Source: Bacteroidota bacterium (GTDB taxonomy: Bacteria > Bacteroidota > Bacteroidia > NS11-12g > UBA955). Taken from it: a stretch of 39,044 nt of DNA. The DNA lies in assembly GCA_009918425.1 (NCBI GenBank), contig RGEC01000002.1, forward strand, positions 1 to 39,044. Direction: 5' to 3'. A program made the position numbers and the translations under genes. Position 1 is the stretch's first letter. The number at the start of each line of letters is the position of its first letter. Positions 1 through 39,044 of the stretch are shown piece by piece. Below the pieces are notes generated by a model, which was given only the letters and a program-made list of their open reading frames with translations, was not told the origin of the DNA and did not search any database.

Positions 1-38
1 AGGCTGTAGAGACGCACAATTGTGCGTCTCTACAGCCT
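1..38. repeat. Perfect 38-bp palindrome with a GTAGAGACG/CGTCTCTAC core. It overlaps the stop codon of the 30..434 gene, so it is probably a terminator hairpin and a member of a dispersed hairpin family.
   Basis: aggctgtagagacgcaca-at-tgtgcgtctctacagcct reads the same on both strands. The same 9-bp arm core recurs at 27843..27870. The window starts at the palindrome edge, so upstream context is unseen. Confidence 0.7.
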
Positions 39-434
39 CCGACACCGTGGCGCCGCACCTTTGTTTTCCAGGATTTCGCCGTAGATGTAAAATATCTTTT
101 CGGGCCCGGTGTTGATGACAATGGCGTATTTTTCAACCGGACCTGGATGCAGGTTGCGGGTATGCAGAGCCAGCACAATGGAATCGATGGTGCCGGGTGC
201 CATGCTGTCTTTTGGGTACAGAGGCACGGTACACTGGCAGCCGGGGTGCACCTGCCGAATCATAAGTCTTTCGCTACCTTCAATGCGGAACAGGAAAACC
301 GCCTCGATGGTGTCGCCCGGGTTGCAGGTACCAAAATGGATGGTATCGCCTTGTAGCGTTTTGATATGCGATTCCTGTGCCTTAACTGTGTAGGCAAAAC
401 ACAGCAGCAACAGAAACGAAAAGGCATTTTTCAT
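30..434 (-). CDS. Secreted DUF1573-like protein (paralogue 1 of 3)
   Basis: ATG start and signal peptide MKNAFSFLLLLCFAYTVKAQ. The HPGCQCTVP motif lines up with the CGC motif of the two neighbouring paralogues. Confidence 0.7.
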   Translation of the reverse strand: MKNAFSFLLLLCFAYTVKAQESHIKTLQGDTIHFGTCNPGDTIEAVFLFRIEGSERLMIRQVHPGCQCTVPLYPKDSMAPGTIDSIVLALHTRNLHPGPVEKYAIVINTGPEKIFYIYGEILENKGAAPRCRRL

Positions 435-440
435 GGGATA

Positions 441-465
441 AGAAAAAGGCCGGATAAACCGGCCT
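441..465 (-). terminator. Rho-independent terminator after the 472..900 gene
   Basis: Stem aggccgg (447-453) and ccggcct (459-465) with loop ataaa. On the minus strand it is followed by ttttct (441-446). Confidence 0.6.
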
Positions 466-471
466 CATATT

Positions 472-900
472 TTAGTTTCCAATAATAACCGACTTGGGTT
501 TTTCGGGCTCTTTTACCACAATACCTGTAATGGTAAGGGTTACATCGCCACCATTGCTGTACACAAAAATATTTTTGGTAAAGTTGCCGGGGCGGCCCGA
601 GCTGTTGTATTCAGCCGTAACCACAGCGGAAGCGCCGGGAGCAATAGGCTCACGGGGCCACTTAGGCGAGGTACAACCACAACTGGCTTGAACGTTGCTA
701 AGCACCAGAGGGTCGGTGCCTGTATTGGTAAATTTGAAGTCGTAACGGGCGATCTGGCCTTCAATTACATTCGCGAAATTGTGGGTGATCTCTTCAAATT
801 TTACTTTGGCATTGCTTGCAGGTGCGGGAGTGGGCTGATCCTGTGCAACAGCACCGCTGAAAGCTGCGGCAAGCAATAGGGAGAAAAGGAGCTTTTTCAT
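472..900 (-). CDS. Secreted DUF1573 domain protein (paralogue 2 of 3)
   Basis: Signal peptide MKKLLFSLLLAAAFSGAVAQ and the motif QASCGCTSPKWP typical of DUF1573. Confidence 0.8.
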   Translation of the reverse strand: MKKLLFSLLLAAAFSGAVAQDQPTPAPASNAKVKFEEITHNFANVIEGQIARYDFKFTNTGTDPLVLSNVQASCGCTSPKWPREPIAPGASAVVTAEYNSSGRPGNFTKNIFVYSNGGDVTLTITGIVVKEPEKPKSVIIGN

Positions 901-922
901 AACGCTTCTATACCTTACAGAA

Positions 923-1336
923 TTACTTCAGTTGGGTTCCGCCACCATTCGGGCTTTCTGTAGAAACAGTTCCGGTGATGGTGAGGTCGGTGGTAGCTCC
1001 GTTATCGAAAGTTACCTTTACAGATTTCTGGAAGAAACCCGGACGACCTTCAGTGCCATAGCTGGCCTTTACCTCACCGGTTTTACCGGGCATCACCGGA
1101 GTTTTGGTGTAGGTGGGTGTGGTGCATCCGCAGCTGGGAGCAGCAGCGGTTATTACTACTGGTGCTTTGCCATTGTTGGTAAATGTGAACGTTACATCAG
1201 CGGGAGGACCCATTTTAACAGTGCCAAAATCGTGGGTGGTTTTATTCCACTTGATGGTTTCGTTTTGCTTAATTCCTGCTACCAGCATGGCGGTGGCAGC
1301 CATGGCAGCAAATCCGAGAGTAAAAATCTTTTTCAT
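923..1336 (-). CDS. Secreted DUF1573 domain protein (paralogue 3 of 3)
   Basis: Start moved from the ORF-track 1405 to MKKIF (ATG at 1334-1336), which gives a proper signal peptide. Motif APSCGCTTPTY. Confidence 0.8.
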   Translation of the reverse strand: MKKIFTLGFAAMAATAMLVAGIKQNETIKWNKTTHDFGTVKMGPPADVTFTFTNNGKAPVVITAAAPSCGCTTPTYTKTPVMPGKTGEVKASYGTEGRPGFFQKSVKVTFDNGATTDLTITGTVSTESPNGGGTQLK

Positions 1337-1515
1337 GGTTTTGTTATTTGGAATAGTAATATCAACAACTGTACCAAAAATTTCCGTACGGGTGAAAATA
1401 TTCAATTACTGCCTTTTTGATTCAAGTCTTTATCCTTATCCAACTTGAAAATAAAAGAGCGTAAAACTGTTTAACAAAAATGGCTAAAAGCCTTATATGT
1501 TTTGGAAATGAGAAT

Positions 1516-1534
1516 TATTGTACTTTTTACAATA
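1516..1534. promoter_or_regulatory. Candidate operator, palindrome TATTGT-N7-ACAATA (copy 1), overlapping the -7 box
   Basis: The sequence is tattgt actttt t acaata. It extends to 7-bp arms, TATTGTA-ctttt-TACAATA. The right half overlaps TATATTTG at 1533-1540. Confidence 0.6.
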
Positions 1535-1540
1535 TATTTG
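1533..1540 (+). promoter_or_regulatory. Bacteroidota-type -7 promoter element TAnnTTTG for the regulator and glycan operon
   Basis: TATATTTG lies 11 nt upstream of the ATG at 1551. Confidence 0.45.
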
Positions 1541-1550
1541 CTTCACAGAG

Positions 1551-2246
1551 ATGAAAAATCAGCATAAAATTCTGAAACAGTATTTCAATGTTGCGGTATC
1601 AGTCGACAATGTAGTGTTCGGTTTTGATGCCGACGGATTGAAGGTGCTGCTCATTTCGCGTGGCTCGGAACCTTTTACCGGTTCCTGGGCCTTGCCCGGT
1701 GATTTGATTTCACCTGAAATGGACCTGGAATACTCAGCAGAAAAGGTATTGAAACAACTTACAGGTCTGGATCAGGTGTATATGGAACAAATACAGACAT
1801 TTGGCCGTGTTGACAGGCATCCTTTTGGCCGGGTATTTACCATTGCATATTTTGCCTTGATTAAGGTTGAAAATTATCAGCCCCATGCAAATTCATGGGC
1901 CAAAGATGTGGCCTGGTTTAAGGTGTCTGAAATACCTAAACTGCCTTTTGATCACCGTGAAATTTTAGAATATGCGCGCAAGCTTCTGAAAAACCGTATC
2001 CGTACACAGCCCTTGGTATTTGAATTGTTGCCGAAGTATTTTACGCTTACGGAAGTGCAGTTTATTCATGAATCTATTCTGGAGGAAGAATTTGATGTTA
2101 GAAATTTCAGAAAAAAAATTCTTTCAACCGGTATTATTGAGGAAACAGGTAGGTTACAGAAAAACGTAACTCACCGTCCGGCAAAGCTATACCGATATAA
2201 TGCCTCTAAGGCCAAGCAGCTCGGATTTGAAGGAGGGATGTTGTAG
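1551..2246 (+). CDS. Nudix-fold, NrtR/AraR-like transcriptional regulator (degenerate Nudix box plus C-terminal winged-helix region)
   Basis: Start taken at ATG 1551 (MKNQHK) rather than TTG 1518. The Nudix-like segment GDLISPEMDLEYSAEKVLKQLTGL keeps G-x5-E but has lost the REUxEE glutamates. The C-terminal roughly 90 aa look like a DNA-binding domain. Confidence 0.65.
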   Translation: MKNQHKILKQYFNVAVSVDNVVFGFDADGLKVLLISRGSEPFTGSWALPGDLISPEMDLEYSAEKVLKQLTGLDQVYMEQIQTFGRVDRHPFGRVFTIAYFALIKVENYQPHANSWAKDVAWFKVSEIPKLPFDHREILEYARKLLKNRIRTQPLVFELLPKYFTLTEVQFIHESILEEEFDVRNFRKKILSTGIIEETGRLQKNVTHRPAKLYRYNASKAKQLGFEGGML

Positions 2247-3601
2247 TGCGCTTTCCACTATTAATATTGGCAATGCTGTTGCTGGCAGGAGCCTTGAATG
2301 CTCAGCCCGCCAAAGTTATGGTAGTCAAACAAGGCGATAATTGGCGCCTGATGAAGAATGGGTATCCATATTATATTAAGGGCGCAGGTGGTACAGTGCA
2401 CCTGGATTTATTGGTAGAATGTGGTGGAAATACAATAAGGACCTGGGGTGTGGATGATGCCCAAAAAATATTGGATGAGGCACACAGTAAGGGATTAATG
2501 GTGATGTTGGGAATGTGGGTGCAACATGAACGGCATGGCTTTGACTACGACAATAACCTGGCGGTGCAGAAACAAATAAGGTATTTCAAAAGCATTGTGG
2601 ATCAGTTTAAAAATCACCCGGCCCTGCTGATGTGGGGTATAGGCAACGAGGTGGATTTGTTTTACCAGAACACCAAAGTGTGGCACAGCATACAGGCCAT
2701 TGCCAAATATATTCATGAGACGGACCCAAATCACCCTACCTGCACCGTTACTGCTGGATTAGACTCTCTGGAAGTGCAGCATATTAAAGAAAAAGCTCCC
2801 GATATCGATATTTATGGGGTTAATACCTATGGTGACATTGCCGGGGTGCCCAAAAATATTAAAAGGTTCGGCTGGGAAGGACCTTACATGATAACCGAAT
2901 GGGGACCCAATGGACATTGGGAATCGCCGGTAACCCCATGGAATGCGGCCATTGAGCAAAGCAGTAGCGAAAAGGCCATGGTTTATGGCGAACGTTATCA
3001 GAAATACATTCAGTCCGACAGCCAGCAATGTATAGGTTCCTATGTGTTTTTATGGGGCCAAAAGCAGGAGTATACCCTTACCTGGTATGGGCTTTTTACA
3101 AAAGACAACATGGCTACAGAGGCGGTAGACAGGCTGTATCAGGTTTGGACAGGCAAGCCACCAAAAACACCAACACCCACCATTTACCGAATGCTCATTA
3201 ATAATAAGGCAGCGTCTGAAGGCATTGTGCTTGACGCAGGTTCTGTTAATGCTGTTTCCCTGCATGCCGGACTTATTCACTACACCGAGACTGCGGCTCC
3301 GGATGGTGGTTACAAGGTGGTTTGGAAAATGCTGGCTGAAAGTGATGACAAAAAAGCGGGTGGCGACATGGAAAACGAGGCAGCTGAAATAACCCATTTT
3401 ATGAAAAAAGAAGGCGCCGGAACCATGCATTTTAAGGCTCCTCGGCAACCGGGGGGCTATCGGCTTTTTGCCATGGTATATTACCAAAACAAAGTTGCCT
3501 ACAACAACATTCCGTTCAAGGTGGTAGCCGCCTCCAGTGATGACAACAAAGGGGCTGTCAAATTCAAGAAGTTTAACATGGAATCATTCAGCGAGCAATG
3601 A
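2246..3601 (+). CDS. Secreted clan GH-A (beta/alpha)8 glycoside hydrolase with a C-terminal beta-sandwich-like domain, possibly a GH158-like beta-1,3-glucanase
   Basis: GTG start overlaps the regulator stop (TAGTG). Signal peptide MRFPLLILAMLLLAGALNAQ. The motifs WGIGNEVD (acid/base) and ITEWGP (nucleophile) have clan GH-A spacing. The family assignment is not verified. Confidence 0.6.
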   Translation: MRFPLLILAMLLLAGALNAQPAKVMVVKQGDNWRLMKNGYPYYIKGAGGTVHLDLLVECGGNTIRTWGVDDAQKILDEAHSKGLMVMLGMWVQHERHGFDYDNNLAVQKQIRYFKSIVDQFKNHPALLMWGIGNEVDLFYQNTKVWHSIQAIAKYIHETDPNHPTCTVTAGLDSLEVQHIKEKAPDIDIYGVNTYGDIAGVPKNIKRFGWEGPYMITEWGPNGHWESPVTPWNAAIEQSSSEKAMVYGERYQKYIQSDSQQCIGSYVFLWGQKQEYTLTWYGLFTKDNMATEAVDRLYQVWTGKPPKTPTPTIYRMLINNKAASEGIVLDAGSVNAVSLHAGLIHYTETAAPDGGYKVVWKMLAESDDKKAGGDMENEAAEITHFMKKEGAGTMHFKAPRQPGGYRLFAMVYYQNKVAYNNIPFKVVAASSDDNKGAVKFKKFNMESFSEQ

Positions 3602-5451
3602 GGGTAAACTTGTTTAAAATATTCATTCTACTGCCATTGTTGACCATTGTTGGCAAGGGGTTTTCCCAGGATACCGCTAAGCTGGCCAACACGCCGGGCA
3701 TTTTCCCAAAATCCCCCGCTGCTACTTTACAGCGCTTTCAGGTATCCGGTTATTACCGATTCATCACCAATGTACGTCATCTGCAGGAAGGCTACACAGA
3801 CCAGATGAAAACACCCTTCAATATTTTTGTGGGTGATGATAGCCAGATTCCACAACTGCTGCTGAACCTGGGTGGCAGTGTGGCGCCCAACACCCGGTTT
3901 TATACCGATTTTTATCTATGGAGTCCCATGATGGGAGGAGGAATGGTCGAAAATGTGAAAGGGCTTAACTTGGGGGTAAGCCTGACCGGAACCCACGACT
4001 TTGAGCACGGAACCCTGCAAGTTCAGACCGGGGGCATAAACTGGTACGCTCTCACGCCTTTTACTTTCCACTCTAATCCCGGTTTCAACCGATTTACTGT
4101 TTTTGAACGCAACCCCTGGGATCCCATGACCCGAAATGCCATAGACCGCTATCAGACCTTTTACCAAACCGGCGCCATGAATCAGGATACACGTTGGGGA
4201 AGGCAGGCATTTCAGGGTATAATACTGGATGCAAGCAATCTGCCAAACGGATTTTCAGGTACCATGATGTTTGGCAAAACACAGCTAAACGGGGGTATGT
4301 CTCCATTACCCAACCAAAGTGTTGGAGGAAAAATAAGAAACGGCAACGAAAATCGTTATATCAGCTTTAATACATTCAATAATCAGACCTGGTCCGACTC
4401 ATTGCTCAGCAGCCGAATGGGCTTTTCTATTCACACCATGGAGTTTACTTGGAAGAAAAACGGCTGGAAAATGTATGGTGAGACCGGCTTAGGAAAATAT
4501 TACAGTAAAGTTTACAATAAGGGCTGGGGAGAAGCTGTTTCCCTGAAATTGGATATCCCAAATAGAATTTTGTCTCTGCCCGTGCAGATACATTATTTCA
4601 GAATCAGCCCGAAAGTTATCAATAACAGCAGTGTTTTCTGGAACTCGTCCATTCTGGAAGGCAACAACACAGGTGCCGGAAGCGAAGCTCAGCTTGTACT
4701 TGCACCGTTTTCAAGCTCTATGGTTCCAGTAGGCCAGCTAACAAATAACCGCACAGGGGTAGAATTAAACACTGAAACATCGATAGGCCCTTTAAAAGTT
4801 AATGCTGGCTACACAGTGGCCAAAGAGCTGGAACGTATAGCCACCCAGATTACGTATGCCCATCCGGTCAACAATTTGGCTGTATCCAGGTTCTGGCGGT
4901 GGGCATTCCCTTCAGGTGTGGGCCCCTATGCCAATCTCACCAAAGTGTATCGTGGGGTTTTTGAATCGGTAGATATATTGGATGTTGATGCGCAGGATAA
5001 ACCCATGAAAGACAAATATTTCAATACGGCCGAATTGCAGATGAAATACAAAACGCGTTTTCTGGGCAGAGACCTCTTTGTTAATTACCTGGGAAACTAT
5101 GCTTCGGTGCAGCATTTTATGGCTCCTTTCACCGTGCTAACCGAAAAAGCCTACCTCAGAACCTATTATCACCAGTTGGAGGCCTACCTGAGACTCTCGC
5201 AGAATCTGGTATGGTGTAATTATGCCGGGGCTGAGCGTGTGGTAGCCAATTACGATACCCGAACGGATGCCATTAGCCGCAGGCCTAAGAATCAGGAAGG
5301 GTATGCCATTGCCACCGGTTTTGACATTGAAATGAGCAAAGGTGCCGGTTTATACATAAGACAGCGTAAAATGCAGTACCGAGATCGCAGTTATAGCAAG
5401 GATCGTTACAAGGGCTGGGAAACTACCGTTGAACTTAAAATATTCTTTTGA
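3598..5451 (+). CDS. Predicted plug-less outer-membrane beta-barrel protein, uncharacterised family (OMP-A)
   Basis: ATGA overlap with the upstream gene and a signal peptide ending GFSQ. The sequence is rich in alternating aromatic/polar and Gly-containing stretches. It ends in ELKIFF (terminal Phe). No TonB box or plug-like segment is visible. Confidence 0.55.
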   Translation: MRVNLFKIFILLPLLTIVGKGFSQDTAKLANTPGIFPKSPAATLQRFQVSGYYRFITNVRHLQEGYTDQMKTPFNIFVGDDSQIPQLLLNLGGSVAPNTRFYTDFYLWSPMMGGGMVENVKGLNLGVSLTGTHDFEHGTLQVQTGGINWYALTPFTFHSNPGFNRFTVFERNPWDPMTRNAIDRYQTFYQTGAMNQDTRWGRQAFQGIILDASNLPNGFSGTMMFGKTQLNGGMSPLPNQSVGGKIRNGNENRYISFNTFNNQTWSDSLLSSRMGFSIHTMEFTWKKNGWKMYGETGLGKYYSKVYNKGWGEAVSLKLDIPNRILSLPVQIHYFRISPKVINNSSVFWNSSILEGNNTGAGSEAQLVLAPFSSSMVPVGQLTNNRTGVELNTETSIGPLKVNAGYTVAKELERIATQITYAHPVNNLAVSRFWRWAFPSGVGPYANLTKVYRGVFESVDILDVDAQDKPMKDKYFNTAELQMKYKTRFLGRDLFVNYLGNYASVQHFMAPFTVLTEKAYLRTYYHQLEAYLRLSQNLVWCNYAGAERVVANYDTRTDAISRRPKNQEGYAIATGFDIEMSKGAGLYIRQRKMQYRDRSYSKDRYKGWETTVELKIFF

Positions 5452-7178
5452 TGAAATATAGCATGATACATATTGCAAAAAATATAATAGTGTTACTGTT
5501 CGGAATACCCGGACTGATAATTGCTCAAAGCACCCCAAAATTTTCTGTAACAGGCGGTGCACGTTCTCTTTTATCCAACGCTGAAATTTCGGTTAAAGAC
5601 AGTGTTCCGGATAATGTAACTGCCAGAAAAAATGCCGGTGGATACGCTTTGATGGATTTGGGTTTCAATATCAGGCCCAACCAGAACACCGAAATTATGG
5701 GTATGATCCGCATAAACAATAGGTTTGGTGGATTCTGGGGTGCAGGGGTATCCTTTGATGTAAGACAATTGTGGCTAAAGGGTATCATTGCCGATCGGGT
5801 TCGTTATCAGCTGGGAGATATCAACCTGAAGCAAACCCCATTTACTTTCTGGAACCACGATGAGGATAACCGCATTCAGTTGCCCGCGGTATTTGGCTTG
5901 CAAAGAGATATTGTAAATTATGAGACATTTTATGTTCCCAATACCTGGAGGCAGCAGGGGGCAGCCATGAATTTTGGGCTGGAATCGGGTAAAATGAAGT
6001 CTGAATGGAATTTTCATTCCTACCTCAATCGTTTGAATGCCACCAATTTTGGAAGTCAGCCGGAAAGACTGCATTTTGGAAGCACCGCAAACTGGATTTT
6101 TCATAAAAATCTGACAGTGGCCTATAACCTAAGCCGTGTTTTTGATGTAAAAGAAACCGCACTTAGCAATATTCGCTTTCAAAACACTGTGAATACTGCC
6201 TCTTGGGAATATAATCAATTGTTGAAAGGCCGGCTGATAACCCTGGGCGGAGAGGCGGGTAATTCTTCTTACCGCTGGTTGCAGGATACTGCTGCGCCAC
6301 ACCTCCAGGATTATTTTGTGCATGCTTTTCTTCGCATAGGCAATAAAGAAAAACACTGGTCTGTAGAAGGAGGTTACCTAAATGTGGGACCGGATTTCAG
6401 AAGTGTTGCTGCGCAGTCAAAAAGACTGGATGTGGGTGCGCAGCCTATGTTTTATAATAGGTACACCCAATTGCAGCTCGATAGACCCTTGAATCTGCTG
6501 GATTACACAACCAACACAGCATTGTTTAGAAACGGCATCAGTACCAAGCTACAGGCGTACAATCCCATACTCAACAATGTGATGCCCTATGGTATGGCTA
6601 CATTTAACCGATCGGGATTGTATATGAAATCCAAATGGCAACATACCAAAAAAATTGTGACCGCAGAAGTACAATATTACAAACTGTCTGAAATATTGGG
6701 GCAGGGTACCTCGGAACTAAAAAAATTCAGAATGACACAGGCCCATTTGAACTGGGATATAGGTAAAATGTTAGGCTATAAAAAGCAATGGAAACTTCAG
6801 GTATCTGCCTGCCAGCAGCAGACCCTCCGCAACAGCACAAGGAATTATGAAGTTGTAAAATTAAATTCGATGCAGTTGGGTGCCGGGATGGAATCCGAAA
6901 TCATGAGCAGCATTGACATCTTGGCGGGGTATACCATGTTACAGGGTAAGGGCAATGAAATGCTTGCCGCAAGAAATGGCTACACAGAAGTAATCGACTT
7001 CACGGGATACAACGCAAACCTGCAAAACAATGCTGCTGCTGCCGGACTCAGGGTTCGATTCAGCAACAAAACCTACCTTTCTCTGCTGTATCAGCGTATG
7101 AATTACCGCAACCTATTACAGCCCTATCAGAATTATACAATCGGTCAGTTTCAGGCCATATACAACATGACTTTTTAA
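5448..7178 (+). CDS. Predicted plug-less outer-membrane beta-barrel protein, distant paralogue of OMP-A (OMP-B)
   Basis: ATGA overlap with OMP-A and a signal peptide ending IIAQS. It ends in IYNMTF. It shares the motif (L/Q)TPFTF with OMP-A (nt about 4054-4068 and 5835-5849). Confidence 0.55.
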   Translation: MMKYSMIHIAKNIIVLLFGIPGLIIAQSTPKFSVTGGARSLLSNAEISVKDSVPDNVTARKNAGGYALMDLGFNIRPNQNTEIMGMIRINNRFGGFWGAGVSFDVRQLWLKGIIADRVRYQLGDINLKQTPFTFWNHDEDNRIQLPAVFGLQRDIVNYETFYVPNTWRQQGAAMNFGLESGKMKSEWNFHSYLNRLNATNFGSQPERLHFGSTANWIFHKNLTVAYNLSRVFDVKETALSNIRFQNTVNTASWEYNQLLKGRLITLGGEAGNSSYRWLQDTAAPHLQDYFVHAFLRIGNKEKHWSVEGGYLNVGPDFRSVAAQSKRLDVGAQPMFYNRYTQLQLDRPLNLLDYTTNTALFRNGISTKLQAYNPILNNVMPYGMATFNRSGLYMKSKWQHTKKIVTAEVQYYKLSEILGQGTSELKKFRMTQAHLNWDIGKMLGYKKQWKLQVSACQQQTLRNSTRNYEVVKLNSMQLGAGMESEIMSSIDILAGYTMLQGKGNEMLAARNGYTEVIDFTGYNANLQNNAAAAGLRVRFSNKTYLSLLYQRMNYRNLLQPYQNYTIGQFQAIYNMTF

Positions 7179-7181
7179 AAT

Positions 7182-8180
7182 ATGAAATCAATACTCAGTA
7201 TATTCATCGGCATTGTTTTGTTTACATCTTGTAAGCGAGACAATAACCAGTTCGAAGGCCCCAGCCTGCAGGATCTTAACGGCCCGTTTGGCATGGTAAA
7301 ACCATTTACTGCCAGCAAAACAGCAGTGGATTTTTCCAAAGGGGAAATTGTAACCTTTGCAGCCGAGTTTACCAAGCAGTGCAACTGGACCATAACCATC
7401 TATGGAGATCTGAGCAAGGCACGTAAAATCATTACCGGTAAATCCCGGCAGATAGATGCCGTAAATGGAATCTGGAATGGCACAACTACTGTGCTTCCTG
7501 CTTTCAGAACAGAGCCTTGCCGCGCTGTACTTAAAATTGATGGAGTAACAGATAGTTTCACCTTGAATATCGGTATCAATGGGTTACGAATACCCCAGGG
7601 ATTGATGATTGCAGACTTTGAAGCCGGACTTAGTCCTAAATGGAACACATTCATACAATCGGGGGCCAATATGGATTTTAAGGTGAAAAGTGATGCCTTT
7701 TCGGTGAAGGGAAATTACCTGAATATGGCAGGCACCGTGACGTGGGACTGGCTTATCGGCCTGATAGATTTTCCGGCATCGGCATATGGAGCAAATACGT
7801 TTACAGTAAGCAATATTCCTGAAGATGTGTATTTCAATTGTCTTATTTATGGCGATCCCAATGTAGCAAATCCCAGCAGGGTTCTGTTTCAGTTTAAGGA
7901 AGATGATAACAGCAACAATGTTTTTGATGTTGCAGCGGATGATCAGTTTGACAAAGAAATTATTGTGAATTGGCAGGGATGGAAACTCGTATCCTTTAAA
8001 TACAGCGATTTGATTCACCTGGTGAATGGGCAGCCCGCTCCTAACAATGGCAATAATCGACATAACCCCAATCGTGTGGTGACCATTTCTATGCTGCACC
8101 TAGCGAATCCGTCCATGGGTGCCGGGAGCACAAAAATCGATTACCTTATTTTTACTGAGAAAACGCCCCTGGAACTGTAA
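7182..8180 (+). CDS. Lipoprotein with an Ig-like N-terminal part and a CBM-like C-terminal domain (putative surface glycan-binding protein)
   Basis: Lipobox VLFTSC. The C-terminal segment runs from IADFEAGLSPKWNTF to STKIDYLIF, which is typical of jelly-roll CBM or CIA30-like modules. Confidence 0.5.
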   Translation: MKSILSIFIGIVLFTSCKRDNNQFEGPSLQDLNGPFGMVKPFTASKTAVDFSKGEIVTFAAEFTKQCNWTITIYGDLSKARKIITGKSRQIDAVNGIWNGTTTVLPAFRTEPCRAVLKIDGVTDSFTLNIGINGLRIPQGLMIADFEAGLSPKWNTFIQSGANMDFKVKSDAFSVKGNYLNMAGTVTWDWLIGLIDFPASAYGANTFTVSNIPEDVYFNCLIYGDPNVANPSRVLFQFKEDDNSNNVFDVAADDQFDKEIIVNWQGWKLVSFKYSDLIHLVNGQPAPNNGNNRHNPNRVVTISMLHLANPSMGAGSTKIDYLIFTEKTPLEL

Positions 8181-8866
8181 TGAAATATCCTTTTTTAATG
8201 GGGATCTTGCTGTGTGCTGCAGCTTCGGCTTCAGGCCAGAATACAGCTGTAGATAACATGGATACGGTTCAGATTACCGGAAACAAGTTGCGGTTTAAAA
8301 AACAGCAGTTATATGATGAGTCAAACGGTTCGGTACCCGCTCAAATCGGCGGGTTTAGTGCATTGGGTGTTTTTGATGAATCAATGGGTTCTGAAGTATG
8401 GTTTTCCAAAGAAAAGGCATGCGTATCGGTAAGTAAATCTGACCGTCTTCCCTATACAGGTCAATTTTGTCTGCACGCCCAATGGGATAAAATTGCAGGT
8501 GGCTGCAAGTGGATTGGGATGGGCATTGGCTGGGACAACTGGCAACCCAAGGATATTTCTTCGATCGTGGATTCAGCTGCCATACAAATAATGTTGCGTT
8601 CTGAAACCGACACCCTGAAAACCCTGCCGCTCGCTCTGGCCTTGGAAGATTACACAGGAGCCCAGTGTTTTATCGGCTTTTCACCCCGTTATCTGATGGG
8701 CAATAAAATCATGCCCGGGGGCTGGACCGCGGCCATTATACCGCTGTCTGAGTTTCCGTTTGAAAGGTTTAATGCCAGTGCTGCCATGATCAAACAGTTT
8801 ATCATACAGTTTGAGGCAGACGGCAATGTATATATGGATGATATTCGTTTAATCCGAAAAAAGTAG
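8180..8866 (+). CDS. Secreted CBM-like (jelly-roll) protein
   Basis: TAATG overlap with the upstream gene and a signal peptide. It has a Trp-rich core (WIGMGIGWDNWQP) and a C-terminal FEADGNVYMDDIRLI, typical of CBM11/CIA30-like domains. Confidence 0.45.
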   Translation: MKYPFLMGILLCAAASASGQNTAVDNMDTVQITGNKLRFKKQQLYDESNGSVPAQIGGFSALGVFDESMGSEVWFSKEKACVSVSKSDRLPYTGQFCLHAQWDKIAGGCKWIGMGIGWDNWQPKDISSIVDSAAIQIMLRSETDTLKTLPLALALEDYTGAQCFIGFSPRYLMGNKIMPGGWTAAIIPLSEFPFERFNASAAMIKQFIIQFEADGNVYMDDIRLIRKK

Positions 8867-8870
8867 GTCA

Positions 8871-11120
8871 ATGAAAAACCCTCTAAGTATAGGTTTAACC
8901 TGTTTTCTTATTGTATTTAATACAATAAATGCGCAAACACCCATAGAAAAGAAGGCAGATTCCCTGCTTTCAGTCATGAATATTGAAGCAAAAATCGGTC
9001 AGATGTCTCAAATCGACCTGGGTGTACTGTGCAAAGGAAAAATTTGTGAATTGCAGGATCCCCTTGCACTTGACACGGCCAAATTGCGACTGGCATTCAG
9101 CAAATACAAGGTGGGCTCTGTGTTAAACTGCGGTTGCGGTTTTCATGCCCTTGCGCGTGAGCGCTGGATCAGTATTATTGACAGCATACAGCAGGCAAAC
9201 CGCCTGTTTGCGGGCCATGATATACCCGTGCTGTATGGTATAGATGCGATTCATGGTGCCAACTATACCATCGGGGCTACCTTGTTTCCTCAGCAGATAG
9301 GACAGGCAGCCACATGGAATCCGGATCTGGTGAAGGCTGCTGCAAAGATTACGGCTTACGAAACGCGTGCTTCGGGCATCCCCTGGAATTTTTCACCGGT
9401 GCTGGATTTGGCCCGACAGCCGCTCTGGTCGAGGTTTTTTGAAACCTATGGGGAAGACGTTTATCTGGCAACCCGCATGACAACAGCCTGTATCGAAGGA
9501 TACCAGGGAGAAAAAATAGGAGAATTGCAGGTAGCTGCCTGTATGAAACATTTTTTGGGCTATAGCTATCCGCTGAGTGGTAAAGATAGAACCCCCGCCT
9601 GGATTGGTGACCGCGAACTTAGGGCATACTTTCTGCCCACCTTTCAGGAGGCCATTCGCCTAAAGGCCAAGACAGTGATGATCAATTCCGGTGAAATTAA
9701 TGGTACGCCCGTTCACGCAAACCCCAAAATTTTAACAGGGCTGCTTCGCGATGAGCTGGGTTTTGACGGGGTGGCCGTCACGGACTGGGAAGACATTTAT
9801 AAACTGCATACCCTGCACCGTGTGGCCCCTTCATTGCGCGATGCTGTTAAAATGGCGGTTATGGCCGGTATAGACATGAGCATGACCCCTAATGATTTTC
9901 AGTTTAATGAACTGTTGCTGAATCTGGTAAAATCGGGGGAAGTGCCAGAAAGTCGAATCGATGTTTCTGTGAAAAGAATTCTGAAACTCAAGCTGGAGCT
10001 GGGCATTGAAAAATGGGACGCCGATTATGTCCGTAACTATTATCCGATTTTTGCATCGCCTGATTTTGCGTCGGTAGCAACGGCAACTGTTTCAGAATCT
10101 CTGACCCTGCTGAAAAATGAACTCCGTAATACCACTTCAGATGAGGCGGTGTTGCCATTAAAACAGCAGGACAAGGTTCTGGTTTTTGGGAATGCTGCCA
10201 ACAGCATAAAAATGCTGAACGGGGCCTGGTCACAAACCTGGCTGGGTCAGGATGAAAGGTATGTAGATTCAACCAAACCTACCATTTTATCGGCATTAAA
10301 ATTTTTGGCAACAGATAAAATTATTTTTGCCAATGCAGCTGATCCGAAATCGTGCAGGCGTGCACTCAAAAGTAAGCCAAGTGTGGCGATTTTGTGTCTG
10401 GGCGAAACCCCTGCCACAGAAATTCCCGGAAACATCAATCAACTTGAATTGCCTGTAGATGAAAACACGCGAAATCTGGCAAAGCAGCTAAAGGCCATGA
10501 ATGTGCCTGTGGTATTGGTTTTGTGCCTTGGTCGTCCCCGCATCATTACCGAGTGGGCTGAAGCCGCATCCGCCGTCTTGCACACCTACCTTCCAGGCCA
10601 CGAAGCAGCGCCGGTCATTGCGTCTGTTTTGTATGGGAATATCAATCCTTCCGGAAAATTGCCGTTTACCTACCCCCGATACTGCGGTGATATTGTACAT
10701 TATGACCATAAGCGTACCGAAGACAATGATGTGAATTTTGGGGATAAAGGCTACAATCCTTTGTATGATTTTGGTTTCGGCCTGTCTTATACCCGCTTTC
10801 AATATTCAGATCTGCAAGTGAAGGCAGCGAAAGACACTTTTTTCATTAGTGTTATGGTGAAAAATACAGGAAGTAGGGCCGGGAAGGAAGTTGTGCAGGT
10901 GTATTACCGCGATGAATATGCAGCCGTGACACCTTCCGTAAAGAAACTTTGCGGGTTTATGAAAATATATGCAACAGCAGGCGAAACAAAAAGGGTACGG
11001 TTCGCTATACCTGCAATGCAACTTGGAGATATCGGTGCCGATTTGAAGCCCTTTAGGGCAGAAGGGGAATTGAAGTTTTTTATCGGAACGGAAACAAAAC
11101 AAATACAATACAATCCATGA
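8871..11120 (+). CDS. Glycoside hydrolase family 3 beta-glucosidase
   Basis: Signal peptide plus the motifs KHFLGYS and GFDGVAVTDWEDI (GH3 nucleophile region). The length of 749 aa includes a C-terminal FnIII-like domain. Confidence 0.9.
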   Translation: MKNPLSIGLTCFLIVFNTINAQTPIEKKADSLLSVMNIEAKIGQMSQIDLGVLCKGKICELQDPLALDTAKLRLAFSKYKVGSVLNCGCGFHALARERWISIIDSIQQANRLFAGHDIPVLYGIDAIHGANYTIGATLFPQQIGQAATWNPDLVKAAAKITAYETRASGIPWNFSPVLDLARQPLWSRFFETYGEDVYLATRMTTACIEGYQGEKIGELQVAACMKHFLGYSYPLSGKDRTPAWIGDRELRAYFLPTFQEAIRLKAKTVMINSGEINGTPVHANPKILTGLLRDELGFDGVAVTDWEDIYKLHTLHRVAPSLRDAVKMAVMAGIDMSMTPNDFQFNELLLNLVKSGEVPESRIDVSVKRILKLKLELGIEKWDADYVRNYYPIFASPDFASVATATVSESLTLLKNELRNTTSDEAVLPLKQQDKVLVFGNAANSIKMLNGAWSQTWLGQDERYVDSTKPTILSALKFLATDKIIFANAADPKSCRRALKSKPSVAILCLGETPATEIPGNINQLELPVDENTRNLAKQLKAMNVPVVLVLCLGRPRIITEWAEAASAVLHTYLPGHEAAPVIASVLYGNINPSGKLPFTYPRYCGDIVHYDHKRTEDNDVNFGDKGYNPLYDFGFGLSYTRFQYSDLQVKAAKDTFFISVMVKNTGSRAGKEVVQVYYRDEYAAVTPSVKKLCGFMKIYATAGETKRVRFAIPAMQLGDIGADLKPFRAEGELKFFIGTETKQIQYNP
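8909..8927. promoter_or_regulatory. Candidate operator, palindrome TATTGT-N7-ACAATA (copy 2), inside the signal-peptide codons of the GH3 gene
   Basis: The sequence is tattgt atttaat acaata. It extends to TATTGTA-tttaa-TACAATA. Confidence 0.45.
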
Positions 11121-11968
11121 GCATGTTCAAGTCAACATCAATAATTACCACAGCAGGATTGCTGTTATTGGGATTAATTACAACCTGTAAGCAATCAGAT
11201 CCACCAACTACCCGCAACCGAATAATACGTGATTCCGGCGATTTTGTGTTTTCGGGATATGGGTGGAATATTAAGTCAAGTATTACACCGGTAGGGCCCG
11301 GGCCTAACTACTTTAATGGAAGTGACAGTATGGTCTGGGTGGATAAGGATGGGCTATTGCATTTGCGTATTGCTTATATCAACGGGAAATGGCAAAGCAG
11401 TGAAGTGATTTGCACGGAAAATATGGGCTATGGAACCTATGTGTTTTGCCTTGAAAGCAATGTGGCGAATATCAATGAACGGATAGTACTGGGTTTGTTT
11501 ACCTGGGATGACAATTCTTTCAAAGAGCAGGCCAACAGTGAAGTGGATATTGAATTCTCAAAGTGGTTTAAGGCCAGTGACAGCCTGACATTGACTTATT
11601 CTGTTCAGCCGGTAATATTCGATAATCCTATAGCTTACAGTGAGCGTTCCTTCAAACCCCAGATGCAGGTGGCTAAGCTAAAGCAACCCAGTACACATGT
11701 ATTTAACTGGCAGGCCGACGAAATAACCTGGAATTCATACACAGGTGCTGTTTATCCGGGTGGCAATCCCATTGCTTCTTGGAATTTTAACCTGAATAAC
11801 CCTGTAAGAACCAAAATAGAAGGTGGACGTGTATCAAATCCCATTATTATACCTGCGCCCGGCGCCACTACCCGCGCCAGAATGAATCTGTGGTTATTGA
11901 ATGGATTACCCCCATCAGATGGTAAACCATTCGAGGTAGTTGTTCGCTCGTTTGAATACATTCCGTAA
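11117..11968 (+). CDS. GH16-like beta-glucanase lipoprotein
   Basis: ATGA overlap with GH3 and lipobox LITTC. The motif SEVDIEFS matches the GH16 catalytic E-x-D-x-E. Its size of about 280 aa fits a single jelly-roll domain. Confidence 0.55.
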   Translation: MSMFKSTSIITTAGLLLLGLITTCKQSDPPTTRNRIIRDSGDFVFSGYGWNIKSSITPVGPGPNYFNGSDSMVWVDKDGLLHLRIAYINGKWQSSEVICTENMGYGTYVFCLESNVANINERIVLGLFTWDDNSFKEQANSEVDIEFSKWFKASDSLTLTYSVQPVIFDNPIAYSERSFKPQMQVAKLKQPSTHVFNWQADEITWNSYTGAVYPGGNPIASWNFNLNNPVRTKIEGGRVSNPIIIPAPGATTRARMNLWLLNGLPPSDGKPFEVVVRSFEYIP

Positions 11969-11976
11969 ACAAAAAA

Positions 11977-11993
11977 GGAGGCACATGGCCTCC
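11977..11993. terminator. Bidirectional terminator hairpin between convergent genes
   Basis: Stem ggaggc and gcctcc with loop acatg, flanked by an A-run upstream and ctcttt downstream. Confidence 0.55.
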
Positions 11994-12021
11994 CTCTTTG
12001 TATATCAAACCAAATGATTTT

Positions 12022-13686
12022 TTACTTGTTGAGAATGATCTGTTCGCGGTAGGTTTGTTCACCTGCAGTGATTACCAGCATATAAACACCGGCTTTTAAT
12101 GCGCCCATGTCTATGGTTGTATTCACAGCATTGCCGGTGAAGGCTGATCCGTAAACTTTTTGGCCAAGAATGTCGCTAATGCTTATGTTTCCGGATACGC
12201 CTGAATTGAACACTGCAGATACGCTGATATTTGACTGAGCAGGATTGGGATATACACTGATTCCATGAGTGCTCAATGGTGTATTGCCCATGCTTTGGCA
12301 GGTTCCGCAATATTCCCAGCAAAAAGCGGGCAGGGTTGTATCGGCCTTTGCAGTAAGCAATCGATTGGTGAAGCTGCCGGTAGTTTTGGTGCAGCTTTCG
12401 CCACCTTTGAAAGTTTCTTTCACTGCCCATCCGTCAAGTGTAAATAAATATTCAAAAGTATCAAGTGCATTCAAGGGAAGACTGATTTCGTATATTTTAT
12501 CATTGTCGGCGTCTGTCATGGGATTGCAGGTGCCGCACCAGCCATTGAATGAACCGTTTAGGTTTACTGCAGTGAAAGTGTTTTTATAGGAACTCATATC
12601 TACTTTGAAAGTCACATTGGCTTTAGGCTTGGTGTTGGCGCAACTTTCGCATGATTCAAAACAAACTGCATTCAAAACAGTAGCACCGTTGATTTTGAGG
12701 AAACGATTGGTGTAAATACCGGTAGTTTTTGTACAGGAAGATCCGGATTTCATTTTTTCTGCCACATTCCAGCCGTCCAGGGTAAATAGGTATTCGATAG
12801 AATCCTGAGGTAGGGGCAGTTTCACTTCCCAAACACCATTTTTGTCTGCATCATCCATAGGGTTACAGTTACCGCACCATCCGTTGAAAGAGCCATTTAC
12901 GTATACAGTGGTAAAGGATCCACCTGTGTATTTGCTCATATCTACCTTGAAGGTTACATCGTTGGTACACTCGCTGCAACTACCCCAGCATACATTAGGA
13001 AGAACCTTGGAGCCGGTAACTTTCAGGAAGCGATTGGTGTAGCCCCCTGTGGTTTTGGTGCAGGTGCTGCCGGAAGTTAGTTTTTCATCACCTGCCCAGT
13101 TGTCAATAGAGAATTTGTATTCTATCGAGTCGCGGGTAATGTCGAAAGTACCCGAATAAATTTTATCGCCATCTGCATCGGTAAGCTGATTGCTGTTGCC
13201 GGACCAACCATTAAAATCACCGCTAACATACACATTGGTGTATGAACCTGAATACTGTTTCATGTTAACATTAAAAGTGATTGATTTTTTGGTAACCGAA
13301 GAACAAGCTGCACAGCTTTCAAAACAGACCTTAGCCAGTGTCACATCACCGGTCAGTTTTACAAAACGGTTGGTATAACCGCTTGTGGTTTTGGTGCATG
13401 ATGATCCTTGAGTAAGGTTTTCCTGCTTGCTCCAGTTATCCATGGTAAATTTATACTCAATGGAGTCATCGGTAATGTTGATTGTGCCTTCCCAAACACC
13501 ATCTGCATCAGCATCACTAAGCGCATTGGAATTGCCGGACCAGCTGTTGAAATTGCCACTCACGTAAACGGTAGTAAAGGAACCACCGGTAAACTGATTC
13601 ATGTCTACCTTAAAGGTTACTTTCTTTTGAGCCATCAAGCCGCCCAATGAAGCGACCATGAGCATCAGAGTAAATATTTTTTTCAT
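12022..13686 (-). CDS. T9SS-secreted protein with four tandem roughly 110-aa carbohydrate-binding-like (CBM20/48 or E-set-like) Cys-containing modules
   Basis: Start moved to MKKIFTL (ATG at 13684-13686). There are four repeats of VTFKVDM..VYVSGNFNGW..DADGD..EYKF..D.W..SCTKTT..YTNRF..C.ESC..C. The C-terminus, ISVYPNPAQSNISVS...GVYMLVI...IILNK, resembles a T9SS sorting domain. Confidence 0.8.
   Translation of the reverse strand: MKKIFTLMLMVASLGGLMAQKKVTFKVDMNQFTGGSFTTVYVSGNFNSWSGNSNALSDADADGVWEGTINITDDSIEYKFTMDNWSKQENLTQGSSCTKTTSGYTNRFVKLTGDVTLAKVCFESCAACSSVTKKSITFNVNMKQYSGSYTNVYVSGDFNGWSGNSNQLTDADGDKIYSGTFDITRDSIEYKFSIDNWAGDEKLTSGSTCTKTTGGYTNRFLKVTGSKVLPNVCWGSCSECTNDVTFKVDMSKYTGGSFTTVYVNGSFNGWCGNCNPMDDADKNGVWEVKLPLPQDSIEYLFTLDGWNVAEKMKSGSSCTKTTGIYTNRFLKINGATVLNAVCFESCESCANTKPKANVTFKVDMSSYKNTFTAVNLNGSFNGWCGTCNPMTDADNDKIYEISLPLNALDTFEYLFTLDGWAVKETFKGGESCTKTTGSFTNRLLTAKADTTLPAFCWEYCGTCQSMGNTPLSTHGISVYPNPAQSNISVSAVFNSGVSGNISISDILGQKVYGSAFTGNAVNTTIDMGALKAGVYMLVITAGEQTYREQIILNK
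12291..13626 (-). repeat. Four tandem coding repeats of about 330 bp inside the T9SS protein gene
   Basis: Repeat boundaries were read from the translation and are approximate. Confidence 0.7.
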
Positions 13687-13710
13687 TTTCAAAAGATAAT
13701 TAGTTAACAA

Positions 13711-13718
13711 CAAAGATA
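13711..13718 (-). promoter_or_regulatory. -7 promoter element (TATCTTTG on the minus strand) for the T9SS repeat-protein gene
   Basis: The plus strand reads CAAAGATA, about 25 nt upstream of the ATG at 13686. Confidence 0.4.
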
Positions 13719-13731
13719 TAGGAAATATTCA

Positions 13732-13773
13732 TATTGTAAAAAAAACAATAAGAATATTGTTAAACTTACAATA
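13732..13773. promoter_or_regulatory. Two tandem perfect TATTGT-N7-ACAATA palindromes (copies 3 and 4) upstream of the T9SS repeat-protein gene
   Basis: Copy 3 is tattgt aaaaaaa acaata (13732-13750). Copy 4 is tattgt taaactt acaata (13755-13773). A third pair with a 13-nt spacer lies at 13788-13812. Confidence 0.6.
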
Positions 13774-13851
13774 AGTAAATCATAAATTATTGTTTAGGTG
13801 TTCATAACAATATGAATATCAATAAAATAAATTAAAAGCATAAAAAAATAT

Positions 13852-13870
13852 TTTGCGGTCTTTCCGCAAA
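13852..13870 (-). terminator. Rho-independent terminator after the TonB-receptor/DUF4249 operon
   Basis: Stem tttgcgg and ccgcaaa with loop tcttt. On the minus strand it is followed by a T-rich run. Confidence 0.6.
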
Positions 13871-13918
13871 TGAGCTTCGTTGTGTAACAATTTTAGGATA
13901 TCCTTGCTACAAAAAAGA

Positions 13919-14821
13919 TTAGCGTTTTAATACAAATGATCTGAAGTCTGCCGTGTACGACCCAACCACCCCAAACGCTCCTGGCACATTTCCCATTATT
14001 TTACCCGGAAGCTGACTAATGCTCTGTTGTTGCCAGATGTGGGCATTGCGGGTGTTGTAGAAATTGAACAGGGATTTGCTGATATTTTCCAGGTGAAATT
14101 CAATACTTACAGGCCTTTCAGCAGGGGTTTTCAGCAGCGGGTCTGAAGTATATAAAACCATATATTTATTAACCCCGTTGAAGGTAGCATCAGAGAAAAG
14201 CAATTCTCTTGAACTGTAATTGTTGTAATCATTGTCTGTTGCAGCCAGGTCATCCGAATAGAGGGAAATAATATCTTTTTGCAGGAAGCTGTCCGATAAC
14301 TTACCCGTATAATCATATATATACCTGTAGGCTGTTTTATAGAGGTAGCAGCGATAATAGTTTTCAAAAGCGGCATCATCATCAAACCTCACGGCTACTG
14401 AAAAAGCGCGGCCTATGCCGGGTATAAGTTGTCGTATTGTATCAAAATTTTTAATAAAAACTTGCTTGGGTATAATTTCTGATATATCAAATTTGTAGCC
14501 GTTCACATAGCCCCTGAAAACAAAGGTGTCGCCTGATTTCAGGGAGTTGGAACCAAACAGGTGAATACCGTTTCCGGTATATATGGTGGTATCTTTGGTT
14601 GTATTTGATTTTATTATTGAGAAAAATGCATTGCCTATGGGCATGTCTTTGCTGCCAAAGGGCGCGGTAAGCCTGCAGTCTGCAGTTAAAATACTGTCTG
14701 GGGTAATGAAGCAATGCACTGCAGGTAATGGCGTTTTCAGGTAATCAGAATTGTACGGAATTTCTTTTATGCATCCGCATAAAATCAACACGCTTGCAGT
14801 ATAAAATACGAGGATTCTCAA
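13919..14821 (-). CDS. DUF4249-like lipoprotein, partner of the upstream TonB-dependent receptor
   Basis: Lipobox LILCGC and a 4-nt overlap with the receptor gene. This is the typical receptor/DUF4249 pairing in Bacteroidota. Confidence 0.6.
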   Translation of the reverse strand: MRILVFYTASVLILCGCIKEIPYNSDYLKTPLPAVHCFITPDSILTADCRLTAPFGSKDMPIGNAFFSIIKSNTTKDTTIYTGNGIHLFGSNSLKSGDTFVFRGYVNGYKFDISEIIPKQVFIKNFDTIRQLIPGIGRAFSVAVRFDDDAAFENYYRCYLYKTAYRYIYDYTGKLSDSFLQKDIISLYSDDLAATDNDYNNYSSRELLFSDATFNGVNKYMVLYTSDPLLKTPAERPVSIEFHLENISKSLFNFYNTRNAHIWQQQSISQLPGKIMGNVPGAFGVVGSYTADFRSFVLKR

Positions 14822-17454
14822 AAGGTTATTTTATAACTGATATTGGGTAATAAAGGCAACATACTTACCTGATAAAGTTTACGGTTGCCCAGTTTATCAA
14901 AGCCGGGGTTGATATAGAAAGGATTAAACCGGTTGTATACATTGAATACGCCCATAGTCCAGTATCTCACATATCCTTTTCTCTGTTTCTGAAGGGTAAT
15001 GCTGATATCCAGACGGTGATTGTCGGCTGCGCGGGCGTTGTTACGGTTGCCGTATATGAAAATATCGCGGTAGGGATCGTTTGGGGTGGGTGAGCTGTAT
15101 GTGGCTACCGGCAAGGTGTAGGCAAATCCACTATTGAAGGTCCATGCGGCATTGATGTCTATATTGGGTTTCCAATGGTAAACGCCGGCAAGGTATATAT
15201 TGTGTCTTCTATCGTAGCGTGCAGGAAAAGAGAGCCCGTTGTTTAAATCTGCAAACCATCGGTTGTTCCACATGAGGGTGTAGGATATCCAGCCGTTAAG
15301 CTTTCCGGCAGTTTTTTCTGCCAGCACTTCCAGGCCGTAGGCCTCGCCGTTTCCTGATGTTACAGCATCTTCCCAGTTTTTTCCTGAAGTGACATATCCT
15401 GCATTGTCCTTATATTCCAGTATATGGTTGAAACTGCGGTAAAATACATCTGTGCTGAAAGACCATGAAGGCCTGCTTTGGGCATAGCCGAGACTAAGCT
15501 GATCGGCCCGGCCCGGCTGAAACTGTCGATTGCTGGGCACCCAGATATCGCCGGGAAGACCTAGACTAAGGTTATTCAGCAGGTGAAAAAACTGACGGTT
15601 ACGGGTGGCTGAGGCGTGAAGAAACTGGTTTTCTTTCAGGCGATATTTAATATTAAGCCGGGGTTCAGGCAAAACAAAATAGTAAGGCTCCGGCAATCTA
15701 AAGCTGCCCAGCCGCAGGCCGGCAGCTCCTATCCATCGCCGTTTGCCGTTGTACTGAAACTCCGTGTAGGTGAAGTACTCCGGCACATTGAGCCGTGCGT
15801 CGTTATACACAAGATCGCTCTCTGTTTTATTGATGCGGCTATACTGTTTTCTGTTTCCAGGAATAAACCTGTGGTTGGCTATTCCGAACCCCTGTTCCCA
15901 CACCAGTCCCGGTTTGATGCGCATCCGCAGTTCCCAGGCGGCTTCCATGTCCTGAATTCCATTTTCCAGTTCATATCGGGTGTAGTCATCGACATCGGTT
16001 TGCGGACTTATCTTGCTTTCTCTTCGAAATGAAAATTCACGGCTGTACTCATAGCGATAGCGCGTAATATGTGCTCTAAGCAACCACTCGAGGCCTGTTC
16101 GTGCCTGATAGTTCCATTTGATGCCGGCCACACGGTTACCCCAGCCTGTTAACTGCTTTTTGCGCTCCTCCGTGCTTATTTCAAGTTGTTCATTTTTAGA
16201 ATATTCTATTAGTCCGCCAATATCCTGGCCGCCATAAAAACCTGCACTGATTCTACTTTTGCTGTTAAATCTGTGTGTAATGCGGGTATTTAGGTCCCAG
16301 AAATAATAGAGATTATTGGGATTTATGCTGTCGCTGAGGTTGAGAAATGAGGCGGCCTGTCCTGCCAGAAAATCGATGTAGCTGCGGCGCATGGACAAAG
16401 TGAAGGTAGTGCGGTCTTTCCTGATGGGTCCTTCCAGAAAAACGCGCCCTGAGAGTAAACCTACATTGGCAATGCCACTGAGTTTTTGGCGGTTCCCCTC
16501 CTTGCTTTGTACCGAAATTACACTGCTTAGGCGTCCACCGTATCGGGCAGGAAAACTACCTTTCAGCAACCGTGCTGAGCGAAGTGCATCATCGTTAAAT
16601 ACCGAAAAAACACCAAAAAGGTGGTAACTGTTAAATACGGGCATATCATCCAGCAGCACCAGGTTCTGATCTGCGGCACCGCCGCGAACATACATACCCA
16701 GCATGCCTTCACTTCCACCCACTACACCGGGCAGCATGCTTAGGGTGCGCACTACATCCGGCTCTCCCAGCAACTGGGGCATCCACCCAAGGCGAATTCG
16801 GTTCATTTCGTGCTGGTCGGTCTGGCCCTGAACTACAGACTGTAAACCACGTCCTTTCAGCGCCTGTATTTGCACAGCATCCAGGGTTGTGCTTTGTTTC
16901 AGCATTTCATACTGCAGGTTGTAGTCACGGTCAACAATTAGCGTATCAATTATGGGGTTGTAACCCGGATAGGTAATTTGCAGTATATTTTTTCCTGCAG
17001 GAAGCAACAGGCTAAAAAAGCCGGCGTCTGAGGTTGTTGTCATGTATGGCTTTTTGGCGGTTCCCACGGTGGCAGCACCTATAAATTCTCCATTGCCCGC
17101 AGATAAAATTCTCCCTGAAATGCGGTAACCTGTTTCTATGTTCTGCGGAAGCCGTTTTTTTAGAAAAATCTGACCGTTTTCAAATTCATACCGCAATCCT
17201 GCAGCAGCCAAAAAATCTTGCAGTGCCTGAGAAGCACGCACCTGATTGTAGCGGAAACTGAATTTTTTATCAGCAGACGGGGCCAGGGAAGCGTCGTATT
17301 GAAAAGGAAGGCCAATGCGTTGTTCAAATCCGGCTAAGGCTGTTTGAAAAGACACCGAAACAGCCGTGTAACTTATGTTTTGGGAAAGACCTCTATCTTG
17401 TGCATTAATGGTGCACATAAGCAGGTAAGCAAACAAAAGTACGGAGCCTCTCAC
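14818..17454 (-). CDS. TonB-dependent receptor with STN, carboxypeptidase-regulatory-like, plug and barrel regions
   Basis: GTG start. The STN-like segment is ASQALQDFLAAAGLRYEFENGQIFLKK. The CarboxypepD_reg-like segment is YRISGRILSAGNGEFIGAATV. The plug motif is LGEPDVVRTLSMLPGV. The C-terminus is ISYKITF. Confidence 0.85.
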   Translation of the reverse strand: MRGSVLLFAYLLMCTINAQDRGLSQNISYTAVSVSFQTALAGFEQRIGLPFQYDASLAPSADKKFSFRYNQVRASQALQDFLAAAGLRYEFENGQIFLKKRLPQNIETGYRISGRILSAGNGEFIGAATVGTAKKPYMTTTSDAGFFSLLLPAGKNILQITYPGYNPIIDTLIVDRDYNLQYEMLKQSTTLDAVQIQALKGRGLQSVVQGQTDQHEMNRIRLGWMPQLLGEPDVVRTLSMLPGVVGGSEGMLGMYVRGGAADQNLVLLDDMPVFNSYHLFGVFSVFNDDALRSARLLKGSFPARYGGRLSSVISVQSKEGNRQKLSGIANVGLLSGRVFLEGPIRKDRTTFTLSMRRSYIDFLAGQAASFLNLSDSINPNNLYYFWDLNTRITHRFNSKSRISAGFYGGQDIGGLIEYSKNEQLEISTEERKKQLTGWGNRVAGIKWNYQARTGLEWLLRAHITRYRYEYSREFSFRRESKISPQTDVDDYTRYELENGIQDMEAAWELRMRIKPGLVWEQGFGIANHRFIPGNRKQYSRINKTESDLVYNDARLNVPEYFTYTEFQYNGKRRWIGAAGLRLGSFRLPEPYYFVLPEPRLNIKYRLKENQFLHASATRNRQFFHLLNNLSLGLPGDIWVPSNRQFQPGRADQLSLGYAQSRPSWSFSTDVFYRSFNHILEYKDNAGYVTSGKNWEDAVTSGNGEAYGLEVLAEKTAGKLNGWISYTLMWNNRWFADLNNGLSFPARYDRRHNIYLAGVYHWKPNIDINAAWTFNSGFAYTLPVATYSSPTPNDPYRDIFIYGNRNNARAADNHRLDISITLQKQRKGYVRYWTMGVFNVYNRFNPFYINPGFDKLGNRKLYQVSMLPLLPNISYKITF

Positions 17455-17500
17455 GAGGTAAAATTAAACAAATTTTAGCGTTATGTCGGGTATTGTCTGC

Positions 17501-18268
17501 TTACTTTTTTTGACTTTCGGCATAGTTGAACACCTTTTTAAGCAGCGCGGTGGTTCTTTCCACAGGATTGGCACGGATGGCGTTCTCCTGCTGCTCTATT
17601 TCCTGAAACAGGGCAGTGGTGGCTCTCTCCGTCACGTAAGCATTCAGATCGGGGTTAATATCCTGCTTTATGCCCAGCAGGGTTTTGTTGAGCGGTTTGT
17701 TGATTTCACGGATAATAGGATTCCAGTACTCAGTTATTTTTGCCTCATTCAGCGCATTTTCTATTACAGGTTTAAATGCAGCCTGCAACGATGTAGAAGT
17801 ATTGTTTTTTAAATACAGGGTTGCGGCACCGTTTCCTCCGCGAAGAATAGACATGGCATCTGTAAATGTCATTTTCATAACAGCATCCTTGAATATAGGC
17901 ATGGCTTTACCCATAGCGTTTTCAGCTCCATCGTTCATAGCCTTGACTGCTTTATCAAGCTGACCTCCGATGGCGGCATTCAGTACGGCATTGTTTCGTA
18001 TTTTACTTTCAAGATCCCGAACTTCTTTTGGTAAAAGGATTTTGCGCACTGCACTCTGGAAAAAGGCCCCGGGTTTATTAAGCGTTGTTGTGCCTTTTTC
18101 AATACCATTGATTAAGGCCTCTCCGAGTCCGGAGGAAGCTTCAGATTCTGTAGGGATAGAATTTTCTGCAGTTGGCAGGGTTATTTGAACAGGCATTTGG
18201 TTCAGTATATCACACGCCGATAAAAAGAAGGTGCCTGCCAGGATCGCAGTAAGGGAATGGATTCTCAT
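17501..18268 (-). CDS. DUF4197-like lipoprotein
   Basis: Start taken at ATG 18266-18268 (MRIHSL..). Lipobox FLSAC, and the N-terminal motif SEASSGLGEALINGIEKG is typical of DUF4197. Confidence 0.55.
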   Translation of the reverse strand: MRIHSLTAILAGTFFLSACDILNQMPVQITLPTAENSIPTESEASSGLGEALINGIEKGTTTLNKPGAFFQSAVRKILLPKEVRDLESKIRNNAVLNAAIGGQLDKAVKAMNDGAENAMGKAMPIFKDAVMKMTFTDAMSILRGGNGAATLYLKNNTSTSLQAAFKPVIENALNEAKITEYWNPIIREINKPLNKTLLGIKQDINPDLNAYVTERATTALFQEIEQQENAIRANPVERTTALLKKVFNYAESQKK

Positions 18269-18318
18269 ATACCTAATTAATGTCAAATTTAATACCAGTT
18301 TTTGGCACGCAGATAGTA

Positions 18319-18816
18319 TTAACGGATTTTCCCTGTGTCTTCAGGAAAAGACGTTGCGGAAGTTTCTTTGAATACCCACCATTTCTGCCCGATGAAGTTC
18401 ACAATCATACCCACAATGGTGGCGCCGATAACCGCAAGAAATTTATCCAGCTTAATGGTAAAAAATGGCTTTTGTAAGGCTTGTTCCGTATGTACAATCA
18501 GCATCTGAAATTCGTTATTGGGAAGCCACTGAAGAAATAGTTCATTGGAAAGAACGTTCAGCAGTCCACTTACACTGTAGAGTGCGATATAGCGGGTAAA
18601 GCGTTTAGCATCACGGTTGTTTTGGCCCCAGGTCCAGGTTTTATTCAGATAGTAATTGAACATGGTGGAAGATACCGTACTTATAGATTTGGCAATGAAT
18701 GTAGGTATCCAGGGTATCGTGGTCAGCCCGTAGTAAATGCTTAGGTCCATACCAAAACACAGGGCGCCTACAATGCCAAACTTGGTGAGTTCTATATATG
18801 TTTCGCGCGAAATCAA
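18319..18816 (-). CDS. GtrA family membrane protein
   Basis: There are four hydrophobic segments. The N-terminal FGIVGALCFGMDLSIYY and C-terminal GQKWWVFK are GtrA-like. The start appears to be TTG and is uncertain. Confidence 0.65.
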   Translation of the reverse strand: MISRETYIELTKFGIVGALCFGMDLSIYYGLTTIPWIPTFIAKSISTVSSTMFNYYLNKTWTWGQNNRDAKRFTRYIALYSVSGLLNVLSNELFLQWLPNNEFQMLIVHTEQALQKPFFTIKLDKFLAVIGATIVGMIVNFIGQKWWVFKETSATSFPEDTGKIR

Positions 18817-18821
18817 GTGGG

Positions 18822-19543
18822 CTAAAGTTGCTGAGTTAGCTTTCCGTTTTCAAAAGTACATTCAGCACCCATGATTAAACAAGCATTTTTTGGCGTATGC
18901 CCTGCAGGAAAATTGAAAATGAGAGGAATATCATATCACAACATGTGTTGACGGATAATTTCCTCCGCCGTTTGTCCAAACGGGACAGCGTTGTCTTTCA
19001 TGTCTGTCATTCCACCAACAATAAGTCCCCGGAGTTTTTTAAGCATTCCGGATCTTTTCAGTGCCATCATCATTCGGTCTATGTGATACAGATATTCATC
19101 CAGATCTTCCAAAAACAAAACGGCGTTTTCGGTATCGGGTTGTTCAGGGGTTCCCAATGAGGCGAAAACAAGGCTCAGATTTCCTCCCAGTAATTTTCCT
19201 TTAAAATGTAAATTATTTCCTGTATTTGTATTGGAATCAGTTACTTCAACTTTTAATTTAAATATTGCCTCTTCTACACACGCAACATTTTCATGGGTGT
19301 ATTTATGTTGTATGCCCCAATGTATGGCCATAGGCCCATGCAGGGTAGGAATACCGAGTTTATTGAAGTGTAGGTGCAGGGTGGTAATATCGCTAAAGCC
19401 CACCAGCCATTACAGCAATCGGAGTCATGGTTTTGTTCTTTGCACCAGTTTGTAAATGCCGACATTTCCTCCCTGCTCACAGCTCTGGCAGGGGCAATGA
19501 GGGCAATTTGATCTCCGGGTTTTAGCGGGGTCAGGCTTCCCAA
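18822..19543 (-). pseudogene. ldcA: LD-carboxypeptidase (peptidase S66) pseudogene with an internal deletion plus frameshift and an in-frame TGA
   Basis: The N-terminal fragment LKPGDQIALIAPARAVSREE (19433-19543) is joined out of frame to GFSDITTLH (Ser-nucleophile motif, 19403 downward), with about 70 aa missing. A TGA at 18936-18938 interrupts ..IIRQHML*YDIPLIFNFPAGHTP.., which contains the catalytic His motif. The natural stop is at 18822. Confidence 0.75.
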
Positions 19544-19722
19544 TTTTTAATAATTTTTTCTGTTTCGGTTAGTTTTTTCAGGGATTTCTGAATTAAATCT
19601 TTGGCTTCATTTAAAGTGGTCTCCAGGTCATCAATACTGATTTTACCGCTTTCAAGGTCTTTCATGATAACATCAAGGCGTTTTTTAGCCGCTTCGTAAG
19701 AAAAAGTATCCTTAGTTGTCAT
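19531..19722 (-). CDS. xseB: Exodeoxyribonuclease VII small subunit
   Basis: 63 aa, FSYEAAKKRLDVIMKDLESGKISIDDL..., overlapping the xseA stop. Confidence 0.85.
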   Translation of the reverse strand: MTTKDTFSYEAAKKRLDVIMKDLESGKISIDDLETTLNEAKDLIQKSLKKLTETEKIIKNWEA

Positions 19723-20920
19723 TTTTTGAGGTAATCAAGGCGTGCGAATATCCATCTGAAAATCGAATTTTAATAGTATCGTTTTCCATAATTTGTTGAC
19801 ACGATGTAACAATGTGTCCATTCTTGGATATCAGTGCGTAACCCATTTCCAGGGTTTTGGAGGGTTGTAGCATATCCAGGTGTTTTTCAGCTTGCAGAAG
19901 TTTGTTTTTTTCCGACTCCAATAGCCAGGATGCTGCCGTTTTCAGGCGGCGAGAGGCATCCTGTGCCTGTTGCTTTCCATTTTCAAAAAAGCGGGCTGCC
20001 GCATTCCCGATTCGGGTTTGTCCGTCCTGCAGCCATCCCAGAAAAGCCAGGTTGTGCTCAGTTATGGCGGCAGCACAGCGGGTAGGTGTTTTTAGCATAG
20101 TATGGCCCACTACGTCTGCCACGCTTATATTGCGGTCGTGGCCTATGCCGGTGAGCACAGGTTTAGGACAATCGGCAATGCATTTAGCAAGGTCATAGTC
20201 GTCAAAAGCCGTAAGGTCAGTATTGCTGCCACCGCCGCGCACCATGGCAATCACATCAAATTCCGAACATCTGGAAACAATGGTGTTGAGTTGTTTTAAA
20301 AGCTCTCGGGCTGCATTCTGCCCTTGCACCGATGCCGGAAACTCTTCTACAGTGTAGGCAATATTCCAGGTGTTTTGTTCCAGTTCTTTTAAAAAGTCGC
20401 GACGACCGTCGCTGCCCGGGGCTGCTATCAGGGCTACGCGCTGCATTACCAGAGATTTGTTGAGCAGGTGGTTGGCCGAGACATAATCGCCGTCTTCCAG
20501 CCAAACCAGGTGCGGTACATCGAAGGCCAGTTTGCGAAGGACCTTTTCCCGCTCCTGCTCCATTTTTCCCAGGGTGTAGGCGGTGTCTATGTCTATAATG
20601 TTCAGGCGCAGCCCATAGCGCTCATGAAACTGTATTTCTACTTCCAGCACTACCTGCAGGTTTTGCTCGAAGGTAATGCCGGTGATGTTTTCAAATTCTT
20701 TGATGAGGTGAAAATGCTCTCGCCATAATACAGCACTTGCGGCAGCGGCAATTTCTGTGCCTTGTTTTTCAACCAGGTTGAGGAATGCGTATTGCCGGTT
20801 GTGGTAAATCTTTACATCGGTGGTTTCTGCAATAATTCGAAATGTGTGGCCGTTAAATCCTGCTTCCAGGGCCCTGCGAACCCCGCCCATCAGGTCGGAA
20901 AGATTCATCCAGGGTTTCAT
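19712..20920 (-). CDS. xseA: Exodeoxyribonuclease VII large subunit
   Basis: N-terminal OB-fold region followed by VRGGGSNTDLTAFDDYDLAKCIADCPKPVLTGIGHDRN, typical of XseA. Confidence 0.88.
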   Translation of the reverse strand: MKPWMNLSDLMGGVRRALEAGFNGHTFRIIAETTDVKIYHNRQYAFLNLVEKQGTEIAAAASAVLWREHFHLIKEFENITGITFEQNLQVVLEVEIQFHERYGLRLNIIDIDTAYTLGKMEQEREKVLRKLAFDVPHLVWLEDGDYVSANHLLNKSLVMQRVALIAAPGSDGRRDFLKELEQNTWNIAYTVEEFPASVQGQNAARELLKQLNTIVSRCSEFDVIAMVRGGGSNTDLTAFDDYDLAKCIADCPKPVLTGIGHDRNISVADVVGHTMLKTPTRCAAAITEHNLAFLGWLQDGQTRIGNAAARFFENGKQQAQDASRRLKTAASWLLESEKNKLLQAEKHLDMLQPSKTLEMGYALISKNGHIVTSCQQIMENDTIKIRFSDGYSHALITSKNDN

Positions 20921-22113
20921 GGCGTGATGTCGGGCGGGTAAAATAGTTTATACGAAAAACGACGACCACGATGCTCAATACTCACATTGTATATGGCAGA
21001 ACTCAATACAGGCAATGTTTCAATCTTGTTCTGCGTTATGATTTTGTTTTTTACAATATATCTTCCTGTTGCATCAATCAGAGAATATCTTACCGTCCCG
21101 GAAACATTTTTAAAAATGATATCCCGAGTACCGAATACATGATAGGATTCCAGTTCAGACATCGGACCAGAATCAACCGAACCTGTATCCGTGAATGAAA
21201 ACAAACTGCTTGAATAGCGCAAACCAACTTTGCTGCTCTGTCCCAATCCACAAAATCCTTTTGCTCCAATGGAAAAGCCGGTTGTGCCGTAGGAGAAATC
21301 CTCCGGATAATTTATCATTTGTTTCCAGCTGTTTGTTTGGTTTTGGTATATCCACCAGTCTTGAAAGTGGATGCCATTGTTACGGCCATTGCCTACATAG
21401 ATTTTATCGCCTAATACAAAACCTGCCGGGGAAACCCGTGGACCTCCACCGAAGTAAGGCAGGGAATTCCAGCTATCTGTTGAAGGGTCATATTCATAGA
21501 AGTCGTTGAAATGCAATCCCTTAATAAATCCACCCATCACGTATCCTTTTTTGTTCATGGAGACCATGAAAGGATAGAATCGGGGTGTTCCCGGAAAGTC
21601 TTTTTTTCGCTGCCAGGTGTTGATTATTGGGTTGTATGCATACAAATGCTGATTTGCACTGCCATCACCAGCCATTCCGCCCATGACATAACCCAGCGAG
21701 TCTACGGAAAATGCACTTGCAGCCCTCCAGTCAAGTGGTAAATCTGCAATACGGGTCCATACATCTGTTTTGGGATTGTAGCGATAAAAATCGCGAAAAT
21801 GACTTCCAATGGTTACTCCTCCGCCAACGTAGGCAAAACTGTCGATAACAAAGGCTGCAGATTCTGCCCTTTTTGTTCCCGGAAAGGTGTTTTTCTGCGA
21901 CCAGCTGTCTGTATGTGGATTGTACATCCACACATCTCGCTGATAACCCTTAGCGTCAATTCCGCCAACAATGTAGGCAAATCCGCCCAGGGTGAATTGT
22001 GCTGCTGCTACGCGACCTTCCAGGGGGAAATTCGCTTTCGGTTCCCATACGTTTTGAGCGGCCGAAGGTCTCAAACTAAGCATCAATATTAGCGCTAACA
22101 GCAATCTGAACAT
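20917..22113 (-). CDS. Secreted Kelch-repeat beta-propeller protein, possibly with a T9SS C-terminal domain
   Basis: Start moved to MFRLLLALIL (ATG at 22111-22113). There are about six repeats of the type Y..GG......D...Y.P..D.W. The C-terminal roughly 80 aa form a beta-rich tail. Confidence 0.65.
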   Translation of the reverse strand: MFRLLLALILMLSLRPSAAQNVWEPKANFPLEGRVAAAQFTLGGFAYIVGGIDAKGYQRDVWMYNPHTDSWSQKNTFPGTKRAESAAFVIDSFAYVGGGVTIGSHFRDFYRYNPKTDVWTRIADLPLDWRAASAFSVDSLGYVMGGMAGDGSANQHLYAYNPIINTWQRKKDFPGTPRFYPFMVSMNKKGYVMGGFIKGLHFNDFYEYDPSTDSWNSLPYFGGGPRVSPAGFVLGDKIYVGNGRNNGIHFQDWWIYQNQTNSWKQMINYPEDFSYGTTGFSIGAKGFCGLGQSSKVGLRYSSSLFSFTDTGSVDSGPMSELESYHVFGTRDIIFKNVSGTVRYSLIDATGRYIVKNKIITQNKIETLPVLSSAIYNVSIEHRGRRFSYKLFYPPDITP

Positions 22114-22163
22114 GCGGTTACCAAATTTAGTGAAAAAGCATGATAATTTCAAACCGGCAGCCA

Positions 22164-22778
22164 TTATTGGGTTATCGTGTAATAGAATATTGCTTTGCTG
22201 ATAACTGGGGTCATCTCATCATTGCGGGTTTCGTTGTATTTTTCGATAATGGGAAGCCCTGCTTTTGGATTTGTTTTTTTCAAAATATGCTGATGTACGA
22301 AAAGGGATTTTCCCGGTTCTGCCGAACATTGGTGGCGCAAGTAATTTCCGGCAGTGACGTTGTAAATGTTCATCCCTGTCGCTTTGATGGGTTTTTGAAC
22401 GGGTATGCCGATAAAAACACGTGTCGGTTTCGATGCATCTGGGTTTTCTGTCAGAACTATGTGATAACTGCCTGTAATCACAGCTTTGTTATTGCTGATG
22501 GCCTGCATGATACCGGGTATTAGCTCTTTAAGCCGGGTGGGGATTTCGGTATAGTTGCATTGTACTTCCTTGCCCAGCAGATGCATGGCTTGCAGTTTTG
22601 TTTTATCGGTGAGGTTGTGTTCGTCTGCCTCCACTACTTCCGGCTGCTGTGTGGCAATGGTATCTTTTTGTATCTCTGTTTGGGCGCTGTCTTTTTTCTC
22701 CCTTGTTTCTCCGGAAGGGCTGTTACATGCCCAAAGCAGGCCTACACTTAACAATATACCAATGGTTTTGCGCATCAA
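22164..22778 (-). CDS. Lipoprotein with a possible GyrI-like/effector-binding C-terminal domain
   Basis: Lipobox LLWACN. The C-terminal half has only a loose GyrI-like pattern, so this call is weak. Confidence 0.35.
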   Translation of the reverse strand: MMRKTIGILLSVGLLWACNSPSGETREKKDSAQTEIQKDTIATQQPEVVEADEHNLTDKTKLQAMHLLGKEVQCNYTEIPTRLKELIPGIMQAISNNKAVITGSYHIVLTENPDASKPTRVFIGIPVQKPIKATGMNIYNVTAGNYLRHQCSAEPGKSLFVHQHILKKTNPKAGLPIIEKYNETRNDEMTPVISKAIFYYTITQ

Positions 22779-22868
22779 TGTTCAAAGTAACCACGGAATG
22801 TGTACACGGCAAAGTCATTTTTCGCAGCATCGGTATCTAAATCTGCGCAATGGTTAAAAATCATTACC

Positions 22869-22897
22869 TTTGATGCTATCAAATGATACTATCAAAT
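22869..22897. repeat. Tandem 13-bp direct repeat, each copy carrying a TGAT-N3-ATCA palindrome, abutting the Fic start codon
   Basis: gatgctatcaaat (22872-22884) is followed by gatactatcaaat (22885-22897). The first copy extends to TTTGATgctATCAAA. The Fic ATG is at 22896. Confidence 0.6.
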
Positions 22898-23852
22898 GAA
22901 ACCACCCTATGATATTACCCCACGGATACTGGATTTCATCAGTTCCATTTCAGAGAAGATAGGCATGGTCAATGCAACGCATTTATACAAGAAATCGCCT
23001 GAGTTACTTAAAAAGAGCCGAGTCAAAACCATTCATTCCTCGCTGCAGATTGAAGGCAATACCCTTACCGAAGAACAAATTACAGCATTGATTGAAAATA
23101 AAAGAGTAGTTGGACCACGCAAGGATGTACTTGAGGTTTTAAATGCCATACAGGTTTACGAGAAGCTTCATACATATCGCTATACATCGGAAAAAAGCTT
23201 CCTGAAAGCCCATGCAACACTGATGCAAGGCCTTGTAGAGCATGCCGGAAAATACCGAAATAAAGGGGTGGGCATCGTGAAAGGTACCAAGGTTGAGCAT
23301 ATCGCACCGCCACACGAAAATGTTCCCCATTTGATGAAAAACCTGTTTGCCTACTTGAATGATTCCGGGGAATCTGCACTCATTAAAAGCTGTGTTTTTC
23401 ACTATGAACTGGAATTTATCCATCCGTTTATCGATGGAAATGGAAGAATGGGAAGGCTATGGCAAACGTTAATCCTGATTGACCGCTATCCTATCTTTGA
23501 ATATTTACCTTTCGAAACTTTAATCAAAAATACGCAGGACGCATATTATAAATCACTTGCGTTGAGTGATAAAACCGGGAAATCGACCCCATTTATTGAA
23601 TACATGCTGGAGGTTATTGATAAATGCCTCGAAGACCTGCTTGCCTTCAATAGCAGAATTATGAGCGATGATGACCGACTGGAACACTTTATTACGCTAG
23701 GTTTCAGCGATTTTAGCCGCAAGGATTACATGAATGTATTTAAAAGTATTTCTTCGGCTACTGCCAGCAGAGACTTGAAAAAGGGTCTGGAACTGCAGTA
23801 TTTCGAAAGCACGGGTAACATGAATAAAACGCGTTACCGGGTGAAACGTTGA
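22896..23852 (+). CDS. Fic family protein (class II, N-terminal inhibitory helix) with a C-terminal winged-helix region
   Basis: The Fic motif is HPFIDGNGRMGRLW. The inhibitory motif (S/T)xxxE(G/N) is present as SLQIEG in HSSLQIEGNTLT. Confidence 0.9.
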   Translation: MKPPYDITPRILDFISSISEKIGMVNATHLYKKSPELLKKSRVKTIHSSLQIEGNTLTEEQITALIENKRVVGPRKDVLEVLNAIQVYEKLHTYRYTSEKSFLKAHATLMQGLVEHAGKYRNKGVGIVKGTKVEHIAPPHENVPHLMKNLFAYLNDSGESALIKSCVFHYELEFIHPFIDGNGRMGRLWQTLILIDRYPIFEYLPFETLIKNTQDAYYKSLALSDKTGKSTPFIEYMLEVIDKCLEDLLAFNSRIMSDDDRLEHFITLGFSDFSRKDYMNVFKSISSATASRDLKKGLELQYFESTGNMNKTRYRVKR

Positions 23853-23944
23853 AACTTGTATGTAGCAGCACAAGCTTTTTTGCAAAGCAACCCATCTGTG
23901 CAGATTCTGTGTAAAAGGCATGTTCCGCTTTGCTTAAATATGGG

Positions 23945-23952
23945 TAACTTTG
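23945..23952 (+). promoter_or_regulatory. -7 promoter element TAACTTTG immediately upstream of purS
   Basis: It matches TAnnTTTG and ends 4 nt before the purS GTG at 23957, which implies a very short leader or none. Confidence 0.35.
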
Positions 23953-23956
23953 CCTT

Positions 23957-24208
23957 GTGAAATTCTTCGCAGAAATTGAAATCATGCCCAAAAAAGGATT
24001 GTTGGATCCACAGGGCAAGGCGGTTACCCACAGCATGGCATCCATCGGCCTGTCCCAAGTGAGTGAGGTACGTGTGGGTAAATTTATGACCCTTGAAATG
24101 GAGGCCGCTGATGAGGCAGCTGCTTATGCCGCCGCAGAAACTGCCTGCAAGAAATTGCTGGCCAACCTGATCATGGAAAGCTACCATATTCGCGTAAAAG
24201 CGCTGTAA
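23957..24208 (+). CDS. purS: Phosphoribosylformylglycinamidine synthase subunit PurS
   Basis: 83 aa, KFFAEIEIMPKKGLLDPQGKAVTHSMASIGL...KLLANLIMESY, which is the PurS signature. Confidence 0.85.
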   Translation: MKFFAEIEIMPKKGLLDPQGKAVTHSMASIGLSQVSEVRVGKFMTLEMEAADEAAAYAAAETACKKLLANLIMESYHIRVKAL

Positions 24209-24516
24209 TGATTGTTTATAACGTTACCTGCCACATCTCAGCCGATATGGAAGCAGAATGGCTTGCATGGATGCTAAACGAGCATCTGCCCGATGTAATG
24301 GCCACCGGTTGTTTTCTGGAAGTAAAAATGATGCGGCTGCTCACGCAGGCCGATGATGATGAAGGTGTGAACATAGCCGTTCAGTACACCGCACAAAGCA
24401 TGGCGGATTATGAGCACTACCGCGATACCCATGCACCGGCCCTTCAGGCCAAAACCCGCGAAAAATATGGTGAGCGTGTACTGGCTTATCGCAGTTTGCT
24501 GGAAGTGCTGCATTAA
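24208..24516 (+). CDS. DUF4286-like protein
   Basis: MIVYNVTCHISADMEAEWLAWMLNEHLPDVMATGCF is typical of the DUF4286 genes found next to purS in Bacteroidota. Confidence 0.6.
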   Translation: MIVYNVTCHISADMEAEWLAWMLNEHLPDVMATGCFLEVKMMRLLTQADDDEGVNIAVQYTAQSMADYEHYRDTHAPALQAKTREKYGERVLAYRSLLEVLH

Positions 24517-24560
24517 CCGGAGTTCGGTTTAATGAACAAATCCTTACAGAATTCCCTTGA

Positions 24561-25061
24561 TTATTGCCATTGAACGGTCAACACCACGGTGATATCCTTT
24601 CCGGTCAGGGTGATGGTTCCGGGGTATTGCCCCAGATAGTTATTGGGGTTGAATGCCACACTGCCAATTACATCACTTGGATCCAGCAGGTCATAATCCA
24701 GAATCTGTATGTTTCTGGCGGTATTCAGTGGTGAAATGTTGTGTGCGGGGTTTACTGTCCAGCTACGGGGAAGGTTTCCGGCTGCTGTGTTGTCAAAGCG
24801 GGCACTGGTTCCATCCACCAGCACATCGCCGTTGGCATTGGTGATTTTATAGCATACATCAGGTCCGTCAAATAAATCCCAGCCGGCACCGTTGCCATCG
24901 GCAAAAGGCATCTGGGTAACGCTCACATTCTTTATGACACAACTTTTGGGCGCGTCAAGAATAAACAGATTTTTGGAAACCGTGTTTGATCCGCCCGGAC
25001 CTTTGGCGGTAAGTTTAAGCATTCCTGCCATTAAAACAAAGGGAAAAATGGCAGTTCTCAT
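24561..25061 (-). CDS. Small secreted protein with a C2-domain-like sequence pattern
   Basis: Start moved to MRTAIFPFVLMAG (ATG at 25059-25061). Patterns seen are GWDLFDGPDVCYKI, NLPRSW and ILDYDLLDPSDVIGSV. Confidence 0.4.
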   Translation of the reverse strand: MRTAIFPFVLMAGMLKLTAKGPGGSNTVSKNLFILDAPKSCVIKNVSVTQMPFADGNGAGWDLFDGPDVCYKITNANGDVLVDGTSARFDNTAAGNLPRSWTVNPAHNISPLNTARNIQILDYDLLDPSDVIGSVAFNPNNYLGQYPGTITLTGKDITVVLTVQWQ

Positions 25062-25239
25062 AGGTTGTTTGAATGAGTAGTGAAACACGAAACTATTGTA
25101 TTTAGCACAAACAACCATAGCATTTCAAAAAATAATGTTTCGGGCACAACACGGCAGATGGTTGCAACGCCATGAATTAGTTGGCATCGGTTTACACAGC
25201 TACCTTTCAGTTATCCTGATGGAATAAGCTACTTAATAC

Positions 25240-25878
25240 TTATTTAATGATATTTCTGTAGTTTTCTATAACGGATTTAGCATCTGTGCAATCTATGCTC
25301 CAATGATAGAGGGAATCATTTAGCCATTTTATGGCTTCACACATTTCATCATGGTATTCTATTAAAACGGATCGTTTCCAACTAATGGGCTCATGATGAA
25401 AAATTCTGTTTCTGATTTTTCTGAACATGGTGAATTTTCTACTCATGGTTTTTCTTTTCCTCAAATGCTTAGGGCAATGGGGAAATGACAGTCGCAAATG
25501 TTTCCATAAGCTAGCCTCTAACCTGCTGTCCAATAGCGATGTCCAAAAGCCAAATGACAGTTCCGGAATTATTTTATTTGGGTCTGAAAATGTATTCTTC
25601 TTTGCTTCCTGCAACTGTTTTTTCTGGTGCTCATTCATCAAACTCATAAAGACTGTATTATCAAACCAACATTGATTTTTAAAGTATTTTTGCAGCTGAT
25701 TATTAAAGTTATTTCGGAGTGAAACTTCGAGTATGGACAGCAAAGGGTAGAATGATTGTGAAATCTTAATGTTGGCCTTATAATGAAGCAGGGCCTTGTT
25801 TAAATTGTTATCCTGATAAATTAAATAGGGATTTATCCTAACAGGAGATATGCTTTTTATAATTGCCTCTTCTAACAT
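25240..25878 (-). CDS. Abi_2-like (AbiD/AbiF family) abortive-infection-type protein
   Basis: Motifs LSILEVSLRN, FGFWTSLL and IRNRIFHHEPISW. The gene is visibly more AT-rich than its neighbours. Confidence 0.65.
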   Translation of the reverse strand: MLEEAIIKSISPVRINPYLIYQDNNLNKALLHYKANIKISQSFYPLLSILEVSLRNNFNNQLQKYFKNQCWFDNTVFMSLMNEHQKKQLQEAKKNTFSDPNKIIPELSFGFWTSLLDSRLEASLWKHLRLSFPHCPKHLRKRKTMSRKFTMFRKIRNRIFHHEPISWKRSVLIEYHDEMCEAIKWLNDSLYHWSIDCTDAKSVIENYRNIIK

Positions 25879-25885
25879 TTTGTTG

Positions 25886-25893
25886 TATATTTG
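25886..25893 (+). promoter_or_regulatory. -7 box TATATTTG on the plus strand, 8 nt beyond the Abi start and pointing away from it
   Basis: It matches TAnnTTTG and is followed by the hairpin plus T-run at 25903-25961. Confidence 0.3.
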
Positions 25894-25902
25894 TATTGGA
25901 GT

Positions 25903-25961
25903 CCCGGTTCTTCCTCTCCCAGATAATTCATGCTGGTGATGAAGCCGGGTTTTTTGTTTTT
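25903..25961 (+). terminator. Long imperfect hairpin followed by TTTTTTGTTTTT, an intrinsic-terminator-like element on the plus strand
   Basis: The hairpin runs from cccgg..cttc..ccag through loop ataattcatg to ctgg..gaag..ccggg, then a T-run at 25950-25961. Confidence 0.45.
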
Positions 25962-25974
25962 AGATTACTTTAAA

Positions 25975-25982
25975 CAAAAGTA
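25975..25982 (-). promoter_or_regulatory. -7 box (TACTTTTG on the minus strand), candidate Abi promoter
   Basis: The plus strand reads CAAAAGTA. This would give an Abi leader of about 90 nt containing the hairpin. Confidence 0.3.
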
Positions 25983-26026
25983 GAATAAAAACATCGAAAA
26001 AAAACAATATAGTTAGCTTGTCTTCC

Positions 26027-27049
26027 ATGCCTCAAATTCATTCCGCACATACATTTCCCTTTCCAAACCACACCCTTATCGATGTGCGCAGTGAGGCAGA
26101 ATTTGAACGAGGTCACATTCCCGGTGCGGTAAACATTCCATTGTTGCGCAACGAGGAACGGGTGCAGGTGGGTACCACCTACAAACAATCGGGCAGGGAT
26201 GCTGCTGTGGCAGTGGGTTTTAAACTCATCGGTCCACGTTTTTACGAATTGTATCAGCAGTTCAAAAGTGCCGGTTCAAGCCCGTTGTTTTATTGCTGGC
26301 GCGGTGGATTGCGCAGCCATATTTCTGCCACCCTGCTGGAGTGGGGGGGAGAGCAAGTACATCTATTATCCGGTGGCTACAAAGCCTACCGGCACGTTGT
26401 GCAAACCAAAATCAATGAGCCCCGCAACATGCTGTTGCTGGGCGGCATGACAGGCGTGGGAAAAACAGAAATTTTGCAGTTGCTGTTACAAAGAGGCTAT
26501 CCTGTGGTGGATCTGGAAGGCCTGGCCTCGCACCGCGGCAGCGCATTGGGTGGATTGGGCATGCCCACGCAGCCCACGGTGGAAATGTTTGAAAACCGGC
26601 TGCATGCGGCTATTTCAGCATTGCCTGCCAATAAAACCCTCATACTGGAAAGCGAAAGTCGAAAAATAGGCAGCTGTGTAATGCCAGATGGGTTTTGGAA
26701 CAGTATGTTGCAAAGTCCGGTAGTGGAAATTCAGGTTTCACAGGCACAGCGCACCGAGCGTTTGGTGAAAGAATATGCGGGTTTTGATGCAGCTGTGCTG
26801 GCCGAAAAAACCGAAAAACTGCGCAAAAGACTGGGTGGTTTGCAGTGTCAGCAGGCGCAGGAAGCCATTTTGAAGGGAGATAAAACCACCTGGGTGCAGC
26901 TGCTGATGGGGTATTACGATAAATCGTACCGGTATTTTGTGGAAGAGAATGGTTACCGGCCGGAAGCATTGGCTTGGGACTGGCAGCAAACCGAAAATAG
27001 CCTGCAATTGTTACTGGAAAAACTGAAATCTTATGGAATTGAAGAATAA
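26027..27049 (+). CDS. selU: tRNA 2-selenouridine synthase (rhodanese plus P-loop)
   Basis: The rhodanese part is IDVRSEAEFERGHIPGAVNIPL with active-site YCWRGGLRS. The P-loop is GGMTGVGKTEIL. ATG 26027 is preferred over TTG 26018. Confidence 0.85.
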   Translation: MPQIHSAHTFPFPNHTLIDVRSEAEFERGHIPGAVNIPLLRNEERVQVGTTYKQSGRDAAVAVGFKLIGPRFYELYQQFKSAGSSPLFYCWRGGLRSHISATLLEWGGEQVHLLSGGYKAYRHVVQTKINEPRNMLLLGGMTGVGKTEILQLLLQRGYPVVDLEGLASHRGSALGGLGMPTQPTVEMFENRLHAAISALPANKTLILESESRKIGSCVMPDGFWNSMLQSPVVEIQVSQAQRTERLVKEYAGFDAAVLAEKTEKLRKRLGGLQCQQAQEAILKGDKTTWVQLLMGYYDKSYRYFVEENGYRPEALAWDWQQTENSLQLLLEKLKSYGIEE

Positions 27050-27722
27050 AATAGCTGTTGTAACCGGTGCCAACAAAGGCATTGGCCTGGAGTGTGTGAA
27101 AATGTTGCTGGAAAAAGGCGCAATCGTTTATGGGATTTGCCGCAGCGGTTGCAGTTTGCAGCATGAAAATTATCATTGTTTGCACGCCGATGTGGGCAAT
27201 CAGTCCCAGGTAGATGCCGTGATGGACAGCATATTGCAAAAACACAGCGCGGTGGATGTTCTCATCAACAATGCCGGTCTGGGTTATTTTGGTTTTTGTG
27301 AAGAGATACCCGTGGAGCAGTGGCAGGAAATGTTCAATACCAATGTAAGCGGTATTTTCTATTTCACGCGCAGGGTGTTGCCGGGCATGAAAAAGCAGGA
27401 TGTAGGGCATATTGTAAACATTGCCAGCATTGCCGGTCTGGAAGGGTATCAGCAGGTTTCGGGGTATTGCGCCACCAAATTTGCGGTGCGTGGCTTCAGC
27501 GATGCGTTGTACAAAGAGGTGCGTGATTTTGGGGTGAAGGTTACCTGCGTTTATCCCGGCAGCGTAAAAACCGATTTTTTCCGCCACAGCGAAAACATCA
27601 AAGCGCACGATAACATGCTGATGCCGGAGGATGTGGCCTCACAAATTGTGTATGCTTTGGAAAGCCCCCGCAATTTCCACCATGTAAACCTGGAAATACG
27701 TCCCCTGAAACCAAGGGGGTGA
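27033..27722 (+). CDS. Short-chain dehydrogenase/reductase (SDR)
   Basis: Motifs VTGANKGIG, NNAG and YCATKFAVRG. It overlaps selU by 17 nt. Confidence 0.85.
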   Translation: MELKNKIAVVTGANKGIGLECVKMLLEKGAIVYGICRSGCSLQHENYHCLHADVGNQSQVDAVMDSILQKHSAVDVLINNAGLGYFGFCEEIPVEQWQEMFNTNVSGIFYFTRRVLPGMKKQDVGHIVNIASIAGLEGYQQVSGYCATKFAVRGFSDALYKEVRDFGVKVTCVYPGSVKTDFFRHSENIKAHDNMLMPEDVASQIVYALESPRNFHHVNLEIRPLKPRG

Positions 27723-27729
27723 CAATGCC

Positions 27730-28030
27730 ACCCCTACGGAGTTCGGGATATACCGCGCCTTTGGTGCCAGCATAATGGCATCCCTTCGGGGTGAGGGTTA
27801 AAATGGGGCATGGATTGTTTGTTCGTTATTGAAATGCATTTTGTAGAGACGGATTGTTATCCGTCTCTACCAGCCCCGAAGGGGCATTATCATAATAACC
27901 AACAAACCCCGATGGGGCCACAACAATACAATACCCGAAATCAAACGATGGATGTAGCTCCATAGGAGCAAAATCTTAGTAACATCCAACCATGTAGGGA
28001 ATCAAGCCCCGTAGGGGCGGCATAGGATAT
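27730..28030. repeat. Cluster of short GC-stem hairpin repeats in an otherwise AT-rich intergenic region
   Basis: The hairpins are ccc-ttc-ggg (about 27782-27790), gtagagacgga-ttgtta-tccgtctctac (27843-27870), cccc-gaa-gggg (27874-27884), cccc-gat-gggg (27907-27917), gctcc-ata-ggagc (27957-27969) and gcccc-gta-ggggc (28006-28018). Confidence 0.7.
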
Positions 28031-28125
28031 ACAGGCCCGTGAGACTGATCATTACCCTTCACCAATAGCAAGACCGGAGCGGATATAATTACCTAACCAA
28101 CGCTATTTATTCAGCGCACTGTTTT

Positions 28126-28157
28126 ACCGGCTTCTCTATCAGCCGGTTTTGGTTTTC
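28126..28157 (+). terminator. Terminator-like hairpin with a T-run, about 400 nt from the nearest upstream stop codon
   Basis: Stem accggct and agccggt with loop tctctatc, followed by ttttggtttt. Confidence 0.4.
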
Positions 28158-28258
28158 TCTGTGCTGCAACACTGCTTTTGGTCCGGCGCTGATTTTTCAT
28201 CCATTGTCATATCCCTTCATTGCCCAAAATTTTGCATCTTTGCAATTCATTTTAACCT

Positions 28259-30324
28259 ATGAAAAAAACCATATTTTCTTTATTGCTTTCTGTATTTAGT
28301 ATCTTGGGTCTGCGTGCCGATGAAGGCATGTGGCCTCTGACCATGGTGGCAAAACTGCAGGATCCTATGCAGGCAAAAGGCCTTAAACTGACCGCAGAAG
28401 ACATTTACAGCATTAACAATGCTTCACTGAAAGACGCTGTAGTTCGCCTGATGAGCAAACAGGGTCGTATGTTCTGTACCGGTGAAATTATCAGCCGTGA
28501 GGGTTTGTTTCTCACCAACCATCACTGTGGTTATGGCGCCATTCAGGAACTGAGCACCCCGCAGGATAATATTCTCAGCAATGGCTTCTGGGCCAAATCT
28601 AAAGAAGAAGAGCGTCCTGCCAATTTCAATATCGGGTTGCTCCGCAAGGTGGAAGACATTACAGATAATGTACTGAACGGTATTGCCGTAAATATGCCCG
28701 AAGCCGAGCGCAGCAAAGCTGTAACAGATGCCGTTTCCAAAGCCAAAAAAGGGATTGAAGAAAGCCTGGGCGCAGACAAAGCCAATTACGTGATTGAGGT
28801 AGTTGCTTTTTGGGGTGGTAACCGCTTCCTCGCCATGTATTATGAAGTGTATCGCGATATACGTCTGGTAGGCACGCCACCCGAAAACGTGGGCAAATTT
28901 GGCGGTGAAACCGATAACTGGCGCTGGCCTCGTCACACCTGCGATTTCAGCATGTTTCGCATTTATTCCGGTGCTGATAACAAACCCGCTGATTTGAACA
29001 AAAATAACAAACCCTATGAGCCCAAGAAGTTTTTTCCGGTTAGTCTGAAAGGTACATCAACCGGAGATTTTGCCATGATTATGGGTTATCCGGGTCGTAC
29101 CACCCGCTATACCTACAGCGAAGGTGTGCGATACCTGGGCGGCAAAGAGCGTCCCATGCGTGTGCAGGTGCGCCGGGACATCATGGATGTGTATGAAAAA
29201 TACATGAAACAGGATGCCACCATCAGACTGATGTATAGTGATAGACTGGCAGGTCTTGGCAACTACTGGAATAAGTTCAACGGTGAGGCCGGAGAGCTTA
29301 GCAAGCCCGAGATTTTTGCGGCCCGTAAAAAAGTAGAACTTGAGTTTGAAGCCTGGGTGAAAGCCAATAACAAACAGGATGTTTACGGAGAAGTAACTTC
29401 ACTGTATGATGAGGTATATCAAAAACTAAATCAGTATGGACTTTATCCCGTTTACCTGCAGGACGGAATTGCCAATAGCCAGCCTATGGTGTTTGCCATG
29501 CAGAGTTCAAGTTTGCTGCGTGATGCCAAGGATGGTAAAATGGGCCCTGAAGGAACAAAAAGTGCTGAAAAGATTTTAGGTAACCTGGAAGAGATGTTTA
29601 AGGAATTTTATGCACCTATTGAGAAGGAAGTGTTGGCGTCAGTGCTGCGTCATCTGTATGAAGATTTGGATCATGCTAATTTGCCAATTAGTCTAAATAA
29701 CCTGGTAACCAAATACAAGCGAGATTACAACAAGCTCGCAGATTACTTATGGAAAAGCAGCATATTCACAGACAAAGCCAAGCTGGCCAAGTTTATGAAA
29801 GCCCCCAAAGTAGGCACTTTAACCAAGGACCCCATTTTTGCCATCGTGAGTGGTTACAACGCTAAACTGAACGGAGATCTGAAGCCTGTTTATGACGAAA
29901 TCAATGCCAAAAAGATGCGTGCAGACCGTTTGTTTTTAGCCGGATTAAGCGAAATGAATCCTGATAAGGTTATGGCTCCCGATGCAAACGGAACCATGCG
30001 CATGACCTATGGTACTGTGTTGAATTATGATCCAAAAGACGGTGTTCAATACAAGGAGTTTACCACGGCTAAGGGTTATCTGGAAAAATATAAGGCCGGT
30101 GATTTTGAATTTGACGCTCCTCCTGCTTTAGCCCTGTAATCAACGGCAAAGGCGAACTTATTGGCACTGCATTCGATGGTAACTGGGAAGCCATTGCCAG
30201 CGACTTCGGATTCATGCCTGCTGTGCAGAGAACCATCAGTGTAGATATTCGCTTTACCCTTTTTATTATGGATAAACTGGGAGGCGCGGGTCATTTGCTG
30301 AATGAAATGACCTTGGTAAAATAA
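28259..30324 (+). pseudogene. S46 family dipeptidyl-peptidase (DPP7/DPP11-like) gene with an out-of-frame internal deletion that removes the catalytic-serine motif
   Basis: The N-terminal ORF (28259-30139) carries ADEGMWP, TNHHCG (His) and DNWRWPRHTCDFSMFRIY (Asp). It stops after [11 protein letters not shown]. The tail [21 protein letters not shown]...[23 protein letters not shown] continues in another frame (30130-30324). The expected ..GGNSG.. segment is absent. Confidence 0.75.
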
Positions 30325-30330
30325 TCATCT

Positions 30331-30356
30331 AAAGCGGCGCCGAAAGGCGCCGCTTT
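30331..30356 (+). terminator. Rho-independent terminator after the S46 gene
   Basis: Stem aaagcggcgcc and ggcgccgcttt with loop gaaa. Confidence 0.65.
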
Positions 30357-30375
30357 ATTCAATGAAGTATTAATT

Positions 30376-31122
30376 ATGGAATTAACCACCCGCAAATTCT
30401 GGTCAGATTACTGGCACAGCAAGATAGAGGAGTTTGAAAAACCGGTAAGAACCGAATACGTTTTTACCCGTCTTTTTCAAGAAGTATTGACCGGAAAGTC
30501 ATTCAAGCATGCATGCGAACTGGGCGGGTTTCCCGGTACTTTTTCCATTCACGTGCAGCGTGATCTGGGTCTGCCATGTTCTCTGATTGATTATTTTATA
30601 GATGAGTCATTGCTGCACCGGTTTCTGAGTGCCAATCAGCTTGCCAAGGATGCACTGGAATGGAAAGAGGCCGATATTCTGGCCGCTGAGCCGGCGCACC
30701 AAACCTTTGATTTTGTTTTTTCCATTGGACTGATTGAGCATTTTGAGGATACACAAGCCATTTTGAAGGCCCACGTAAAATATGTGAAAACCGGTGGCAG
30801 ACTTTTTTTAATACTTCCCAATTTTACAGGCATCAATGGCTGGTTTCAGCGCAGGTTTGACAAAGACAATTATGTCAAACATTACATTCCCTGCATGAAT
30901 CCTGAAATGTTGAAAAACACACTGTCTGAACTTGGCGGAAAGCAAGTACAGGGAGGGTATTGGGGTAACTTCAGCATCTGGCTTGAAAACTATAATGCGC
31001 AACCCGCAAGAGTCAAGTTTTTCTTTAAAATTTCCTGGTTTACCGGTAAAATACTTTCTAAACTTTTTGGCCTGAAGGGTAAAACAACCTCGCCCTACAT
31101 CTGGGTAGCCTGCGATTTATGA
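30376..31122 (+). CDS. Class I SAM-dependent methyltransferase
   Basis: Motif I-like ACELGGFPGTFS, plus FDFVFSIGLIEHF and GGRLFLILPN. Confidence 0.6.
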   Translation: MELTTRKFWSDYWHSKIEEFEKPVRTEYVFTRLFQEVLTGKSFKHACELGGFPGTFSIHVQRDLGLPCSLIDYFIDESLLHRFLSANQLAKDALEWKEADILAAEPAHQTFDFVFSIGLIEHFEDTQAILKAHVKYVKTGGRLFLILPNFTGINGWFQRRFDKDNYVKHYIPCMNPEMLKNTLSELGGKQVQGGYWGNFSIWLENYNAQPARVKFFFKISWFTGKILSKLFGLKGKTTSPYIWVACDL

Positions 31123-31246
31123 TGCAGGGCATGGCTGTAGTTTTTATATGACACAGACCCAACTTAATCTTTACGAAACATTAAAATTGCTCCCTTTGTA
31201 TTTAATTTGCAGTGTTTTTGGGTAAAACCGGAACATTGATAAATTC

Positions 31247-32248
31247 ATGAAGTTAATCATTCCTATGGCCGGTATGGGAAAACGTATGCGGCCCCATACA
31301 CTCACCATTCCAAAGCCTCTGCTTCCTGTAGCAGGAAAGCCCATCGTTCACTGGCTCATTGAAGATATTGCCGCAGTTTGTGACCAGCCCATTGACGAGA
31401 TTGCCTTCGTAATAGGAGACTTTGGATCTGAAACGGAATCGCATCTTTTACAAATTGCGCAAAGTGTTGGTGCCAAGGGGCGTATTTGCTATCAGGATGA
31501 GCCATTGGGAACAGCCCATGCCATATTATGTGCCAAAGAGTGTCTGCAGGGTGAGGTAATAGTAGCCTTTGCTGATACCCTTTTCAGGGCGGAGTTTCAC
31601 CTGGATACCAATCCTGATGGAGTAATATGGGTGCACAAAGTGGATAATCCATCCAGTTTTGGGGTGGTAAAAATTGACAACGAAAACTGCATCACTGATT
31701 TTGTAGAGAAGCCCACAGAATTTGTTTCAGATCTGGCTATCATTGGTATTTATTACTTCAAAAGCGGTGAAACCCTGCACAAGGAATTACAGTATCTAAT
31801 TGATAATGACATTCGTGAAAAGGGAGAGTACCAACTGACCAATGCGCTGGAAAACATGAAAAACAAAGGCATGCGTTTTAAGCCCGGTGCTGTGGATGAG
31901 TGGTGGGATTGTGGCAATAAGGATGCTACTGTAAATACCAACAAGCGCCTGCTGGAAACCCGCCGGGAACTTTTTCACATCGCGCCTGAAAGGTACAATG
32001 GCGGAACCCAGATCATTCAGCCCTGTTTTATTGGTGAAAACGTTGAACTCAAAGGATGCACCATTGGGCCCTATGTAAGTATTGGCAACAACACAAAACT
32101 GGAAAACTGCGTGATTTCCAACAGCATTATTCAAAATAACAGCCATATCAGCAACCTGAATTTTACCAACAGTATGATAGGAAATCATGTGAGCCTGAAT
32201 GGACAGAGCTGCGAGCTGAGTATTGGAGATTATTCCACACAGTCATGA
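31247..32248 (+). CDS. Sugar-phosphate nucleotidyltransferase with a C-terminal left-handed beta-helix
   Basis: The N-terminus is MKLIIPMAGMGKRMRPHTLTIPKPLLPVAGKPIV. The C-terminal part has hexapeptide-like repeats. Confidence 0.8.
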   Translation: MKLIIPMAGMGKRMRPHTLTIPKPLLPVAGKPIVHWLIEDIAAVCDQPIDEIAFVIGDFGSETESHLLQIAQSVGAKGRICYQDEPLGTAHAILCAKECLQGEVIVAFADTLFRAEFHLDTNPDGVIWVHKVDNPSSFGVVKIDNENCITDFVEKPTEFVSDLAIIGIYYFKSGETLHKELQYLIDNDIREKGEYQLTNALENMKNKGMRFKPGAVDEWWDCGNKDATVNTNKRLLETRRELFHIAPERYNGGTQIIQPCFIGENVELKGCTIGPYVSIGNNTKLENCVISNSIIQNNSHISNLNFTNSMIGNHVSLNGQSCELSIGDYSTQS

Positions 32249-33957
32249 TAAGATTCGGCAGTTTTCTGCTGCCGTTACTTTGGGTAGCCTGGGGTTGCGG
32301 TACCCGTAAACCCGTTCCTGCTGCTTCCTCCAGAGCCACCGATACCGTATCGCTGCGCGAAATGTACTATGCAGCAGAGTTTCACTATATCCAGGAAAAC
32401 TGGAAACAGGCAGACTCATTGTTCAGGCGTTATATCCGAAGCAATATGCCATCCGGACCTGCATACCATCGTCTTGCCTGTATTGCCTATAAAACCGGAA
32501 AAATTGATGAAGCGCTTGCCCTCAATGCCAAGGCGCGAAAGGCAGATACTTCGGTGGAGGCGTGGATATGGCTGGATGCAGAACTCTACCGTCGCAAAAG
32601 TGAATTTGTAAAGGCCGGTGATATTTATGCAGCTTACACGGTAAAGCACCCACGCGCCTGGACCGTATATAACGATGCAGCCCGATGCTATACAATGGGT
32701 GGTTATGATCCATCCGTTCTTGAATTATGTGATCGCTGGGAAAAAGCGTTTGGGCTTATGGAAACCATTGTAGAGTTCAGGGTTCAGAGCCTGGGCCGCA
32801 TGGAAGAACCGGAAAAAGCCGCAGCGCAATGGGCAGCACTCAGGCGAAAGTATCCTGATCGCCGCTATTATCGCTACAATCAGATAAATACACTGAGGGA
32901 ATACGGATCCACAGATTTGGCTAAACAATTGCTGGATACCCTATTGCAACAAGATCCTCAGGACTTTGAACTTCAGGCCTTGTATTGTGAGATGAATACA
33001 GGGTATGATACCATCATTTCACCATACATTGAGCAAATTGCGCAAACACAGGGAATGTCTTTTGAATCTAAGTGGAAATGCCTGCAAAAATTCATAAGCC
33101 CCACAATCCCTGCTTATGATTCCTGCGAGCAGATGCTCCGTATGCTATGTAAGGCCCATCCAAAAGAGCCTGAAGCCCTGAAAGCACTGGGGTTATGGTG
33201 CCTGTATCACGGCAAGGCCGGTGATGCGGCAAAATTCCTTAGACAGACCCTCAACGAAGAGGAGCAGTCTCTTTTGTTGTGGCAACAATATTTAACAGCA
33301 TTATCTGCAGGTTGTGAAGTAGGAAAAATGCTTTCAGAAACAGATACACTGCTCGAATTGTATTCCATGGTGCCGGAAAGCTATCAGATGAAAGCCATTT
33401 CTTTTCTAATAAATGGCATGAGAGACGATGCGTTACGCTCCTGCACTGATGGTGAGCGAATTTCTGATCATAATACAAGGCTGGTGGCATTAAAAAATTA
33501 CATTTTGATTCAGGCAGGGAAAAAGGAACAGGATCTGGAAATTGATTATGTATCTCAGCCAAATCACACAAATGCTGTTATGGCTTCCGTAGAACTGGCA
33601 TTAAGCCAGGAGAACTGGGAGAAAGCTGAATCATTGCTGAAGGGAATTTTTGATGACCCTGAAAATCTTGAGGCCCGAAGCTATGGTAAGGATAATGATG
33701 GTAACGGCTGGGCCTTTTTTCAATGTGTGTTGCAACAAGGTCGCTTGGCTTTAATTACAGGGAAAAATAAAGCTTCGGCTATCCATTGGCTGAATAAATT
33801 TTTACCTGAAAGTCCTGTGGCATTAGAATTGATGGGAGATTTATATGGATCACAGCAAAGCGAAGCTCTAAACTGCTACGAAAAAGCGTTGCCATGCACA
33901 ACGGGTTCCAACAGGGTTAGAATTCAGGATAAAATAAACCATTATAAAAATCGTTAG
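32245..33957 (+). CDS. TPR-repeat (lipo)protein
   Basis: 4-nt overlap with the upstream gene and a possible lipobox VAWGC. It is helical and repeat-rich with TPR-like A/Y/L periodicity. Confidence 0.55.
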   Translation: MIRFGSFLLPLLWVAWGCGTRKPVPAASSRATDTVSLREMYYAAEFHYIQENWKQADSLFRRYIRSNMPSGPAYHRLACIAYKTGKIDEALALNAKARKADTSVEAWIWLDAELYRRKSEFVKAGDIYAAYTVKHPRAWTVYNDAARCYTMGGYDPSVLELCDRWEKAFGLMETIVEFRVQSLGRMEEPEKAAAQWAALRRKYPDRRYYRYNQINTLREYGSTDLAKQLLDTLLQQDPQDFELQALYCEMNTGYDTIISPYIEQIAQTQGMSFESKWKCLQKFISPTIPAYDSCEQMLRMLCKAHPKEPEALKALGLWCLYHGKAGDAAKFLRQTLNEEEQSLLLWQQYLTALSAGCEVGKMLSETDTLLELYSMVPESYQMKAISFLINGMRDDALRSCTDGERISDHNTRLVALKNYILIQAGKKEQDLEIDYVSQPNHTNAVMASVELALSQENWEKAESLLKGIFDDPENLEARSYGKDNDGNGWAFFQCVLQQGRLALITGKNKASAIHWLNKFLPESPVALELMGDLYGSQQSEALNCYEKALPCTTGSNRVRIQDKINHYKNR

Positions 33958-33964
33958 ATAGACA

Positions 33965-34735
33965 TTGAAAAACATCATATTTTTCCTCGCATTCTTTTCT
34001 TTGGCCGGGGCCTGTAAGTCTAAAAAAGCTGTGATAACAACCCAGCCGGTCACAATAGGCAACCATAATGCTGATAGTGTTAGTGTTGTCGCCCTTAAAG
34101 GAGACAATATTAATCGAAAAAGCTGGAACTATTTTTCTGACAGGCTCAACATTGATTATGTTTCAGGAGATGGAGGGGAAATGAGCGGTACCCTGAGTCT
34201 GAGAATGCGTAATGACAGTATTCTCTGGTTTTCCGTGTCTGTAGCTTTCGGAATTCAGGTGGCAAAGGGAATTATAACCCGCGATAGTGTGTTGGTGCTG
34301 GACCTCTACCACAAAGAATATATGCGTCTGGGGATCCAGGATTTATCCACCATGCTGGGAGCTTCTGTTTCACTTAGAGAACTTCAAAATCTAATTGTTT
34401 CCAATCCGATTTTTGATACAACATTTTACCAAAAGGACATTCCCAGCGGTGGGTGGTATTCTGCAAAACCTCCAATTACCAATGTGATTTTCACCAACAG
34501 TAACGGCAATATAGATACAAGCTTCATTGCCGAAAAAGAAAAGAACAGGCAAATTAAGGTTATTTATGAAGGAGAGCAAAGATCCGGATCCTTCTCAGTG
34601 CCACAGCAGATGCAGCTTATAGCCATTGGTGACAAAAATACTGTACGCTTGCAGGCATCGTTTACAAACCCCAGTGATGCGTTTATACCTTCGTACCCGT
34701 TCAGTATTCCATCGGGATACACACCCAAAAAATAG
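33965..34735 (+). CDS. DUF4292-like (LolB-fold) lipoprotein
   Basis: TTG start and lipobox LAGAC. It sits in the conserved Bacteroidota order TPR, DUF4292, M23. Confidence 0.55.
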   Translation: MKNIIFFLAFFSLAGACKSKKAVITTQPVTIGNHNADSVSVVALKGDNINRKSWNYFSDRLNIDYVSGDGGEMSGTLSLRMRNDSILWFSVSVAFGIQVAKGIITRDSVLVLDLYHKEYMRLGIQDLSTMLGASVSLRELQNLIVSNPIFDTTFYQKDIPSGGWYSAKPPITNVIFTNSNGNIDTSFIAEKEKNRQIKVIYEGEQRSGSFSVPQQMQLIAIGDKNTVRLQASFTNPSDAFIPSYPFSIPSGYTPKK

Positions 34736-34737
34736 AA

Positions 34738-36006
34738 ATGCTGCGTCTCTGTATCCTTTGGATTCTTCTAGTTATGCTTCCTGTAACGGGATTTTCCCAG
34801 TCGAGGAAGGAATTGGAGAAGAAACGTAAGAAGGTACAGGATGAAATACAGTACACACGCAATATTTTGCAGAAAACAAGTGCCCAGAAAAGTGCAACAT
34901 TGCACAAGATTGGTGCGTTGAATCGTATCATTGAACAGCAGGGCGAGGTAATAAATGGTCTAAAATCTGAGTTGAATGAAGCAGATGTAGAAATCGAGAA
35001 GCAAAATATGAATTTGGAGCAGTTGAAATCATCCTATAATGCTGAGCGTTTTAAACTGCGCAAGACCATAGTTAAGGCGTATAAAAATCGTAAATCTGCA
35101 AATAAACTTGCCTTTGTTTTTTCTGCAGCCTCTTTTCGTCAGGCAATGCGCAGAATTCAATACCTGAACAGGCTGTCTGATTACCGGAAGCAGCAAATTG
35201 GAATTTTGGAGAATAAGGCTGCTGACGTGAAGAATGGTCTTATGGCGCTAGAGGAGATTCGGCAAGAAAAAACCGGAATTCTGCTTTCGGAAAAAAAAGA
35301 GCAGCAGCAACTCGAGGTTGACAGAAGCCAGAAAACCATGCTGGTTAAGTCTCTTGCAGGAAAAGAAGCCGAGTTGCGCAAAAAAATCAAACAAAATGAA
35401 AAAGCCATAGCCAGGCTCAACTCAGCCATCTCAGCCATGATTGCCAAAGAAATTGCTGCGGCAAGAAAAAGAGCACGGCAGCAGACAAGCAGGGATAATA
35501 CCTCTACTGCGTCAGCATCACCAAGAACATCCGGCAGTAAGACGGCACGTTCCTCAGGGGAGATACTTTTAACCCCGGAAGCCAGGGTTATCAGCAATAA
35601 TTTTGCTTCCGGCAGGGGGAGTTTGCCCTGGCCGGTTGAGCGCGGCTATATATCACAGTATTTTGGTGTTCATCCACATCCCGATCTGGCGGGTATAACA
35701 CTTGTCAATAATGGCGTGGATATTACTACATCCGAGGGCAGTACTGCCCGTGCTGTGTTCAAGGGCACTGTTTCTGCGATTCTGGAAATTCCTGGACAAG
35801 AAAAGGCTATTTTGCTCAATCATGGGGAATATTATACGGTCTACAGCCGGCTCAGTCAGGTTTTTGTGAGCCGTGGGCAGCAAGTAGAAGCCAAACAGTC
35901 TCTGGGCAAAGTATGGACTGATGACGAATCCAAAACCATTCTTCAGTTTCAGCTCTGGCAGGGGCAGGCCAAGCTCAATCCTGCCGGCTGGCTGACTTCG
36001 CGTTAA
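34738..36006 (+). CDS. Murein hydrolase activator / peptidase M23 (EnvC-like: coiled coil plus LytM domain)
   Basis: A long coiled-coil N-terminal half is followed by the C-terminal GVDITTSEGSTARAVFKGTVS...HGEYYTVYSRL. Confidence 0.85.
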   Translation: MLRLCILWILLVMLPVTGFSQSRKELEKKRKKVQDEIQYTRNILQKTSAQKSATLHKIGALNRIIEQQGEVINGLKSELNEADVEIEKQNMNLEQLKSSYNAERFKLRKTIVKAYKNRKSANKLAFVFSAASFRQAMRRIQYLNRLSDYRKQQIGILENKAADVKNGLMALEEIRQEKTGILLSEKKEQQQLEVDRSQKTMLVKSLAGKEAELRKKIKQNEKAIARLNSAISAMIAKEIAAARKRARQQTSRDNTSTASASPRTSGSKTARSSGEILLTPEARVISNNFASGRGSLPWPVERGYISQYFGVHPHPDLAGITLVNNGVDITTSEGSTARAVFKGTVSAILEIPGQEKAILLNHGEYYTVYSRLSQVFVSRGQQVEAKQSLGKVWTDDESKTILQFQLWQGQAKLNPAGWLTSR

Positions 36007-36025
36007 ATTCTTTATATTTGTATAG

Positions 36026-36868
36026 ATGAAAGTAGGTGTAGCTGGAGCAGGCGTTATGGGAGCCGGTATTGCCCTCAGCAGTATTCAGGCCGGTTATGCA
36101 ACATTGCTTTTTGATGTCAGCGAATCTGCGCTGGAAAAAGGGAGAGCCTACATCCAAAAGGAACTGGACAAGTCTGTAGAGAAAGGTAAAATAGCTCCCG
36201 AGAAAGCTTCTGAAATGCTTGCGTTGCTAAAAACTGTGAGTGATGTAGCCGCGCTTCAGGCGGATATTATCATTGAAGCGGTTCTTGAAAACCTGGAAGT
36301 TAAACAGGTACTTTTTAGAGAGCTTGAAAATGTAAATTCCCCGGATACCATTTTGGCCACCAATACCAGTTCCATACCTATTACACAGATAGCTCGTGGA
36401 TTGCAGCATCCCCAACGGGTTGTTGGCGTTCACTTTTTTAATCCGGCACATATCATGAAACTGGTGGAAATTATTTCCGGTGCCGAAACCGATTGTGAAG
36501 TGGCTCTAAAAGCATTTCGGTGGGCTGAATCGCTGGGTAAAAAGGCAGTGTATGCTGCAGACGCTCCCGGCTTTATTGTGAACCGTGTGGCAAGACACTA
36601 CTATGTGGAAGGTTTGAAAATTTTGGAAGAACAGGTTGCCTCTATGGAAAGCATTGACCGATTGTGTGAAGCTTCCGGCTTTAAAATGGGGCCTTTCAGG
36701 TTGATGGATTTGATTGGAGTTGACACCAATTATTCGGTTACCAGCTCTATGTTTACGCTTTTTGGGCACGATGCCAAGTTTCGTCCCAGTAGGATACAGA
36801 AGCAAAAAGTAGATGCCGGACATCACGGTCGCAAAACAGGTCAGGGTTTTTATCGATATGAGGGCTAG
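36026..36868 (+). CDS. 3-hydroxyacyl-CoA / 3-hydroxybutyryl-CoA dehydrogenase
   Basis: Rossmann motif VGVAGAGVMGAGIA, plus NTSSIPIT, HFFNPAHIMKLVE and GFIVNRV. Confidence 0.88.
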   Translation: MKVGVAGAGVMGAGIALSSIQAGYATLLFDVSESALEKGRAYIQKELDKSVEKGKIAPEKASEMLALLKTVSDVAALQADIIIEAVLENLEVKQVLFRELENVNSPDTILATNTSSIPITQIARGLQHPQRVVGVHFFNPAHIMKLVEIISGAETDCEVALKAFRWAESLGKKAVYAADAPGFIVNRVARHYYVEGLKILEEQVASMESIDRLCEASGFKMGPFRLMDLIGVDTNYSVTSSMFTLFGHDAKFRPSRIQKQKVDAGHHGRKTGQGFYRYEG

Positions 36869-37304
36869 TTTTTTTCTATTGTCATTTCTTTTGATTTTCC
36901 TGTTAGCCTGCCGGAACAATAATACCACGGAAGCCATCCCGACTGGCCCCGTAAACATTACCCTTGATCTGAATTTGCTGGATAATCAGCATTTGCTGGT
37001 GCCGGGTAATTTTGCCTATGCGGAAGGCGGGGTGAAGGGGGTTTTAATAATTCATGATTACGACGATACATGGTATGCTTTTGAAAGGACATGTGCTTGG
37101 CAGCCCCTCAATGCCTGCTCACAATTATGGGTAGATACCCAGGCTATACAAATCAAATGCGGTAAGTATTCTGCAAACCAATTCCAGGCCTGCTGTGAGA
37201 GCCGATTTATGTTCAACGGACTGCCGCTAAAAGGCCCTGCAAACGCTTCAATAGCCAGATACAACATAAGCCGAAGCGGAAATTTATTGTATATTTACAA
37301 TTGA
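36858..37304 (+). CDS. Small lipoprotein with a Rieske-fold-like pattern that lacks the His ligands
   Basis: Start moved to MRASFFLL (ATG 36858, overlapping the hbd stop). Lipobox FLLAC. The segments ERTCAWQ and ACCESRF occupy the positions of the Rieske CxH and CxxH motifs. Confidence 0.45.
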   Translation: MRASFFLLSFLLIFLLACRNNNTTEAIPTGPVNITLDLNLLDNQHLLVPGNFAYAEGGVKGVLIIHDYDDTWYAFERTCAWQPLNACSQLWVDTQAIQIKCGKYSANQFQACCESRFMFNGLPLKGPANASIARYNISRSGNLLYIYN

Positions 37305-37432
37305 TCTAAATTCTATCTGATACGATGAGTATCAAGCAGTAAACCGTGTTTTTTGTGACACTGACATGACATAAGTGGTGTTAAAGACCACAATAAAATT
37401 TTTCAAAAAAGTTTTTTTTTGTCCGAAGTTCT

Positions 37433-37440
37433 TATATTTG
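37433..37440 (+). promoter_or_regulatory. -7 promoter element TATATTTG upstream of the OmpA-family gene
   Basis: It matches TAnnTTTG and lies 39 nt upstream of ATG 37479, with an A-rich leader. Confidence 0.45.
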
Positions 37441-37478
37441 TTGCCTAATAAACACATTTAATACAAAAAAAACAGCTT

Positions 37479-39044
37479 ATGATGCATAAATACCTCGGAC
37501 GTTTTTTTACCACAGCGTTAGCTATGTCAGCCCTTATGGCCGCACAGGCTCAGACCGCTGATGCCCCGATGAGTGTTGAAGCCAATTTTGGCCTAAGAGA
37601 ATATCTGGGAGATCAGGGGTCATCCCTGTTTTTCGCAAGAAAACCAGACTATCAGGGTGGCGGCTTTAACTTCGGTTATTATCTCAATCCGATGTTTGAC
37701 GGTGTGGTAAATTTTAGCGCCGGTGATGTGGGTTACAAAAGAGAAGTTTCATGGCAGACTGAGCCCTGGAAATACCAGTCTTTCCGCGCCAACACCATGG
37801 ATCTTACGTTGGGTGCACGTTTCAAGCTTAACTCTTTCTTCAATGAGGATTCTAAGGTAATTCCATATTTATATGGTGGCTTTGGCGGGTATTACGTTCA
37901 CAGTCAGGTTCGTTGGGGTAACCAAAACGAAATTCAGAATGCGATTACTGAAATGGGTGCTGCTGTTCAGGGTGGAATGGGTATATCCTTTAATTTGAGC
38001 GACCGTATTGGTCTTCGCTGGTCGTGGACTGCTACGTATACCATGAATGATCGCTGGGATGGTGCCAACCAGCCCGGTGATGCTGACCCTTCAATGCCTT
38101 TGGTAAATAGACTTTGGAAAACCAACGATATGTGGGGTTACCATGCCATTGGCATTACCATGGCGTTGGGTGAAAGCAAAGGTCCAAGCAAGTGCAAGGA
38201 TAAAGATGAGGACGGCGTTTGCGACAAATATGATGTATGCAAAAACACTCCCGAGAAATATCGTAAGTATGTGGACAGCGTAGGTTGCCCGGCTGACCGC
38301 GACCGCGACTCTGTTTACGATGCTGATGATGCCTGCCCGGATGTAAAAGGTCTCAGGAAATTCGCAGGATGCCCCGATACAGACGGAGACGGAATCGAAG
38401 ATAGTAAAGACAAATGTCCTAAGGATGCCGGCAGTGCAGAAAGCGGCGGATGCCCTGACCGTGATGGTGACGGCGTGCTCGACAAGGACGACAAATGCCC
38501 AACCGTGGCCGGAGTTCTTGCCCTCAATGGCTGTCCTGACCGCGATGGAGACGGTGTTGAAGACGGTGCTGATAAGTGCCCCGATCTGGCCGGAAGTATA
38601 ACCGGTGAAGGTTGTCCAGATTCAGATGGTGACGGAGTATTCGACAACGTTGATAAGTGTCCTAACAAACCCGGTATCGCTGCCAACAAAGGTTGTCCTG
38701 AAATCAAGGTTGAAACCAAAAAGGCCATCGAACAGGCTGCTAAGAATATCTTCTTTGAAACCAACAAAGACGTTCTTAAGACAGAATCTTATGATGATGT
38801 CGATCGTCTGGTTAAAATCCTGAAAGAATACTCGGAAGCTTCTGTTACTATTGAGGGTCACACAGATTCTGATGGGGATCCTGCCAAGAACCTGGAATTG
38901 TCTCAGCGCCGTGCAGATGCCATTGTGGTTTATATGCTTAGCAAAGGAATCTCGCCTGAGCGTATGAGGGCTGTTGGTTTTGGTGACACCCGTCCGAAAG
39001 TTCCCAATACCAGTGTGCTGAACAAAGCCACCAACCGTCGTGTT
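37479..39044 (+). CDS. OmpA family outer-membrane protein (N-terminal beta-barrel, thrombospondin type-3 Ca-binding repeats, OmpA_C domain), 3-prime partial
   Basis: This frame is open to the window end and is not in the ORF track. It starts MMHKYLGRFFTTALAMSALMAAQAQ. It has about seven repeats of C-P-D-x-D-G-D-G-V-x-D-x-x-D-K-C-P. OmpA motifs present are TIEGHTDSDGD, NLELSQRRA and NRRV. Confidence 0.9.
   Translation, partial: MMHKYLGRFFTTALAMSALMAAQAQTADAPMSVEANFGLREYLGDQGSSLFFARKPDYQGGGFNFGYYLNPMFDGVVNFSAGDVGYKREVSWQTEPWKYQSFRANTMDLTLGARFKLNSFFNEDSKVIPYLYGGFGGYYVHSQVRWGNQNEIQNAITEMGAAVQGGMGISFNLSDRIGLRWSWTATYTMNDRWDGANQPGDADPSMPLVNRLWKTNDMWGYHAIGITMALGESKGPSKCKDKDEDGVCDKYDVCKNTPEKYRKYVDSVGCPADRDRDSVYDADDACPDVKGLRKFAGCPDTDGDGIEDSKDKCPKDAGSAESGGCPDRDGDGVLDKDDKCPTVAGVLALNGCPDRDGDGVEDGADKCPDLAGSITGEGCPDSDGDGVFDNVDKCPNKPGIAANKGCPEIKVETKKAIEQAAKNIFFETNKDVLKTESYDDVDRLVKILKEYSEASVTIEGHTDSDGDPAKNLELSQRRADAIVVYMLSKGISPERMRAVGFGDTRPKVPNTSVLNKATNRRV
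38195..38705 (+). repeat. Thrombospondin type-3-like coding repeats (Asp/Cys-rich)
   Basis: The unit CPD(R/T/S)DGDG(V/I)xDxxDKCP recurs. The coordinates are approximate. Confidence 0.75.

Follow-up and report, generated by a model that had tools for sequence, protein, structure and literature searches.

BtAraR (BT0354) of Bacteroides thetaiotaomicron is an L-arabinose-responsive repressor of the NrtR family (PMC4666351; PDB 5bs6, 5dd4, 5ddg, 5deq). Its proven operators carry GTGT-N7-ACAC within a 21-bp motif and include tandem sites 24 bp apart; R180, N181 and K184 of the protein contact the TGT core and K179 contacts the first G of GTGT, the nucleotide cleft of AraR is filled by side chains, and L-arabinose releases the repressor from DNA, which raises expression of the operon (PMC4666351). 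BtXylR (BT0791) and other pentose-linked NrtR regulators of Bacteroidetes belong to the same branch of the family; each is predicted to respond to a sugar and to repress locally through palindromic sites at its own operon (PMC2330246, PMC3878776). The canonical NrtR proteins of Shewanella oneidensis and Synechocystis are ADP-ribose-responsive repressors of NAD metabolism. For beta-glucan use, the laminarin PULs of marine Bacteroidota have been linked to BguR, a membrane-spanning one-component regulator, in a preprint that contains no mention of Nudix or NrtR regulators (bioRxiv 10.64898/2026.01.10.698779), and in the literature searched we found no NrtR or Nudix regulator tied to laminarin, glucan, GH158 or hexose.

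We analysed a 39,044-nt stretch of Bacteroidota DNA (the window), in which an earlier note had reported four perfect copies of the 19-bp palindrome TATTGT-N7-ACAATA. An exact search of the whole window returned the same four positions and no others, and reading of the sequence placed them relative to the genes and −7 boxes as the note had described. The four sites and the two adjoining promoter boxes are as follows.

1516–1534, no strand: O1, TATTGTACTTTTTACAATA, predicted primary autoregulatory operator of the operon; exact match, matrix score 31.8
1533–1540, plus strand: −7 box TATATTTG of the Bacteroidota type, read in the sequence, putative promoter element
8909–8927, no strand: O2, predicted internal operator inside the signal-peptide codons of the GH3 gene; exact match, matrix score 27.3
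13711–13718, minus strand: −7 box TATCTTTG of the putative CBM48 gene promoter, upstream of the ATG at 13686
13732–13750, no strand: O3, predicted promoter-proximal tandem operator; exact match, matrix score 19.9
13755–13773, no strand: O4, predicted distal tandem operator; exact match, matrix score 19.4

Base composition predicted about 0.005 chance occurrences per window compared to the four found, in agreement with the previous estimate of about 0.004, and 100 dinucleotide shuffles of the window produced no TATTGT-N7-ACAATA match. The pairing was specific for the 7-nt spacer: the window contains 18 TATTGT hexamers, 4 of which are followed by ACAATA at exactly N7, and every other spacing of the two arms was seen at most once. 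The palindrome extends to 21 bp in the form a-TATTGTA-N5-TACAATA-t.

O1 adjoins the gene of a putative regulator.

1551–2246, plus strand: NrtR/AraR-family regulator with a degenerate Nudix domain and a winged helix, recognition helix DVRNFRKK

Pfam searches of its product identified NrtR_WHD (E 5.7e-24, residues 156–215, 84.5 bits compared to a cutoff of 27), AraR_C (8e-13) and NUDIX (1.5e-7, residues 20–140), which is the N-terminal Nudix-fold and C-terminal winged-helix arrangement of the NrtR family. The best PDB match was BtAraR (5bs6, E 4.9e-49), and the protein aligned end to end with the structures of both BtAraR and S. oneidensis NrtR. The operator also has the form found in this family, a palindrome of ~21 bp at the regulator’s own operon promoter that is kept among orthologues. 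By its sequence, the regulator is thus a member of the NrtR family with the sugar-sensing AraR/XylR branch as its closest relative, as the earlier NrtR-like identification had anticipated, and its assignment to a known regulator type rather than to a new kind of system is well supported.

The comparison with BtAraR showed both close correspondence and informative differences. The two proteins share a two-domain architecture in which the Nudix signature is inactive; in the regulator described here, the GX5EX7REUXEEXGU signature is impaired in residues 50–72 (GDLISPEMDLEYSAEKVLKQLTG), with EK in place of RE and KQ in place of EE. Both operators are 21-bp semipalindromes with a common TGT-N7-ACA core, the tandem sites are separated by 24 bp there and 23 bp here, and both regulator genes sit within a sugar-utilisation operon under their control, a control that is predicted in the present case. 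R180, N181 and K184 of BtAraR are conserved (VRNFRK here and KRNFRK there), whereas K179 is replaced by Val and the matching operator base G by T. The proteins share only 38% identity over 204 aligned positions, and the operator arms, (A/G)GTGT/ACAC(C/T) in BtAraR, are TATTGT/ACAATA here. In the sugar pocket, the hydrogen-bonding triad R34/R86/H131 is conserved as R37, R89 and H135, and G47, V92 and F129 are retained as well, whereas the residues conferring arabinose specificity are changed (F36 to S, G48 to D, F49 to L and G89 to F). The substitutions at F36, G48 and F49 set the regulator apart from the AraR orthologous group; likewise, the araMPRDAB linkage was missing, with no ara genes in the window and operator arms of TTGT/ACAA instead of GTGT-N7-ACAC. 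BtAraR targets ara genes, whereas here the predicted targets comprise the beta-glucan genes with GH158 and GH3 together with the gene of a CBM protein secreted by the T9SS, and additional predicted operators lie inside coding regions.

Other members of the family differ in what they control. BtXylR-type regulons serve xylose and arabinose catabolism, in contrast to the beta-glucan genes found here (PMC2330246, PMC3878776). Canonical NrtR proteins share with the regulator the winged-helix Pfam domain, the Nudix-like domain and a palindromic operator, but their regulons consist of NAD genes, whereas the regulon predicted here contains glycoside hydrolases, outer-membrane proteins and the CBM protein without NAD genes; the regulator scored 155 bits with the NCBIfam NrtR equivalog NF050029, well below its cutoff of 400. 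Because the nearest relative belongs to the sugar-sensing AraR/XylR branch, ADP-ribose is an unlikely effector, contrary to the earlier suggestion of an ADP-ribose-like ligand. Our guess is that the effector may be glucose or another hexose, or else a short beta-gluco-oligosaccharide.

Seven further genes on the plus strand follow the regulator.

2246–3601, plus strand: GH158 glycoside hydrolase (beta-1,3-glucanase family); PDB 9oro ‘Glycoside hydrolase family 158’, E 4.6e-95, also 6pal
3598–5451, plus strand: 617-aa outer-membrane protein from an uncharacterised family, an all-beta barrel in the AF2 model
5451–7178, plus strand: 575-aa second putative beta-barrel outer-membrane protein, with C-terminal Phe, signal peptide and a weak OMP_b-brl match (E 0.018)
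7182–8180, plus strand: 332-aa lipoprotein of no known family, lipobox ...FTSC, conserved in the operon
8180–8866, plus strand: 228-aa secreted protein of no known family, with signal peptide, conserved in the operon
8871–11120, plus strand: GH3 beta-glucosidase with Pfam GH3 N-terminal, C-terminal and Fn3-like domains; PDB BoGH3B 5jp0, E 1e-151
11117–11968, plus strand: 283-aa lipoprotein, last operon gene, with an E-V-D-I-E motif, conserved at the operon end

Pfam and NCBIfam searches detected no SusC, SusD, Plug or TonB domain in any operon product. Judged by gene content, the eight genes from the regulator to the 283-aa protein are a SusCD-less beta-1,3-glucan locus; the earlier view of a SusCD-less glycan operon is thereby upheld, and the GH158/GH3 content narrows it to beta-1,3-glucan. 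The best NCBIfam match of the GH3 protein was an exo-beta-1,3/1,6-glucosidase, below that model’s cutoff. The loci of BguR are similar in being beta-glucan loci with GH158, GH3 and GH16-type enzymes (bioRxiv 10.64898/2026.01.10.698779), but BguR is an unrelated type of regulator and is tied to SusCD PULs. A canonical Bacteroidota PUL contains an adjacent SusC-like/SusD-like pair, whereas two family-less beta-barrels occupy that place here. The AF2 model of the first barrel (pLDDT 75, pTM 0.77) retrieved with Foldseek only generic porin and TonB-dependent-receptor barrels at TM ≤0.41, and among its ~411 homologues the 120 listed are all unnamed or called hypothetical; the 575-aa gene adjoins it in orthologous operons too. 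The 617-, 575-, 332-, 228- and 283-aa proteins gave nothing usable in Pfam (up to E 5) or NCBIfam. The 332-aa lipoprotein is a candidate surface glycan-binding protein. The 283-aa protein had no Pfam, NCBIfam or PDB match and, in the absence of a PDB match, the idea of a GH16-like activity comes from its ExDxE motif and is only a lead. A CarbopepD_reg/Plug protein and a DUF4249 protein are encoded next door at 13919–17454, without an operator.

The tandem sites O3 and O4 lie upstream of a gene convergent with the operon.

12022–13686, minus strand: secreted protein with four CBM48-like repeats (Pfam CBM_48, four stretches) and a T9SS C-terminal sorting domain (Por_Secre_tail)

The two sites are spaced by 23 bp, and O3 ends 13 nt from the minus-strand TATCTTTG. 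The tandem pair and its spacing were kept in three related metagenome contigs (L088, L089 and L090), with a single site in a fourth, L091; in L088–L091 the CBM48 gene is again convergent with the operon and its −7 box reads TATCTTTG, TACCTTTG or TAAGTTTG. At T9SS gene promoters, the proximal site ends 6–16 nt from the −7 box. This retention of sites agrees with the co-regulation of the operon and the convergent repeat-protein gene proposed before, and suggests that both would respond to the same regulator. The CBM48 protein had no PDB sequence match. CBM48 modules are classically alpha-glucan binders, and such a protein sits oddly beside a beta-1,3-glucan operon.

Among 25 loci with regulators 57–97% identical to that of the window, a set that includes several repeat contigs of the same lineages, 23 had the same palindrome 27–46 bp before the start of the regulator gene, within otherwise diverging flanks. 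The operator arms were invariant across orthologues and the spacers varied. The L017 orthologue had no upstream site, and two loci at 54–55% identity with a ‘DTRNFRK’ helix (L026 and L031) kept the operon with no recognisable site. Homologues at ~50–55% identity had related but different palindromes in place of TATTGT-N7-ACAATA, and the difference followed the recognition helix: proteins of the Val type had TTGT on both arms in 7/7 distinct operators, and those of the Lys type had GTGT on one or both arms in 23/26. Among more distant relatives, L025 has sites before a gene with a CBM48 match and a T9SS sorting domain and before a glycolytic operon (PFK-ALDH-PGI), and L029 has sites upstream of two T9SS-sorted genes; a half-variant site upstream of an MFS transporter gene in L025 suggests that the regulon of this distant relative probably includes a transporter gene.

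The earlier note had called for a genome-wide scan; in its place we applied a weight matrix to clade flanks (54 kb), to the other 25 kb of the window and to more distant loci (861 kb). Sites were absent from the 54 kb of unrelated, non-operon DNA of the same clade (no match ≥12), and 8 of the 9 matches ≥15 in the distant loci lay just upstream of a homologous regulator gene. The remaining 25 kb of the window contained one weak match (12.7), located at 21040 inside a Kelch-repeat gene. One-mismatch matches at 7227 and 33272 were rejected as sites, with matrix scores <8 and with 7227 also being lipobox coding sequence. A weak match inside the 617-aa gene recurs in relatives (4501 in the window, 4788 in L008 and 12954 in L009); the DNA there encodes a conserved YYSKxYNKGWGE peptide, and the match probably reflects coding constraint.

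O2 encodes L-I-V-F-N-T-I, codons 13–19 of the GH3 signal peptide, and a second internal site lies upstream of it.

5471–5489, no strand: predicted internal operator in decayed form, TATTGC-N7-ATAATA, where the 575-aa gene begins; matrix score 10.7 with two mismatches

At the orthologous position, the decayed site is perfect in L008 (23.4), L088 (23.9) and L089 (23.6), so of the three weaker variants listed previously this one holds; the N13 variant at 13788 exists in the window but is not conserved in relatives, and the variant at 25094 (score <8) received no support as a site. O2 has a counterpart at the identical position in L008, L088 and L089. It is possible, at clearly less than even odds, that O2 arose from signal-peptide coding together with AT-rich codon usage and does not function as an operator, while the other three copies are real. 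O2 is absent from the GH3 genes of L009, L018 and L090 and of all 60–68% orthologues, no obvious promoter box was found near it, and its conservation is confined to four close lineages in which coding constraint also acts. On the other hand, the four synonymous positions in its arms are identical in all four carrier lineages, which represent two distinct site sequences. Strong internal sites also recur, at 1–3 per clade operon; counting orthologous copies once, ~5 distinct internal positions score ≥17 in ~70 kb of operon sequence, whereas none reached 12 in the 54 kb of neighbouring DNA and none reached 17 in 300 shuffles of the operon.

Taken together, our analysis favours, with a probability of roughly 0.85, the reading that TATTGT-N7-ACAATA is the operator of the NrtR/AraR-family repressor encoded at 1551–2246 and that this repressor would control both the beta-1,3-glucan operon and the CBM48 gene. 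In the absence of the sugar effector, a regulator dimer would bind the palindrome through its winged-helix domains. The TATATTTG box overlaps the right arm of O1 and lies 10 nt before the regulator ATG at 1551, and occupancy of O1 would cover this −7 box of the promoter shared by the regulator and the rest of the eight-gene operon; binding would thus repress the regulator and the beta-1,3-glucan genes together. In orthologues, a −7 box of the form TATATT(T/C)G or TATACTTG (a box of the TAnnTTTG type) follows directly after the operator, and a palindrome abutting a conserved −7 box fits promoter occlusion, the mode of autoregulation put forward in the earlier note. The 10-nt distance from the −7 box to the ATG in the clade of the window implies a nearly leaderless mRNA and, together with the lack in this clade of a −33 TTTG at the canonical distance, makes the promoter assignment in the window less secure. 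The assignment is firmer in L022–L024 and L005, in which TTTG-N20/21-TAnnTTTG brackets the operator. At the CBM48 gene, two dimers on O3/O4 would cover the −33 region of the promoter, and O2 and the decayed site at the start of the 575-aa gene may serve as auxiliary intra-operon operators (roadblock or internal control). A glucan-derived sugar entering the degenerate Nudix pocket would free the DNA by rotating the DNA-binding domains, as happens in BtAraR.

The repressor sign and the DNA binding of the regulator are what we infer from these arrangements and from its relatives. An activator, or a dual role at least at O3/O4, appears improbable: O4 lies well clear of the −33 region on its upstream side, as sites of activators may also do, but O1 overlaps the −7 box, the site falls exactly between −33 and −7 in several orthologues, and the proximal sites at T9SS promoters come within 6–16 nt of the −7 box. 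Moreover, effector release of BtAraR raises operon expression, and the other characterised NrtR proteins have been described as repressors. Still less probable is that some other transcription factor, such as a global carbon regulator, binds the palindromes and that the NrtR-like gene is their neighbour by chance, since the site co-occurs with the regulator gene in many lineages and changes with its recognition helix, its core and spacing match the operator in the AraR co-crystal, and the 54 kb of unrelated flanking DNA is free of sites. Finally, although the palindromes can fold (−3.8 and −5.5 kcal/mol for single sites, −9.6 to −12.6 kcal/mol for the tandem pair), their short, AT-rich stems without a following T-run, their location in promoter regions, ahead of the predicted transcription starts, and their invariant arms, variable spacers and lack of dispersal elsewhere in the DNA scanned led us to reject a hairpin or terminator and leave structural elements of any kind, REP-like ones included, scarcely credible.

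Under the repressor reading, the sugar-responsive NrtR/AraR branch would reach beyond the pentose catabolism of gut Bacteroides and include beta-glucan use by uncultured Bacteroidota, and a precise predicted operator and regulon are now available for experiment. The pairing of Lys with G and of Val with T amounts to a natural specificity swap that informs how the NrtR family reads DNA. The predicted regulon also connects beta-1,3-glucan use with ~5 family-less proteins, including two large outer-membrane barrels, and offers a route to assigning their functions. A bolder interpretation, which we put forward tentatively and consider doubtful as a whole, is that the locus combines the first hexose-sensing NrtR/AraR member (responding to glucose or a laminari-oligosaccharide), intragenic operators of the roadblock type and an undescribed SusCD-independent system for beta-1,3-glucan capture and uptake; if true, that system would comprise the two uncharacterised outer-membrane barrels, a pair of family-less surface proteins and the T9SS-secreted CBM-repeat protein. 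Many of the source assemblies appear to be derived from lakes or rivers.

An exact search of the whole window located TATTGT-N7-ACAATA at 1516, 8909, 13732 and 13755 and nowhere else, in agreement with the four perfect copies described in the earlier note and with the positions that it had assigned to them relative to genes. Base composition predicted 0.005 copies, and none appeared in 100 dinucleotide-preserving shuffles. The window has 18 TATTGT hexamers; four of them are followed by ACAATA after exactly seven bases, and each other spacing was seen at most once. Chance is excluded as the origin of the four palindromes. The weaker variant TATTGT-N13-ACAATA is indeed present at 13788-13812, just distal to the tandem operators (13732-13750 and 13755-13773), but its N13 spacer is at odds with the N7 dimer geometry, and L088-L090, three contigs sharing the CBM48-repeat/T9SS gene, do not retain it.

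The product of 1551-2246 carries a Nudix domain followed by an NrtR/AraR winged-helix domain, and its score against the ADP-ribose NrtR equivalog fell far short of the cutoff. Like those of AraR and NrtR, its Nudix catalytic signature (residues 50-72) is degenerate. The best solved relative was BtAraR (E 5e-49; 38% identity), the L-arabinose-responsive repressor of Bacteroides thetaiotaomicron, which binds a 21-bp semipalindromic operator in tandem sites (PMC4666351); the oligonucleotides used give these sites as GTGT-N7-ACAC, with two tandem sites 24 bp apart (PMC4666351). The window motif shares the TGT-N7-ACA core and its spacing with the BtAraR operator; the tandem distance is 23 bp here compared to 24 bp there. 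In the BtAraR co-crystal, Arg180 intercalates into the TG step, Asn181 and Lys184 read the TGT core, and Lys179 contacts the first G of GTGT (PMC4666351). The R, N and K residues are kept in the window regulator, whereas Lys179 is replaced by Val (DVRNFRK); the operator base facing this position is T in the window and G in BtAraR.

Among 91 related loci collected for comparison, 25 have a regulator 57-97% identical, a count that includes several repeat contigs of the same lineages; in 23 of these 25 the palindrome was found 27-46 bp ahead of the regulator gene. These copies were mostly exact, with one- or two-base arm variants in L020, L021 and L025, and had TATATT(T/C)G or TATACTTG directly after them, in otherwise divergent flanks. 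A TTTG located 20-21 nt ahead of the TATATT(T/C)G-type box in several lineages means that the operator fills the space separating the −33 element from the −7 element. Homologues at ~50-55% identity, mostly from Saprospiraceae and carrying a DKRNFRK helix, had palindromes that were related yet not the same, such as TTGGTGT-N7-ACAATAA and AGTGTA-N5-TACACT. When distinct sites were counted, Val-type proteins had T on both arms in 7/7 cases, and Lys-type proteins had G on at least one arm in 23/26. This helix-base co-variation, together with the footprint in 23/25 loci, backs the predicted role of the palindrome as operator of the adjacent NrtR-like regulator, as proposed earlier, and is the strongest in silico evidence that the regulator reads these sites. 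Binding of another transcription factor to the palindromes is unlikely, being countered by the same co-variation. The asymmetric operator TTGGTGT-N7-ACAATAA occurs in L032-L087 (Saprospiraceae and Lewinellaceae, ~50-53% identity, DKRNFRK helix) ~40-140 bp upstream of the regulator gene at ~10000, suggesting that the whole family shares a specificity code at Lys179.

A weight matrix built from the regulator-promoter sites gave no hits of at least 12 in 54 kb of non-operon DNA of the same clade, one weak hit (12.7) in the remaining 25 kb of the window, and nine hits of at least 15 in 861 kb of more distant loci, eight of them immediately upstream of a homologous regulator gene. Given these scans, the motif did not reach a similar density in unrelated coding DNA within the 54, 25 and 861 kb, the outcome named beforehand as contrary to the operator reading.

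Four more contigs have the CBM48-repeat/T9SS gene in convergent orientation to the end of the operon. The tandem pair upstream of this gene, still 23 bp apart, was present in three of them and a single site in the fourth, with 13-16 nt between the site end and a TAnnTTTG box in each contig. At the 13755-13773 copy, activation is less likely than repression, given family precedent and the overlap with promoter elements. Against a hairpin role, single-site hairpins are weak and lie upstream of predicted transcription starts. L025, a 57% relative, had sites ahead of a CBM48/T9SS gene and of a PFK-aldehyde dehydrogenase-PGI operon, plus a half-variant before an MFS transporter gene; the L025 positions concerned are 3560-3790, 8977-8995 and 9938-9956. 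The L025 arms are asymmetric (TATTGT...ACACTA), in line with its Lys-type recognition helix. Sites also preceded two genes for T9SS-sorted proteins in L029. Targets in glycolysis and transport suggest that the regulon is centred on glucose.

The copy inside the GH3 gene occupied the same codons in L008, L088 and L089; L009, L018, L090 and the 60-68% clade lacked it. The 575-aa gene has another internal site at its start, which was perfect in L008, L088 and L089; the weaker variant noticed at 5471 is its decayed counterpart in the window. Other clade members had strong sites elsewhere within this gene. Each clade operon had one to three internal sites. No internal-type sites were found in unrelated DNA or in 300 operon shuffles. 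We read the intragenic copies as candidate auxiliary operators with turnover between lineages.

The gene order (regulator, TIM-barrel GH, 617-aa, 575-aa, 332-aa, 228-aa, GH3, 283-aa) was kept in many Bacteroidota assemblies, and shortened forms (regulator-GH-GH3 and regulator-GH3) were also seen. The TIM-barrel enzyme belongs to GH158 (PDB 9oro, E 5e-95), a beta-1,3-glucanase family, and the GH3 product was nearest to BoGH3B. The adjoining large outer-membrane proteins of 617 and 575 aa (3598-7178), each with a terminal Phe, had no family match in Pfam or NCBIfam. For the 617-aa protein there were ~411 homologues, the 120 matches listed being unnamed or called hypothetical, and its AF2 model was a large all-beta barrel (pLDDT 75) with generic PDB matches only (TM at most 0.41). 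This pair takes the position of SusC/SusD in a canonical PUL. The 283-aa lipoprotein at the operon end (11117-11968), whose E-V-D-I-E recalls the GH16 catalytic motif, was kept in orthologous operons and had no match in Pfam, NCBIfam or PDB sequences. The regulator retains the sugar hydrogen-bonding triad of BtAraR, while residues packing on arabinose C4/C5 are smaller or polar (F36→S, F49→L, G48→D); these pocket changes and the gene content suggest a hexose or short gluco-oligosaccharide as the putative effector.

For arabinose and xylose, Bacteroidetes are known to have sugar repressors of the NrtR family whose 21-bp operators are often in tandem (PMC4666351, PMC2330246, PMC3878776). Marine laminarin loci have a recently described regulator, BguR (bioRxiv 10.64898/2026.01.10.698779), that is unrelated to the window regulator, and our literature search found no NrtR-family regulator reported for any beta-glucan locus. 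Its cargo is more out of the ordinary: the locus lacks SusCD and encodes two large beta-barrels from an uncharacterised family.

Three tandem DUF1573 paralogues (30-1405, minus strand), divergent from the regulator and at the same place in L001, L008, L009 and L018, had no operator at their promoter. A CarbopepD_reg/Plug TonB-dependent-like receptor and DUF4249 gene pair (13919-17454), syntenic in L088-L090, also had no operator; it is followed by a GC hairpin (GCGG-TCTTT-CCGC, 13858-13872) with a minus-strand T-run, which parts the pair from the operator-controlled CBM48 promoter. The Kelch-repeat gene between xseA and a 204-aa gene (20917-22164, minus strand) is missing from the syntenic regions of L088-L090 and thus appears to be a lineage-specific insertion. 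The LD-carboxypeptidase (Peptidase_S66) gene at 18820-19543 (minus strand) is broken up: its two overlapping ORFs, of 155 and 89 aa, lie in different frames. L088-L090 have one gene of 272-298 aa instead, and the split is likely a frameshift, pseudogene or assembly error.

Follow-up and report, generated by a model that had tools for sequence, protein, structure and literature searches.

In the beta-1,3-glucan loci of Bacteroides, the enzyme family trio BuGH158, GH16 and GH3 is combined with SusC/SusD and SGBP, with accessory glycan binders of the beta-sandwich type and with a regulator dedicated to the locus (Dejean et al. 2020, PMC7157763). The locus described here has the same trio, such accessory proteins and a regulator of its own, but it is without SusC/SusD, its GH16 is highly divergent and its regulator is of the Nudix type.

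A different architecture is known from Cytophaga hutchinsonii, in which the co-oriented and co-induced genes chu_1276–chu_1280 form an 'atypical PUL' without a SusD-type partner (Zhang et al. 2025, PMC12016534). There chu_1276, chu_1277, chu_1279 and chu_1280 are required for growth on cellulose, the bacterium's own SusC/D homologues are dispensable for cellulose use, and a chu_1276 mutant has a growth defect at low glucose (PMC12016534). That CHU_1279 is physically present counts for more than its cellulose binding, and complex assembly or stabilisation was proposed as its role; TBDT matches were reported for the CHU_1276 model, and the chu_1276 cluster was reported only in two close relatives (PMC12016534). 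The channel role of CHU_1276 and CHU_1277 is a deduction from mutant phenotypes.

The operon at 1551–11968 of the window, that is, of the whole stretch of 39,044 nucleotides analysed, shares with this system the series barrel, barrel, two-domain beta-sandwich lipoprotein and CBM-like protein, the co-orientation of these genes with one for a signal-peptide glycanase, and the lack of a SusD-type partner; the upstream ECF sigma factor of C. hutchinsonii is found in a related locus (L006). The differences lie in the enzymes (here GH158, GH3 and GH16-like, directed at soluble beta-1,3-glucan; in C. hutchinsonii GH9, directed at crystalline cellulose), in the fourth protein, X2, which is CBM30-like and without detectable similarity to CHU_1279, in regulation (a Nudix/AraR-type regulator with a palindromic operator, against an ECF sigma factor) and in the host, which is a planktonic freshwater Flavobacteriales bacterium and not a soil member of the Cytophagales. 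An architecture different from the Sus paradigm had been suggested from sequence alone. This is supported, the operon having homologues of CHU_1276, CHU_1277 and CHU_1278 and no Sus pair, but it is less unprecedented than implied, a related system having already been described and genetically tested in C. hutchinsonii. The literature consulted that names CHU_1276, CHU_1277 or CHU_1278 did not describe a beta-glucan version of the module.

The glycoporins LamB, ScrY and ChiP are likewise plug-less barrels from sugar-utilisation operons with presumed passage of oligosaccharides without TonB energy. They are, however, 16–18-stranded trimers of 350–450 residues without sequence similarity to the barrels of the window, which are two different proteins of about 575–620 residues and roughly 20–25 strands, always accompanied by two binding proteins.

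Layout and enzymes of the operon

The region 1551–11968 formed a single tightly packed gene array on the + strand with gaps of at most 4 nt (Table 1). The sequence-only reading had described this packing correctly, but had counted ten genes where eight open reading frames are present. The overlaps it listed were exact at 2244–2248 (TAGTG, in which the regulator stop overlaps the GH158 start), 3598 and 11117 (both ATGA) and 8178–8182 (TAATG), but not at 5448: this junction reads TTGATG, with the stop TGA at 5449–5451 and the start either ATG at 5451 or TTG at 5448. At the remaining junctions the genes stand 3 nt (7178/7182) and 4 nt (8866/8871) apart. The hairpin 9 nt past the last stop codon is likely the operon terminator. 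It is the sole one at a gene end. The earlier claim of a terminator hairpin only at this place is weak as a statistic; terminator-like sites within genes were at chance level (13 found vs 11.4 expected in a pattern scan). Each product after the regulator carries an N-terminal signal sequence, in agreement with the earlier description, and the lipoboxes of X1 (LFTSC, Cys17) and the GH16-like protein (LITTC, Cys24) have a cysteine invariant in 27 and 23 homologues, respectively.

Table 1. Positions of the operon genes and of neighbouring features in the window.
Feature	Position	Strand	Basis or remark
Predicted operator (palindrome TTGTACTTTTTACAA) for the Nudix/AraR-type regulator	1518..1532	.	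19 nt before the regulator ATG
Transcription regulator, Nudix domain and NrtR/AraR winged-helix DNA-binding domain	1551..2246	+	Pfam
GH158 beta-1,3-glucanase	2246..3601	+	type-I signal peptide, no lipobox or T9SS tail
OMP-A, plug-less outer-membrane beta-barrel, CHU_1276 family, 617 aa	3598..5451	+	AlphaFold2 and profile
OMP-B, outer-membrane beta-barrel, CHU_1277 family, about 575 aa	5451..7178	+	AlphaFold2 and profile
X1, two-domain lipoprotein, CBM11-like C-terminal half, CHU_1278 family	7182..8180	+	lipobox and profile
X2, CBM30-like beta-sandwich protein	8180..8866	+	Pfam matches of homologues; position of CHU_1279
GH3 exo-beta-glucosidase	8871..11120	+	predicted periplasmic, with a type-I signal peptide
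Divergent GH16-like lipoprotein, lichenase-type active site	11117..11968	+	profile and motif
Hairpin GGAGGC-ACATG-GCCTCC, then CTCTTTG	11977..11993	+	between convergent genes
Secreted protein, four CBM48-like repeats and T9SS C-terminal sorting domain	12022..13713	-	Pfam
Two one-mismatch operator copies, TTGTAAAAAAAACAA and TTGTTAAACTTACAA	13734..13771	.	just upstream of the CBM48/T9SS gene

The beta-1,3-glucan enzyme set proposed earlier was upheld, with a true GH158, a GH3 above the Pfam cut-offs and a remote GH16 relative in the last gene, and the motifs named for it were all present (GIGNEVD and ITEWG in GH158, GFDGVAVTDWEDI in GH3, EVDIEF in the last gene). The GH158 retains the GNE and TEW catalytic motifs and matched GH158(Pro) (PDB 9oro; E = 4.6e-95, 41% identity) and BuGH158 (PDB 6pal; E = 9e-66); it is nearer to the former. 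GH158(Pro) is a processive, laminaribiose-releasing enzyme, most efficient on laminarin but also cleaving oat beta-glucan (PMC13195107). Without a lipobox or T9SS tail the window enzyme is predicted to be periplasmic, and most of its homologues in a sample of every fourth had a signal peptide of the AQ type. In contrast, BuGH158 is reportedly a surface lipoprotein.

The GH3 matched Glyco_hydro_3 (4e-68), GH3_C (2.4e-35) and Fn3-like (4e-11) in Pfam, and its closest NCBIfam model was an exo-beta-1,3/1,6-glucosidase (8e-115, below the cut-off of the model). The last product had no Pfam match, and PF00722 was weakly matched by six of its 23 homologues. Across the 23 homologues the lipobox cysteine, which KQSDPP follows, and NSEvDiEF (E142, D144, E146; ExDxE motif) are invariant, and the profile matched the Bacillus 1,3-1,4-beta-glucanases 1mac and 1byh (E = 1e-3), where the motif falls on EIDIEF. 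It is predicted to be a surface endo-beta-glucanase.

The outer-membrane module and its conservation

OMP-A and OMP-B were mutually unrelated (hhalign probability 0.4%). OMP-A had no match in Pfam, NCBIfam or PDB sequences. Its AlphaFold2 model, of moderate confidence (pLDDT 76, pTM 0.76), has about 22–25 strands beginning at residue 45, approximately 20 residues past the signal peptide, and the protein ends in a C-terminal Phe; in Foldseek it resembled generic barrels only (TM about 0.4), chitoporin and maltoporin among them. OMP-B matched only OMP_b-brl in Pfam, and weakly (0.018). Its model, likewise of moderate confidence (pLDDT 74), has at least 20 strands and in Foldseek showed only weak likeness to the barrels of TonB-dependent transporters (TM about 0.3); residues 17–130 are conserved but poorly modelled, and an occluding domain is possible there.

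Profile searches with either barrel against all PDB sequences gave zero matches, and neither Pfam nor NCBIfam showed a Plug or TonB_dep_Rec in them at a threshold as loose as E = 10. Searches of Pfam and NCBIfam, PDB profile comparisons and AlphaFold2 models run through Foldseek revealed no signature of SusC, a TonB-dependent transporter or SusD, and SusC, SusD and plug were absent from the Pfam-annotated contexts of the related loci examined. The view of the transporter slot as two unrelated plug-less barrels with two CBM-like proteins is thereby retained. In the ten longest OMP-A relatives, the only N-terminal domain detected was CBM4_9, never Plug, and this was fused in three of the four relatives with an N-terminal extension of 180–190 residues.

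In the same gene order, OMP-A is homologous to CHU_1276, OMP-B to CHU_1277 and X1 to CHU_1278. Their profiles matched the respective Cytophaga orthologues with E = 8.7e-79 (27% identity), 1.1e-102 (30%) and 2.9e-36 (24%; hhalign 99.7%). The protein P0454, which matched the OMP-A profile at 2.7e-70, falls in the same 90% cluster as a protein named by NCBI 'CHU_1276 family cellulose-binding protein', and its locus (L096) has the order 749-606-391-375-GH9. The 375-aa protein of this locus has W89, F92, F180, Y253, F256 and F343, the exact residues mutated in CHU_1279. X2 had no detectable sequence relation to CHU_1279 (hhalign 2.3% against the CHU_1279-like protein).

CBM_11 was weakly matched by 14 of the 27 X1 homologues (best 1.8e-4), and X1 is predicted to be a glycan-binding partner of the barrels. 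Homologues of X2 reached the Pfam CBM30 cut-off of 27 bits (L074 with 30.5 bits, L013 with 28.4); the one in L006 gave a weak SGBP_B_XBD/CBM30 match, and marine ones have a fused CBM9 domain. The secreted protein downstream of the operon matched CBM_48 in four stretches (4e-28) and Por_Secre_tail (9e-13). In 36 of the 87 loci a relative is encoded no more than 10 kb from the module.

A search for synteny of the barrel pair with glycanase genes elsewhere found the order GH158-OMPA-OMPB-X1-X2 in 87 freshwater and marine loci, including TARA ocean contigs and contigs labelled Salibacteraceae; since these loci were gathered by their OMP-A resemblance and include near-duplicates, they are less independent than the counts suggest. 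OMP-A identity across them ranged from 39% to 92%. Adjacency was complete in the testable loci for OMP-B (80/80), X1 (70/70) and the upstream GH158 (74/74), and X2 was adjacent in 61 of 65, three of the four misses being artefacts of the ORF start. The module is widespread among freshwater and marine Flavobacteriales. Distant members adjoin other enzymes, namely GH5 (L091), PL1 pectate lyase (L093) and GH9 (L096). Related loci also hold a canonical GH16 with a T9SS tail and GH30 and, within the cassette or next to it, an SSF symporter or MFS gene.

Regulator and operator

The regulator matched NrtR_WHD (6e-24), AraR_C (8.5e-13) and NUDIX (1.7e-7) in Pfam. It resembles the NrtR/AraR family, including the Bacteroides arabinose regulator AraR, in joining a Nudix domain to a C-terminal winged-helix domain, and in that its gene belongs to a sugar-utilisation locus whose promoter bears a palindromic site. 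It differs in sitting in a beta-glucan locus and in reaching only 155 bits against the 400 required by the NCBIfam NtrR equivalog. The palindrome is adjoined by TATATTTG at 1533–1540, which we take to be a possible Bacteroidota -7 box.

Related loci totalling 1.41 Mb contained 83 copies of TTGTA-N4-6-TACAA against about 4–8 expected. These sites lie 30–83 nt upstream of the gene that opens the operon, and also in divergent GH3/GH158 spacers and upstream of CBM48/T9SS genes, the latter in marine loci. The window had six matches with at most one mismatch against 1.9 expected. TTGTA-N5-TACAA is predicted to be the promoter mark of a regulon, of which the CBM48/T9SS protein, probably a cell-surface glycan binder, is a probable member.

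Proposed function and alternatives

The locus is fairly probably a SusCD-independent operon for beta-1,3-glucan of the laminarin/chrysolaminarin type, possibly also for mixed-linkage glucan, built on a chu_1276–chu_1279 outer-membrane module. The regulator would bind TTGTA-N5-TACAA, the motif found at the promoter, and let go on a sugar effector. The GH16-like protein, to judge from its lipobox, would nick the glucan at the surface, where X1, X2 and the T9SS-secreted CBM48-repeat protein may hold the chains by their binding domains. OMP-A and OMP-B would then pass chains or oligosaccharides through the outer membrane without a TonB-gated plug. Such passage is suggested by homology to CHU_1276 (cellulose use, low-glucose growth) and CHU_1277 (cellulose use), by the CBM4_9 fusions of OMP-A relatives and by the strict gene linkage; a plug-less wide barrel would leak unless loops or partners fill it. 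GH158 and GH3, from their families and presumed periplasmic location, would take the chains down to glucose, to be imported by a transporter encoded elsewhere.

It is unlikely, although less so than the other alternatives, that the barrels, together with X1/X2, form a scaffold at the surface for anchoring or stabilising glycan-binding proteins and enzymes and are no channel, with sugars entering through a TonB-dependent transporter or porin elsewhere, such as the TBDT/DUF4249 pair at 13919–17454. The role proposed for CHU_1279 and the numerous neighbouring T9SS substrates requiring outer-membrane anchoring are consistent with a scaffold, as is the pair itself (CarboxypepD_reg and Plug, with a DUF4249 protein), 2 kb downstream and kept in the close relatives L003, L004, L008 and L009. 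The pair is, however, on the opposite strand, was detected in four of the 87 loci, many of which are short of flanking sequence, and is missing in L006, L007, L088, L093 and L096, whose contexts were annotated in full. Moreover, the low-glucose defect of the chu_1276 mutant (PMC12016534) points to permeation, and two large barrels would be a costly anchor for two small proteins. Far less probable is a disguised canonical PUL, in which OMP-A and/or OMP-B would be an extremely divergent SusC with an unrecognisable plug and X1 a divergent SusD. The top Foldseek matches of OMP-B include SusC BT1762 and other TBDT barrels, OMP-A matched the ZnuD and Cir barrels, the CHU_1276 model had TBDT matches too, and the highly conserved, unmodelled residues 17–130 of OMP-B could be read in the same way. 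The TM-scores are nevertheless only 0.25–0.43 and are equalled by porins, MtrB and ushers, which makes the likeness a generic barrel similarity. The failure of Plug and PDB profile searches, the early first strand of OMP-A and the CBM4_9 domains of its relatives also argue against a hidden plug. The SusD fold is all-helical TPR, unlike the beta-sandwich of the CBM11-like X1.

The same architecture might instead serve mixed-linkage beta-1,3/1,4-glucan or cello-oligosaccharides of plant or cyanobacterial material, which we consider improbable. CBM11 and CBM30 are families binding beta-1,4 and mixed-linkage glucans, and they and the lichenase-like motif would also be compatible with such substrates; the last enzyme aligned best with Bacillus lichenases, GH158(Pro) cleaves oat beta-glucan, and the homologous Cytophaga module serves cellulose. 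On the other hand, the window has no GH5, GH9 or other cellulase, the characterised GH158 enzymes in the literature consulted act on beta-1,3-linked glucans, and the efficiency of GH158(Pro) is highest on laminarin (PMC13195107). The marine cassettes also adjoin GH30 and canonical GH16, which are listed in marine laminarin loci.

Gene array and its conservation

The sequence-only reading had counted ten genes in the array, but the long open reading frames at 1551-11968 on the forward strand number eight: a Nudix/AraR regulator, a GH158 enzyme, two beta-barrels (OMP-A and OMP-B), a CBM11-like lipoprotein (X1), a CBM30-like protein (X2), a GH3 enzyme and a GH16-like lipoprotein. Four of the five stop/start overlaps that had been listed for the junctions were recovered, while the fifth reads TTGATG, not ATGA. 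The two remaining junctions are gaps of 3 and 4 nt. The tight packing of the eight genes and the predicted operator that they share near the promoter make one operon the natural reading. Terminator-like patterns occur in the region at chance level (13 found, 11.4 expected), so the hairpin that follows the array is notable by its position and not statistically. A sigma-70 promoter scan scored below chance; the sigma-70 model is not informative for Bacteroidota.

Related loci, 87 in number, were collected by a profile-guided scan of metagenome contigs, a genome scan and two look-ups, their OMP-A proteins being 39-92% identical to that of the window. Because the loci were retrieved via OMP-A and some are near-duplicates, the counts describe the OMP-A subfamily and not independent events: OMP-B lies directly 3' of OMP-A in 80 of the 80 loci long enough to test, X1 is next in all 70 testable loci, X2 is next in line in 61 of 65 (of the four misses, three are ORF-start artefacts), and GH158 is upstream of OMP-A in 74 of 74. 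Usually a GH3, the Nudix regulator and a CBM48-like T9SS protein lie close by, though where and in which orientation varies. Closest to the window are freshwater Flavobacteriales MAGs, five of them found by the genome scan, and no cultured carrier was among the loci found. More distant loci include TARA ocean contigs and genomes labelled Salibacteraceae. In marine versions there are also a canonical GH16 that has a T9SS sorting domain, a GH30 and an MFS transporter, and a sodium:solute symporter lies between GH158 and OMP-A.

Positions of features in the window and, where a locus is named, in related loci
Feature	Position	Strand	Remarks
Junction TAGTG	2244-2248	+	overlap
Junction ATGA	3598	+	overlap
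Junction TTGATG	5448	+	TGA stop overlaps ATG at 5451
Junction TAATG	8178-8182	+	overlap
Junction ATGA	11117	+	overlap
Hairpin, GC-rich, six pairs	11977-11993		after the final stop codon, facing the convergent gene
Perfect palindrome TTGTACTTTTTACAA	1518-1532		19 nt 5' of the regulator ATG
Operator-like palindrome TTGTATTTAATACAA	8911-8925		40 nt into GH3; same offset in loci L001 and L008
One-mismatch operator copy	7229-7243		47 nt into X1
Best-conserved OMP-A stretches	about 4030-4935	+	residues 145-202, 340-384, 422-446
Best-conserved OMP-B stretch	about 5500-5840	+	residues 17-130
T9SS-secreted protein	12022-13713	-	four CBM48-like (glycogen/starch-type) repeats; also in L045, L054, L062, L074 and others
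TonB-dependent receptor and DUF4249 protein	13919-17454	-	878 aa, CarboxypepD_reg and Plug; overlaps the 300-aa DUF4249 protein
Three tandem paralogues	30-1405	-	one DUF1573 (Ig-like) domain each; directly upstream of the operon
Kelch-repeat protein and exonuclease VII large subunit	20917-23852		Kelch protein 415 aa; genes overlap by a few bases
ECF sigma factor gene	L006:7764-8507		directly upstream of GH158, in place of the Nudix regulator
Pectate lyase locus	L093:243-10063		OMP-A/OMP-B/X1, CHU_1279 C-domain homologue, T9SS protein, T9SS-tailed PL1 pectate lyase

Enzymes, regulator and operator

Gene 2 aligned over its full length with two GH158 crystal structures, 9oro, which is GH158(Pro) (E = 4.6e-95, 41% identity), and 6pal, which is BuGH158 (E = 9e-66); its clan GH-A glutamate motifs GNEVD (NE) and ITEWG (TEW) match those of the templates. 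GH158(Pro) is processive, releases laminaribiose and acts best on lightly branched laminarin, cutting also mixed-linkage glucan, not cello-oligosaccharides (PMC13195107). In gene 7, a GH3, all three Pfam domains were found; the N-terminal one scores 230.6 bits (cut-off 27) and the C-terminal one 122.7 bits (cut-off 31). The protein of gene 8 had no Pfam match, the GH16 model PF00722 included, and weak matches to PF00722 were obtained with six of its 23 homologues (best 8e-6), for which reason it is termed GH16-like and not GH16. In the alignment of the 23 homologues the lipobox Cys and NSEVDIEF are both invariant. The family profile matched the Bacillus GH16 lichenases 1mac and 1byh at E = 1e-3, with NSEVDIEF placed on their catalytic EIDIEF, in keeping with the GH16 pattern ExDxE. 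GH158 and GH3 have ordinary signal peptides and neither lipobox nor T9SS tail, as is the case also in most sampled GH158 homologues, which gives both enzymes a predicted location in the periplasm.

Gene 1 joins a Nudix domain to an NrtR/AraR winged-helix domain (Pfam), and the array combines, as a canonical PUL does, co-localised glycoside hydrolases (GH158, GH3 and GH16-like) with a dedicated regulator. The palindrome in front of it is read as the putative operator of this regulator. Base composition predicts about 4-8 occurrences of TTGTA-N4-6-TACAA across the fetched loci, and 83 were found. The motif is placed 30-83 nt 5' of the first gene (regulator or GH158), and is present also in divergent GH3/GH158 spacers and 5' of CBM48/T9SS genes. 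Both the domain fusion and the enriched motif, placed as expected across loci, agree with an NrtR/AraR regulator, and the predicted operator defines a directly testable regulon. The convergent CBM48/T9SS gene of the window, preceded by two one-mismatch copies of the motif, probably belongs to it.

The palindromes inside the GH3 and X1 coding sequences may regulate from within the genes or may reflect no more than codon conservation. The CBM48 T9SS protein accompanies the beta-glucan cassette and has the predicted operator in common with it; either the ligand of its repeats is beta-glucan, or the regulon extends to alpha-glucan as well. The ECF sigma factor of L006, seen in one lineage, is reminiscent of Cytophaga, where chu_1276 is under ECF control.

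Barrels and binding proteins

OMP-A (617 aa) and OMP-B (about 575 aa) had no sequence match in Pfam, NCBIfam or PDB, also when family profiles were used. The relatives of each number several hundred, every one annotated as a hypothetical protein and from Bacteroidota, and the two were ruled out as paralogues of each other (hhalign probability 0.4%). AlphaFold2 models from alignments of about 40 sequences were of moderate confidence and gave a barrel of roughly 22-25 strands for OMP-A (pLDDT 76, pTM 0.76) and of at least 20 strands for OMP-B (pLDDT 74, pTM 0.71); the C-terminal residue of both is Phe. The strands of OMP-A start about 20 residues past the signal peptide, leaving no room for an N-terminal plug, and the N-terminal 110 residues of OMP-B (17-130) are the unmodelled part of its model.

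Plug and TonB_dep_Rec domains were matched by none of the eight products in Pfam and NCBIfam at E = 10. Similarly, no SusD/RagB-family match was found among the operon products in Pfam, the lipoprotein adjoining the barrels being the CBM11-like X1, and the Pfam-annotated contexts of the related loci included neither SusC nor SusD. In Foldseek both barrels showed no more than a generic barrel likeness, with TonB-dependent transporters, porins, MtrB and ushers all hit at TM 0.25-0.43. The idea of a divergent SusC whose plug is hidden was rejected on these generic scores and on CBM4_9 being the only N-terminal domain found in long OMP-A relatives.

The best-conserved stretches of the barrels are aromatic- and amide-rich and coincide with the parts worst modelled by AlphaFold2; they may be in-barrel loops gating or lining the pore. 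Conserved motifs include ERNPWDP and QLTNNRxG of OMP-A as well as RFWRWxFP and FGGFWGxGVTFDVRQLW.

Searches with the window proteins X1 and X2 in Pfam, NCBIfam and PDB sequences gave nothing usable, and their assignments come from homologues. The lipoprotein X1 has an invariant Cys17, and its C-terminal half matched CBM11 weakly in 14 of 27 homologues. Homologues of X2 exceed the Pfam threshold for CBM30, the marine ones being fused to a CBM9 domain. X2 was ruled out as a copy of the X1 CBM (hhalign 0.7%) and as a divergent CHU_1279 (hmmsearch E = 0.12, hhalign 2.3%). The earlier description of two unrelated plug-less barrels with two CBM-like proteins was thus correct by searches, models and homologue matches; the observation as a whole is confirmed in part, and its interpretation as an architecture different from the Sus paradigm is supported.

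Relation to the Cytophaga cluster and a possible import route

P0454, a representative of the OMP-A family, falls in the same 90% cluster as the NCBI entry 'CHU_1276 family cellulose-binding protein [Cytophaga sp.]'; no model in the NCBIfam release searched matches this Cytophaga orthologue of CHU_1276, and the family name comes from the source annotation only. In L096, the locus of P0454, genes for proteins of 749, 606, 391 and 375 aa precede a GH9 gene. The 375-aa protein carries W89, F92, F180, Y253, F256 and F343, the residues mutated in the 375-aa CHU_1279 of Cytophaga hutchinsonii (PMC12016534). The OMP-A profile matched the 749-aa protein at E = 8.7e-79 over positions 32-624 (pairwise identity 27%), the OMP-B profile the 606-aa protein at E = 1.1e-102 (30%), and the X1 profile the 391-aa protein at E = 2.9e-36 (24%; hhalign 99.7% over 324 columns). 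The window operon has, accordingly, a CHU_1276-family barrel, a CHU_1277-family outer-membrane protein immediately downstream and, as the third gene product, a two-domain beta-sandwich protein of CHU_1278 type. It differs from the Cytophaga cluster in its enzyme set, fourth component and regulator, X2 standing in the position of CHU_1279 with no detectable relation to it.

The five genes chu_1276-chu_1280 are co-oriented and co-induced by cellulose, and were termed an 'atypical PUL', for which two close relatives are the only other carriers reported; C. hutchinsonii can dispense with its two SusC/SusD homologues (PMC12016534). CHU_1279 binds cellulose at the outer membrane, and the presence of the protein counts for more than this binding (PMC12016534). 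The chu_1276 mutant is impaired also at low glucose, and chu_1280 is an endoglucanase (PMC12016534), periplasmic according to earlier work. In the literature searched, all papers naming CHU_1276, CHU_1277 or CHU_1278 concern C. hutchinsonii, and no description of the aquatic beta-glucan cassette was found in that on GH158, laminarin, SusC and porin. A 'porin' that Formosa expresses strongly on laminarin was rejected as a relative, belonging to a nitrogen-metabolism cluster (PMC6246565). Judged by homology, the system represents the atypical PUL of Cytophaga in a version for beta-1,3-glucan and is widespread in aquatic Flavobacteriales. The link gives the aquatic cassette a genetically validated relative, and the cassette in turn offers a soluble-substrate counterpart, easier to assay, for the long-standing question of how cellulose chains cross the outer membrane in Cytophaga.

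An exhaustive profile search of 1.84 billion representatives placed 318 clusters at 50% identity in the OMP-A family, 128 of them at E <= 1e-30. No Plug domain was present in the ten longest members scanned. Four long members have an N-terminal extension of 180-190 residues, in which three of them carry a CBM4_9 module; by the domain-fusion argument, carbohydrate would be what the barrel handles. The barrel-barrel(-X1) order is retained in distant members beside other enzymes, a GH5 in L091 and a T9SS-tailed PL1 pectate lyase in L093, the latter suggesting a pectin version of the same machine. The fourth gene of L093 is a homologue of the CHU_1279 C-domain (hhalign 98.1%) while X2 has no detectable relation to CHU_1279, so the fourth slot varies, plausibly with substrate. 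That the barrel-barrel-lipoprotein core stays fixed while the fourth CBM protein and the enzymes change points to a modular design.

The CBM4_9 domain is at the barrel N-terminus in P0425, P0440 and P0443, all distant OMP-A relatives, and in locus L091. Outer-membrane barrels with an even number of strands normally have their N-terminus in the periplasm, which makes the site of the fused domain a puzzle.

In the proposed route, laminarin-type glucan would be captured and nicked at the surface by the GH16-like lipoprotein, X1, X2 and the T9SS CBM48 protein, pass through OMP-A and OMP-B without TonB, be processed in the periplasm by GH158 and GH3, and be imported as glucose through a transporter encoded elsewhere. 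These steps are inferred; what the analysis shows directly is the gene families and lipoboxes, the lack of SusCD and plug signatures, homologues of chu_1276-1278 in strict linkage, a CBM fused to the barrel in relatives, and the operator motif. The main uncertainty of the route is that the barrels might be a scaffold and not channels. A secondary uncertainty is which glucan is used; mixed-linkage glucan is also compatible with the lichenase-like motif and the CBM11/CBM30 resemblance.

Wider still, and more doubtful than probable, is the proposal that CHU_1276-like and CHU_1277-like barrels, a CHU_1278-like lipoprotein and a variable CBM protein form a second machine of general use by which Bacteroidota import glycans, one that needs neither TonB nor SusCD and is exchanged among substrates (GH158 for beta-1,3-glucan, GH9 or GH5 for cellulose, PL1 for pectin). 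It would carry a substantial share of laminarin turnover in lakes and oceans, uncounted because PUL prediction keyed to SusC/SusD is blind to the four-gene machine. PUL catalogues and in-situ estimates of glycan use rely on this marker, and a SusCD-free beta-glucan cassette would be missed by them.

Among the neighbouring genes, the TonB-dependent receptor and DUF4249 protein, 2 kb from the operon, pair a SusC-like receptor with a non-SusD partner and are kept in the closely related loci L003, L004, L008 and L009. The Kelch and exonuclease VII genes, adjoined on the opposite strand by a Fic-domain protein, appear unrelated to the operon.

Follow-up and report, generated by a model that had tools for sequence, protein, structure and literature searches.

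Paired CHU_1276/CHU_1277-family outer-membrane barrels encoded with beta-1,3-glucan enzymes in Bacteroidota: a probable SusC/SusD-free glycan-utilisation module

The means by which Cytophaga hutchinsonii takes up cellulose, unaided by free cellulases, cellulosomes or SusCD, have long been a puzzle, and the chu_1276-1280 cluster is, to our knowledge, the sole genetic handle on the problem. A question of the same kind is raised by a 39,044-nt stretch of DNA from a Bacteroidota bacterium (contig RGEC01000002.1 of assembly GCA_009918425.1; hereafter the window), in which two adjacent genes encode the large proteins called here barrels A and B. The original prediction described them as paralogous, plug-less outer-membrane barrels of unknown family inside a glycan operon. 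To what family do they belong, what do they do for their hosts, and how do they compare with the glycan importers already known?

Barrel A (617 aa; 3598..5451) and barrel B (575 aa; 5451..7178), both on the plus strand, occupy exactly the reading frames assigned to them, with the ATG at 5451 as the best choice of start for B and the TTG at 5448 as an alternative. As read from the sequence, each begins with a cleavable N-terminal signal peptide followed by Gln (..GFS/QDT in A; ..IIA/QST in B), and each ends in the C-terminal Phe that had been claimed (ELKIFF and IYNMTF, respectively). The receptor that had been put forward for comparison (14818-17454) terminates in YKITF and has Pfam matches to CarboxypepD_reg and Plug, whereas neither A nor B gave a single Plug or TonB-receptor match in Pfam or NCBIfam; for the Pfam families Plug and TonB_dep_Rec, this was so at E-values up to 10. 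In fact, A, B and the 332-aa and 228-aa proteins encoded downstream of them had no Pfam or NCBIfam match even at E up to 10, except for a weak OMP_b-brl match for B. Within the B family, weak generic OMP_b-brl matches were found in 12 of 32 members (best E 2.9e-5) and a weak Porin_4 match, below the curated cut-off, in one of the 32; A and B themselves matched no porin family of Pfam. Profile searches against PDB sequences with the same four proteins returned nothing meaningful, and no TonB-dependent transporter for A or B. By eye, no TonB-box-like strand is recognisable in the short mature N-termini of either barrel.

AlphaFold2 predicts large beta-barrels without an N-terminal plug domain for both proteins, as had been anticipated. 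The monomer models are all-beta, with ~24-25 strands in A (pLDDT 70.8, pTM 0.70) and ~21-22 in B (pLDDT 69.4, pTM 0.63); confidence is moderate, with pLDDT below 50 exactly in conserved insertions. In both models, the first barrel strand lies ~20-40 residues past the signal peptide and no domain precedes it. The conserved non-strand insertions comprise residues 148-204, 337-384 and 422-454 of A and residues 122-169 and 313-386 of B, and the density of positions conserved at 80% or more is about twice as high in them as elsewhere (21% vs 10% in A; 26-38% vs 16% in B). Judging from the models, these long and highly conserved insertions could occupy the lumen, which would qualify the term "plug-less". 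Foldseek matched A and B to outer-membrane barrels only, in a generic fashion, with no nearest structural family and a maximum TM of ~0.42. The best scores (up to 0.42) belonged to the 22-strand barrels of TonB-dependent transporters, with LptD and MtrB at similar TM. Chitoporin and maltoporin were among the matches at a TM relative to the query of only 0.27-0.34, while Wzi, AlgE, BcsC and LptD figured among many generic barrel matches at TM 0.2-0.3. Neither finding that the original prediction had named as its refutation arose: both predicted folds are barrels, and no confident link to LptD, BamA, Wzi or AlgE emerged (Foldseek TM at most ~0.4). An outer-membrane location of A and B is thus predicted from their signal peptides, terminal Phe residues and barrel models.

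On the evidence of their sequence profiles, A and B are ancient paralogues. Alignment of diverse family alignments with hhalign related them at Prob 97.9% and E 4e-13 over 496 columns (A 1-605 / B 8-563), as against a score of ~31 and an E of ~0.01 for reversed controls, and the short motif pairs from which an old duplication had been proposed fall in register there and reflect real homology. The relation became clear only once divergent family members were added: pairwise BLASTP of A against B was not significant (E 0.22), nor were hmmsearch and hhalign comparisons of shallow profiles built from closely related sequences (E 0.009-0.046), for which global mode was useless. Identity in the profile alignment is ~16%, and the two differ by an insertion of ~53 residues. 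The proposed translational coupling of A and B by an ATGA has to be amended, however. That overlap sits at the junction of the GH158 gene with A (3598-3601); A and B are joined by TGATG, in which stop and start share 1 nt (with the TTG at 5448 as start, the junction reads TTGA).

The surroundings of the barrels are indeed those of a glycan operon, with GH158, GH3 and GH16-like enzymes in a row of eight tightly packed plus-strand genes. The row opens with a Nudix-type (NrtR/AraR-like) transcriptional regulator (1518..2246; Pfam NrtR_WHD E 6e-24, AraR_C and NUDIX), which is present in just 32 of 80 related loci and is therefore clade-specific and outside the core. It is followed by a GH158 endo-beta-1,3-glucanase (2246..3601), matched in a search of PDB sequences to 9oro, "GH158" (E 4.6e-95), and 6pal (E 9.3e-66), whose type I signal peptide (..ALNA/QPAK) makes it probably periplasmic. 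Immediately after the barrels comes a 332-aa lipoprotein of the CHU_1278 family (7182..8180; invariant Cys17), a probable surface glycan-binding or lid protein, and then a 228-aa secreted protein in the CHU_1279 position (8180..8866), possibly a single CBM-like domain. Many homologues of the latter have lipoprotein N-termini, and in one locus (L022) it is fused to GH3. The lipoproteins downstream of the barrels gave no Pfam match to the SusD family. The GH3 exo-beta-glucosidase (8871..11120; Pfam Glyco_hydro_3 E 4e-68, GH3_C and Fn3-like) carries a type I signal peptide and is assigned to the periplasm; its best NCBIfam match is exo-beta-1,3/1,6-glucosidase at E 8e-115, yet below the curated cut-off. 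The last gene encodes a GH16-like lipoprotein of 283 aa (11117..11968); C-(K/E)-Q-S-D-P-P is conserved at its N-terminus, its ExDxE motif (E142, D144, E146) is invariant, and its profile matches Bacillus GH16 lichenases at E ~1e-3 and NCBIfam BglS weakly. Taken together, GH158, GH3 and the GH16-like protein are a beta-1,3-glucan (laminarin-type) enzyme set. A GC-rich hairpin directly 3' of the last gene (11977..11993, plus strand) is a possible terminator common to it and a convergent gene; its position fits that role, and such sites in the region are not above shuffled expectation. A promoter scan with a sigma-70 model carries no information for Bacteroidota. No inner-membrane sugar transporter was found in the operon, no glycosyltransferase or synthase gene near the barrels, and no GH9 in the window. 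A tRNA gene is absent.

It is on the matter of family that the original prediction must be revised, since A and B belong to the CHU_1276 and CHU_1277 families, respectively, of a published atypical PUL. The A-family HMM finds CHU_1276 at E 2e-79 (BLASTP 27% identity over 639 columns, E 1e-55), the B-family HMM finds CHU_1277 at E 2e-117 (29% identity, E 2e-66), and that of the 332-aa lipoprotein finds CHU_1278 at E 3e-34 (26% identity, E 1e-12). Comparison of the 228-aa protein with the CHU_1279 domain was weak (hhalign Prob 12-36%, E 2e-3 to 4e-4), the better match covering the C-terminal strands only; a single-domain CHU_1279-like protein is encoded in another locus (L088; Prob 99.4%). Locus tags were matched via ABG58548.1, ABG58549.1 and ABG58550.1, CHU_1276 being the ABG58548.1 cluster. 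UniRef names CHU_1277 a "TonB-dependent receptor", and release 20 of NCBIfam holds no HMM for the NCBI names "CHU_1276/1277/1279 family cellulose-binding protein". Because the window has GH158, GH3 and GH16-like enzymes in place of GH9, its locus is a variant of chu_1276-1280 and not the same system.

The account of the cluster in C. hutchinsonii given here follows a 2025 paper (PMC12016534) and the references as cited in it. In that account, CHU_1276 and CHU_1277 have been shown by experiment to be outer-membrane proteins, each needed for cellulose use, and the 375-aa CHU_1279 is a cellulose-binding protein of the outer membrane. The SusC/D homologues play no part, and chu_1276-1280 is treated as an atypical PUL, reported in just three cellulolytic species. 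Mutants lose growth on cellulose and keep growth on glucose, with a defect reported only at low glucose, and the low-glucose defect is given specifically for chu_1276. The predicted structure of CHU_1276 is said there to have given TBDT matches. Going by the titles of papers that it cites, CHU_1276 has been linked to glucose uptake and CHU_1277 to the degradation of cellulose and cello-oligosaccharides.

The arrangement seen in the window is widely conserved. In a synteny sample of 80 species-level genome loci, where absences fall mostly at contig ends, A was present in all 80, B in 78, GH158 directly upstream of A in 77 and the lipoprotein in 68; the 3' part was represented by the 228-aa protein in 62, GH3 in 51 and the GH16-like protein in 52. 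The order GH158-A-B-lipoprotein-228 aa-(GH3)-GH16-like is colinear in nearly all of them, with median intergenic gaps of -11 to +2 nt, and A and B always occur together and adjacent (median gap 2 nt; 67 loci). A metagenome scan run with a 5-sequence alignment added 15 divergent loci in which the order of A-like, B-like and lipoprotein-like genes is kept and a GH9+CelD_N enzyme replaces GH158. Adjacency and order of A and B are strict in >90 loci of two substrate types, and a CHU_1278-family lipoprotein follows B in every sufficiently long locus, the GH9 type included. One locus (L096) encodes, in order, proteins of 743, 606, 380 and 375 aa and then GH9. The core module consists of barrel A, barrel B and the CHU_1278-family lipoprotein, usually with the small CBM-like protein next. 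A CBM_4_9 domain stands at the N-terminus of some A-family members (E 3e-16 to 1e-8); no relation of this domain to the 332-aa or 228-aa families was detected. The GH158-type locus occurs in at least 208 species-representative genomes, its hosts being mostly uncultured and mostly freshwater Bacteroidota, and the A family as a whole comprises 318 clusters at 50% identity.

What, then, might the two barrels do? They are probably the outer-membrane barrels of a SusC/SusD-free glycan-utilisation module, wired here to beta-1,3-glucan enzymes and serving the import of beta-gluco-oligosaccharides. An uptake role is the best reading of plug-less paralogous barrels in a glycan operon, of the strict pairing of A with B, and of the need for their C. 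hutchinsonii homologues in cellulose use. In such a scheme, surface lipoproteins, possibly including the GH16-like one, would capture and nick a laminarin-type glucan. The A/B barrels, having neither plug domain nor TonB box, would pass fairly long gluco-oligosaccharides through the outer membrane, and the conserved loops inside them, aromatic and polar in character, could provide the constriction and the specificity filter. GH158 (endo) and GH3 (exo) would complete the breakdown in the periplasm. We infer transport itself, its direction, the joining of A and B in one complex and independence from TonB; that the two form a heteromeric channel is a conjecture from their co-occurrence. Against this reading, the operon has no gene for an inner-membrane sugar transporter, and the glucose uptake named in the CHU_1276 title may point to a pore narrower than one for long oligosaccharides.

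Another role that barrels can have is in export or envelope biogenesis, as with Wzi, AlgE, BcsC, LptD and BamA. Members of that group do appear among the generic Foldseek matches, but they score no better than porins or TonB-dependent transporters, and A and B have no sequence similarity to any of these five families. Moreover, the genes conserved alongside the pair encode hydrolases and binding proteins, with no glycosyltransferase or synthase genes nearby, and loss of the C. hutchinsonii homologues, in the account cited above, abolishes growth on cellulose and spares that on glucose except at low concentration. A function of this kind, unrelated to uptake, is disfavoured and highly improbable. 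Alternatively, the barrels could be anchors, or assembly/export devices, that hold glycan-binding lipoproteins and enzymes at the surface without conducting sugars, much as LptD holds LptE and MtrB sheathes MtrA. The similar TM scores of LptD, MtrB and the TonB-dependent transporter barrels would suit this, as would the lipoprotein gene that always follows B. The ordinary signal peptides of the endo-glucanases (GH158; GH9 in Cytophaga) nevertheless imply that oligomers cross the outer membrane, and the loci encode no other import route. The low-glucose defect attributed to the chu_1276 mutant likewise points to permeation, and we regard anchoring as unlikely.

A further alternative is that the barrels are cryptic energy-dependent transporters, with the internal loops acting as a plug run by TonB or another inner-membrane motor. 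Their best structural matches, the UniRef label on CHU_1277 and the TBDT matches reported for the CHU_1276 model (PMC12016534) all lean this way. It is hard to reconcile, though, with the lack of Plug or TonB_dep_Rec matches in Pfam, of a domain ahead of the first strand, of a visible TonB-box-like strand and of any TonB-dependent transporter in the PDB-sequence profile searches, and it is rated quite unlikely. A more serious contender is that A and B act separately, for example as a mono-/disaccharide pore and an oligosaccharide pore, or with one of them docking surface proteins, so that co-occurrence reflects a shared pathway. Their very old divergence, the insertion difference, a probable difference in strand number and the differing phenotypes in the cited titles would all agree with this. 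On the other hand, adjacency and order are strict across both substrate types, and the individual requirement for each gene described for C. hutchinsonii fits an obligate partnership equally well. Separate action is accordingly a possibility to be taken seriously, if not the one we favour.

A bolder extension of the preferred import reading, put forward only tentatively, is that A, B and the CHU_1278-like lipoprotein constitute a second general glycan importer of Bacteroidota that works without TonB, alongside SusCD. Such a heteromeric translocon would be wide and loop-gated, would admit long beta-glucan chains and would have swappable enzymes, GH9 for cellulose and GH158/GH3/GH16-like for laminarin. 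Periplasmic binding and hydrolysis could then drive net inward movement. The idea derives from the ordinary signal peptides of the endo-glucanases and from the CBM4/9 N-termini of family members. The barrel-barrel-lipoprotein core is widespread and modular in substrate, and a version for a soluble glucan such as laminarin would make transport experiments far easier than they are on crystalline cellulose. PUL predictors keyed to SusC/SusD would overlook what is probably a common means of beta-glucan uptake among freshwater Bacteroidota, and this bears on estimates of which organisms feed on algal storage glucan in lakes and rivers.

Among known systems, SusC/SusD-type PULs for beta-1,3-glucan probably have the same substrate class and are likewise co-regulated loci with barrel(s), surface glycan-binding lipoproteins and GH158, GH3 and GH16-type enzymes; the founding GH158 comes from one of them, the laminarin PUL of Bacteroides uniformis. 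Here, in contrast, the barrels are a paralogous pair whose sequence family is unrelated, they lack plug domain and TonB box, their locus has no SusD-like protein, and GH158 carries a type I signal peptide instead of a lipoprotein signal. The maltoporins LamB and ScrY and the chitoporin ChiP are also plug-less barrels with aromatic-rich internal loops, encoded in sugar-catabolic operons. They have 16-18 strands and 350-420 aa, however, as compared with ~22-24 strands and ~600 aa for A and B, show no sequence similarity to them, and have nothing like the two different barrels and dedicated lipoproteins found here. Taken more broadly, classical and sugar-specific porins (OmpF, LamB, OprB, ChiP) are 16-18-strand barrels of 300-450 aa, a size class into which A and B do not fall. 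The closest relative is chu_1276-1280, which shares the consecutive barrel A, barrel B and CHU_1278-family lipoprotein, a small beta-rich protein at the place of CHU_1279, an endo-glucanase whose signal peptide is of the ordinary kind (there the periplasmic GH9 CHU_1280) and the lack of a SusC/SusD pair. Even so, identity is only 26-29%, barrel A does not have the ~120-residue N-terminal extension of CHU_1276, and the fourth gene encodes a putative counterpart of CHU_1279, with a single domain of 228 aa where CHU_1279 itself has two and is SGBP-B-like. Finally, regulation is by a Nudix-type protein encoded inside the operon instead of an ECF sigma factor, the enzymes are for beta-1,3-glucan (GH158, GH3, GH16-like) instead of beta-1,4-glucan (GH9), and the hosts are mostly uncultured and mostly freshwater Bacteroidota instead of cellulolytic Cytophagales of soil.

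Two neighbouring genes for outer-membrane barrels, A (3598–5451; 617 aa) and B (ATG at 5451, ending at 7178; 575 aa), fill positions 3598–7178 of the window on the same strand, as judged by ORF calling. Both translations open with a hydrophobic signal sequence, after which comes a Gln, and they close with ..ELKIFF (A) and ..IYNMTF (B), next to ..YKITF for the true TonB-dependent receptor of the window. The stop codon of A and the start codon of B share a single base (TGATG); the ATGA overlap that the original prediction had placed between the two sits at the junction before this one, where the preceding gene meets A.

Searches of A and B with Pfam and NCBIfam models at E-values up to 10 gave no match except a weak, generic OMP_b-brl match in B, which also occurs in 12 of 32 B-family members. 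AlphaFold2 models built from 32-sequence alignments were all-beta for A (pLDDT 70.8, pTM 0.70, ~24–25 strand elements) and for B (pLDDT 69.4, pTM 0.63, ~21–22 strand elements). When these models were compared with the PDB using Foldseek, only outer-membrane barrels were retrieved, namely porins, TonB-dependent transporter barrels, MtrB, and LptD, and since TM reached at most ~0.42, neither protein has a close structural relative there. An N-terminal plug domain is absent from both. Each modelled barrel is broken up by long non-strand insertions that are poorly modelled (conserved insertions at residues 148–204, 337–384, and 422–454 in A and at 122–169 and 313–386 in B), and highly conserved positions are about twice as dense in these insertions as in the remaining protein. 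The description of the barrels as plug-less thus holds for their domain architecture, with the caveat that the conserved insertion loops may partly fill the lumen.

Neither BLASTP (E 0.22) nor profiles of close relatives (E 0.009–0.046) showed a relationship between A and B. With divergent members of both families added (134 and 44 sequences, Neff 5.8), hhalign aligned A 1–605 to B 8–563 with Prob 97.9% and E 4e-13, as against a score of ~31 and E of ~0.01 for reversed-sequence controls. The motif pairs on which an old duplication had been proposed, GGINWYALTPFTF / GDINLKQTPFTF and RWGRQAFQG / WRQQGA, are in register in this alignment, as is a third pair, MVPVGQLTNNRTG / VMPYGMATFNRSG, and A carries ~53 extra residues (420–472) relative to B. 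The profile comparison indicates that the proposal was correct and that A and B are products of an old duplication.

A and B lie in a row of eight genes (1518 to 11968) packed with gaps or overlaps of no more than 4 nt, and a GC-rich hairpin lies 3′ of the last gene. The row opens with a Nudix/NrtR-type regulator (1518–2246) and a GH158 endo-beta-1,3-glucanase with an ordinary signal peptide (2246–3601; PDB 9oro, E 5e-95; 6pal, E 9e-66). Downstream of the barrels are a 332-aa lipoprotein (7182–8180) and a 228-aa secreted protein (8180–8866), for neither of which Pfam or PDB relatives were found, a GH3 enzyme whose nearest relatives are exo-beta-1,3/1,6-glucosidases (8871–11120), and a GH16-like lipoprotein with an invariant ExDxE and a marginal profile match to GH16 lichenases (11117–11968). 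A SusC/SusD pair is absent from the operon. Its predicted gene content marks the operon as one for the catabolism of a laminarin-type beta-1,3-glucan.

Homologues of the barrels form >400 (A-family) and >480 (B-family) clusters at 90% identity, all annotated as hypothetical and nearly always from Bacteroidota metagenome bins. In a scan with one genome per species, at least 208 genomes carried the locus, and 80 loci, nearly all from lake and river bins, were taken for synteny counts. The order GH158-A-B-lipoprotein-228 aa-(GH3)-GH16-like is maintained in these 80 loci, with median intergenic gaps of −11 to +2 nt. A was present in 80/80, B in 78/80, GH158 in 77/80, the lipoprotein in 68/80, the 228-aa protein in 62/80, GH3 in 51/80, and the GH16-like gene in 52/80, the missing genes falling mostly at contig ends; the Nudix/NrtR-type regulator occurs in just 32/80. 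In many species the homologues of the 228-aa protein are lipoproteins. In one species (locus L022, 8926–11913), the homologue and the GH3 glucosidase form a single in-frame product of 996 aa, and this fusion suggests that the 228-aa protein acts beside the GH3 enzyme or as its binding module.

Several other genes occur in the window. On the minus strand and convergent to the operon, 12022–13713 encodes a secreted protein in which CBM48/AMPK-type glycogen-binding modules are repeated and whose C-terminal sorting domain is of the type IX secretion kind; no catalytic domain match was found in it, and closer relatives (54–77% identity) have it in the same place and orientation. A TonB-dependent receptor (CarboxypepD_reg and Plug matches) followed, with a stop/start overlap, by a DUF4249 protein (13919–17454, minus strand) was found in just 4/80 related loci, and the pair is therefore outside the glucan module. 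Three small minus-strand genes in a row (30–1405), each encoding a DUF1573 Ig-like domain protein of 133–159 aa, are common to just 7/80. Finally, the ORF at 18936–19403 (minus strand) matches LD-carboxypeptidase only in its C-terminal domain (Peptidase_S66C) and over ~20 positions at the end of the N-terminal one. The gene may carry a truncation or a frameshift, or its start may lie further upstream than listed.

Work with Cytophaga hutchinsonii has shown that the chu_1276–1280 genes are co-oriented and induced by cellulose, that the outer-membrane proteins CHU_1276 and CHU_1277 are needed or important for the use of cellulose, and that the SusC/D homologues of this host are dispensable (PMC12016534). 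CHU_1279 (375 aa) is a two-domain, CBM-like, cellulose-binding outer-membrane protein whose presence counts for more than its binding, and a further beta-sandwich binding protein is predicted for CHU_1278 (PMC12016534). The authors termed the cluster an "atypical PUL" and reported it in only two further cellulolytic relatives (PMC12016534). In the titles of primary papers cited there, CHU_1276 is connected with the uptake of glucose, CHU_1277 with the degradation of cello-oligosaccharides, and CHU_1280 with the periplasm.

An exhaustive profile search gave 318 A-family clusters at 50% identity, diverging down to ~23% identity, and the ..E(L/F)K..F-type C-terminus is conserved in nearly all full-length members. 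In a divergent branch, the order A-like, B-like, lipoprotein-like is maintained in 15 metagenome loci, where full-length B-like genes match the B-family HMM at E 1e-98 to 1e-130; these loci go on with a 375–450 aa lipoprotein and a GH9+CelD_N cellulase, which replaces GH158. One member of this branch is an exact protein of C. hutchinsonii ATCC 33406; the genes at its locus encode, in order, proteins of 743 aa, 606 aa, 380 aa, and 375 aa and a GH9 enzyme, identified by cluster look-up as CHU_1276, CHU_1277, CHU_1278, CHU_1279, and Cel9C/CHU_1280. The family HMMs built here match CHU_1276 (E 2e-79), CHU_1277 (E 2e-117), and CHU_1278 (E 3e-34). The window's 228-aa protein occupies the position of CHU_1279, to which its profile similarity is weak.

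Some CHU_1276-like barrels of the A-family (~790–840 aa) have a CBM_4_9 domain at the N-terminus, between signal peptide and barrel (P0276, P0290, P0294, and also P0339; Pfam E 3e-16 to 1e-8 in three). N-terminal domains of outer-membrane barrels normally face the periplasm or lie within the lumen, so the location and role of this CBM_4_9 are puzzling. GH9-type loci can also hold a second CHU_1278-like lipoprotein copy, and L088 has a single-domain, 236-aa version of the two-domain CHU_1279 (hhalign Prob 99.4%); the genes concerned are L087:18360–19607, L088:15879–16928, and L088:15000–15710. This points to accessory binding proteins that differ in copy number and domain number. The Cytophaga proteins are currently named by NCBI 'CHU_1276 / CHU_1277 / CHU_1279 family cellulose-binding protein', and no HMM in NCBIfam release 20 matches them. 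UniRef labels CHU_1277 'TonB-dependent receptor' despite the absent plug, and homologues of the window's proteins are all still named 'hypothetical'.

The most parsimonious role to assign to A and B is the import of oligosaccharides, because they are predicted outer-membrane barrels and the sole candidate passage encoded in the loci, because the endo-enzymes (GH158 here and GH9 in Cytophaga) carry ordinary signal peptides and need an oligomeric substrate, and because growth on the polymer is lost when the homologues are mutated. It is also conceivable that the two are independent pores, that they play a role in anchoring or assembly, that they are cryptically TonB-dependent, or that they are export barrels.

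Both the protein families and the atypical PUL as a concept are already in the literature, and the finding is therefore not categorically new. In the literature searched, no report was found of the core coupled to another set of enzymes and another substrate or of how widely it occurs in uncultured freshwater Bacteroidota, and no demonstration was found of the paralogy of the two barrels. The window locus is interpreted as a beta-1,3-glucan version of the SusCD-independent CHU_1276–CHU_1280 system. A variant acting on a soluble substrate would open the mechanism of that known system to testing.
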